Positions 1 through 64,000 of a stretch of DNA of 64,000 bases are shown piece after piece. The notes beneath the pieces are model-generated. The model saw nothing but the letters and a program-made list of their open reading frames with translations. It did no database searches and had not been told where the DNA came from. The DNA is taken from NCBI GenBank assembly GCA_025786725.1, contig JAHLTZ010000007.1, positions 124,001-188,000 of the forward strand. Direction: 5' to 3'. A program made the translations under genes and the position numbers. Numbering within the stretch: the stretch's first letter is position 1; each line of letters opens with the position of its first letter. Source of the stretch: Syncephalis fuscata S228. Lineage: Eukaryota; Fungi; Zoopagomycota.

Positions 1-1286
1 CGTCGCGTCGATCGTGATAACGGTCGGAACGGCGGTCATCTCGGCGGTCATCGCGTCTATTATCGCGTCGGTCGGAACGACGGTCATTGTAGCGGTCGGA
101 ACGGCGGTCATCACGGTAGCTGCGACGTGGTGAGCGGGAACGGGAACGGGAACGAGAACGAGTGCGAGAACGAGAACGGTCACGGGAGCGGGAGCGGTCG
201 CGTCTATTTAATATGTATAATAGTTTAACATTATGATAAGTGTTATGAATAAAAGTTTGACACACCCGCGTATTAGCTATATAGCTAGTATCATTATATA
301 ATAGCATAATAATATACTATGCTATTTGCATCGATATTAAACAAAGTCAAATATCGCCACCATAAACATAAGCAGAACATGTATACTTTCTATGTGCAAC
401 AGCTCCCAAACTGGCAAGCGGATTTCAAGGCAAAAATAGCAGCAAGAGCAGGAGCAGCATAATCAGCAGCATAATCAGCAACGTGGTAGCGGCAATAAGA
501 TCAGTAGCAGTAGCATAGATTTAACGGCAACGTCAGATTCAGAGCATCCAGCAACAATTATCTGGTATTGATTCATTGTCATATGCAATATTGCTTAACA
601 ATTATATATTATTGTATCAATACATATTATTCTACTACAATTGCCACAACTAGCACGCCAAATCATACATATAAATAAATATATGCATCATCTATCCAAT
701 AATAAAAATAATACACCATACTGAATTACTTACCGAGAGCCGCCACCACGACGAGAGCTTCCGCCGCTTTGTGAGCAATCACGAGCCCAATGGCCTAAAT
801 AGATTGTTTTAATTTTACTGTTTATTGTTTATTGTTTATTGCTTATATCCATTACTTACCTTCACCGCCACAACGGAAGCAGGTATTATCGTCACGATCG
901 CGTACACGACCATGTGATTTCTCAACGGCAATGCGCGAGCCATTCAGACGCATACCGTCGGTGGCCCGGATGGCATTCTCGGCGTCATTGTCATTGTCAA
1001 ATTCTACAAAGCCATAGCCTATTGCCAACAAGTTAATAAAAAGCACAAAAACACATGCTGTGCTATTTTACTTACAATGATTAAGACCGTGCTAATAGTA
1101 CAAGTGATATATGACAGATAATCGAATGTTTCAGTTAATGTGCTGTTTAGAATAGATCGATTATTACCGATCCAACGCAATACACACCTTTACATCGCAG
1201 CGGACCAATTGGCCGTATTTATGAAATACATCTTTCAGCTCACTAGAGCTTAGATCTTTAGGAAGACGGCCAACAAAAAGTTGCAT
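1..1286 (-). CDS. SR-family splicing factor (RRM + CCHC zinc knuckle + RS/RD domain), SRSF7/9G8-like; 3' end runs off the window
   Basis: Exons 1286-1188, 1091-1076 (16-nt microexon), 1018-860, 794-734, 203-<1, all GT-AG. Translation gives MQLFVGRLP (RNP2), YGFVEFD (RNP1), CFRCGGEGHWARDC and RSRSRSRSPRR followed by RDDRR repeats. Confidence 0.9.
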
Positions 1287-1895
1287 ATCAGATGAGTGTT
1301 GTTGTTGAAGGGAATAAGTAATCAGATAGCACGGAGAAAGAAAAATCAGCAAAACAGCATGGAGTTATTAAACTGTTGTTCTTTCGTTAAATATGATTCG
1401 CTAGTGTTACTAACATTCACCAAAGTTATCTAATTAACTAAAATTAAAATAACAATAGGCTTTTTATTTAAAAAAAAACGTAGATATTTATAATAATAAT
1501 TCCACATAAAGTTATCTGTATTATTAGCCAAAGTTAATTGATAGCATGATAGTGCAAGGCTATATAGCGTTTTCAAAGTTCGAATGTACACAAAATTATA
1601 GATCATGTGTACACGTTCTTAATTGTCGCAATGCCAAAGCTATGTTGATTGCATCGTATACAACTATACAATTAGCTTTAATTTTATAGTAGAATCCAAA
1701 GTATACGATTGATTACACACAATTGATAATAATGTTATGGTATTGAAAGTTGCCATATATAAATTATCATATTTATGTTACATAGAAAACACTACGATGG
1801 CTAGCAGTGCGATGTATTTATTTGGCTAAAATAAATTGGCACAATATTGTTTAAATGTAGCGCCACAGCACAACTGTAATAATATTAAAATATTA

Positions 1896-2444
1896 CTAAT
1901 GAAATGATTTTTTTACTTCATCAGGGACTTTGTCGTCAATTACTACATAAAATGCACCATCATAATAATATTCCGACGTAGTAGTTGGGCCCTTGTAGTT
2001 CATAGCAAGTTTGTTTTTGATTTTGCTTTCGTAGTAATCACCAGGTCCAACAACCATTTCGTAAACAAGGTCGTTATTATCCCATTGATAAGTCACCTTG
2101 GGATCACTTATAGCTTGCCGACGAACTAGTCGTCTATATTGAGCGTTATTTATTTCTTTTTTCTGGCCCTCTTCATCAGAGTATTTAATGGATTGGTAAG
2201 GATCAGCAGAAACGCCACCTACTTCGCTACTGTAAGGATCAGCAGAAACGCCACCTACTTCGTTACTGTAAGGATTGGCAGAAACGTCGCCATAATAACT
2301 CGATGGGTAAGCACCATGATTGCTGATTCAGTGCCGCCATAGGTGTTATCGACGTCTTGTATATTGGCGCTGGTCGGGCAGTCACTGCGACCAGTCCGAT
2401 GCCAGTAGGACGACGGTATAAACGGCTGTCTTGGTGAAGTGCAT
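1896..2444 (-). CDS. Secreted prepro-protein, paralog of 17594-18130; three 1-nt deletions relative to the paralog (assembly errors or a recent pseudogene)
   Basis: Near-identical reverse complement of 17594-17893 up to RRLVRRQA, then a diverged C-terminal domain (ISDPKVTYQWDNNDLVYEMVVGP...DKVPDEVKKSFH*). Carries three 36-bp repeat units at ~2196-2291. Confidence 0.75.
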
Positions 2445-3490
2445 GTTGAAATGAATTTTGATATACTTTATAATACAAATATGCAACAAGTTTAAAAATG
2501 TTTAATGCTAAAATGCTAGTTATGTTGCTAAAGATGTTCGATACAGAATGCGAAAGATGCTTGGATGTTATAAAGAGAGCAAAACTAACGAGATATTTGG
2601 CATTTAATTTATACCTGTGCCGTAGCCTAAATTCAAATTGTAAACTAAAAATCAGCTTCTGCGAACATAGCCTTCAGTTTGTGTGACATAAAAACAATGC
2701 AATAAATTCATCAGTTATGTTACAATTACTTCTTAATTAGTCAATTTGGTTACACTGATATAAAGCTTAGTATTGGATAGCCAATTTCTTTGTTGTCTAT
2801 TTATAAATTTTACCTTGATAAAACTAAAACCAAATAAACTAACTGCTCATATCATTACTGATTTTTGCATCATTACAGCTGTTTTATAAAAGTGTATAAA
2901 TCTCGTATTGATCTACCTATTGAATCATGGCACTGATGGCTTCACTGGACGTCTCATTTTCATAACAGACATGCGCATCTCCATTACTAAAACATATCTA
3001 TACTACCATGACTGTAAGGCCTTTGTGGTTGTTGTATAACGATTGCAACAAAGTCCATCGGCTAGCACTATAAACAAACACCGAGGAAAGAAGACAATGA
3101 AGATTGTGATGATGCAACTGTGGATAATAAATGTGATTGTCTGCTAAGACAGACTTTAAAGCAGTCTTTATTACGAGACATCATGGTTGATATTCACACT
3201 TGATTTTTTTTGTCATTTAATAGTCTATTTGCGTATTCTCGACTTGCACTAGTTGCATGCTGACTGTTTTAAAGAGAAACAGCGCGCAAAGCATAAACGA
3301 GTTGGCGAGACACGGTTTAAACAAAGCAAAGGCGTGTTGCTCTTTATTTATCATCCAATAAATATGAGTTTTTTATACTGATTGTCATTGCTTAACAGCT
3401 CAATTGACAGTTTTTAAAGCAAGTGCTGCTCATTGTAGTTACTCGATGTTACCAATGATCTATGTGTTGATGAACAGCAAAACTGGCCTG
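2112..3490. repeat. ~1.38-kb inverted duplication (promoter + signal + pro-region), partner 16552-17893
   Basis: Direct reverse-complement match by eye; the identical ORF-track peptide MFNAKMLVMLLK... appears at 2498+ and within 17351-. Confidence 0.95.
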
Positions 3491-4059
3491 GTAGATCAAA
3501 ATAGCAAACTATTTAAAAAACATGTAGACTTTTTAAAAAATGGTTTATTAGATTTGCACTTTGCATTTCAAACTCTGTATTTAATTAGGAAATGTGTTTT
3601 AAATTATTTCATTATTTATGAAAAGTTAAGATTATTAGTATAATATTCACGCTATTTAAATTCATCTATAATCAGTAAATGATTTTAAATCTAATGTTAA
3701 CATTGCGCCAAGAATTTAACGTCTTTTCTAGTATATTTATGTACCGATATCATTATAATACTAGCAAATTGAATATAAAAGATTTAAGTCATCATACTCA
3801 TGTTATAAGAAAACATCATGTTAAGCAGTAATGCAAAAACATTTTAAATGTCACCAATATTTTTAGTCTCACTGCACTTAATAACATTAATAACTGCTTT
3901 GTCTTTGGCTATTTTCAGTCTATTCACAAATGTTTTACACACTTCCGTTATTTTGCCCGAAACTTTTTAACTGGCCGAAGAAATAGCGGTAGGGAATTTT
4001 ATAACTTCCAAGTACATGTTATTGACGACATTATATGATTTTATGGACATAGAATTTAA

Positions 4060-4750
4060 AACAAGTCTGAAATCTTTTATGCTAAAATGCAAGTCCGATT
4101 GTCAAAAATACTTAATACCTAATACAAAAGGCGTCTAAAAATGTGAAAAAACCAAAACTAAAAAAGTATTTAGTATTTAATTAATACCTGCGCGAATAGA
4201 AATAGATGCCAATTGTAAACTAAAATACAACTTTTGCTAATATAGCTTTTATCTTATTTAGTAAACGATAGCGAATAGCTAGATTTTTTTCGCAAGCTAT
4301 CGACTAATTAGGCGGAGTTAGTTACACTGGCTCATGGATTTGCCATGATCTACCCCACATTAATACTAATGATTAACAAAATCGCATTTTATGTTTACAA
4401 ACATAAAATCGGTATGACATTATTGCAATTTAGGATAAAAGTTTATTTTACGAAAACGTGTAAATTTCACATCGATTTGCCTGCTGAAACGCAGCATCCA
4501 TGGTTTCACTAAACGTATCATTCTCATAACCAATTGACACTTTGCCAGACTAAAAGTAAAGTCATATCACTATAATAATAGAAGTCTTTGTAGTTGCACA
4601 TAATATCCTTTACAATAGCTTTGTTAATTCGTGTCATAACAAATGTCGATGAATGGACGGCTATGACGATTACAATGATGCAATTATACTTTATAAACAC
4701 GGATCATAGACCTGATAAGACATACTGTGGAGCAGTCCTTATCACGGAAT
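4060..4750. repeat. Older, diverged tandem copy of the upstream region at ~2500-3190
   Basis: Colinear shared blocks, e.g. aattgtaaactaaaa...cttttgc.aa.atagc, atgg.ttcact..acgt.tcatt.tcataac and gatgatgcaa. Confidence 0.6.
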
Positions 4751-5307
4751 GATCATGTCAAAGTATTACCCGTACTCATTCGCGCCCACTCCATCCTCAC
4801 AAACCGGTCATCACACGTTGTGTATTTCCCAATCTGTATATCTCTTTTATTTTTATGACAATAACAACAACAGCTACCATTCTTATTATTCCTACTGTTA
4901 CTGTTACAACTGCTACTACTACTTTTTGATATTACCTTTAACATCTTTACTGAGTGACATTGCACTGGCTGCCATATTTGTACTGCTGCGAACAACTGAC
5001 CTGGTTTAGTACGTTTGCGAGTTTGGCTAACCAACTAGCAGTACGGCCTTTGGAGTACAGCTACTAACCAATTTATAAGCTTGCTTTGTCTTTTGGGAAT
5101 CTATTGTTTACTGTGGCATCAAGGCAATCAAGCTTTACTAAAGAGGTAGGCGTGATTTACATATGCATTTTTGTGTAATGCTTGTAGACTGAAGATGATG
5201 TTTACAGTTTGATCTGGAAATGCACTTTAAGATCGTATTAACTCTGGTTAAATTATAGCTGTTGAGTCTTCTGTGCAGCTACAGGATAGTTTCAGTTTAT
5301 TTTTATC

Positions 5308-6842
5308 ATGGAGCACGCAACAAAACAGCTATTAGGCAACGACTTGCGCAATTATGTGCGTCGTATTAACCTACGTTTATCTACACTGAATATGGGTGTC
5401 GTTCGTGGACATCCACCACGACGCAACGCTCCTTTAGTATCTAGCCAATTCTTTACTAGCTATTCCTCTATTAATAATACTGCTGCATATACTTCTTTAT
5501 CTACACGGGTTCCAAAAAATATATTTGCTCAACGGGCACCGACCATTATTTTCGGTGATATTTCCGGTGATATCGAAGACAGTACCACATTCAATAGTAG
5601 CCAGCAACGCAATGGTTCGTTTAGATCACTGACCAGGCCAGCCTGTCGTCACTTTAGCACATCTAGCAAATCAGTTGCACAATCAGCGATCCTGACAGGT
5701 TCACCAGATGCTTCAACGTGGATGTCGGCCTCGTCAGTGTCGGCCAACGATTCGGCCGCAATGCCGGCTCCATTCAAGACAAACGTTCGTGTAGGTCGAC
5801 CAGCTGAGCGTGGCATATTTGATTTTTTCAAGCAGGCCGATTTTAGTCGAACTCGTGCCTCGTTTCGATTTGATCATGCAGTAGCTGGATTTGCAAAGCA
5901 TCCAAATCGTCCAGTTGCCCCTGATACAGAGATCTTTCTTAGTGAGCGTTTTGGAGAAGATGCATGCTTTCGACGGCATGATTCGCTCGGTGTAGCCGAT
6001 GGTGTGGGTGGCATTACACAACTACAAGGTGGGTCTTTTTAATAGTACTTGTAATTATGATATACAAACTAATAATTATAATAAATAGGCGGCGATTCTT
6101 CAATTATATCGCGTAAAATTATGCACTATTCATCGATGGAGTTAGAACGCTATGATAACATTGAAGATGAAGAATTTGCATCATACTACGATGTTGATCC
6201 AGTCACCATTCTTGAACGTGGCTATGATCGCGCCGTTAAAGATATGAGCCAGCAGGTAAGATTGCGCTATTAATAAACATGATAAAGAATAATAACTAAA
6301 TATATACATTTGTTTACTAGGGGATTGAAGGGGCAACCACAGCGTGTTTAGCTGTTTTACGCGATGATGAATTACGTATTGCAAATCTAGGTGATAGTGG
6401 TGTTTTAGTTTTACGTCAAGGCGACTTTGTCTTTCGTACAGAGGCCCAACAGCGTAGCTTTAACGTGCCTTACCAGCTCGGTTATCCGACACGTGACAAG
6501 CCCACTGATGCACAGCATTTTACGGTTAAACTTGAACGCGGCGATATTGTTATTCTTGCTACGGATGGCATGTTCGACAATTTATTTGATGAGGACATTA
6601 TCGATGAAGTAACCAAGTGTATACGGGCAAATACACGCGGGGCGGCCAATCCAGTCGATATATCGCATGCACTGGCTAGTCGAGCCCGTGACGTAAGCGA
6701 AGACAGTCGATATGCCACTAGCCCATTCCAGTCACGGGCTGTTGCCGAAGGTTTTTACTACCAAGGGGGCGGTAAACTTGATGACATTACAGTTATAGTA
6801 GCGGTTGTGTCGGATCTAGAGGACACACCGGATCGCCGCTAA
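5308..6842 (+). CDS. PTC7: PP2C-family protein phosphatase PTC7 homolog (probably mitochondrial)
   Basis: Exons 5308-6028, 6089-6255, 6321-6842. Motifs GEDACF, LGVADGVGG, TTAC, IANLGDSG, FNVPYQLG, LATDGMFDNLF, GGKLDDITV. Confidence 0.92.
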
Positions 6843-7494
6843 ACTGTATCATGATACTTGTTTATGTGTATTAGTTTTTAGTTGTACGAGTCTATTGATT
6901 GGTTAATATGGAGCATGGGTGAGATGACGTGCTATTTAGTTTAGTTTCAATGTATTAGTAAAATAACCATTGCAGCGTTTATTTTAAGTTAATTAATATA
7001 ATTAAAGTATAAGAACCATTGTACTTTGAGCCCTTTGCTTTAAACTGAATGATAAAAAGATTCAGGATTTGAATAGTAAGCCGTCGCTCAGTTTTTACTA
7101 CTGAGAATTGTTATTTGTTGAAGCAGTGTCACATCAACTCTGATTGAATTAACGGGAGATGAACCAGTCCACATTATTTTCAATATACAATATGTGTTAG
7201 TAAATGTTAAATAATATTATGTGTTACAATAAAATATAATAAATAAATGTTGGCCTATACTATTGTTGCTGTAAAGTATTCAAAGCATTATAATTTAATT
7301 ATTTAATATCTCACTACTCAGTTCCATGTCTAGTAGAACAACAAATGTGTAGTTCAATCAAGTAAAGGGTGTCAATTTAGTTTTTTAACACTGGGTCACA
7401 TGAGTCTACTAACAAATTATTTACTATTAGTGAGCTATTTTACTTTGACTCCCGCGTTTTTATTTACTCATTTCACCGCCTTTTTGAACACAAT

Positions 7495-7923
7495 TAAACA
7501 CCCATTTATCACTATAACATGTATAATATTGCATTCAACATTAATTAATTCATGTGTAATTATCGATACAATAATGTAATTAATTAGTTATTTTTATTAT
7601 TATGTTACGCTTCTAGTTTTAGAAATTGCAGCTTAAATGACCAAGCAACACCTTATCCTGGCGCTATCCTATAGCGTTAATTTCTGATGCTTATCAACGC
7701 TTACCTTAACGCTCAGAATACAATGTGTTGTTTGGTTGTATTGCTTTTATAATAAATTATTCTTATTGGTCATTAATTACCACAGTTTAACTATAATAAA
7801 CTGAATAACTTGTACGACACTTAGTAAAAATAATATTGGACTAGAAACTTGATTATTCCTTTATTGATATTGAATAAAGCTATCATTATATAGTAAACAT
7901 AACTAATAATAGAACTGGAATGC
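7495..7923. repeat. ~430-bp dispersed repeat, inverted copy of 22441-22870
   Basis: Reverse-complement match, e.g. ccttatcctggcgctatcctatagcgttaa versus ttaacgctataggatagcgccaggataagg. Confidence 0.9.
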
Positions 7924-9184
7924 CTTGTGTATTTCTCATTAGCGCAGCATATTAGTTCAAATGGCTGCTCATATGCTCACAACTAACAAGTAGCTACTCG
8001 TCATATTGTCGTAATAAACGTTTGTTACTAGTAATCGGTACTAATATTCGATAGGTATATTATTTTCGTGATCAATCACATGGTATATTCTTGGTCACAC
8101 TTCACAAGACCCTGTCTGGAATATCAGAACAGTAACAACATCAATCATTAAATACTCATCATTGTAGGTCTATTGTCCAGTATGCATATATCATCACAGT
8201 ATGTGTTATTACTATTTATACCCGTCATTTTGCTTGATCAACATTAAAATCATAACTAATTGACATGGTCTAATTTATTTATAAATAATTTTAATAAAAC
8301 ATAACTCCGTTCATATTCATATTATTTGTTCTATCAATACAACTCAGTGGATAAACTAAGCGCAATAAGTCAATTTTTATTAATAAAACAGTTGGAGCCA
8401 TACCGACAACGGCTATAGACAGCGTATGGCCAATATATAATAAAATGATAAACGTTATAATGAATATGCAATATTGAACGAGATTAGCAATGTTCAAGTT
8501 ATTGAGCATATATGCATGATCAATGAGCGGAATTAGTCGACATTTACTAATAATAAAAATAGAACAAAAATAAAAGTAGACCTCGATACAGAAAGACCAT
8601 GAGAGTATAGAATGATACATAAAATGATAAATGTATTTTGAGAAAGCATAAAAAGCGATATTAAAGTTATATTGCATATAATGTAATAAGTTTAATGAGT
8701 GAAGTGTAAAGGAACATGTAAACAATAGAATATGTCTAGTATATCATACAATGATATAAAATAGTGTGGAATATAATTGGAATAATATATGTGAATAGAG
8801 TATATATGCCTATTAGATAACAAATCTACAATAAAGAGTATTTTAGACCCTAATGTGACTTCTAGTTTCATGTTTAATAGAAAGAAAGTTTAATTTAAAA
8901 GTATAAATGTTATTAAATGTAGTCATTTGACCATCAAGTCACATTAAAGCATTAATAAATTGCTTAATGTACAAAATTATCTTTATTTAATTAGTAAATG
9001 AGATGATGTATACAATATGATAATATAAATCATAAATCAATAGTATTATGCATGTAAAAACTATGAGCAAATTGAAATACAGATGAGGAAACCGTTTAAA
9101 TGGTAGAATAAAAGAAAAAAGAAAAATCAATAGCATAAAAGCAAATATGTTTATACAATATGTCAACAGTAAGGCAATGAATGT

Positions 9185-9849
9185 TGTTACTAATTTACCT
9201 GTATAACTATGGTGTAAATTGCGCTATTTACTAAATGTGGTAAATAACTTAATTAGCAATAATTACATCACGTGATTGTTCCCATTTCTGGTAATCGTCA
9301 GGGTCCTTACAAAGATAGTCGTGCTTTCAGCCAAGATACGACGATCATACTATTATAATTGCTTCTAATTCGTAGCAGGAAACACAGCGCCTATAAATAT
9401 TTGCGATCCACGGCCCCATATTACTTATTAAAGTAACACTGGCCCCATATCGCTTGAAGAAGAAATTGAACAGACAAGCCGTTCAAGTTCTTCCTTCGCA
9501 GTATTCAAGACCATTTACTATAAAATGGCAACTATGTTTCTTAATCTTAATAAACATTATCTTATCTTGGTTTTAAATTCTTTTTATTTTATTTGAATTC
9601 TGAACCTTTTGATCATTTCAGTCTTGCAGTGATTGCTAGACTGAACTGATCCTTTTATCTAAAGCTAACAATATTCTAGTCATTTATTCTACTTCTGTAG
9701 AAATTATTAATTAAAGGTTGATAATCTTTATTAATAAAAACAATTAAGTAAGTCTTATATAACACTAATTACTAACATTATAGGTCACTCAAGACCAAGC
9801 ATAATATTAGTAATCCGTTTATTATTCTACTCTTAGTGGAATAGTAACA
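9185..9849 (+). repeat. 5' LTR
   Basis: Direct repeat of 11255-11919 with TG...CA termini; TATAAATA at ~9392. Confidence 0.95.
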
Positions 9850-9851
9850 TT

Positions 9852-9869
9852 TGGCGAGCACACCAGGAC
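9852..9869 (+). promoter_or_regulatory. Primer binding site, resembling the complement of a tRNA-Arg 3' end
   Basis: TGGCGAGCACACCAGGAC begins 2 nt after the LTR end. The tRNA identity is inferred from similarity to eukaryotic tRNA-Arg(ACG) ends. Confidence 0.7.
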
Positions 9870-9931
9870 CTGGTAAAACAGGTCCACCGGCCCCGAAAGA
9901 TCTCCTGTGCAAATAAATAAAGCATTATGCT

Positions 9932-11263
9932 ATGGACGGCCCGGAAAACTCAAGAGTAAGAAGAACTCCATTATGGACAACAGGCTACACCACAGATACA
10001 AGATACAAGTACAATGATTATTATCTGCCCCATAAAACAATGGACTACCACGCAAAAATTGATGATAGCATTCCGTTATTCAACAGTTTAATTAAAGACG
10101 AAGATCCAATTCTGTGGCTGGAACTATTTGAGCAAGGTGCTAGACGGAATGGATGGCTAGAGTACGAAAAACTAGCGAAAGTATCATTGTATCTGGAAGG
10201 ACGTGCAGCGCTGTGGTTTTACGATGTAGAAGATTGGATCCAAACATGGAGAGAAAGCGATGATTTTGGTCATTATTCAACCAATTCATTCTATGGAAAA
10301 TTCTACGCAAAGTTTATTACTCCAAGTATAGAACGTCTTTGGCTAGAACAATTTCGATATTGCACATTTGTAAAGAATGATAGTGTTACAACATTTGCTA
10401 AACGGTTAAGCGAAATACACAAACGTTGTACGCTATATCTAAATGTTAGTGACGCTGAACTGATCGATCAATTTAAGCAAAATTTATCTGTTGTAATACG
10501 GGAAAAATTGTTAAGACATTTAGATTTTATGGAACGCGAATATCAAATTCGACAATACAGCTTTGATACAATCGTTAAAATCACTCAAAGAGTGGAGTTA
10601 AACCACATTAATGAATATGGTAGCCTACCATATGACTATTCATGTGAACAAATTGATCACGAGCCGTATCATTGCCATTACGCAAAATCAATTTATATGC
10701 GAGAATGGATATATACGTCTGTTCACCAAATTCGTCACAAAGTACAACCAAAGTCAACAGCGTGTCAGCCGACAGTACATATTGTCAACAAATGTCCGCC
10801 GAATCAAACTGCCTCAGACAAAGTAATTGATACTAAGCAACAAGAAGATATAGTTGAATATGAAGGCACTAATAATATCAATTCAAGTACTACGTCATAT
10901 GATTTGCAAGTTGATTCAACAATTGTCGATAAAATACAACAAAGGTTAATATCATGCAACAACTACATCGAGCTAGTAAACAACAATGTAGACAAGTTCG
11001 ATGAGATAAAATTGAATGCTACTAAATTGGTTCGGCTTAAACGCAATGCCGAGAATATAAATATAAATTATATATTGCATTCGAATAACTTGCCATTATT
11101 GTCAGCTTTCGACAACTACAATTATGGCATCTTTATGTTGGATAACAGAGGTAAAGGAAGCGCTAAACCATACGAAGAATTATCTTTGTCCAACTTAAAA
11201 CATTCTTTGTGTTATGGACAATGCGAGGACGCATTTTCGTGTGGTGCAGGGGAATGTTACTAA
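9932..11263 (+). CDS. Retrotransposon Gag (capsid) protein, 443 aa
   Basis: Intronless ORF with WLELFEQGARRNGW..EKLAKVSLYLEGRAALWF and DSVTTFAKRL, typical of Ty3/gypsy retrotrans_gag capsids; stop codon lies inside the 3' LTR. Confidence 0.88.
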   Translation: MDGPENSRVRRTPLWTTGYTTDTRYKYNDYYLPHKTMDYHAKIDDSIPLFNSLIKDEDPILWLELFEQGARRNGWLEYEKLAKVSLYLEGRAALWFYDVEDWIQTWRESDDFGHYSTNSFYGKFYAKFITPSIERLWLEQFRYCTFVKNDSVTTFAKRLSEIHKRCTLYLNVSDAELIDQFKQNLSVVIREKLLRHLDFMEREYQIRQYSFDTIVKITQRVELNHINEYGSLPYDYSCEQIDHEPYHCHYAKSIYMREWIYTSVHQIRHKVQPKSTACQPTVHIVNKCPPNQTASDKVIDTKQQEDIVEYEGTNNINSSTTSYDLQVDSTIVDKIQQRLISCNNYIELVNNNVDKFDEIKLNATKLVRLKRNAENININYILHSNNLPLLSAFDNYNYGIFMLDNRGKGSAKPYEELSLSNLKHSLCYGQCEDAFSCGAGECY

Positions 11264-11919
11264 TTTACCTGTATAACTATGGTGTAAATTGCGCTATTTA
11301 CTAAATGTGGTAAATAACTTAATTAGCAATAATTACATCACGTGATTGTTCCCATTTCTGGTAATCGTCAGGGTCCTTACAAAGATAGTCGTGCTTTCAG
11401 CCAAGATACGACGATCATACTATTATAATTGCTTCTAATTCGTAGCAGGAAACACAGCGCCTATAAATATTTGCGATCCACGGCCCCATATTACTTATTA
11501 AAGTAACACTGGCCCCATATCGCTTGAAGAAGAAATTGAACAGACAAGCCGTTCAAGTTCTTCCTTCGCAGTATTCAAGACCATTTACTATAAAATGGCA
11601 ACTATGTTTCTTAATCTTAATAAACATTATCTTATCTTGGTTTTAAATTCTTTTTATTTTATTTGAATTCTGAACCTTTTGATCATTTCAGTCTTGCAGT
11701 GATTGCTAGACTGAACTGATCCTTTTATCTAAAGCTAACAATATTCTAGTCATTTATTCTACTTCTGTAGAAATTATTAATTAAAGGTTGATAATCTTTA
11801 TTAATAAAAACAATTAAGTAAGTCTTATATAACACTAATTACTAACATTATAGGTCACTCAAGACCAAGCATAATATTAGTAATCCGTTTATTATTCTAC
11901 TCTTAGTGGAATAGTAACA
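11255..11919 (+). repeat. 3' LTR
   Basis: Direct repeat of 9185-9849. Confidence 0.95.
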
Positions 11920-12528
11920 ATGTAATAAGAATAACAAATAATAAACAGTAAAGACAAATATGTTCATAGAACAATGTCATTAGTAAAATAAGAAGAATGG
12001 ATATCAATGCATAAACAAGTGTCATTATTATAAACATGATATTGTAATTGACGGTTAAATTGTTAAGCATTGGATTCAACTATATAAGCAACAGTATTTA
12101 TTGAATGTTAAATAAAATATTTATAAACATACCTATTCTAAACTACGTCTTGTATATATGCTTAAATTTTGATCCATCAAGAAAGAAAAAAAGAGTTAAC
12201 AAAAAAGATTAGTACAAATGGTTGGTTATACCAACACACCACCTGAGTAAAATAAATGTTTAATATTGCAGCTACTGATACAATGTTATGCTATATTTAA
12301 TTACACTCTATGGAAACGATAATGAGCAATAATATTGCTTTAATATTTATTATGAATGGTGATTTAAACACAAATCAATTAATCAAATCATTAAGACTGA
12401 TTGCGTAAAAAGATTTATTGCGCTGGAGTGGGTGGGAGTGCAAAGTAAAATTCAATTAAGCATTAAACTAATTTTAATCATTGCAATTTATTAAGTGACT
12501 TATATTCGTTATAGTTTATTGATCTGCA

Positions 12529-14896
12529 TTACATAATGATGCATCGTTCGTCTGTATCTTCTTGTTTTGCGTTGTTCTGTTCCTCTTCCGTTATCTGTTC
12601 TTCTCCTTCTGTCGACAATATGACGGTAGTCTCGTCGGTTGTCGATTTGACTTCAGAAATGGCCAAATCATCGATGGCTTGTTCAGTCTGGTCGGCGGAG
12701 GGAACAGCAACGATGGTATCTACAGCAGCGGCGGTAGCCACAGCAGCAGCACTAGTAGTAGCAGTAGCAGTAGCGGCTGTTGCTAGAGTTGTAGTTTCAG
12801 AAGAAACGCCCTTTTCGTTAATAGTTGGCGCGGAACGTATAGACATAGCCGCCATTGGTTGTACGGTAGATTGTGGTCGTGGTGGCAATTGAGCAAGATT
12901 GACCGGTGACTGTGCTGATGGAGGTGGTAAAATAACGGATTTACGATTAACGGGTGGAGGTGTCGATTTCTCTGGTAAACCAACAAGGCGCCGTCCTCGT
13001 CGCCAAGTGGTAGCTAATATACGGCGAATTCCAGCAATGGCACAAATAAGTAGACAAATGCATTGTAGGAAAATGGCAATATACGTAACTGGTACACGAA
13101 CCAAATCGGTCTTGAGCAAACATATAGCGGCAACGCCAAATGAAAGCAAACGTGTAAAAGCAAATAGCATTTGAAGATCGTTACGTGCGGCATATGGACG
13201 ACGTACGATGAGCATAATAAAAACAAGCGCCTCAAGAATAACCATAACAATAGCTTGGGCTGTTGGAGCAGCTGCACCAACACCAATAACAATAGATACG
13301 ATGAGTCGGTGTAGTGCTTCGTAGAAAGCATGAGAGGCACTTTCTGCTTTAAATGCATTGATCAATGGACCGTAGAGTAGCAGGCGGGTTGGATCCTGCA
13401 ATACTTCGGCAACATTTAAACAAAAGTGAAGTCGATACAATAGAAAACCAATAGGTAGTAGCTGGAGAGCAACAATGCCAATCGCTGCAAATGTAATGGC
13501 GCCGGCACCTCCTAAGGTGAATTGGAAGAATCCATAGGCAAGTAGCGCAGGCGATGAAATAATAAACCAACGTACTAGACTACCAAGACCATAGTAGGCG
13601 ACTTTGACCATATAATCACGACCAGTATTGCCACTGTGTCGCTGTTTCACCGTTGCTACACCGAATACCACGACCGTATAAATGAGCACAGCTGCGATAC
13701 CAGCTATAATGATAGCCAAAGCGGCAGGGAACAACTCATGAGGCAATAGGCCTAGATAGGCGGCAAATTGTCGTAGACCCAATTCATTTGCCTTAAGCCA
13801 TGCTAATTGATCATCAATAACCAGTGAGGAAATGGCACTATTCGTATAGTCAATGGGTGATAGTACCGTGCTATCAAGTGTTTGAACTGATGGTGCATAT
13901 TGTTGACGAATAGTATTAATAATAAATGGAATACGCATTGCTAGTGTTGCCCAAGCAAACCCAATAGCTGTAAATGTTTTATAGAAAAGTGGATAGATCA
14001 CTTGCAATTGTCCACTTGCTGCAATGGATTGACAAAAGAAAATGACATCAACAACACCAGGCGCTGATCGAGTAATGGCAGTGGTTGACTTAGGCGTATC
14101 ATCTAGTTTTGGTAAGGTTAACGTATGTTTTTCTGCATCACTGGGTACAGCCATTGGCAAAATAGCCGCAGTGCTTTCTTTCTCTTGGCCAATATGCCCA
14201 TTATTGGCTGCGGGATGTGGACGCCAGCCACTTGCCAAGCGATAGAGTGAAAAACGGCCAGTTGCTAGGCCATAGGCAATGATCGTCGATACGGCAAGAA
14301 AGACTGCAGTGAGTGGTGGCAACATGCGTAGAAATACGAGATAAACTGCGTTGTAAGATTCGGTTTTAATGGCAAAGCAGCCTAATGGTTTATCTTTATC
14401 GGTAAGTATAGTTATTGATAACTCGAGTTCCATAAGCGGAATCGGCTTATCCATAACATATTGCTTTGTAATGGTAAAGTTGCCGCCCTGGCAAAGACCT
14501 GGTGCTACACCACATGTACGATTAATCGTTTCCGTAGTTAGTGGAAGTATTAATAGTGCTACTTTAAAATTAGCTACAGAGTAAAAAGTAAGTGTTAGAA
14601 AGCTATTCATTGATGTAAACACTGCGCTACTTACCATAAGTGGTGTCGGGCAATGATTTGGCTGCGCTACCATATCCAGTAACGCTTACTGTTGCATTAT
14701 CATGCCAGTATTGTACATCGACACGATGAAAACTAACAAGCTCTTTGTCGCCGGCACTTGTATCCATGCAATTGACAAATGGATAAGAGACAGCTTTTTC
14801 GACTGCCGCTGTTGCCGAGGCTAGTGTGGCCAGCAGGGCTATGCCGGCCAGTGCCACCGTGGCCAAACGGTGAATACGCACGAATGGATGGAACAT
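12529..14896 (-). CDS. TRP-like / flavin carrier (FLC, Pkd2-like) membrane protein with N-terminal ML-like domain
   Basis: Exons 14896-14635 and 14573-12529. Signal peptide, Cys-containing ML-like domain (TCGVAPGLC...PLGC), DVIFFCQSIAASGQLQVIYP, YGPLINAFK, RRPY, many TM helices. Confidence 0.85.
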
Positions 14897-16551
14897 TAAA
14901 TATTATTATCGGATATTACCGACGATATGTATAAATAGTACTAGTATTAAATCAAATAGTTGGAACTAATGGTTTGGTGCCTACAAAAAATAGACTCGTT
15001 AATAAAAACGTAAATAAAATAATTCGTAACGCTAGATAAGCGGATAAACAAGCAAGTCAATAGATGTGGTGGATGGAGTGGAAGAAGGGCGCACACCTGA
15101 TAATTGTGGAACGGCAGTGATGGCCTAGTGCGGGGAAGAAGAAAATGGAGATACCCATATAATAAGGGATATAAGCTATAAACAGCGCCAAACTAGTAAA
15201 TATATTCGAAACTACGAAAAGAAAAAGATGCTCATTATGGCCATAGACACGTGTTGCGTAGTTTTGAGCTCGGAATCTGTACCTCTACAACTTACCGTAT
15301 TTTTGTAACCAATCACTATAGGCATACGTCTCAAAAAGAACAAAACACGTTCGTGAAATGAATAGGCCTTACTTTGCTGTATAAAAGACATGGTGTGATG
15401 AGTGATTAATACTGGAAATAAAAATAACTAGTAGCAGAAGCAACTATATTACCACTTGTATTAAAACGTCAGCTTTTATTTTTTAAATTTAATGGATTTA
15501 ATTCTATGCTTCGACTTAAATATAATAATACTATGTCTAGTTTTGGTAATCATTAAATTATGATTGCATACTATAATTTGATCATTAGCCAGTGCATAAA
15601 CACTGTTTCTCATAACAGACTAATGTTCTTTTGCTTAATAATGACCATTATATTTATAACATTTCTATATATTTAATATTCGTATTCAAATTCATTCCAA
15701 TCTGCCATTCTTTTCCATTTTATATTCAGCCCGCTGTGTAATATTATATTGTATATTAATAATACTTTATTTAAAATAGTGCCCGCTTATCGCTAACTCT
15801 GTTTGTTATTTGCAAAATAAGATTTATTGTTTAAACAGAAGATTGTGTTCTATTCACATCGTATATAGATACAATTTTACTAATGTCCAGTCAACAAAAT
15901 TCACTATTTTTTCTATTATTATGATAATATATAATGCTAGCCGTTTATTCTAGCAAACAATTGAGCCAATCATTGTAGCGTTTGGGTTGGTTAGAGGCTA
16001 TGTAAATGCAAACATATTTTAGGATATTAAAATATAATTATAATAATTTTAGTATAACTAATCAATATTATAAATTATAACGATATTAGAGTGTAATTCA
16101 ATTGTTGATGTTTATCAATTCAACTTCAAAAATAGCTAAATTATTATATAAATATTATTTCCACCTGGCTAGATTACGGCGTAACATCGCTTTTCAAAAA
16201 AGTCTACACGTTTTTAACTAATTTGTTTCAACCGTTTTATGGCTTCCTTGAATACTTTATGTTTTAGCTAATACTGTTGATATTTATAAACAAAATAGCT
16301 TAATTGGCGTAATACGCTGTTTACATAGCTACTTGGTTTAATGTATCACTATATCCACAATACATTTCTTAAATCTCTACCAATATTAGCGTCTTCTTAT
16401 GTACTTTGTTAGGTTGTTTATCTTTGCCATTTTATAGGCTGGTATATTTGTGCTCACTACAGTTGTTAGCCTGATTCAAATGTGGTAACTTTTGCTGCTA
16501 TTACAATTAAAAAATGACATACTACATATTATTTATATATTTTGATTATCA

Positions 16552-17893
16552 GATCAGTTTTGCTGTTCATCAACACATAGATCGTTGGCAAATCGAGTAA
16601 CTACAATGAGCAGCACTTGCTTTGAAAACTTCAATTGAGCTGTTAAGCAATGACAATCAGTATAAAAAACTCATATTTATTGGATGATAAATAAAGAGCA
16701 ACACGCCTTTGCTTTGTTTAAACCGTGTCTCGCCAACTCGTTTATGTTTTGCGCGCTGTTTCTTTTAAAACAGTCAGCATGCAACTAGTGCAAGTCGAGA
16801 ATACGCAAATAGACTATTAAATGACAAAAAAAATCAAGTGTGAATATCAACCATGATGTCTCTTAATAAAGACTGCTTTAAAGTCTGTCTTAGCAGACAA
16901 TCACATTTATTATCCACAGTTGCATCATCACAATCTTCATTGTCTTCTTTCCTCGGTGTTTGTTTATAGTGCTAGCCGATGGACTTTGTTGCAATCGTTA
17001 TACAACAACCACAAAGGCCTTACAGTCATGGTAGTATAGATATGTTTTAGTAATGGAGATGCGCATGTCTGTTATGAAAATGAGACGTCCAGTGAAGCCA
17101 TCAGTGCCATGATTCAATAGGTAGATCAATACGAGATTTATACACTTTTATAAAACAGCTGTAATGATGCAAAAATCAGTAATGATATGAGCAGTTAGTT
17201 TATTTGGTTTTAGTTTTATCAAGGTAAAATTTATAAATAGACAACAAAGAAATTGGCTATCCAATACTAAGCTTTATATCAGTGTAACCAAATTGACTAA
17301 TTAAGAAGTAATTGTAACATAACTGATGAATTTATTGCATTGTTTTTATGTCACACAAACTGAAGGCTATGTTCGCAGAAGCTGATTTTTAGTTTACAAT
17401 TTGAATTTAGGCTACGGCACAGGTATAAATTAAATGCCAAATATCTCGTTAGTTTTGCTCTCTTTATAACATCCAAGCATCTTTCGCATTCTGTATCGAA
17501 CATCTTTAGCAACATAACTAGCATTTTAGCATTAAACATTTTTAAACTTGTTGCATATTTGTGATTATAAAGTATATCAAAATTCATTTCAACATGCACT
17601 TCACCAAGACAGCCGTTTATACCGTCGTCCTACTGGTCATCGGACTGGTCGCAGTGACTGCCCGACCAGCGCCAATATACAAAGACGTCGATAACACCTA
17701 TGGCGGCACTGAATCAGCAGATCATGGTGCTTACCCATCGAGTTATTATGGCGACGTTTCTGCCAATCCTTACAGTAACGAAGTAGGTGGCGTTTCTGCT
17801 GATCCTTACCAATCCATTAAATACTCTGATGAAGAGGGCCAGAAAAAAGAAATAAATAACGCTCAATATAGACGACTAGTTCGTCGGCAAGCT
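16552..17893. repeat. Partner of the inverted duplication 2112-3490
   Basis: Reverse-complement identity that ends exactly at the RRQA codons. Confidence 0.95.
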
Positions 17894-18130
17894 CAAGATA
17901 CTCGAGATAATCTATTGAAGTATTATATATGGGATGATGGCACTTTTGTTTATTTATGTGTGTATGGACCTAGAGGCTTTTACAAATCCGACATGCAAAA
18001 AAAAAATATCGTAGTAAACTACGTAAAACCAACTACTGATGAGTATTGGAAGATAAATGGTGAATGGGTAAAACAGTCTTACGATGGTGTCCCTGATAAG
18101 GTAATGCAAGATTTCTATTTAGCACCATAA
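17594..18130 (+). CDS. Small secreted prepro-protein (candidate effector), 178 aa, with a putative Kex2 site (RRLVRR|QA)
   Basis: Signal peptide MHFTKTAVYTVVLLVIGLVAVTA, an acidic Tyr/Gly-rich pro-region with SA(N/D)PY repeats, a dibasic site and an ~80-aa mature domain; intronless. Confidence 0.85.
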   Translation: MHFTKTAVYTVVLLVIGLVAVTARPAPIYKDVDNTYGGTESADHGAYPSSYYGDVSANPYSNEVGGVSADPYQSIKYSDEEGQKKEINNAQYRRLVRRQAQDTRDNLLKYYIWDDGTFVYLCVYGPRGFYKSDMQKKNIVVNYVKPTTDEYWKINGEWVKQSYDGVPDKVMQDFYLAP

Positions 18131-18339
18131 CAGGGTTTTTGCATAAATGTAATAAAAATCATTAAATTCTTAACGCAATGTTAAATTTGAATTTAAAACT
18201 ATTTGTTAACTAAATATATTAAATATTGTAGGTATTACATTGCTAATCTCAATGTTTTAAAAATGACGATAAATACAAAATACATTCTCTAATTAATTAA
18301 ACAGTTTGGAATTCAAGATGAAAGTTAATAAACCACTTT

Positions 18340-19298
18340 TTATACTTTAACCGTCACCGCCGGGTACACTCAACAAAAGAAAGAATTGAAGAGAGAATTC
18401 AGCCAATATCAGATGACTTTGTTGTGTAAGAGTTCACTCATAAGTCTTTGGGTAGTTTAAAAAGGAAATTTGTGTAAACATATACTATAAGCCAGTGTTT
18501 ATTATTAGCTCCATGTTATTAAATTGAATGAAAATAAAAGCTTTTGACCATTGGATCATTTATACAGCTTATTATTCACAACATCAAAATAACTACATTT
18601 GTAAAATAATCAATGCATTTTATAATTCAATAGGTGCAAGCAGTTACACAGGATAGTGCATTTTTATCTAGCAATAGCTTATTGTATTAAATCTATTGCA
18701 TTATATTCAAATATCCTGTTTAGATTGTATTTAAATATTAGTTATTGAAGTTTTTTAGGGAAAAAGAAAACAAAACACAGCAATGTGATTGCCGTTGTTT
18801 TCAAAAGACAAAACAACTTTATCGTGGTATTGTTAAACCTGTCATTACACAATACAAATCGACACGCTTGTTGATATCACATACGTGACGATTAGTGCAT
18901 GCGCATTATTTGTTTGTGCCAAACAAGTTATAACAACAGGCCTTTTTGAATTCTATTTAGTATTACTCTATTTTTATATGTATGTTCCAAAAAACCATCT
19001 GGACTTGTTCCATTGATTCACGTTGTTTTTAACAATACAATCAATACAATAAACTTCTGTTGATACTACAACATAATCATAGGTTTAAATAGAGCACAGA
19101 ATATGCATAAATAGTCAGCGATATTACCATCACACTCTAATCTTCAGCAAATAAGCATTTTCACCTACTCTATATCAATTCTATTTCACTATTCATTTTA
19201 CTTTTCTGTTTTAACAAACAATATCATCATGCGACTTTCTATTGCCATCTTCTGCGTTCTTTTCGTGGCTTTTGTGGCTAATACAAGCATAGTAGATG
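18340..19298. repeat. ~960-bp direct duplication (promoter + signal-peptide coding sequence of the micro-exon gene), partner 29913-30874
   Basis: Near-identical from ttatactttaaccgtcaccgccggg to ...gcatagtagatg. Confidence 0.95.
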
Positions 19299-20181
19299 TT
19301 AGTCCAACTCTAACCCGGCGTGGTACGTTACAATTACAATATATTTTATAGAGCTATGCTTATAGTATATAATTAACCAATGATGTTGTTAGGCGGTAAG
19401 TCGCAACTATGTAGCGCTGGTTATATGTTAACTGGCAATTCAATTAAACATTGCTTTTTATTAAACTAAAACCAATAGAAAGTAAGTACCATACTTCATT
19501 AGTTACATATACACTAATTTCATATTGCCTCTATGTATCAATAATTTACTATTACCAGAACGTAAGTAGTATTGCATATTGGCTGTTTATCCTTTAATCA
19601 CAAACTATGTATCGTATTCATTAACAATTTAATGTTAAAAGGCTGTAAGTAATACTGTATATTAGTTGACCACGTATTAAATAAATACTATATGATATTT
19701 GTATTAAAAACTTAATATAATAGGCCGTAAGTTGTATTGTATATTAATTAGCTACGCACTAATTGCATATTGTACACTTTGTGCATTAATAATTTAATAT
19801 GGATAGCTTGTAATGGTATTGCATACTGATTAACTATGTGCTAATTACAATTTGTTTATTATGCATATTGGCAAATTAACATTGATAGATAGTAAGTGAT
19901 ATTGCATGTATATTATTCGTGTCAATAATTTAATGTTAATAGTTGGTAAGTTGTATTATATGTCAACTAGCTATGCACTAATATATATTATGTATTTTGT
20001 TTATTGGCAAATTGATTTGATAGATTGTAAGTGTTTTACATGGAAATTAATTATTTACTAAATATATACTCACTATTTGCATCAAAAACTTAATATTAAT
20101 AGGTTGTAAGTAGAATTACATATTATTGTTTTATGAGCTAATTATATATTATTTGCTATGTATATATATATAAACATAGAA
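19229..20181 (+). CDS. Micro-exon gene A: secreted peptide precursor MRLSIAIFCVLFVAFVANTSIVDVSPTLTRRGEKRCPYIDC* (41 aa)
   Basis: Exon 1 is 19229-19322 (phase 1). Ten 3-nt exons follow: 19393 GCG, 19479 AAA, 19559 AAC, 19642 GCT, 19724 GCC, 19807 CTT, 19889 ATA, 19943 TTG, 20024 ATT, 20103 GTT, each AG|NNN|GTAA. The terminal exon starts at 20180 (AATAA). Joined, they read open to TAA and give KR + CxxxxC. Confidence 0.85.
19323..20179 (+). repeat. Tandem array of ~80-nt related introns separating 3-nt exons
   Basis: Recurrent unit gtaagt.gtattgcatatt....ctaat......aatttaatattaatag with a period of mostly 77-86 nt (one of 54). Confidence 0.85.
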
Positions 20182-21900
20182 TAACTGATACACGCAAGAC
20201 ATTAACATTAGTAGCGTAATTAGACTGCAGCCTAATTTATTTTAAATACATGTTTGAAAAGCAAAAACCACTGACACCTATGCCATTTAGACCATCCAAA
20301 TATTAAATTTTAGCCAACTCTCTGGTTTATTCATCTATGTAGACTTGTTTGAGTAAACACAAGTTTGTTTTAATTGTATTTAGCAATCTGTTACATTTTG
20401 TTCAGTGTTTATTTACATTCAATGATTAGCAGTGATTAATTAACTAAGTAAATTAACAGCAAATTTATACAAATATACTTTGTTTCAAATATATATACAC
20501 GGCTGTTCCAATATTGATATTATAATAGCAATATTTTATTTGAATAGTGTAACAATATCCACTAACAATGTAATCAGCTGTACTAATTTGAAAAATGCAA
20601 TACAGCCAAAGAGCTATAATATTGGTAGAAGTATAGTAATACTTCATTATTCGCTTTGAATCTATGTATATTGTTATAAAACAGGCGTTATAGTATTGAA
20701 TATTGCACAATTAGCACTTTACTCTCTGAAATAGTACCGTTTAGTTAAAACTATTACCAAATTATGTGTTAAACGAATTAAGTGCGTACACTAATAAATA
20801 ATCATGCTAGTGACAATTAATGGATACCATGAAAGAGGAAACTGATTGAAGATAAAGCAATATAATTAAGAACGAACAATGAATGCATTGGAATAAGCAA
20901 ATGATGTAAAATAGCTGACACTTTGAATCAAATAGTGTAATTAAATCTTTTTATTATGATCTAATATGAGCATCACTAATAAATGGTCCAATGTGGATTG
21001 CACACTTGAATATAAGTTTTTATTCTTTTTATATATAGTAAATATGCAATTTTAAGCCGATATTTTAGAAAAGCGATTTTAACGTACTTAGGTGGTAAAA
21101 TGCAATGGCATATAAATTAGAAATATTAGTCATTTAACTAATAGGGCGTTACTAATACTATGTATAACTTTACGTAAAATAAAGTAAATTGTCTGAAATT
21201 ATGCACAAGTGTGCACATAACATACAGGTAGCCATTGGCAAAGTATACCGCAATTGTACTGGTTAATAGTGTAATAATTGTGCTAATGCGCTTATAAATG
21301 TGTAAAAATAGCAGTTTTGTACTGTTTATAACCTATATAAGTAAACTACAGCAAAATAATTAACAGATTCAAGTTCTCCATGCTAAACTGTACATTTGGT
21401 ATGAAATATGAAATAATGATTTTGCAACAAAATGTTAATCAAAATGCTATTTACGTGTTATTAACAAAAGTAACTAAGCTTCATAATTTCAAGAAATTTA
21501 ATACTAATAGTTAAATTTGGCTTGAAGTAGATTTAAAGCGTTTTACAGTATTAAAACATGCATAATAAGTTAGTATGTATAAATACCGACGCATATTGAT
21601 GGGGTATGCCATACATTTACATATAACAGATTTTCATTAAACTGCATTTTTGGTTACTTTCTTTTTGCAAAAATCATTATTTCATATTTCATACCAAATG
21701 TACAGCTTACCATGGAAAACTTGAATCTGTTAATTATTTTGCTGTAGTTTACTTATATAGGTTACAAACAGCACAAAACTGCTATTTTTACACATTTATT
21801 AGCGCATTAGCACAATTATTACACTATTAACCAGTACAATTGCGGTATACTTTGCCAATGGCTACCTGTATGTTATGTGCGCACTTGTGCATAATATCAT
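20130..21900. repeat. ~1.8-kb direct duplication (last intron/terminal exon of micro-exon gene A, 3' flank and foldback), partner ~56650-58410
   Basis: Near-identical from ctaattatat..atttgctatgtatatatatataaacatagaataac onward; the same spurious ORF MCNIQYYN... occurs in both copies. Confidence 0.93.
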
Positions 21901-22050
21901 GCGATTTGCTTTATAATACATAAAATTATACATAAATTATACATAGTATTGTCATCTCTTTATTATTAAATTACTTCTGTTACTTTTTAATTCGCATTCC
22001 ATTGTGTTTGACCACTTAACTATATTTAAGTAACTGCTTTAATACTATTT
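21060..22050. repeat. Foldback / long inverted repeat (arms ~21060-21430 and ~21660-22050)
   Basis: 21195-21427 is a near-perfect reverse complement of 21663-21895; the outer part of the right arm is diverged. Confidence 0.85.
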
Positions 22051-22440
22051 AATTCTGCTATAGCATTGATACAATACTTGCACGTTTAAATTTATAAATT
22101 AGTGCCTTATCGGTATTTCAAGGTATTATAAATTATAACAAGATATTTTGCTACAATCGTAGCTATTCAAAATAAAATAGTACTTTTTTAAAATAACGTT
22201 ATTGTTACCATTTTAACAGCATGGTCATGTTGCTATGGCAGCTGTTAAATAAATACACCATATGCTAGAGGACACATTACATTAAAACGTGTACAATAAC
22301 ATTACACATATAAAGCATTAACAATAGTTATCAACAATAAACAGCTACTAAAAAGTTATGACAAGCAAACATTTGTTAGTTGTGAACATATGGGTAATTA
22401 TATGAACTGATACGCTGCCTTAATTATAAAACATCGCAAA

Positions 22441-22870
22441 GCATTCAAGTTCTATTATTAGTTATGTTTACTATATAATATAGCTTTATTCAATATCAAT
22501 AAAGAATAATCAAGTTTCTAGTCCAATATTATTTCTACTTAGTGTCATACAAATTATTCAGTTTATTATAGTTAAACTGTGGTAATTAATGACCAATAAT
22601 GAATAATTTTATTATAAAAGCAATACACCAAACAACACATTGTATTCTGAGCGTTAAGGTAAGCGTTAATAAGCATCAAAAATTAACGCTATAGGATAGC
22701 GCCAGGATAAGGTGTTGCTTGGTCATTTAAGCTGCAATTTCTAAAACTAGAAGCGTAACATAATAATAAAAATAACTAATTAATTACATTATTGTATCGA
22801 TAATTACACATGAATTAATTAATATTGGATGTAATATTATATATGTTATAGTAATGAATGGTGTTTAATT
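22441..22870. repeat. Inverted copy of 7495-7923, immediately upstream of the Crinkler island
   Basis: Reverse-complement match. Confidence 0.9.
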
Positions 22871-23774
22871 GTCTAAAAGTATTAAGAAAATGAGATAAAA
22901 TAAGTAAATAAAGAAAATAAAATAAAGAGGCGCTGGACCTGTTTGTTTACTGACTGGATGAGTGGGCAGCTCAAAGTGAGATAGCAATCACTGTAAAAGG
23001 GACATGGAACAATCAAGACTGAAAGGCAGATGACGCCCACTAAATCACTATCCTCTGCTTTTCAAAATCTAATAGTTCAATGACATGGTCGCTACCTATT
23101 AATAAAATGACGCAATCTTAAATATAGTGACTGTGCATTGTGATAAACCAGCAACTTTGATAAAATCCTCTCTTTCCTCCCTTCCTATTTAGTGACAGAA
23201 TTCATAAAGATCTGCCGCAAACCTTTTTCTTTACCAAGTCGCGTTTCGTCACGCACAACACTTTTTCTTTCTGTTTCTCGTCTCATCCACCTTTACACAC
23301 TATCACTTCTATCACCTTACCTCATCCTCATTCCCGTTAGTCTCTTCAATTCCGCTAGTATGTTTGGTACTGTTGGCTTCTTTCTATCAATTCTGCATAA
23401 TGTTTCTCAAAGGGCTTAAACAACTCCTTGGAAAAGCGCCTCGTATCGTCCAAGGTAAGCTCATCCCAACAGCAATAGACACATATTCTCTCCGCCTTAT
23501 ACACTTTCTATCTGCTCTGCGCCTATTGTGACATCTGCAAGGCGTCAAAGAGAGAATTGTGAGCCGTCTCGTGTCTCACATGCCTCTCTACTTGTCATTG
23601 CTGTCAGACTGGCACATCATGAGCCTAAGTGGCTCTTGTCTCTCTCTTTTCTCACCTTCCTCGTCTTTTCTCGTTTGCCCACACGTACCTCGCTGTTTAC
23701 TCACTCGTTTTTTTCACTGGCCCCGCCTGACGGGGATTAGCTGCTCCAATCGTCACAACTGCTCTAGCGAATAC

Positions 23775-26643
23775 AGTATCAGCCGTTTGGGTCAAGCTTC
23801 TGCGTCAGCCCTCGGACGGTGGCGCTCTCAAAAACTGGGCAGTCCCAGTAAGATCCGTGACCTTAGACAAGACGTTGATATCGATGACCTCCGCAAAACA
23901 CTTATCACCGATATTGCTTTCCAAGGCAAGCTCGATGGCGTAGCCTCGTCCGACCTAAAAGTCTACAACAACGACGAAGATGCTACCAACCAGAGAGAGC
24001 CTATTGAAGAAGATACTCCACTCTCAGAGCTTATTGAGGCCGGGAAGGGCGGTAGGAAGAAGACTGCCCTGATCGTTGTAGCACCACCCAAGCCTGGTAA
24101 GTAGTTTTGCTTTAAAGACCAGCAGTCAATACGACTCCTTCCTCTGCCGTTTGCTTTTGCTTTACGTCTATGTAATACTAATATCTAATTATTCTTTCCA
24201 TTACTCCGATATATCCATGTGCCTATCTCCTCTTGTGCCTCTACTTCGCTTCCTGGCCATCTTTCAGATCAATCGCGTCCTGGTAAGTGCAATTAGACCT
24301 TTTCTAAATACTCATTGTGTAACCTTGTGTTAATTACTTAATGTTTTTTATCGCCCTTTTTAATCATGTAGCAACAACCATCCAACTCATCCAGCAAACG
24401 TCTGTTCCGACTGATCGCATCGAAAAGGAATTGGAAATATTTTTCAAGGCGTCAACCATCAGCTCACCCGTCCTATCGATCCAAAAGATGTTGAAGCCTC
24501 GCAAAGAAGTATACTAGGACCCTTTTACAAGAGAAATCTACCATACTACACAACAGCAACGGATATAAGTCTAGTGATGTTGGGACTTGAATTGGGCAAG
24601 CATGCGAGAGACAGTAATGGCGAGACTCTTTATAAATTGTCAAGAAAGACATCGGCGGTTATAATGATCATCGCGTAGTGGCCATGGTTGCCCCATCCGG
24701 TTCAGGAAAGACTGCAACAGTCATTGACCTTGCGAGCAAGCACTTTGTCATTTATTGTGTCTGTTGTATACCGAATTTGATTTCTCCGGGTTTTAATGAT
24801 CCAAACTTTATCACGCTTGCAAAGGATGTCGAGAGTATGTACCGGACCATCGTTAACAGAAATCAGGGGAGTTTGCGCGATCCGCTGGACATTGATTCCG
24901 AAGTGAAAGCACTAGCGGAAGAACGCGTCAATCTCGAATTCCTTGCACGAATGCTCTTCCTTCAGTATCTCCTAAAAAACAATCCTGATTTGGAGCCGCA
25001 GCAGTTCTTCCGTGAGCAGATCACTGGAGGCGCCTTGACTATTGGCAGGCTAGTCCGCAAGCTACAGGATTACGACAACGGCACAATCCAAGACATGCTC
25101 AATGAAGTCCAAGCTAAGCTTCAGCTCCTTTTATCTTCCAAAGGACTTGGACTGGTGATTGCTCTGGATGAAGCTCAAATTGCGGCGACTAAGATCTTAT
25201 CGGTAAGCTCATCTCACCGGCCGCTTTGGATAGTAACAAAAATACACTCTTCGACGACAAGAACCAGATACAATTCCGATACCGCCGCGGCTTTCTCACA
25301 CCTTTATCAAATGCTCTGAGCACTATGCAGGCGACGCTGGTGATACTGGGCACATCACTCTCATTGCAGGATGCCGAACATGTGTATACAGCTATCGCCA
25401 AAAAAACCAATTTTTCGAGGATAACAAACTTTCCGAGCTTCAATGAAGACGATGTGAGCAGGCTATTTTTGGATCTAATCGACATGTCAGGCTGTGAAAT
25501 CCCGCTTGCTAAACGCCGCATGCTAACAGGACGATCTCGATTTTCCGTTGACGTCATCAACCATCTCGCCGCGTCTTGCGCTTTTAAAGGCTCTAAACAA
25601 GCTATTCTGGATCACGCTATTGACAAGTCGATTAAGCATACGATAAATGGTCTTCGGGCCAAGATACGCGCCATTCTTGCCAACGATCAAGCAGGTGGGA
25701 TAGCTCGGCTTCTCTCTCGAATGGTATTGGCCTATCATCTTCACGTGGCAAAATATCTTTCTCGGGCAAGGACCAGTCCGACTTTGTGGACAAAGCTCTG
25801 TGCAAACTACGACCACACTCTGATGGCATTCACTTGATCATGGACGAGCCAATAGTTGTTGAGGCAGTGCAGGAAGAGCTAAAGGCTTTGGGCAAGGATC
25901 CGGTGTTCTCGGAGTACATGGATCAATTTAACCGAATTATCGCCAACTTTGGCATCGCTTCAACTTCAAAGGGAGATGCGTTGGAGCCACTTGTCCGCCG
26001 ATCACTTCAACGCTTCAATGGCTACCGTCTTGTTGACCTTCCTTTCCTTCAAGGCGTCACATTGCCCACCTGGTGCAGCAATTTCCAGCTCCAAATTGAT
26101 GAGATTAAAACAGCCAATGGATTTGGATACACTGGCAATGGCGTTCGTGCAGATCTCGCCTTCCTCACCGAATGTCCTCCGAACAAGATGCTTATTGCCA
26201 ATAATGGCACACGTCCGGATGGAGTCTGGTTTTTCTCTGACAAACGTTACGCCGGCTCTCTTGCGATCAAGCTCTACAGCAACCGTCTGAAGCAGTCTAC
26301 CCACTACTCAAACAAAACTTCCAGCAATATTCGGAATTGTTTTTTGAAACAGGACGGTATCAACGTGAACCCATCCTTGACAGGCGTTCGACGTGACTTT
26401 AAGGCTTCAGGTACTCCGTCCAACCTTAGAGGCATCCTTCGTATTCATCTCGAGTTCCCTGGCGTCGAGGGCGGTAATCCAGTTACCCATATCAAAAAGA
26501 ACCCTGCGACTGGTATCGAGGATGTAATGGTGTATATAAACCTTTTGAACCTGGACGATTTTTTTTTCGAGGGTATTGCAGAAAACAAGGACGATATGGC
26601 TAAATTAAAAAAGCTAATCAAATTTGTCTCCAGCTCAAAGTAA
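23775..26643 (+). CDS. Crinkler (CRN)-like protein: ubiquitin-like header + P-loop NTPase + PD-(D/E)xK REase domain; several frameshifts (errors or pseudogene); start approximate
   Basis: Header VWVKLL...DIDDLRK...LDGVASSDLKVY...IEEDTPL...ALIVVAP; introns 24097-24267 and 24283-24371; Walker A APSGSGKT; Walker B LVIALDEAQ; GDALEPLV...RPDGVWF...SLAIKLY nuclease motif across ORFs 24678, 25226 and 25786. Confidence 0.8.
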
Positions 26644-27799
26644 AGATCATTTAAAAATAACGCTACAATTTCTAATTCGAATTCCCTACTTTTTTGTCCA
26701 TATGCCTTACGTTCTGATGTTTCTTCATCGTTATATACGACTTTTCAAGCGCTGCCAGCTGTCCTACTGCAATGCGTGTTAGACGCGTCAAAACTGAGCT
26801 TTTTACGCCGCCAACTGACCATCATATACACCTTACTTGTAATAAATACAACGCAAAAATGCAGTACACAAATATATTATGTAAAACTAGTACTAATAGT
26901 ATTGAAACAGTAGTTGATGTTGAAATAAACGTTTTTATTGAAGAGTAAATACAAATTATTAACGAAACAGCTATACGAAAAGAAAGCGTGTCATTAAAGA
27001 GTATTCAAACTGCAATGAACGTCATTATAGATAATAACATAATATGATAAAATGTATAATTATGACAGTATTTACTATCGATATATTCATACAGGATACT
27101 GATTGTAATATTATATGATAAAACTAAATAATGCAAAATGAATATACAGCGTTAAGTAAAAGTATAAATGAATACATTTATTTAATAATAGACATTATAT
27201 AACTATATAACTAGTTATGTTAATTGACCGACTATACTGCTAATTATATCACTAAATATTTAGTACACATTGTAAAAAGTCCATACAAAATTATATACAT
27301 ATATGAGCAAATACATAACTAACGAGCAATATAAGTATGGATATAAACAATTATTTAATGTAGTATAAAATGGGAAATTAAAAAAATCGACAGTCGCTAA
27401 ATTTAATTTTATTAATTTTATTTAATAAATAAAATCTATCGTAATGTCTACTAAACTATTTAAAAAAGCTATATTTAACAGTATTAAAAAACTGAAGCCG
27501 TTGACAAGTTTAAGCTTGTTAACAGTTGCAATTTAATAGAAAAATAGGATTCAACAAATTACAGCTTATTTGTCCTCATGAAACCGTTCAGCAACAAATG
27601 CCAGGCAAGCAGAAAAATGGCTTATTAAAAGTTTAATGCAATATTAAACATTTTATGATTGTTTATATATTCTGTAATGATATATTAAATCTATTATTAA
27701 ATATATTACAAGTGGTGTCGCTATTCTCAAATATAAATCAAAGATGTACGAATAAAGTATCATTTACACATTTGATTATTTATATACATAAAATTGCAA

Positions 27800-28760
27800 T
27801 AGCTAATAGATGCTATATTTCTTACTAAAAGCTTGTTCGCTCTTATTTAATGGAAAAAATAACATTAACAGCAATATTAATTCTTTTTCATTTATTAAAT
27901 ATTACTTTATCAAATTTGAACATTTTAATCCGGATTCTGTTCAGCACTTCTTGCAAAACCAGTCTGGTAATTTTGAAAAGCATTTTTATGTCATTTATCA
28001 TCTATTAAAGCTTGCCAGTATACCCGTAAAGTACTGGTAATTGATGGTTGCCATTTAAGGTTTTCTTATGGCGGTATTGCTGTTGCTGCAGTTGTTAAAG
28101 ATGGAAATAACAATATTTTACCTTTGGTTGTTGCTATAGTATTTCATAAAAATGAAAACAACTGGGTCTATTTCCTTAAACGTTTAGCAGATTCAGTACC
28201 TGAATTAAGTATTCACAAGCTCAAGGATTGTTAACTAATAATAGCTATTTTTTGTATAAATCAACATTAACTGACATCAATAACTATATAGTTGATGATT
28301 ATTCTGATACCAAATTTCAAATTAAAACTACTAATTTTGAAGAATTGTGGGTTTTTATTAAATGAGTTTATTAATAAATCTTACACCATTGATTATTTAA
28401 ACAAATTATATGCTTTAGAAATTTGCCTGGTTGAAATAGAGCCAATTACTGCAGATATTTTGTGTTTGCCACCGATAATAATGAAGAAAGCCGGTAGATC
28501 AAGAGTTAAAAGAATTAGATGTTATAGTAAAGCTTTGCAAACCACCAACGATATACTTGTTGCAATTGTAGATTAAAAGGACACAATACAAGAACATGCA
28601 CTGCAAACACTAGCACTAACAATGTTGAAACAAGCATCTTTATTGAGGAACAAATACAAACTACTAGTGAAACAACTATCAAGAAAAGTGTTATTAAAGA
28701 ATGTTTAATTTGTGGTAAACGTCATTAAAAGAAAACCAAGTGTGGAGCAAACAAAAAATA
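27800..28760 (+). mobile_element. Degraded Mutator-like (MULE) transposase remnant
   Basis: From ~28022: RKVLVIDGCHLRFSYGG...KDGNNNILPLVVAIV..KNENNWVYFL (MULE DDE N-part). Then LPP..KKAGRSRVKR and a zinc knuckle CCNCRLKGHNTRTC at ~28557-28600. Contains stops and frameshifts. Confidence 0.85.
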
Positions 28761-29912
28761 GTTTTATTAATAAATAAATTTAATAAATTTAATAAATAAT
28801 GTATGGCAAAGACTGCATATGAATAATTTGTAAGCATTTTGGGTTTGTCTAAAGAATTGTTTCAAAAGTGTATATGGCGACTCGAGGGCAAGAGGAATAA
28901 GGCGTCAGTCATTAATGGCCTTTAGAGTCCATAAGAATATGGTGTGGAGGAACGGAGACCGTCCCGGAGATTGTAAGTAATACTGTTACCGAATTGTTTG
29001 GCAAATACAAATAAAAGTGTATTTCAAGAACACAGATTCAGTTGGTAGAACACTTATGTTAAAGTTAGTGAATTTATTGAGAGATTATGGTTCTTTATTA
29101 AATAAAGTAGTGTTTAGTATTTATATGAGTACTTGTTAGTTACCCTTTCATCCTTTATCATCGTCGTCCAAGCATATGCAGTCTCCTTTTCATCCATCAG
29201 ATTTACCTTAAATAGTTTTTATGCTTTGATACTTCTCTTCTATTTCTACTACCTTTCTCTTTTGGTCCTTGATGATATTGGTAATCTTTTTCAAATGAGC
29301 TTCATAAGTCTGCGAAGTTTACCGGACATACTGCTATATTTTAAATATTTTTCTAACTTTTTTCTATAGACTTCGTTTTGTTTTATTATAATACTTGGCA
29401 ACATGATATATAATCGTGAGTAATAGAGAGTGAGTGAGTGAGCAAACTGCCAACCAACGCTCTGTCCATAATATAGTTTCAGCATAAAACTAATGCTGCA
29501 GTACCAAGAATGTGCGAAACTGACACCCTTGTCCAAAGTTGACACTGTATGGCGGATATTGACTCATTAGAACAGGAAAAGAGCAAGAATGAAATATTCG
29601 GAACTTGATTCTTGAGCAATGGCAAATGTTCACTTTGGTTTTGTTGCAGTACGCATTATAGCATGTCGTGTATAACTTGATCAATAAAAGCTATTTTTTG
29701 TTAGACCAACTAATAGTATCAGTAGCTGAAAGCAGCGTTTTACTATTGAAAATGTCGCAAGACATCACATTACAAATAATGCTTATTGTAAGACAGGTCA
29801 TAAATGATTTTATAATATATCGCTTAAATATTGTCAATGGTATGTCATGTACAAGAATATGTTTAAATATATTGTATGTATAACTTTAGTAAATCATTCA
29901 TCTTTATAATTG

Positions 29913-30874
29913 TTATACTTTAACCGTCACCGCCGGGTACACTCAACAAAAGAAAGAATTGAAGAGAGAATTCAGTCAATATCAGATGACTTTGTTGTGT
30001 AAGAGTTCACTCATAAGTCTTTGGGTAGTTTAAAAAGGAAATTTGTGTAAACATATACTATAAGCTAGTGTTTATTATTAGCTCCATGTTATTAAATTGA
30101 ATGAAAATAAAAGCTTTTGACCATTGGATCATTTATACAGCTTATTATTCACAACATCAAAATAACTACATTTGTAAAATAATCGGTGCATTTTATAATT
30201 CAATAGGTGCAGGCAGTTACACAGGATAGTGCATTTTTATCTAGCAATAGCTTATTGTATTAAATCTATTGCATTATATTTAAATATCCTGTTTAGATTG
30301 TATTTAAATATTAGTTATTGAAGTTTTTTAGGGAAAAAGAAAACAAAGACACAGCAATGTGATTGCCGTTGTTTTCAAAAGACAAAACAACCTTTATCGT
30401 GGTATTGTTAAACCTGTCATTACACAATACAAATCGACACGCTTGTTGATATCACATACGTGACGATTAGTGCATGCGCATTATTTGTTTGTGCCAAACA
30501 AGTTATAACAACAGGCCTTTTTGAATTCTATTTTAGTATTACTCTATTTTTATATGTATGTTCCAAAAAACCATCTGGACTTGTTCCATTGATTCACGTT
30601 GTTTTTTAACAATACAATCAATACAATAAACATTCTGTTGATACTACAACATAATCATAGGTTTAAATAGAGCACAGAATATGCATAAATAGTCAGCGAT
30701 ATTACCATCACACTCTAATCTTCAGCAAATAAGCATTTCACCTACTCTATATCAATTCTATTTCACTATTCATTTTACTTTTCTGTTTTAACAAACAATA
30801 TCATCATGCGACTTTCTATTGCCATCTTCTGCGTTCTTTTCGTGGCTTTTGTGGCTAATAAAGCATAGTAGATG
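29913..30874. repeat. Partner of the direct duplication 18340-19298
   Basis: Near-identical sequence ending within the signal-peptide coding region. Confidence 0.95.
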
Positions 30875-32074
30875 CCATGTCAATAAAAACAGATAATGGT
30901 ATGTTGCAGTTATAATAAATATGTCATAGTGTTATATATGCCTAATGATGTTGTAAGGTGGTAAATCGTAGTTATGAGCTGTTGTTCCAATATTTACTGT
31001 ATATTTTCATACAAATAACAAGCGCAATAATCACATGTAACCAGTCAGTAAGTTTTGATTTACATAGCAAATCGTGACCTAATTAAGCACTGCTTGTTGA
31101 AGTAGATTTACCAAAATCATTATATAAATGTAGGCTTATTATAAAATAGTAAAACAAGCATTACATTTATAATACTAGTATACTGAATTAGCACTAATAG
31201 AAGGCAAGTATTATTGTATTTTAAATAGCATTTTAATTAAATATTGCTTCTATTTATCAAACTAAAGTAATAACTAGTAAGTAATATTATATAATGACTG
31301 GTTATGTGCTGATTATATGTCGTTTATGGTGTATGTCGCCAATTTAATGTTAATAGTTGGTGAGCAACATTGCATAGTAACTAACTATTTACTAATTATA
31401 TACCTACTTTGCGTATCAACAAATTGATATTAATAGCTTGTAAGTGGTATTATATATTAAGTGACTGTATTAATTAAACATTGTATATTATGTGTGTTAT
31501 CCACTTAATACTAATAGCTTGTAAGTGGCATTGCATATCAGTTGCATATGCACTAATTAAATGCTATAAGCTGCGTGTATTAACAACGTAATACAATAGA
31601 TTGTAAGTGATATTGTATATTAATCGTCTACGCACTAATTACGTGATTTACATGTTGCCTATTAATAATGTAATGTAAATAGTTAGTAAGTGATTCTGTA
31701 TGATGTCTGGCTATAGACCAATTACAAGACATTTACCGTGTTCCTCGCCAATCTGATGTTAACAGATTGTAAGTGGTATTATATAATAATCAGCCATATA
31801 CTAATTACATGTTGTTTGCTGGGTGTATTAGCAATTTAATATTAACAGTTTGTAAGTAGCATTTTATTTCCATTAGATATACATAAATCGCCTGCTATTT
31901 AATATCGATAGCTCGTAAATTGTATAGTATATTAATTGAATGTACATTAATTACATACTATGCATTATTTATATCAACAAATCAATACTAATAGGTTGTA
32001 AGTGCAACTATATCCTGGTGTATAATATAATGATTATATAGAATGCTCTGTATGCATCTATAAGTATAGTATAA
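30806..32074 (+). CDS. Micro-exon gene B: secreted peptide precursor MRLSIAIFCVLFVAFVAN(T)SIVDAMSIKTDNGVKVASYFNFSRL*; needs one base restored at ~30861
   Basis: Exon 1 is 30806-30898 (phase 1 once the base present in gene A is restored). Twelve 3-nt exons follow: 30958 GTG, 31045 TCA, 31201 AAG (GC donor), 31357 TTG, 31437 CTT, 31518 CTT, 31600 ATT, 31683 TTA, 31766 ATT, 31849 TTT, 31912 CTC, 31995 GTT. The terminal exon starts at 32070 (TATAA). Two further units (~31127, ~31274) lack the in-register AG. Confidence 0.78.
30899..32069 (+). repeat. Tandem array of ~80-nt related introns separating 3-nt exons
   Basis: Period mostly 80-83 nt; recurring aatag|NNN|gtaagtggtatt and a CTAAT branch-point motif. 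Confidence 0.85.
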
Positions 32075-33370
32075 GCAATGCTTTCAAGACATTAACGTTG
32101 TTGGAGTAATTGGGCCTCGAGTCTAACATATCCAGGCGTGCGTTCGACAAAAAGTAAGACCCTTTAGCAACCGTCGTCTGGTCTATTTATATACCAAGTT
32201 CTACCTAATACTATTTTTATCTGGCTTTTAATTGATGGCGTTATTGCATTAATAGCAAGTCTGTACTTGGATGGATCTATTCAGTTATGCAACCATGCAA
32301 TAATAAATACACAATTTTATTTTGGTTATAGATAATTAAGCTATTATAGCTATGTTCATGTATTACTTTTATCTAACGATTAGCAAACATTAGTTAAACA
32401 TACTAAAAGCATGTCTGTACAAATTGTAAAATCGTTACATGTTTTTTTGTACACCAAATATAACAAATATTTTAATAACGTATAAAATGATAAAAATTTA
32501 ATTACCTACAATATGTTATTTTTAAAAGTGTATCACTTTTACAAAGTGTTTATTTCTATTTTATCTGAGGTTTGCTTTTGTCCTTAATAGGTCTTTTAGT
32601 AGTTATTACGCTATGTAATACTGGTTTAAATTAATATATACATTATTAAATAGTAATTATTTTGTAGACTGCTTTCATTTTATCGAACTGTCACTACTAA
32701 TATGCAAACTGTAGGTAATCCAGCTAATCTTTTCTCTTTGGTCAATAGGTCAAATACTGTGGTGATCTTTCGTGGCTGGATGGTGCATTCTAATATAAAT
32801 ACACTATTATGCATGCTGTATAATTCATTAAAGTAGTTATTCCGACCTTTTTTATACAATAGAGACGGTTAATGTGCACATTCGTGTAAACTGTTTATTT
32901 ATTCATAAGTTTTGTAATACATTGTTTATCTCGTTTTATATTATTCTGTCCTATACTGGCTATTCTTTGCTTAAAATTATTATCAATTCGATGTTATCTG
33001 CCTTTGTTGTAAATCTCGGTTCAGCTCATCCATTGAGCCATACGCACCGTAACTGCGCGACGATCATATCAAACATGCCCCCGTTAATCCACAAATCCAT
33101 GACAACACACTGTCGCAGTTTCAAATGGTCTAACAGCCTGCCAAGATTATTGCTTCCGACACTTCAGATGCTGGTAATTTAGTATATTTCCGTCGAGTGC
33201 TATTACAGAGTAGCACCCTTTTCATTCCAAACACTTTGTCTTTCACTTGTGAATCCCCAACTTCTTGCCGATTAATAATCGGCTGTTTTCTTTTAACTGG
33301 CTAACCACGTAGTACTATCGGTTTATTATCTTAGTTCAGCGTCCCTTAATAACTGCCCTTTTTGATAACT

Positions 33371-34597
33371 ATGTCGCAAGATGCAGTACCAGCTGGCGCG
33401 ATGAGTGCTACTGTAATTGAAAAATTGCGCTCTGCACGCCAATACGATCTTAAAGCGGCCGGCCACGCTGATTTATTAGCGCTTGACAATGGTCTATTAG
33501 TCAAACCGTGTACACCGCGCGAACGTCTCTTCTACGAAGAGGTCACCACAGCAGGCAGTACGAGTGAAGCAGGCATTCTTGGCGAATTTCGCACATTTAT
33601 GCCACGTTATTTCGGCAGTCTTCGTCTCGCAACAGAAGAGGAGCGCGATGCCTGGCGTGCCACCGGTACTGCATTGCCTGAACAAGATGCCGAGGCAGAT
33701 CGACGTGGCATTAAAGATATCCTTTAAATTCGTCGAGTTGCTGTTTTACTAGTTTTGTCTATAGCATTAACTCCAATATGATTGGTTTACAGGGCATATG
33801 TATAGAAAACGTTACCTACGGTTATTGCCGACCTTGTGTCATGGATTTGAAAATTGGTAAGGAGCTATGCTCGGACGACGCATCACCAGAAAAGCGGGCG
33901 CGAATGGAAGCAAAGGCGTTAAATTCGACTACATCAACACTTGGTATTCGTATTTGTGGTATTATGGTAGGTGATGTAAATAGACATAAATCAATATTAG
34001 ATTTATAAATGTTATCTTTTATTGCATTATATTTGTTTAATATTAAAGGTGTACGATGCAGCAAGTGGCAAATACACAAGCTACAATAAAGATTATGGCT
34101 ACACACTAACTGACGACACACTCATTGACGGATTCAAAAGCTATTTTTCAGCTTTGCCCGAGAAAAATGCTCGTCGGGCCATTATTATGGAAGAATTTCA
34201 CGAACAGCTTGAACATTTCCGAGATGTTCTTCGTACAGCCGATGTACGACTACGATCAGCTTCATTATTATTTGTTTATGAAGCCGATCCAGAAGGAGCA
34301 ACTGAATTACGACGTAAAGAACGAGAAAGACGCGCAAGACATGCGGCCGCCATACGCGATGGTACAGCCAGCGAAGATGACGATGACGATGATTATGATG
34401 ACGATGAAGATGACGATGACGATGACGACGACGACGACGACGATATTGAAAATTCAGATGTTGATCTTCGTATTGTTGATTTTGCACATTCATTCTGGCA
34501 AGCAGGTATTGGACCTGATCAAGGCTGTCTTCAAGGAGTACAGAATGCTATTACACTGTTGGATAAAATGCGTAGCTCAAAGTCGATTACAAATTAA
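33371..34597 (+). CDS. Inositol polyphosphate multikinase (Arg82/Ipk2-like) with a poly-Asp insert
   Basis: AAGH, LVKP..RE..FYE, FMPRYFG, ICIENV, PCVMDLKIG (PxxxDxKxG), STTSTLGIRICG, SASLLFVYE, IVDFAHS. Two introns; the first donor is uncertain and may be GC-AG. Confidence 0.92.
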
Positions 34598-35131
34598 TTT
34601 AATAATGAACAAGTTATAAACATGCTATTATGTAAATATATTTGTAGCTGACGTGTACTACCGTGATAGTGTATTATATTTATTTTAACTTTATTATTAC
34701 CATTATTACCATGATTAATATTTACTATTTACTATTATCGCTATTATATAGATTGTAATACATGTAGAAAAATAAAACACTCATATATTCTTAAATGAAG
34801 AAAAGGTGAACATGGTACATGTAAAAAAGATAGATTACTATCAATTCAATGTTGTAAACATGGACACGTATACACATCTACTCGCACATCTATTTATACA
34901 ACAACTAGATAGAAAGATAGGTAGATAGATAGATGTGGATATCTATGTATATATAGAAATGGATAAAAATAGGTGAAACAAATAGTAATGAATATCATGG
35001 CAGACAATGTGACGTTAACAGCAATAGTAATAAAAAAAACACTATTAACGCTTCTTGATTAGACATAGCAAATGGGAGCTGCACATCTAGCTCATATTTA
35101 GGTGCTTAAGCAAATGTAATATTTGCACAGT

Positions 35132-35355
35132 TTAAGTATTTGCCGAGGTGCGTTGCAGCTGTGGATTCCACGTCACTTTGAATACATGCTGGAAGTCGTG
35201 TCGGCCTGTAGTTACGCAGTGAATCGACTCTGAATGAGTGTTGAGACTGCGTAGTGTGCCAGTCGGTATAACTTGTTCTAATTCACCAGTAACTACATGG
35301 CGAACTTCAATGAATTTGGCATCAAAAGCAAGTATATAGGGATAATTGATTGCTA

Positions 35356-35389
<34 letters not shown>

Positions 35390-38300
35390 GTAGTAGTAGT
35401 CAGTATTATAGAATATGATTATGTATACCGCTTATAGCTACTTACCAAATGCTGTCGGTTCTCCTTCCCATGTTACAAGCCAGTTTGGCCTTGATCGTCG
35501 ACCATTTTTGTTAACAAAGAAGGCAAACTCGTCGTAACATAGTAAAAAGTCACCATTGCGGATACGGAAGATGGCAATTGGCCGAGCACTTTCCCGTCTA
35601 AGGACAAAGTTTAATGCTTCATCTGCTGGATCCAGTAGACCAAGTGTATTAAGTGTTTCTAAATCAACTACTTCAAATCCTTTGTTGCAACCAACACAAA
35701 GTTTTGTTTTAAGGAAATGAATCGATGATGATTCAGTAGGAATATAGAATTCCTAAAGTAAATTAATAGTAATAAATAATGATTAGTATAATTTATATAT
35801 ATATATATATAATTAGCGTATTATTAAATGGCATCATACTTACTCGATAAACCTTCATCGTTTCATTATTGCGTAAAATCATACCAAGAGACTTTTTCTT
35901 GTTATTCATAGCAGATACTGGTTCCAGTGTGTTAATAGTCGAGTAAAGAGCGGCCGACTTGACTACACAGACCAATGTACGATTCATGCAAACGCCAACC
36001 TTGAAGAATGATACGTGTGATTTAATTTTGCGGCCACTACGTTTTGTCGACGATGATTCAAGCGGCATAAGACAGTCCATTGGATAGGAAGTAAGAGTGC
36101 GGCTTTTATCTATTTGTATATCAATCGTTTATTAGCTTCTTTATTTACCATTGGTGCTTAACTACTTACCGTGCAATATTAAAACCATATTATAATCCTC
36201 AAGAATCTCAATTTTATGTACTTTCTCCAGATCCAAAGTTTTGGCTAATGTATCAGGCTGTGCCTCCATGCCTACATATACACCATCGTCGGTACCTATT
36301 ACAAGTTTACGACCTTGATCTAATTGCATAATATGTTGATTAGTATTGAAACAGTATTGCTGGTAATTGCTAATACTCACTGAACACTGCTGAGCAATTG
36401 ACACGTGATGTCTTGTGGAAATGACGGTCAGAGAGAGTGATAATGCTAAAGATTTGCCGCGATTGAACTACTAGCTCACGCTGTGCCTCAATCTTCTCGC
36501 GCCATTGCCATCGTTCTGCCTGAGATGATGCATACAATACAATTTCCATACCGTTACGGCCAAGGTGTGTAAGTGTAATGGGGAAGCCAGCCTTGGTAGC
36601 TTCATTCGTACGAGTAGATGAACTAGTTGAAGTAGGGGCCGGTGTATAGGCCGACGATAATGAGCCGCCATTAATGCCTTTAGTGCCAGAAAAGATGGAA
36701 CTTGTACGACGAGCTGTTTGGCGTAATGCTGGCTCATCAGCAATGGTCAATGAAAGCATTTCCAAGGGAATGGGCTGTTTATGTACTTTGTAGCCACCGC
36801 CATCCTTTGCTTTGCGTCGTTTGGCCAACAATAAACAATGGTCGAATAGGAATACCGTCACTTCAACCTGGTCAACATTGGCACGCTTCTTCAAAGTGCC
36901 TTCACGAACCAATTGTCGTTCTGGATTAAGTAGCGCTAGCTTTTGTAGATCCGATTGATTACAAAGCAATTCGTCGTTAAGTTTCGTTAAACGAATACGC
37001 GTATCAGCTCGTCCAGCCTCTGAGTTGATATTTTTCAATAATACACGGATTTTTTCTACTGCTAGTATTAGATCCTCTCTATCGGGATGTCCTTCTGGCG
37101 ATGCCTTTATTACTGCTTCAAGCAATAGTGGATAGCGTGCCAATCGCGTCGTTGGTCGACCAAGGAAACTTTGAATAGGTAGCTTGCGTGATTCAGGCAT
37201 GCGTTCACGCTGCTCAAGCCAGCGTGGTAATTCGCGATATTTCTGAATAGCTGTATCAAGATGGTGCTTTGCGTATGGCTGATGCGCACCATAGGATACA
37301 AACGGATCAAAGTTGTCCACATGAGCAAGGAATATATCGCCAACACGTTCCACGACTGCCTTTTCTTCTTGTCGTTTCAACAAAGCTTGGGCAAGCGGTG
37401 CACTAATTTGACGAATAACCGAAACGTTATGAAATACCTGAACAATGAAATCATCCAGTTCTACCGGGTCCCAAATGATATTAGCATAACGAAGCGGTTC
37501 CATGTAAAGACGTTCAAGAATTTCTAAATCTTCTACAAAGTCTTTTTCGGTATAAATAACCTCATAGATAATTTCCTGTCGTTTCTGTTCCTCCTTCGAC
37601 ACCGAATCTGAAATCTCCTTTGGTACCGATTCTATCCAAAGTGTTTGTTTCCGTTCACCACTTAAACCAGATCGGCTGCTAGTACGTTTCAAACCACTGG
37701 CTAGCTGCAGTTTAAGTCGTGCTTGTTGTTCAAGTCGTCGAGGACACGAAATACTGTAGCAAAGCGATTCGCGTGTACAGGTGGGCGAATAACAATCGGC
37801 CAATAGCGTGAAAACGCCATTTGGTAGTGCACTGGGTGCTAGATCCATTAATTCAGATTCTGTGGCCGCACTGGGCGAATGGCCACCATTATAGCTTCTG
37901 TGATCAGAGTCATTATCTTCGCCAATGTATGGTGATTGCAGTGTATCGAGGCCATCTCTATGTAAATCTGTTAGCATAGCATCTTCACGGAATTGGTATA
38001 TTTCATTTGGATTATCGCGCAATCGATGATCATAGGTTACATCGTGGAAGTAGCGCTGCGAATCAAGAGCACGGCCCAGCAACAAAGCAAGGTTACGATC
38101 ACCCGTTTTGATAATAAAGCAGAGCACATCAACAGCATCCCGACCGTTGAAGCTGGCCTTGTATTCAAGTGCATCTTTGTAGTGTGTCTGTAAAGTAATT
38201 CGCGAACGGAATGCATCGGCTACTTTAGACAATAATGCTGGGTAAACAATAGGCACCTTATGGGTGCTAGATGATGTAGAACCAAGCGGATTTACTCCAT

Positions 38301-39667
38301 TACCGTTGGAGAAAAAGCCGCCAGACAATGGACTAATGGCCCTTGGAACAGGCGACGTATTGAGTGAACTAAGCGAGTTGCAACGATAATCGCTAGCTGC
38401 GCGACTACGTACGGCAGCAGTAGGACCGGCCTGGCCCATACCTTTATGGCCCGTTAGTGATGGCGATGGAAAATCGCGTCCTCCATCGGATACGCTACGC
38501 GAATGTGTGGGACTACCGATATTTAAATGCATATCAAGGGGTGGTGCTAATAATTAATTAATAATTAAAGGTTAATTAAACTATTAAACTATTAAATATA
38601 TGTATCTACTACTTACGTTTCTGGATAGGTCCGCGATGATAAGTATTTTGTGGCTGATTTTCTGCCGCAATAGATGTACCAGTAACTGCAGTTGTTGATG
38701 CTGATCCGTTACTGGAATAATTACTATTATTATAATCTAAATTGCTCGTATAGTGTAGGAAGATATCAGCTGGTAATTCTAGTGGCGACTCCACTGTTAC
38801 AGTTTCTTTTCCAACAGTTAGCCGTTGGGTATCGATTGAACCATTAAAGTCTATAGATGGCTGATGATAGCCGTTATTGTTGAGCAAAGACTGGGTTGCT
38901 GACGTGGTCGTAGCGTGGTTTAATCCGTGCTGTGTAGGTAAATCCGCTGTAGTTATTTGTATTGGTACTTCGGGACTTGGATTCGTATTCAGCTTAACAG
39001 ATGAAAAGTCGGGTAAAGCGAAATCTTCCGATAACATAGACAACTCCACAGTAGGTGGTCGATCTGTCGATAATATAGTGTGTCGCGATGATGAAGAGTC
39101 TGCACGATGGTGTCTATTTAGTTCACCGCTATACCGTGAGTATAAATCAGCTCCGTTCATCGGAGTATTTCCTTGGCTAGCAGCAGCCTTGGCATGAAAG
39201 AAGCTGGGTGCTGCCTGAGACATGCTCTGTGAATCACTGGCGTTTTTACGATAGCCGGGCTGTGGTAATGGTCGGCCTACTCGTGAGCCATTCTTAGCTT
39301 GGCCAAAATCGGGTAATGAAGCACCGCTATGCTGTAGCCGAGAAGTCGACATATTTCGAGACGCTGAATAAGCGTGGCTTTGTTGAGATTGAATATTTGG
39401 ATCCGACGGACGTCTTCCGTGTACATCGCGATCGGCATGATATATGGATGACGACATGTGAAAGGCGGCGTTACCGTTGGTATTGCCAGTAATATTATTG
39501 TAATACGATTGAGATGAATAGCCGGCTGGATAACCTTGTTCGTTACTTGAAGACGAAGAGTTGGCCCGTAGACGATATTGAATATTATTATTATTATTTG
39601 AACTTTCAGATGCGCCGTTTGAACGCGATAAATTGTGCGATCCTTCCGATGACTGGTGGCCAGACAT
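35132..39667 (-). CDS. Rho1 guanine nucleotide exchange factor Rom1/Rom2/Rgf1-type (DEP-DH-PH-CNH)
   Basis: VYPALLSKVA, DRNLALLLGRALD (DEP), CYSPTC...CYSISCPRR, RQEIIYEVIYTEKDFV...RPTTRLARYPLLL (DH), FLFDH (PH), and CNH exons (LVIGTDDGVY, FYIPTESSSIHFLKTKLCVGC). Confidence 0.95.
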
Positions 39668-42189
39668 TATAAATGGCAATTGCAAGTAACGTAGTAATAA
39701 TACGGATAATACGAATAATAATGATGCTGACAATAATGTAGCGTTGTTATCAGGCTTAAGCAACGATCGCCTGCGCCTGCGTCAGAGCGAAAAGAAACAC
39801 ACGATTGTGTACGTTTAGCAGAACTAAGAATAGCAAATAATTTTGCTAAAAGTCAAATTTAACGTTTCCAAAATAATTTCTAAACATTAAATAGCATTAA
39901 ATTAGTAATAATTCATATATATATATATATATTAAGCTTTCCAACTAACTCTCTCTATTTTACATCCATATATTTCTACATGCAATCGCTATTACCAATT
40001 TATTACACTTACCAAGTAATAATCAATTCATTCAATATTAACGGCAAATTTCCAATAATATTGAGCTATAGTAAATAGACAATAATTAGATATAATTAGT
40101 AACAGAGTATTAATGCATTTAAATGACCCTCTAATCTAATGGCCAATCATTAAAAGGTGTATATCTATTGGCTAAAATAGCTATAGATAAAATAGTATAT
40201 ACATATGCATATGGATGTAAATTTACAAAATATAGTATCTTGGTCCATGCATTATGATGGCTATTAAAAACACAAATACAATGTTATTATTACACTGTAT
40301 TAATAATGCATACATCTACTCATTAGAGTTTACAGTCTGTAATAGTTGAAGGTGTACTATTCTATCTTAGACCATACACACACACACCAACTGTTGCACA
40401 CTGTTATTTTACAGATTGGATGTACTTGTAATAAATACAGTATGCTAATAACACTTGTACTGCACTTTACAGTCTAATACTGCCTATATGCCTATATAAA
40501 ATAAATACCCACCTATCTAGTTGAACTAACTAAACAACCGATAGATACGCGTGGTATGCACACACACACAGAAGCAGAGAGAAAAAAGACTAAACTCCAC
40601 GATTGTAAAGCAATCCAATGGCGGATAGTGCAACTATAACGAGGAGCGAAAGGGAGAAAGCGAGAAGGAAGAAGGGAATAAAGAAAGGAAATAACGTGAG
40701 TGTTTTAGTAATAATGGTAAAGATGAAGAAAGCAAGGTGGGGAATTGGTGAACAAAGAGATCTGATGGCGGTGGTGTTGTTGTTTATGACTATGGCTGTG
40801 TTATTGTTGTTGTTGTTACTGCTATTGCAGTCCAAACTGACAAGGAAATGAGAGAAAGAAGCGAGGACAGAGTTTAATGAACGTGGTTGGAGGCGCAAAG
40901 GGGCAAAGAAGTAGCAAAAGTGGTACGTACCTAGTTTGTTAGTTGGCTTGTTGTTGTTGTTGTTATCGTGGTAAAGCGACTTGTCTTTAGAAGAATAAAT
41001 GGTATGAGAAAAGTTAAGGCAGCCTATACGCACAACGCACACTATTCAATACACAAGTTGAGTAAAGCAAGTGTCACACTGTTACAGTAAACGACAGTAA
41101 TGTCCTCGACTAGAGCTAGAAAGACCACTACTACGCAGGTACTGCAATACAAGTAATATGATTATTTGAGCAATGCGGTTATGGTTGCTGTTGTTGTTGC
41201 TGTTGTTATGCAATGTGGACTAATCACACGTATATGCACACGAACACACACGAACACGCACACGAACACGCGCACGCACCAAAGTAAGTAAGTAGCACGC
41301 CGTACAAAGTAAAACGTGGTAGAAGAAGATGAATAGTAAGATAAAGCGAGAGAAGGAGAAGGGACCAGTAATGGAAAGGAATGGAGTTTGATTACGCCCA
41401 GGTAAAGAAACACAGATGTCAAACGCCGCAATCTGACTCAGTGTAGGGTGAATGTTTGTATGTATGTTGTATGTATGCACGTATCAATGCTACGATTTAT
41501 AACAGTCGTGCCGCCAGTGACCAAGAGGAGTCAACGACGAGTGTTGTTGTTGTCAGGACACGAGTGAGAAAAGGCAATAATGAAAGGAAAAAAGCCGAAT
41601 ACAAAAAAAGCAGCGTGGGCATGTAAATGCAAGGTAAAGTATATAGGAATCTATGCGTGGGTGAGAATATTCCTATCACCGCCCATACGTGTGTTATGGA
41701 TGGATCCATGCGACTTAGCCCACCACAAGTACGCAATGCCATTTTCTTAATGCTTGCACTTCATCATACGATAAGACGAAGAACAAGTAACGCAATGGCC
41801 AAGCGTTAGACTCGCCTTGGTGTTACTGGATGGCCGATAAAGAATAGGCCATTAAACCGTTTATTACGATTATTACGATTATTGCTATTATTGTTAGCAT
41901 TTGTGCTAAGCAAGCTCGGCATGAAGATCACTTTTTAGTAAGGATCGAATCATTATTGTAACAAACACACACAGTCTATTAATTACTGATGGGTCTAGAT
42001 GTGTATAATATTACTACTAAGACTATTAATAAATGGAATTGTGTTAATCATAGTATTTTAAATATTATTATTATATTCATCATCGTCATCATTATTGCTA
42101 TTTAGTGGTACTACTTTTTATTAACAATACCACTATTTCTAGTTCATTCTTTTCATCATCGCTGTTTTCTATTGTTAACCCTTTGTAGG

Positions 42190-43356
42190 ATGGCTGTTTC
42201 TGAAGCAACGTCTATAGTTGATACGGTGGTTGTTGATGCAATTGTTGAGGACACGACAGTAACTGACATTACCTTGGCTGATACAACTGCAACGCTTGTC
42301 GCTCTTTCAAAGGCAACCGAAGGCCCGGTTGATATTGCGGTCCTTACGCAACGTTTACGTCAATTAGAACGTCGTTTGCTAGCGCGAGATCCACGTACAG
42401 GCCTAGCCCCATGGGCCGATGAAGCACCAGAACCAACTAATGTATTGGTCAATTCAGGTTTATTGCCAAACAGCACCGACAATGAGATGCCAAGCGAACA
42501 GACCTCTAACCAGGAGGATATGGATGCCGAGCCAACAGAGGAGACAAGTCCAGTGGATCCTGCAACGAAAAGTTTGATGGACCGCCTAACTGCTGTTCGA
42601 GAAGCGATTGAATCACAATTATCACATCGACAAGTGATTAAAGATCTATGGGATCACTGTAAGTAGTAGTGGTAGTAGTAATAAGCTTTTATTTAATTAA
42701 TAATTAATTAACTAATTATTAACTAATTATTAAATTTGTTAATTAAATAGATGAAACGTGTCGACCACTTATTATTCATTCTATTAATGCTAAAACAGGA
42801 ACAACAGGAACAACAGGAGTGCCCATTGAAGATACAGAAGATAAGGCGGATGATAAATTACAGTTTGAACGTGCAGTACTCTCCATCGATGCTCGTGCTC
42901 ATTTACTAGCCGAAACTGCCGATGAATGGATACGTACAGTATCATTATTGGAAGAGGCGTCTGAAAAACAGGCAAATATTAATTCCGTAGAATTTCAACG
43001 TAAGTTTCTACTGCTTTAAACTGTTCATAGATTAAATGTGACCGTGTCTAATATTATATGCTACATGATGAATGTTATTAGAGGTTTCCAAGTTTACGCC
43101 ACGTCTCAAGACAGTCTCTGCAACCAATACAGTTCTAATTGAACAAAGCAAGAAATTAGATGCAAAATTGGGACAGCTTTTGACCGAGTATAATGATACT
43201 GTATCCTTGTTAATAATAGACGAATTACAAATGTAACTTAACTTAAAATACGATTTCTAGATTCATACACTTTCACAGCTTTTCCTTCATTGGAATCAAA
43301 TGTTAGACGATTTGGATGCGCGTGTATCTCTTGCTGAACGACGTGGTCGAATCTAA
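42190..43356 (+). CDS. Dynactin subunit p22/p24 (DCTN3-like)
   Basis: Four exons; coiled-coil LTQRLRQLERRL; the C-terminus LLTEYNDTIHTLSQLFLHWNQMLDDL matches the DCTN3 pattern YN....LS..F..W...L. Confidence 0.72.
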
Positions 43357-44090
43357 TCTGTCAATATACATGATCGTCGTTACAATAAATCGTTTATTAA
43401 TATTTGTTCTTGTTTGTATTATGGCTCATGTTAATCGTGTTACTCTTCAGTTGTTACTATTTGAAAGTTGAAATGTAGTAATACGTGTGTGATACACATT
43501 TATATAATTGAATACTTAAATTTTGATACAAACATTTAATAGTATAATAAGCCTATTAATTAGAATATTTTATTAATCTAAAGTAGTAATTAGAACATAC
43601 TTTATAAATAAGCTAAAGCATATGTCACCGTATTAATGTATCATTTAAAGCAAAATGTTTAACAGACTAATTACTATCTATATTATTAAATCATATTCAA
43701 TCAACGTCAATCGGTCTTTACATATTTGAATTTGCCCATACAAATTCTCACATCAAATGATTACAACACCATCACAATTCCACTATTACAATTCCTCTCC
43801 CTTTTCCCATTTACTAGTGTTGTTGGTATAGTTCACATCTTGTGGTCAATTTTATTACAGCAACCAGCACCGTTAGCGCTACTATCTATTATTGACCGGT
43901 ATTTATTGATATTGCTCCTTTAGTCTTATTATCTAACACGGCCCTTACTATTAATGCACTATTTATAGATAGGTTTTTGATCAGTGGAGACAAGGCACGA
44001 TTCTTGTCAGATTTCAAAACGATAAAACTCACGTGTACACGTGAACGACGATCCTGCGTGCGTTAAGCGACAAGACACGACTCGGCCCGT

Positions 44091-47000
44091 ATGTCGTTCT
44101 TTGGCTTTGACGCTGCACTTCCGACCGCGCTTGAAAATGAGCGTCGTCGGTCGGGCAAGTCGAACGGTCATGGCGACGATACTGGACCACGGCATGCCTA
44201 TGATTCAGGCTATGGCCTAGAGTCGCAGTCAAGTAGCAACAACCATCGAGCGATTGAAACGAGTCTTGAGGCCCACTACTTGCCAGGCAGAGAAGATAAC
44301 CATTTAGGCGGTGAATTGGTAGAAACGTTGGATGAACTTAACGATGAAACGTTTGGTGGACCCGGTGGTGGTAGTGGTAGTGGTGTGGTGGTGTCGATGA
44401 TATGGGCGGTAATATGATTGGTTAGTAACTAGAAGGATAAGAAGTGTGTCGTAATCATATAGATTTTAATATTAAATGTATTTTAATGTTATTTAGATAA
44501 TAATTTTGATTTTGCCGGTACTACAATGCGGGCCACTGCTTTGTTGGAACAAGAACAACAAATGCTTGGTTTTCATCGTGCTCATAACGCTAACTATTCA
44601 GGTAAATGGCTAATATTAGATATAGAGACATATCGTTGATTAATATGTATAATACAGGGCAAACAGCAGCCCATAATCTATCGTCAACAGGTAGCAGTAA
44701 GCAGCTAGTTAATTTATTAATATATTATAGCTTATTATTAATATTGCTAATGTAATTTATAGATAAATCGCATAATAGTCGTCGTGGTGATTATCATGAA
44801 TCACACAATGGAAATCGATTTGATTTGGATGAAATGTTGGCCAGAGGTAAGTTATTAATATAAATATTATAATTAAAGACTAAATTTGTCGTTTTGTTAG
44901 ATACGGCCACGTTAACTTTGGGTCAGTAGTATTACAATAATGGCCATTGTTGTTATATGAATAGCATTCTTATAAATCTACACTATAGACTATCAAGATT
45001 TGATGCAGGCCTCTTCAAAGCGGCCAGCATATGCTGCTCTATGGGACGATGCACCAAGAGGACAGTCACCAGTGGCGAATGTTCCAGCTCCATCGCGCAG
45101 CTCTGCGACCAGTGGAACACCATCGCTTGAGGTAAATAGATAGATATTGGCTATAATAATATTTTGCCCACTCAGTGACTAATGACACTTGTTCAGCCAA
45201 ATATGCTTTCTGGAAACATTTGGGGCACTGGCTATGATGCTGCACAGCGTCAAGGTAAGATACAGCGGATAATTGATAGATGATGGTGCTTATTGCTATC
45301 CGTGTTTGATAGAAGCGCCAAATGCTCAAGTACCAGCCTGGGGTACACCTACTATGTCTGCTGGTGTGCCACCGATGGATCGTCAGTATGGATCACCAGC
45401 AACGGCAATGGGACAATTACCGCAAACGCATATGCCTATGCACCAGACAGTATCGCCTCACATGGCCACGCAATCTAAGCCACCTCTTTCTTTGCAGATA
45501 TTGAGGCAGAGTTGCTAAGAAATGCCCAGAATACTAGTAATGCACCTATGGGTCATATGTCGCAAGCAGCGCTACCGATGCATGGTATAAATACCAATAT
45601 AGCACCTAGTATGGCACCATTAGCGGCTACTGGGCATCCTTCTACGCAACGCACTACACTTAGTGTTACTGAACTAGAAGCAGCAATGAAGCAGTCAATT
45701 ACGCAGCCAGCAACGATCCAAGGCAATGCATTTGGTATTGCAGCCAATACGTCAGGTCCTGTGCCTGTGAATGCGCCCACCTCTGTAGCTGACCAAATGC
45801 TACTTGAACAGCGTAATGCTATACGCGAAGCTAAATTGGCCGCCATGGTATGTAATTATAATAGTTATTTTATTACAAAGATGATTAAAATATCACTATA
45901 GGCCAAGTATAATGGATTAATGACGCAAGGAGATAAAGAGTATGTCCATAAAGTGCAGATTGCTCAGCTAGTTCACCAGGATCCATCAGCCGATGATTTC
46001 TACTGTCGAATGTACACGGCTGTACGTGGTCGTGCTGCAGCCATGGCACCAGAGATTGCATCACGCGAACGCGGTACTGGTCGTGGCCGTCGTGAAACGG
46101 GCATCCAACGAATGCAACAGCAGATCCAGCGTATTGTTAATGATGCCAAGAAACGTCCCAAAACTACTCAAGGTAAGTTGCTAATACGTACTTTATCTTA
46201 TATACAAACTACTAATATGATGAATGATAGTTTCTTTGGAGGGTGCTCTAGGCAAGATTGCCGTTACTTCAGTACGCAATCCTAAGCAATCACTACAGAT
46301 TGAGACATCGGCCAAGCCTACTGATGCCAAGCAACCTGATCCAATGGCCCAAATACGAGCAGCTGGCATTCAGAACGTACGTATTATTTATAACATTATA
46401 TGATCAATACTATTAACACACATGTATATATATAATATAGTCTCCTGCTCTTCATAGGAATGACCGCCGTAAAATTATGCAAATGTCTGAGGCAGTTTAC
46501 GAGCATGTACTTGTTCTTGAAGAACTTGTACGTCAACAATCAACATTGCCACAAAACCCAACTGATAGCGAGGCCGCAGAGAAACTCGAGAAATGGCAAG
46601 TTATTTATTACTAAAGCAATTATTTATTAAACGTATTACAATATAGGCATCAAGACTACTCGGAACATACAGCCAAGCTATGGACAGCTCTATGTGTTAA
46701 TGAACCATTAGGTGTCAAGTAAGTCGCTGTATTATCATTATTATTTGGTCTATTGCTTATAGAATCAATATATAGTTTTCCACATACGTTTATTAGCTTT
46801 CTGTCACTTGGCAAGGCGAAGAAAGTACTGCCACGAGTACTAAGACACTGCACACCTGATCAGACATTGACCATACTTACCGTGTTATTTGCCTGTATGG
46901 ACCAAGTAGATGCTGTACGTCTAGGCGTACAGGCCACTCATGGTGTAGCCAATCTATCGGCCAATGCTGTAGAGCAGCTTGATCTATTCCATAATCACTC

Positions 47001-47697
47001 TATTCCACCGCTATTGGTATTTTTGTCCGATACGCCAATGCGTATTGTTTTGGCTTTGTTATCATTGCTAATGGAACGTGCTAATATTGCTTGGGTTTCT
47101 CGTAGCAAGGTAGGTATTTTGTATATTGAAGCAATATAACTAATATAAACAACATTAATCTAAATATAAACAATACTAGGTTGGCCTAGCATTCCTTACA
47201 ATGTTCCTAAGTAGAGCGGAAATTATTTGCCAAAATGCTAGCACCATGCCAAATCTTGTCTCGCCCGAAGAGACACTGCAATGGTAATTATAGTCAATTT
47301 GCGATGTAGATGTTATTAATGATTATGATTATTGGTATATTTAGGAAGGATATATATAACCGACTATTTGCTTTATTACAAGGAAGCTTTGCTTCTATTT
47401 TCCCGACTAGCGACTCGGATGATGCACACGTCTGGCAATTCTTGGCAGCCGTGGCAGTTGGTGCCAATATCGATCAACAGCATATTCTAGTTACTGAAGT
47501 GAGGTAAGTTATTAATTTCAATTCAAAATATCATAATTAAGCCTATTGATCTATTTAGAGAACGAGTCTTAGAAAATGTGGCTACGGCAATGTCTGGTCA
47601 ATTGCCGGCTGATCAAGCAACTCTACGTATTGCAAATGTCAATCTATTTTTACATGCATTAGGCTTGGATGCATCACAAGTGGCACCTATGCGTTAA
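44091..47697 (+). CDS. PAT1: mRNA decay / decapping activator Pat1
   Basis: MSFFGFD start, DELNDETFG (Dhh1-binding), KYNGLMTQGDKEYV..VQIAQL, DDFY, SLEGALGKI, VWQFLAA, ANVNLFLHALGLDA. Multi-exon, with one apparent 1-nt deletion near 45495. Confidence 0.95.
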
Positions 47698-47972
47698 TTA
47701 TACATTTCTCTACAATCCATTTTGTTAAACAAGAAATCAGAAAAACGATCGGTCAAGCATCATACAAACGGCAGCTGCAACTTGTAAACTGCAGTGTTAT
47801 ACGGTTAATTAAAAATTATAATCATTTAATGACTTTTATTTAATCTATTGCATTAATTTAACGGCAACATTGGGTGTAAAAGTTTACTATTAATATTAAT
47901 AACATTTAATTGTACTGTCCATTTATTACTAAACATTATTATTTAATGATAATAATCATTAGATCAAATATG

Positions 47973-48803
47973 CTAGATGTTTAATGACACGGGTAATGTT
48001 TCCTCGTTATCTTTTGCTGTTAATTCCTCTAGCGCTTCCTCTCGTTCTACAGTAGACCATTCTTCTTCTATTGCTAAAGTATCATTTACCACAGATACGG
48101 TTGGTTTTGTTTTATCTTTAGATGTCAAAGCAGCAATCTCGTCCACTATTGGCACTGATGTTAATGCTGGTGCCAATGTCGGCGATGATGGTGGCGATGG
48201 TGGTAATGGCACGCTAGAAGGATCCACTAATTCTGATTCAGTCTTTGATGTAATATCGTTAATATTACTGTTGCTATTGCTATTTTGAAGTAATTCTGGT
48301 GATTTATCGGCTAATAAAACATGTTCAGATGTCGTTTCAGTAGTTGGATTGGCTGCTCGAACTGCCGCCAATTCATTAACGAACCTAATAGTGCATAATA
48401 TATGTTTAGTATATCAATGATCCATTCCTGCTATAGATACCAACCATTGTACACTAGCAAATAAACAGACGGCAATAGCCAACAAAGCAAATACATGTCC
48501 ATTAAATCCGCTGGCAAATAAAAGAAATAGTAACGATAGAAATAGAGCAACAAACGACACATTCATAGCAAGTAGTAGTTGGGAATTAGCACCCGGCGTG
48601 AAAATAGACGTCCATAATCCTTCGGCGAACTGTTGAAGACCCGACGCTGGTTCATTGTCTACACGCTCAGGTTCGTCAGTCGGTATCGTCGTCAGTAAAG
48701 CAGAGGTTTCTTTTGTAGCATCATTGGAAGCCACATGTCGTTGACGGATTCCTTCATCGGTCGGTGATGTAAGGCTATGGTGGTTATTGCTATTAAGCGA
48801 CAT
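47973..48803 (-). CDS. PKR1: ER V-ATPase assembly factor Pkr1
   Basis: LWTSIFTPG...MNVSFVALF...HVFALLAIAVCLFASVQWF (two TM helices); one intron; acidic tail. Confidence 0.88.
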
Positions 48804-49439
48804 ACTAATCAAGGTGTTTGACGCCGTCAACTCGTGTAGAGAGCGTGCAATCACGTAGAATGTGAATAAGTAACTGAGCAAGTGAGTGAGTGAGTAGAAT
48901 GGAACAAGATAATTGACGTCATTTTAAACATTACAAATAAATATTTTCTATTGCCTTCCTTCTCAACTAAGCTTGTCCTAGCACATACATGTTTAGTGGC
49001 CTGGCATGCTTATTGTACGCATGCACATTTCTATGGATATTTATAAATATTAATTGAATATAGAAATGAAGGTAACGTGACCAAGTCAGCGGATGGTGGC
49101 TATGACGTCTCTCTTGGCACACTTCATTGTACCGATGATATTTGAAACAATAGCAGCAATTATTATACAGCTATAATACAACCATGATACATTTATATAT
49201 ATTACTATTACTATATTCTATATTATTATTGCAAGCAATAAAAGAAATGATAGAACATTGATATATTTGATGTGAACCACTGAACTGTCAATTTGTATGT
49301 GTCATTAGTAATTTAGCTACAAAAATAAAGAATTTCACAAATGGCTAAAATTTCAATTAACGCTATTTCCGCCCTTTCTTCATCGTTGATTGTTGTTGCT
49401 TTGCAACTTATTAGTTTTACTACTTAAACACTATATACC

Positions 49440-50481
49440 ATGGCTGATAACTGGGGTAATCTGATTGATTCTAGATAGCTATTACAGTATATAGTCATAC
49501 TAACTTGATTGTCAACTTTGTAGACGACGAAGAATTTGAAGTGCCAGCCATTGCGCCGCCTTCAAAGCCCAACTGGGATGACGAGGACGTGGACGACGAT
49601 GAGATCAAAGTAAGTCGGCGCTAGTTGTTAACAAAACAACAAGTGCTTGAACTTATGCTAATCAATAATGATTAACTTAGGAATCTTGGGAGGATTCAGA
49701 CGAGGAGAAGGAGAAGACGACAGAAGTGGCGGCTTCTGTAAAGAAGAAGGTACCGCTAGCTCAACGTATTGCCGAGCGCAATGCCGAGAACGAGCGTAAG
49801 CGACAAGAAATGGCAGCGCGTAAAGAAGCAGCAGTAAGTTAATTAATGTTTATATATATATATATACGCGTACTTATAATCTAATTCATTTATAATGAAA
49901 TAGTCAAGTGGCGATGAAGATGAAGACCCAGCTGATCGTAAAAAGCGACTTGCTGCACTGGAACAAGCAGCCGATCTTGAAAACGCCAATGATATGTTCC
50001 GTGGTGTATCTGTACAAGGTAGTTATTCTTCATACAAAAGTATAGTTTATTAATGATGAAATAGATAAAGAAACTGCGGATAAAATTGCAACATTCCATC
50101 CAAAAACAAAAGATGACTTTGAAGCATTTAAAACGGCCCTTGTTGAGCGTATTGAGACATTTAAGGTAAATATGATTTATTAGATAATTATATAACAATA
50201 ATGTGACTAAAACCACGTCATTACTTTAGACCAGCCGTTTCTATCCAGCTATGATCGAGGCATTGTCAACGGAATTGGCCCGTTCACTTAAGGATGTGGA
50301 TGTTCGCAAGATATCTTCGTCACTCTCGCGTATTGCTAATGATAAACAGCGAGAGGCCAAGGCCAAGGAAAAGAAGAAGGGCGCTTCGAAAAAACCATCC
50401 GTTCAAGTGAGCAACTCGGCGATCGACACAACGGATTATGGCGGTGCTTATGAAGATGCGGACTACGACGATTTTATGTAG
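49440..50481 (+). CDS. HCR1: Translation initiation factor eIF3 subunit J
   Basis: MADNWDDEEF...NWDDED...KESWEDSD, ADLENA, PKTKDDF, DVRKISSSLSRIANDK, C-terminal DYDDFM; multi-exon. Confidence 0.93.
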
Positions 50482-50536
50482 ATCGAAATAAAATACTTTG
50501 TGTGTGTGTACGTATACACGCACATATCTATATCCA

Positions 50537-53500
50537 TTAAGGTCGTAGTCGTATAAGATGATGATATACTATTTGGTGTAGGTGAGGATTGGACATAGTA
50601 AAGATGGATTGTAGTGTAGTGCCTATAACGGGATCCATAGATGAACAGTGTGAAATACGCTTTTTTAATCGATCAAGTAAATCATACTGATCGGTGAGCG
50701 ATAAAGATAAATATTGATCTAGAAAATCGCCATAAAGTGCATTCTGTAAAGCAGATACTCGACTCGATGAATCAAGTGTTAATACATGGCCTAGTTAATA
50801 AAGTGCCGATTAGTCGATGTGTACTATTTAAATTAGTTTAGTTGTTCTTACCCAGAATAGGACGAGTTAAAGGATGTTGATCCATAGCCAGCTGTAATTG
50901 TTCAAGCATGGCGCCTAATAGCGATCGATAATCTATTCTACGCAGTATATAAAACGCACCCAACATGATGCCCCCATTAAAGCATTCAACTTTGGTGATG
51001 TAGACGCGTCAGTAGTGCTTATAGGCCAGTCTAATTTTGTCGTATAGGTATCCTCTAGTATAGGATGGAAGATAGAACCAGGTTGAATACGCCATATCAT
51101 ATCGGGTTGTTTAATGGAAAACACGGTATTTAAGCTTTCCTCAATGGTATTAGCTTCTAGTGCAATGATTATTAGTAACCATCATTACTATATGCATAAT
51201 GGTAGTAATAACAATAATGACTTACTATAGGCCAATCCAATAATATGGCCTGATTGATCAGTACCAATTAAGCATTGATTGCCCATAATACACTCAATAG
51301 GCATACGTGGGTGTCGATCACTATTTAATGTATAAGTATTTAATAGTTTAAATAGTTTAAATTACCTTTGCTTAAATACAATGCGTGATTGTGCTATATC
51401 AAATTTAAAAAGAGAAAATGAAATACGCTGACATCCTACAACAAAGTGATCATTATAGGCAGCTATTTTTGTAATAGGAAATCGCATATCTTCTTTACAA
51501 ACTTTAACAAGTCTACATCAATAATTAGCTGATATCAATCATAATAAATAATAGTTAAATGTAACCTACTTTCGTTGTTCCATATTTAATTGATAAACAT
51601 AAACTGTTTTACCAGAAGATACAAGTAGATGGCTAATTATCATTATCATTATTATTATTAATCAATGCTGTTTATTTAATAATATATATGTATATTATAT
51701 GTATATGTATCATTGTAATTACCTTTGCAAGAACGAACAGACTCGATAGACAGGGGATGGCAATTCGGCAATCCATACTGTTTTGAATTCATATATCTTA
51801 GATGACTAGTCAATAGTTGGTGTTGATTAGTTGATACGCATATTATGTTTCTAGTCTGTAGCCTACCTCGTTGGCATGAGATGCCCGTTTTAAACTGTAA
51901 ATCAATAAACGGCCTTGTTGCTCAGAAGATGACCCAGTAGCGGTGCCAACACAGATGTATCGATAAGTATGTGGCCCTTTAACAATAGACCATTCTATTA
52001 TTAAATAGTATTGATTAGCATAAGCTTTCATTTTAGCAATATGTATTTACCAATCATAGAGAATACAGTTTCATTGGCGTATAATATGTGCTCTATCAAG
52101 GTATTACCACTTTATAAGACATTAGTTAATATCACAGTAATAAAATAATATTTACCGAACTGGATCAATTAGTTTAATAGCCGGCAGATACGCTTTGGTA
52201 CTACGACAAGCTACAAGTAATTTACGTGTAACATGATCAAATAGAATACGTCTTGGACTCTTAATATAATGACGGTTATAATGAGCGACAATTAGATAAT
52301 TGCATTTTTACTGGTTACTGGCTACTTACATGGACTGCAGCTACACGTCGAACATTAGCCCGTCGATGGCGCCCTAGAGTAGCAATGGCTAGACGAGCAC
52401 GGGCTGTAAAAACTAATCCATTTCCTTGACTTGTATGACGAAAAGCCACCGCTTCCGTCATCTATATATATATATATAACCACTAAGTGGGTTGACATAT
52501 TAAATAGTAATGTGGCTTACTGTATCTGATCGAGCATAAAGAATACTATCAAGAGTCAGTTCACCATAAGAAGAAAGACTAATTCGCCAAGGTCGATCAG
52601 ATAATACAAATGCAGAGGTACGTGTATTGGATCCATGAATTGATGGCCATGCTCTTAATTTGACTGGTACATTGCCGATCATACGAGGTTTTGCTGGTGA
52701 CCAATTAAATGGTGTATCGTTTTCTATATCTTAGTTATAATGACTATTATTACAATATTAACATTATGTTTAAAATTACTTACTTAATTTTATATTCCAT
52801 GACATAATACTGCCATCTCGAAGACCTATGTATATATAAATAGAAATAGAAATAATTAGCTTAGTTCAATGAATAATAATAATGTTAATCTTATTACCTG
52901 CTAGTAGAGCACCTTTGTTATCAGCAGTTGAACTAACAAACAATAAACTTTCTGCCATATTTAATCCCTCTGAAGCAATATTTTCTAATTAAAACAGCAA
53001 TATAGTAACAATTAATACAAATACTTGTGTAATTCATTGAACGAACCCAAACCAAGTGATTCCATAATTGAAATATCAGAATTTGTTTTACAAATAATAT
53101 GAATGGTTGGTAAACGTGTAGCAACCATACCATATATACAGCCATTAATTCTAATTAATATTTTTGTTGTTATCATTGTTAATATAGAATAAACATTATA
53201 TTTAAATACTTACTTTTCTATACAAATGGCAGTTGGTTCGTGTGCTAATGAAAGAAAAGCCGAAGAAGTTACACTATATAATCATTATATACCATTACTA
53301 TACTATTATTATATTACTAATAATACTAACCTTGTTCCATTAATTGTAAGCCATACGCAGTGACTCGATTCTTGTTGACTAGTCAGCGCCAATAAAAGAT
53401 GCCCTTGTCCTTTTTTTTCTTCAATCCAGGCAGCCTTTGAAATGATACTGTTTTGCGATGGACGCCATTGATCCATGTCCACTGGATTCTCTACAATACA

Positions 53501-56128
53501 CCGTTACATAAACATATTTTTATCTCTTTGTTGGTACTTACGAATAGTGTCAAGCACTACTTCTCTACGATTGGTTATTCTTACTCCACGTGGATGTACT
53601 TGTAACCAGTAAGTGGCTGATGAAAAGCCGGCTGCCAGTAATGTGTGTGTATTTAGATAAAATCCACTCAGTTCACTAACATCTTCCATTTCGTTATTGC
53701 CATCTATCCAATTTAGTAATATTAACATATACACTTCAATTGTTTGATATCATAGTGGTAATTACTTACCACCCGTTAATGAAAATACCCGAGTATCAGC
53801 AACAAATGATAGCACTAAATGGCGATCACGTCCATTCGATCCTTCATTTTGCAGACTCCACATACCATTAATACTAATTAAACAATAGTCATAATACAAT
53901 AAGCGCTTGTTATCTATCATTCTATAGTATGAATTACCCGTCAAAGTCGGTATCGGACCATGTATGTACAGTCATAGAAAGACCATGTCGAAATTCACGC
54001 AGTGTACCATGGGCACCGGCACCACAACAGGCATAGACAGTCTTTTGTCGATCATTATACGCATCACATAGGTCAAAGTCAATTAATGGCGCCCAATTTT
54101 GTTGAGAATACCATTTCTGTGCTATCATACGATTGGAAATCTATGTTTTATATATATATTAATTTAAACCTAAATATACATACACTAAAATGTTATTGAC
54201 TTGCCATCGTTACTTGGCCATCGTTCATTTCACCGCTAACGAATAGCAAATCACCAGCACTATTAGAACGCAAACACAATAATGCCTCTCCAACCGATGA
54301 CATCCCACTACTAGGCACAGTTGATTTACTTAAGGCAATTGGATGCAGTTCCATACAGCCATTTGGCTGTAGTATAAGGCGGATAAGACCACCTTGATCG
54401 GAACCCAAATAGATACGTAGACCACGACTGATATCTTCATCGTTTACTAGCCTGCTGGTTGTACTTGTCATTCGTTGACTATCTGATACACTAACCGACA
54501 CTGATGTTACTAATACTGTAGCCGGTAAGCCTTGTCCTATAATTAATCGGCTTGTATAAATAGATACTGACTACTCACTGCTACTGGCTCGAGTGGAATT
54601 TTGATTTAAAGTAACTAGTGGCAATTCAGTTGTGTTTAAATGTCCATTGCCATTGTGAACATCTTCAGCACTTATACAACACACTTTTCGATCCTATAAC
54701 ATTAATAATATCAGTTAACTGTTGACTATTATGTAATAATTATCACCCACCGTTATAAACATTAATTGTTCTCGTAACGTGGGCAAAGCAAATAAGTGAG
54801 TAATAAGTGAGTTATCTAATCCATTTTTGTTAAATACTGTGTTATTAATTCATCAGTATTACCTTGCCCTAATGGAAGTCGTGCATATCTAGAAGGAGTA
54901 CATTGGTTTGTATCGGCCATTACTTGGTAAATAGTTAAATATGACATTGAATTACGATCACTATAACTAGGGTTATATATTAAATCTGCTATTCATAACT
55001 AATCCTACCTAATATGTGTAATAGCTAGTAGAATACGATTGAGATGAGTAGGAGAAGGCCATAGAAAGACTAAACCAGTAATTAGCCCAAAATCTTCACT
55101 AATATCTAATTGACGGGCTATTAAATCAATTGGTTCTAATGAGCGATCTACGCCAATAGAACGTGTAAATCCATGTGGACAGCGTGATTGTGTCACATAT
55201 TCACGGTTGGTGTCATTGCGTTGTGATCGAAGTAGAAATATTTTAACTTGATTTTGCCATGCTGCAATGGCTAAAGCACGCGATTGAGAATCAACACAAA
55301 GATGATGGCCGCTTGTGTCAAAGGGTAGTCCAGGTTGACCTAGATAGATGTCCTGTACAGAGAAAAATCGACTAGGTATACTCGATCGATTTTGCTGTTC
55401 GTCCGATGCCATAGAAGTGGTGGTGACGGAGCGGCGATAATCAGCTGTAGTAACTGGCCCATAAGCAAGTAGCGATAAAAGACCAGCATCGGAAGTAACA
55501 ACGAGTAGGTCGCGCGATTGTATACAACTGGATCGTGGTGATCGACGATATTCGTCTAATTGGTGTTCAAATAACGGCGATATCGTACCATCAACTGCCA
55601 TCCTATCAATCTGATTATGTGATGTAATATATTGTTCATCTGTAGTTGTGCTATTTAAAGAACATTGAGTACAGTTTGTTGAAAAGATCGATTTGTTTTC
55701 CGTGGTTTCCTCAGTAGAATTAACTGATAATGGTAGCTGACTACCGGCTGTCTCCCATTGCGATAGTACAGCCATACGTGCAATAGTACCATGGACTGAC
55801 TGACGATGGATACTGGCAAGTCGTGCTGTACTGCCCTGGCTGGCGTCTAAGCTTAGTAATTCCAAGCTTGTTTCCTACACATTAGTCGCGTCAGTACAAC
55901 TCATCGGCTTTAGGTGCACGTGCCAACACCCGATTGACCTACCCGCCCTAGAACAATGCTTGGTGCTGACGACTGCTGCTCAGGCAGTAAGCGAAGTTGA
56001 ACTGCATGACGTATAACGGGACTCGATACCCCCGTTGCTACGTGTAGATAGCTAGTGGTGAGCGTAGTCGCTTGCCCTGTGTCATCCGAGGTTGCGGCCA
56101 TTGCAGACGATGCAGGTATATTGGTCAT
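50537..56128 (-). CDS. Mms1/DDB1/Rse1-family triple beta-propeller protein (MMS1_N + CPSF-A-like domains)
   Basis: DLLVVTSDAG, LCVDSQSRALAIAAWQ, NWAPLIDF...YACCGAGAHGTLREFRHGL, LVLSFVADTRV, LQVHPRGVR, PRRILFD, VGTA...GRLLIY, C-terminal LYGDFLDQYL; many short introns. Confidence 0.85.
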
Positions 56129-56649
56129 AAAAGTTTAATAACCTGCAAGACACCGTAAATAGCGTTGTTTAGTAGTGTAATAAAATAATAATAATAATAA
56201 TAAAATTTACTAATAATAATAGCAACTGATGTCACTATTTAATAAAAATTGACTCGATATAAATTGCGCGTTTGATTCGATACAGTTTCTTTTTTGTTCA
56301 CAGTGTCATCTGGCAACATTAAATACGCGAAATTTAATTGTATAATATTACATTAGTGTTGAAAAAGCATCAGTAAGTTTTCGTATGAAAACGAGATTAA
56401 TTAATTAAAAGCAACTTGCATTCTATTTGCATCAGATCTGTTGAATACTATGTACAATGTTTTCTGCTTTTTCTTACTCTATTTCAGTTTAATATTACCA
56501 TTATAGCCACATCAGCATTAGCTGATTCTTTGTTAAAATCAGTTCAGTTTGGTATAATCACAACAACTTGATTTTGTTTACTGAATCTATTATAAAGCTA
56601 AATTGGATAATTTTTTATTGTTTTTTCAATTAATATGTGCTTATATTAT

Positions 56650-58410
56650 GTTTATAACTAATTATATGTTATTTGCTATGTATATATATATAAACATAGA
56701 ATAACTGATACACGCAAGACATTAACATTAGTAGCGTAATTAGACTGCAGCCTAATTTATTTTAAATACATATTTGAAAAGCAAAAACCACTGACACCTA
56801 TGCCATTTAGACCATCCAAATATTAAATTTTAGCCAACTCTCTGGTTTATTCATCTATGTAGACTTGTTTGAGTAAACACAAGTTTGTTTTAATTGTATT
56901 TAGCAATCTGTTACATTTTGTTCAGTGTTTATTTACATTCAATGATCAGCAGTGATTAATAACTAAGTAAATTAACAGCAAATTTATACAAATATACTTT
57001 GTTTCAAATATATATACACGGCTGTTCCAATATTGATATTAAAATAGCAATATTTTACTTGAATAGTGTAACAATATCCACTAACAATGTAATCAGCTGT
57101 ACTAATTTGAAAAATGCCGTACAGCCAAAGAGCTATAATATTGGTAGAAGTATAGTAATACTTCATTATTCGCTTTGAATCTATGTATATTGTTATAAAA
57201 CAGGAGTTATAGTATTGAATATTGCACAATTATTACGTCTACAATGCTGAGAATAGTGCTGCTTAGTTAAAACTATTATCAAACTATGTGTTAAACGAAT
57301 TGAGTGCGTACACTAATTAATAATCATGCTAGTGACAATTAATGATACCATGAAAGAGGAAACTGATTGAAGATAAAGCAATATAATTAAGAACAACAAT
57401 GAATGCATTGGAATAAGCAAATGATGTAAAATAGCTGACACTTTGAATCAAATAGTGTAATTAAATCTTTTTATTATGATCTAATATGAGCATCACTGAC
57501 TAAATGGTCCAATGTGGATTGCACACTTGAATATAAGTTTTTATTCTTTTTATATATAGTAAATATGCAATTTTAAGCCATATTTTAGAAAAGCGATTTT
57601 AACGTACTTAGGTGTTAAAATGCAATGGCATATAATTAGAAATATTAGTCATTTAACTAATAGGGCGTTACTAATACTATGTATAACTTTACGTATAATA
57701 AAGTAAATTGTCTGATACTTCGCATAAGTGTGTGTATAACATACAGGTAGCCATTGGCAAAGTATACCGCAATTGTACTGGGTAATAGTGTAATAATTGT
57801 GCTAATGCGCTTATAAATGTGTAAAAATAGCAGTTTTGTACTGTTTGTAACCTATATAAGTAAACTACAGCAAAATAATTAACAGATTCAAGTTTCCATG
57901 CTAAACTGTACATTTGGTATGAAATATGAAATAATGATTTTGCAACAAAATGTTAATCAAAATGCTATTTACGTGTTATTAACAAAAGTAACTAAACTTC
58001 ATAATTTCAAGAATTTAATACTAATAGTTAAATTTGACTTGAAGTAGATTTAAAGCGTTTTACAGTACTAAAACATGCATAATAAGTTAGTATGTTAAAT
58101 ACGACGCATAGTGGTGGATGTGTCATACATTTACATATAACAGATTTTCATAAACTGCATTTTGGTTACTTTCTTTTGCAAAAATTAGTATTCTAAATCT
58201 TGTACCAAGCATTACAGCTTAGCATGGAGAACTTGAATCTGTTAATTATTTTGCTGTAGTTTACTTATATAGGTTACAAACAGTACAAAACTGCTATTTT
58301 TACACATTTATTAGCGCATTAGCACAATTATTACACTATTAACCAGTACAATTGCGGTATACTTTGCCAATGGCTACCTGTATGTTATGTGCGCACTTGT
58401 GCATAATGTC
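56650..58410. repeat. Partner of the duplication 20130-21900 (orphan terminal exon and 3' flank of micro-exon gene A)
   Basis: Near-identical sequence; no AG|NNN|GT array was seen upstream. Confidence 0.93.
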
Positions 58411-58538
58411 AGACAATTTACTTTATTCTACGTAAAGTTATACGTATATTAGTAACGCCCTATTAGTTAAATGACTAATATTTCTAATTTATATGCCATT
58501 GCATTTTACACCTAAGTACGTTAAAATCGCTTTTCTAA
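57585..58538. repeat. Foldback / long inverted repeat, ~360-bp arms, ~230-bp spacer (MITE/foldback-like)
   Basis: ttagaaaagcgattttaacgtacttagg... versus ...cctaagtacgttaaaatcgcttttctaa. Confidence 0.9.
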
Positions 58539-59252
58539 TACTGTTGCATATTTTTATAGCATTGGGCCAATAGTTTCAAATTTAAGTTTGTAGACTAGCG
58601 TTTTATCAATATTCAAGTTATTATAAATCTATTTTTTATTGTATCCAATTATTTTTTAATTATATGCTATAATCTCTATAAACAATATATTTTATTACAT
58701 TATCAATATACTAGTACAGTTCTTGTGAAGCCTAGATAAAAATATCACATGTGCTTCTTTATATATGTGTAAATCCTACATCGGTTGATTGATCCATATT
58801 CAAATCCTTGTTATATCCCACTGTTCAAATATACGCTTGATTGTCATTGATTTAATTATGATAGCCATACAGACAGCCTTAGTGACCAATTTTAGTTTTG
58901 CTCTTATTGTGGCTTCAACTGCGATGCCGTTTGTGCGACAGCTTGTACACTAAGCAGCATCAAATATTACATATAAATCAAGAGGCTTTGTATTCAGCTA
59001 ATTATGCTTGTACTAATTTCCCACCTAGCCTCTTACTGCTTGACAGTGTATCTGGCTTGCTATCAACATTGATTAGTATACTAACATGTTTGATGAACGA
59101 TTAATATGATACAAATACTGTGGTGTATTTATTTATTTGCTTCTGCCATCATCCAGCCATTTAGCGTCGATTATTTCACTATAAAACACACTTGATGCAA
59201 ATGTTAATGTTTATTACTAAAAGTAATTGTCTATCATACTGGTGTTTTATAG

Positions 59253-60781
59253 TTAATTTTGTTGATCAGATACATGCAAAAGGTTGGCATTTGTATTTCT
59301 ATCAAATTGTCTCAAGTATTGGTCCGGCGTTAATCGCTCTTCGGGATTGAGTGTTAGCAGCCTATTTAGCATGTCTAATACGGGAGTATATTCATTTGGA
59401 TGTGCTATATATATATCAGGAAGCATGCTATATATTCCTAGTTGGAAGAGCCCATTAAGCAAAAACTGTGAGTATCCTCGCAAAGGCTCATTTTCAAAAA
59501 CACAGTTTTGCGCAGCAATGAATAAGTCTAGCATTTCTGTCGTTAAATAAATTTGCTTGATTGGCGACAACGATATATCAATGCTGTTCTTTGGAAATCC
59601 GCTGTTCGTATTTAATAGAATAGCTCGACCGTTATTTTTTGTTATTAATCCAGATTGATAGCTATTTTCAATAAGTTTCTTGAAGTATGGCATAAATCTT
59701 TTGAACTGCTGTTGTGTGTCGTGGAGTTCTGGCTTGACGTCTGGCATTTTGGAAAAAGTTTCTTCTAAAATTTGCTTAGTGGGTTTTTTTGGCATCTTAA
59801 AGTAGAATTCATATTGGAAAGCATAAAAAAGTTCGCCGATTCTCCATAGATCAGCCTTACGTGGATCGATTTTAGTATTTTTGATCCATTCAGGAAGATA
59901 TAATAGTTTCATTTGAGGTGCAGCTATCAGTACTACAATATTGTTTTTAAATTTGATGCGTCTTAGCTGTTCAATTTTCATTACATTGATAACAGGATAT
60001 TTACTGAGATTTGATCTAACAACAATGCCTATAATTTATAGTTAGCAATGGCTTAAATGTTAATGCGACATTTTCTTACTGAACTCATTTAAACTAATGT
60101 TGGTCCATCCAACTTTGTGGATATAATTAATACCTAATCATATTTCATTATGAGCTACTGTGCATACTCAAACATATCGGCTAGGCCTACCTTGTATCAA
60201 TTTAGTGAAAAATGATAAAATCGATTTAGCTTCAGCCAAACATGGTATGTAATTTAAATAAAAATCATTCAAATTTTCATCAACTGAGCGAGGCATAACA
60301 AAACAGCGCTTGCCTGAAAAGTGAACGAGCGTTGCGGGTGTAAAACATACTGGCGTCCAGGATCATTTTGTAATAGCACTCGTTTGCGGCTAAGGTCCTA
60401 GATTTATAATTGCTTAGCTAGTTGTAATATTGGCAATATTTAATAAATACCTGAAGAAATCGAAATTTATCATTGAGATTGTTTCGTATGCGGCACATGA
60501 CATTCACATCCATGCCTTGTAGTTGTTGCTCCCATGATGTCTCTTCACCTTGTTCAAATCCAGCGGGTATATCAATACCATCGTATACTTGCGGTGGATC
60601 AGGTTCAAATACATCTATATATCAATGCTATTAGTATGGATGCATAAACTATCTGGTATAATAATCTACCTTCGGGTAAATTGGCTTTACGCGGTGTAGC
60701 AAATATAGGCTGAACAATAAATATCAGTGCCAAGACGCTGCTTATCATTGTAACTTGGTTCCATTTCAAAATTGGCATCAT
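59253..60781 (-). CDS. Secreted protein-kinase-fold protein, probably a pseudokinase effector
   Basis: Signal-like N-terminus MMPILKWNQVTMISSVLALIFIVQPIFA. GINYIHKVGWTNIS sits where G..YLH..G..HRD is expected; ADLWRIG (subdomain IX); LLTLNPEERLTPDQYL (subdomain XI); about four introns. Confidence 0.72.
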
Positions 60782-63138
60782 GTTTATAATTAGTTACTTT
60801 AAAAATACGTGTAGAAAAGTAAGTGCAAAATGTAATGTACTTATCGTGGAAAATATTGAACAAAAATGCTCAACAGACGGCATATTTATATGTCTTTTTT
60901 GCTTTTATTCTTCAATGCTTTATATTGCCATTTAAAAACAGGCCATGCCACCCTTGCCTGTTAAGGTATATTTAAATATCCGCAATATATATATTGCTCC
61001 TTGATAACACCTTCCATTTGAGCAAAAAGCGACTGAGTGCCAAATATTCTGAAATAAAGTGTGTATATAATTATTTCTTATTTTTGCATTCTTATTATTT
61101 TGCTTATTTATATTTTTGTTTTAAATAAGCCATGTTGCTATTGCCAATTAATTTACTATGTCTAAAAAACGTGATACATATATATATTAGTATTAGTATT
61201 ATCATTAAGGGATCAAATACATTATATATGAGTATTATTATAAAAGCATAACCTCGTGATTATGTAGAAATATTAGCACTGTTATGCTTTAGTATAATCG
61301 TGGGTGATAAATCAATTTAATGTAAATTGCATGTTCAACTCTAAATTCTTTTAAATTTATTTATTTGTTGATAACTAAGATGCAACTGTAAACTATGACA
61401 TCAAAAGCCTTTTGTTTAAATCCGTATAATAACTTTAATATAAATAAAATACTGTGGCTATACATTATGATTTCTACAAACAATGGATATAGTGTCACAT
61501 GATTGCTTTTTACCCACTTTCTTCCTATCAGGCAATACTAGATCCACATGGCTTCGCCTATGCTTTTTGCGAGTACACTTGCGCACATGAATTAAGGTGG
61601 CAGAGCTATGTACATGATGCACAAGGGACTCTGCGTTTATTCATTCATTAGTTCGACCTCAATGGTTTTTAACAAAGTATGTGAATCTTATTTGTTTTAC
61701 CGATAATAGTTATTTCCTCTCGTTTTTACTAATTTGTTTCACTTCACTCTTAGTTGTTATTGTCGTTAGCGTGATATCCAAGCTGATCGATTGCCAAGTA
61801 TTTCCTCTATTTGCTTTTACGCTTGTTTGCTCACTATAGCATCACTATTCAGCACGGTTGGCATATCAACATTACCACCATCACTATCGATCACTTTGTG
61901 GTCTGCGCGCGAAGGTATGTGCACAGCCCTTAACTGTGACGACGTTCTTGTATTGTTTTCCCTCTCTCTGTTTCTCTCTTCTAGTATCTTTCCATTTTAC
62001 TCGTGTTCTCTTTCTTGTTGAATGTTTGGTTTGTATGTATTATTAGTCATTAAATTGGCATTCGCAAACTCATTTGTAATACCAAGTACATCGTTTAATT
62101 GCACGCGCTTTTGAAAGACGCACTGTCAGTGGGTAGGTGCCGCGTGGTGTTAACGGCTTCTTTACATGCATGGAAAACAATTGGTGATAGGCCTTGACAT
62201 ATGCAGTAGCAATGCATGTCTGCCACCTAATGAGCTCATAATAATTGCTATGATTGTTAGTGTTACTATTGTCGTCGTCGTCTACTAATATAAGGAAGGG
62301 GGAGGGAAGACTGGGCGGATGGTTTTTCCATGACGTCAAACTATTGCGGAGATGGTCATCGTTTTTATTTTCACGTTAATCTACGGATACAAACGGGACG
62401 GTGTAGCTATTTCTGTGCCAGTATGGCCAACGCCATTTCGGTCTTCGGGCATATGAGTATCCGAAACAAAAATGGCTCTAGATGACAAAGCTTTGTCGCC
62501 ACTCCTGCTTATTTTAGACAGAGAATCGATGTGACGGTTTCCTTTATGGATATTCAGAAAAAGAAAATTACTTCCATGGTGTGCTTAGGGAAAATCCATA
62601 CCGCGTGTGCACGCGCAATGAATGATGGATATGAGGCGACAGAAATGTGCCCGTCTTGATTTAAAAGGACGACTGCATCGGCATTCGAGATGCAAGCATC
62701 AATCCGCTATTATCTATTGCTATTTTTCCATCGTGTTTACTATTTAGTCTGTTGTGTGTCCAAAACGAAAAACTGATACAAGATTTATTGGCCAAGAATA
62801 CCCGTTAAACGTGCGGCAAACGGCTATTCATCGTTTTCTTCGTCTTCTTCTGATAAGAAGGCATTTGCTCGTCAATGTAACTTACTAAGGCCTTATTCGA
62901 ATCGACTCTTAGCGTGACCTCATATTCATACATAGTCTATACATCCATTGGTATTGGCATTGTCTATTTTTACTTGCTCATAGCATATTCGTATTTGCCA
63001 TTAGTTTTATAGATAGGCAGCTCGCGCGTGTGTGTTTGCGTGTTTCAATTCTACAACGTTAACCAAATTCACCATTATCTGACTCGTCTGTAATTATTGA
63101 TTTGCTTTCTTCTTCTTTATTGCTCAATAGCTATCAAA

Positions 63139-64000
63139 ATGCAAGCAGCATCGTCAACCCATTTTACTGCAGCGATGACATCCGTCAATCTAAATAGCAG
63201 CGGCGGTACTAATGCCCCTATTCGCCGTCGTTCCCTAGGCGTACCCCGTAGCTCTAACCAGCCTATGAATACCATTACAACACTATATAAGGAACAGATA
63301 GCTACTACGCCAAATCCCTCATTTATTCAAACGCGTATTAATCGTATTACTCAACAAAATCGATGGCAATTTGGTAAGTGGTGTAAAATCAAGTTAAATA
63401 ACTCAGTTTAATAACGTGAACTATTTTATTAGATGTACCAATAGCCATTATTCTTGGTTTGTTAATACTTGATTTCATGGGTGTTGAACAAGCACGTATT
63501 TTCACTCGATTACAACATCGACAACCAGCGCATCATGGTGCAGTAAAAGACACACCAATAGATCCATTGGATGGATTCTCTCCTATCACAAACCTACCCG
63601 GTCCTTATTACCGTATGGGCTTTCTTGACGTGTACTTTGTAGCCTATATGACCCTTACACTGACCCTTTTCCGATCCTGTGTTATGCGCTACATACTGGA
63701 GCCCATTGGAAAATATTACGGTATTCGCAACATATCAAAGCTTGAACGATTTAAGGAACAAGGCTATCTGTGTGTCTATTATGCACTTTCATGGTCATCA
63801 GGCATGGTAAGTAGTTAATCAAATATATTTTATTTATATTTATATAATATTATTTAGTATATTATGTATAATTCACTCTATTGGTTCGATACAAAGCATT
63901 TCTGGATCAATTATCCTCATCGTGATTACACTTGGCACTCTAAAACCTACTATCTTACATCGTTGGCCTACACTCTCCATCTGATTTACGTTCTTCACGT
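63139..64000 (+). CDS. Ceramide synthase Lag1/Lac1 (TLC domain), 5' part
   Basis: YYRMGFLDVYFVAY...YILEPIG...KLERFKEQGY, then FWINYPH...KTYYL..LAY; introns 63374-63432 and 63807-63858. Confidence 0.9.

Follow-up and report, generated by a model that had tools for sequence, protein, structure and literature searches.

A candidate family of secreted-peptide genes with predicted one-codon exons in Syncephalis fuscata

Introduction

In Tuber melanosporum, alternative splicing of codon-sized microexons in the nank (NACHT-ANK) genes is reported to diversify the sensor domain of large intracellular NLRs (PMC4986451, PMC10197012). The micro-exon genes (MEGs) of schistosomes, which are restricted to flatworms, have exons of 3-81 nt, mostly of 15 nt, and introns of 0.1-5 kb (PMC4350168; bioRxiv 10.1101/2023.06.21.545858). 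The Syncephalis fuscata genes described here resemble MEGs in that they belong to a parasite, pair a conserved signal peptide with a fast-evolving mature part, use exons that are a multiple of three, and were overlooked by automatic annotation; they differ in that every internal exon is 3 nt, introns measure 51-84 nt, and exon plus intron is tandemly repeated. Further, the predicted 3-nt exons do not make up most of the coding region (36 of about 132 nt in gene B and 78 of about 177 nt in its paralogue, gene D), predominating in the mature part only, and the lineage is zoopagalean fungal, not platyhelminth; no homology is claimed. With the nank genes they share a fungal origin and the use of multiple 3-bp exons for diversification; unlike these, their 3-nt exons would code, in phase 1, for nearly all of the mature portion of a small secreted peptide, and no NACHT or ankyrin domain ORF lies in or beside gene B and its paralogue gene A. 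The S. fuscata genes work like MEGs and have the exon size of nank genes, yet lack defining features of both.

Conotoxins and fungal KEX2-processed peptides combine a constant signal or pro region with a variable mature region; these families are not known to use one-codon exons. Unlike KEX2 repeat proteins, the S. fuscata genes encode one mature peptide without repeats, and searches for sequence similarity to conserved-prepro peptide families found none. A literature search of incomplete coverage turned up no description of fungal genes for secreted peptides built from one-codon exons. S. fuscata parasitises moulds of the Mucorales. It is a zoopagomycotan fungus (PMC7482067). Here, we analyse a 64,000-nt stretch of its genome ("the window"; contig JAHLTZ010000007.1 of assembly GCA_025786725.1, offset 124,000), in which gene B lies, together with related loci elsewhere.

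Results

Anatomy of gene B

Gene B comprises a first exon, an array of tandem units of about 82 nt, each made up of a 3-nt exon and its intron, and a terminal exon. Its features, in window coordinates, are as follows:

29910-30874, + strand: promoter, 5' UTR and signal-coding block, which matches 18337-19298 of gene A at 98.5% identity
30806-30898, + strand: exon 1 (signal peptide plus short linker), 93 nt as assembled, one base fewer than in gene A
30860-30861, + strand: one-base break in exon 1, which is shorter than in A, C and P0124
30958-30960, + strand: 3-nt exon 1
31045-31047, + strand: 3-nt exon 2
31127-31129, + strand: dead unit, acceptor AG missing, within a 153-nt intron
31201-31203, + strand: 3-nt exon 3, GC donor in a strong context, also present in pseudogene C
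31274-31276, + strand: dead unit, acceptor AA not AG, in the same state in pseudogene C
31357-31997, + strand: 3-nt exons 4-12, starting at 31357, 31437, 31518, 31600, 31683, 31766, 31849, 31912 and 31995
32070-32074, + strand: coding part of the terminal exon with the stop (32072-32074), homologous in A, C and D
32075-32330, + strand: 3' UTR region, sharing 55-63% identity with A, C, D and the intronless P0124

The first-pass annotation had proposed twelve usable 3-nt exons, and these were borne out by AG and donor sites at the starts given above; with the two dead units, gene B thus has 14 units. A weak alternative 3-nt exon (31278-31280) adjoins the second dead unit. Introns of exons 4-12 span 60-80 nt, and units are 55-70% alike, both within this stretch and within and between genes. 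Within 30899-32069 we counted 11 AG-NNN-GTRAR sites, against a mean of 0.32 (maximum 4) in 5000 shuffles, and zero such sites for exon sizes of 0-2 or 4-8 nt. A three-unit pattern matched six times in the window and never in 100 shuffles.

The joined triplets were translated solely as a check on frame, with the break in exon 1 kept unrepaired and represented by X. Phase 1 yielded a 13-residue tail after the signal exon, the same residues as originally proposed. An alternative AG five bases upstream of the terminal exon leaves the last residue unchanged and also reaches the stop. It had been argued that a second array reading open to a stop strongly supports the model; this did not hold up, as open reading is expected by chance at 0.33-0.50 per gene (random orders or random triplets), and at 0.38-0.50 for the second array, so that a second open array is by itself not strong support. 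On the other sequence evidence, the gene B model is real as first described, its splicing being predicted. The encoded product is a single mature peptide without repeats, and no dibasic site follows its signal.

Genes A, B and D are all absent from the NCBI gene calls. Neither exon 1 nor P0124 nor the ORFs next to them matched a Pfam family, and Pfam and ORF checks found no NACHT or ankyrin domain ORF in or beside genes A and B. These two genes lie in about 18 kb of lineage-specific DNA between the IPK and TRP genes, which in S. plumigaleata are 1.2 kb apart with no array in the syntenic interval. Elsewhere in the window are a RhoGEF gene (36370-38532), whose product is 100% identical to a known S. 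fuscata protein, and a gene spread over several overlapping ORFs at 23580-26643, Crinkler-like in appearance but with no Pfam match. An inverted 96% duplicate of a 178-aa secreted-looking protein (2112-3503 and 16538-17893; the first copy has a doubtful intron) was also seen, as was a recently active LTR-type element at 9185-11919, with identical 665-nt direct repeats and a 443-aa ORF without Pfam match. The protein of this element is identical on three contigs, with a close copy on a fourth.

Members of the family

Collecting relatives with the signal exon, as the first-pass annotation had advised, was productive: the gene A exon 1 query led to P0124, an intronless peptide that is annotated and shares the prepro region; gene C lies 3 kb from it. 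Gene D was located by a whole-unit HMM, independently of its splice signals. The relatives of gene B are:

19229-20184 of the window, + strand: gene A, a paralogue whose 94-nt signal/pro exon is intact and has a dibasic site at its end
56643-58628 of the window, + strand: truncated copy (92%) of the last intron, terminal exon and downstream DNA of gene A, with no array or signal exon
L005 3955-2950 and L006 4440-3440, - strand: gene C, a decayed pseudogene
L005 7065-7325: P0124, included on the basis of a prepro region and 3' UTR in common with the one-codon-exon genes
L127 6935-3050 (S. fuscata contig 11), - strand: gene D, beside a copy of the window LTR element

Gene A has ten 3-nt exons (19393-20105) and a terminal exon from 20180; hydropathy over residues 1-19 of its exon 1 is 2.2-3.2, which by this measure predicts a signal peptide. 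The first exons of A and D (94 and 97 nt) both end in phase 1, and a dibasic pro-site is present in A, D and P0124. Gene C has 11 units, lacks a start codon, and its splice sites are mostly broken; alignment of B with C makes whole-unit gain or loss visible. Gene D is the largest member (29 units, 26 usable) and encodes a Cys-patterned product, the Cys count being marginal (p=0.049). It carries recent internal duplications up to 94% identical and two unrelated intron insertions of about 830 and 400 nt, and may be decaying. No arrays were found near two other copies of the LTR element.

P0124 and P0125 (S. fuscata BDF19DRAFT_447209 and 422180) are 65% identical to the one-codon-exon genes in the prepro region, and their 5' region and 3' UTR are homologous to those of these genes. 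They are intronless, have a Cys-rich mature part of about 55 residues, and represent either the ancestral form or an intron-lost copy. The gene calls made for P0124 (85 aa, partial, and 115 aa) seem wrong; its ORF finishes at 86 codons. Searches with exon 1 found no spliced product, those with exon 1 and its natural read-through into intron 1 as a protein query gave no candidate, and exact exon 1 DNA had no match in the metagenomes.

The proposal that A and B share a signal exon was upheld, as was the homology of their terminal exons and 3' UTRs; the stop falls at the equivalent place in A, B, C and D. With 10, 14, 11 and 29 units, respectively, a shared phase and stop, and exons more variable than introns, these genes are in keeping with the earlier suggestion of a hypervariable peptide family whose length changes one residue at a time, a reading that the sequences support with splicing as predicted.

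Splice sites and divergence of exons and introns

The loci differ in exon number and triplets while splice signals persist, as had been noted. Both splice sites are intact in 22 of 24 units of A and B and in 26 of 29 of D, compared with 3 of 11 in pseudogene C (Fisher p=2.6e-4 for A+B against C; p=3.7e-5 for A+B+D, 48/53, against C); units are not independent, so these p-values, like those for divergence, are indicative. Only the splice-site columns are near-invariant among units. In length, in donor consensus and in having a branch-like motif some 36 nt downstream of the donor, the array introns are like ordinary Syncephalis introns (56-93 nt). A second conserved branch-like motif lies about 10 nt before each acceptor (T at -12, A at -10).

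We compared the exon columns beside the splice sites with intron columns, as a proxy for divergence of the mature part relative to the signal; the comparison uses no codon model and its units are not independent. Triplets diverged more than introns, a contrast that the first-pass annotation had recommended examining. In A+B, identity at the three exon columns was 0.23, 0.49 and 0.28, against 0.57 for intron columns; the middle base, which is the wobble position in phase 1, is alone as conserved as the intron. The values in D were 0.31, 0.26 and 0.25 against 0.68, and among its 24 close unit pairs the flanks are 83% and the exons 31% identical. Exon bases less conserved than intron bases are the pattern that diversifying selection on the encoded residues would give.

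A one-base break in gene B exon 1

Exon 1 of gene B was said to lack one base relative to gene A; we see the same between 30860 and 30861, and C and P0124 also have the longer state. As assembled, the signal ORF of gene B stops after 20 codons. Identity with gene A over the shared 967-nt block ends at the predicted signal cleavage site: the signals are identical, and the remainder of exon 1 is 47% identical. The block contains seven one-base gaps, five of them on the side of A, and seven substitutions, an excess of one-base gaps over an older duplicate (p=3.7e-4). Elsewhere, the near-identical ends of contigs 24 (L005) and 12 (L006) differ by 34 gaps in 5.3 kb, six of which fall inside a CorA gene whose two copies are called at 265 and 243 aa; these one-base differences are either haplotypes or assembly errors. 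Nearby conserved single-copy genes are frameshift-free and the 665-nt LTR pair is 100% identical, so assembly errors are not everywhere.

Exon order and the C-terminus

Whichever exons are skipped, A (1024 subsets) and B (4096 subsets, giving 2423 distinct tails) stay free of internal stops, the chance of such an order being 0.067 and 0.142, respectively. Gene D is not skip-proof, and a skip-proof exon order as a family rule is thereby ruled out.

Gene B ends in SRL, and its match to the PTS1 consensus had been flagged as possibly coincidental. Coincidence is, on the sequences, the most likely explanation, since the terminal exon largely dictates the last Leu, neither A nor D ends in SRL, and the N-terminal signal peptide of the family would direct the product to the ER.

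Similar arrays in metagenomes

The three-unit pattern matched at least 120 metagenome loci. Low-complexity DNA and probable CRISPR arrays (L009, L061) were removed as false matches, L084 and L123 (source unclear) were left out of the array statistics, and L115, labelled human-gut metagenome and possibly human, was excluded from the work. In the 52 filtered arrays, with 1061 triplets, phase 0 contains six stops where 58.7 (range 45-78) are expected; nine very AT-rich arrays have zero stops in two frames. A signal-peptide exon lies directly upstream of the array at L031, L057, L088, L098 and L106, two of these exons ending in a dibasic site, and other arrays occur in the context of NACHT/ANK, HET and kinase genes. 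Similarity of these arrays to Syncephalis units at the DNA level is weak at most and probably compositional, which suggests that the one-codon-exon layout has probably arisen more than once.

Among individual loci, L019, L008 and other WNGF, WNFZ and WNGA contigs are very AT-rich and carry 3-nt-exon arrays of about 95 nt upstream of kinase exons. At L042, L107, L028, L055 and L100, from other soil fungi, 3-nt-exon arrays lie beside HET, NACHT and ankyrin exons, like those of Tuber nank.

Discussion

Gene B is quite likely a member of an S. fuscata family encoding small secreted peptides through predicted one-codon-exon cassettes. In the mechanism that we propose, the conserved first exon codes for a signal peptide (with a dibasic pro-site in A and D), and is followed by tandem units of a short spliceosomal intron and a 3-nt exon, the terminal exon giving two bases and the stop. 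As the introns are in phase 1, each exon would supply the last two bases of a codon together with the first base of the codon that follows. The introns would be removed in turn, most likely by intron definition, leaving a prepeptide in which each exon spells one residue of the mature part. Unequal crossing-over or slippage could add or remove whole units, every such unit making the peptide one residue longer or shorter while the frame is kept; a splice-site mutation, such as a single acceptor loss, would silence one unit with the same effect. Selection would drive the three exon bases apart, and recent recombination or conversion could have placed one and the same promoter and signal block in front of the different arrays of A and B.

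Could the array instead be an unspliced, non-coding minisatellite that originated from a duplicated intron? Its units are indeed homologous over their full length, and some metagenome matches, such as the CRISPR-like ones, are plainly other repeats; but near-invariance is confined to the splice-site columns, which decay in C, conservation is lower in exon bases than in intron bases, and arrays always sit between a signal exon and a stop, all of which makes this very improbable. The break in exon 1 is less easily settled. A genuine base loss after a promoter-signal exchange between A and B would make gene B a very young pseudogene whose array has had no time to decay. That three relatives share the longer state, that neither the LTR pair nor single-copy genes in the vicinity show errors, that gene B already has two dead units, and that the family has at least one other pseudogene and one truncated copy all fit; one-base gaps are, however, as frequent as substitutions in the same block, with most on the side of A, and 12 of the 14 units are intact. 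The gap excess over an older duplicate and the six gaps inside the CorA gene speak for an assembly error. We therefore consider a very young pseudogene possible but the less favoured reading, and an assembly error in an intact gene B somewhat likelier. Whether the break is real or an error, the array was under selection until very recently. Were it real, an in-frame ATG at 30877, specific to B and directly behind the stop of the broken signal ORF, could start a 20-residue cytosolic peptide imported into peroxisomes by way of SRL, which fits PTS1. An out-of-frame ATG at 30872 comes first, position 30877 is no more than the residue that follows the predicted cleavage site, and SRL is absent from A and D, and we give this scenario hardly any credence.

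A further question is whether each gene yields one peptide or many. Skipping of 3-nt exons could generate a combinatorial peptide library, something that has been reported both in Tuber nank genes and in schistosome MEGs (PMC4986451, PMC10197012, PMC4350168), and A and B tolerate every skip. Gene D does not, the Cys spacing in A and D would suit a fixed product, and splice signals are mostly strong; we thus think a library doubtful, while skipping could add variants. As to what the peptides do, predicted secretion, rapid divergence, location and the lifestyle of the fungus point to a role at the interface with the host or competing fungi, a proposal on which we are evenly divided. Its main rival is self-signalling, with the peptides acting as pheromone-like, developmental or kin-recognition signals and not on the host. 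The prepro layout with a dibasic site in A, D, P0124 and the metagenome loci L031 and L088, the short, Cys-containing product of gene A, and the occurrence of other codon-exon arrays in recognition genes (NACHT/ANK, HET, kinase) speak for such signals. Paralogues that diverge within one genome, in element-rich, lineage-specific DNA that the syntenic locus of S. plumigaleata lacks, are better explained by an arms race, however, and gene B has no dibasic site, so that self-signalling appears rather unlikely.

Intron-plus-codon cassettes may, more broadly, be a general and repeatedly evolved fungal device for hypervariable secreted peptides, spelled one residue per exon and varied by unit gain or loss and exon skipping, with a large class missed by gene callers in Zoopagomycota and beyond; we offer this tentatively. 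The predicted genes extend codon-sized exons from the NLRs of Tuber to secreted peptides and, in other fungi, to HET and kinase genes, and they reveal secreted peptide genes that are invisible to standard annotation. Every variable codon has its own homologous intron adjacent as an internal neutral control, so selection can be measured residue by residue. If spliced as predicted, the arrays would be a natural substrate for studying the spliceosomal joining of 12-26 consecutive 3-nt exons, and their products would be candidate effectors of a mycoparasite that are open to testing.
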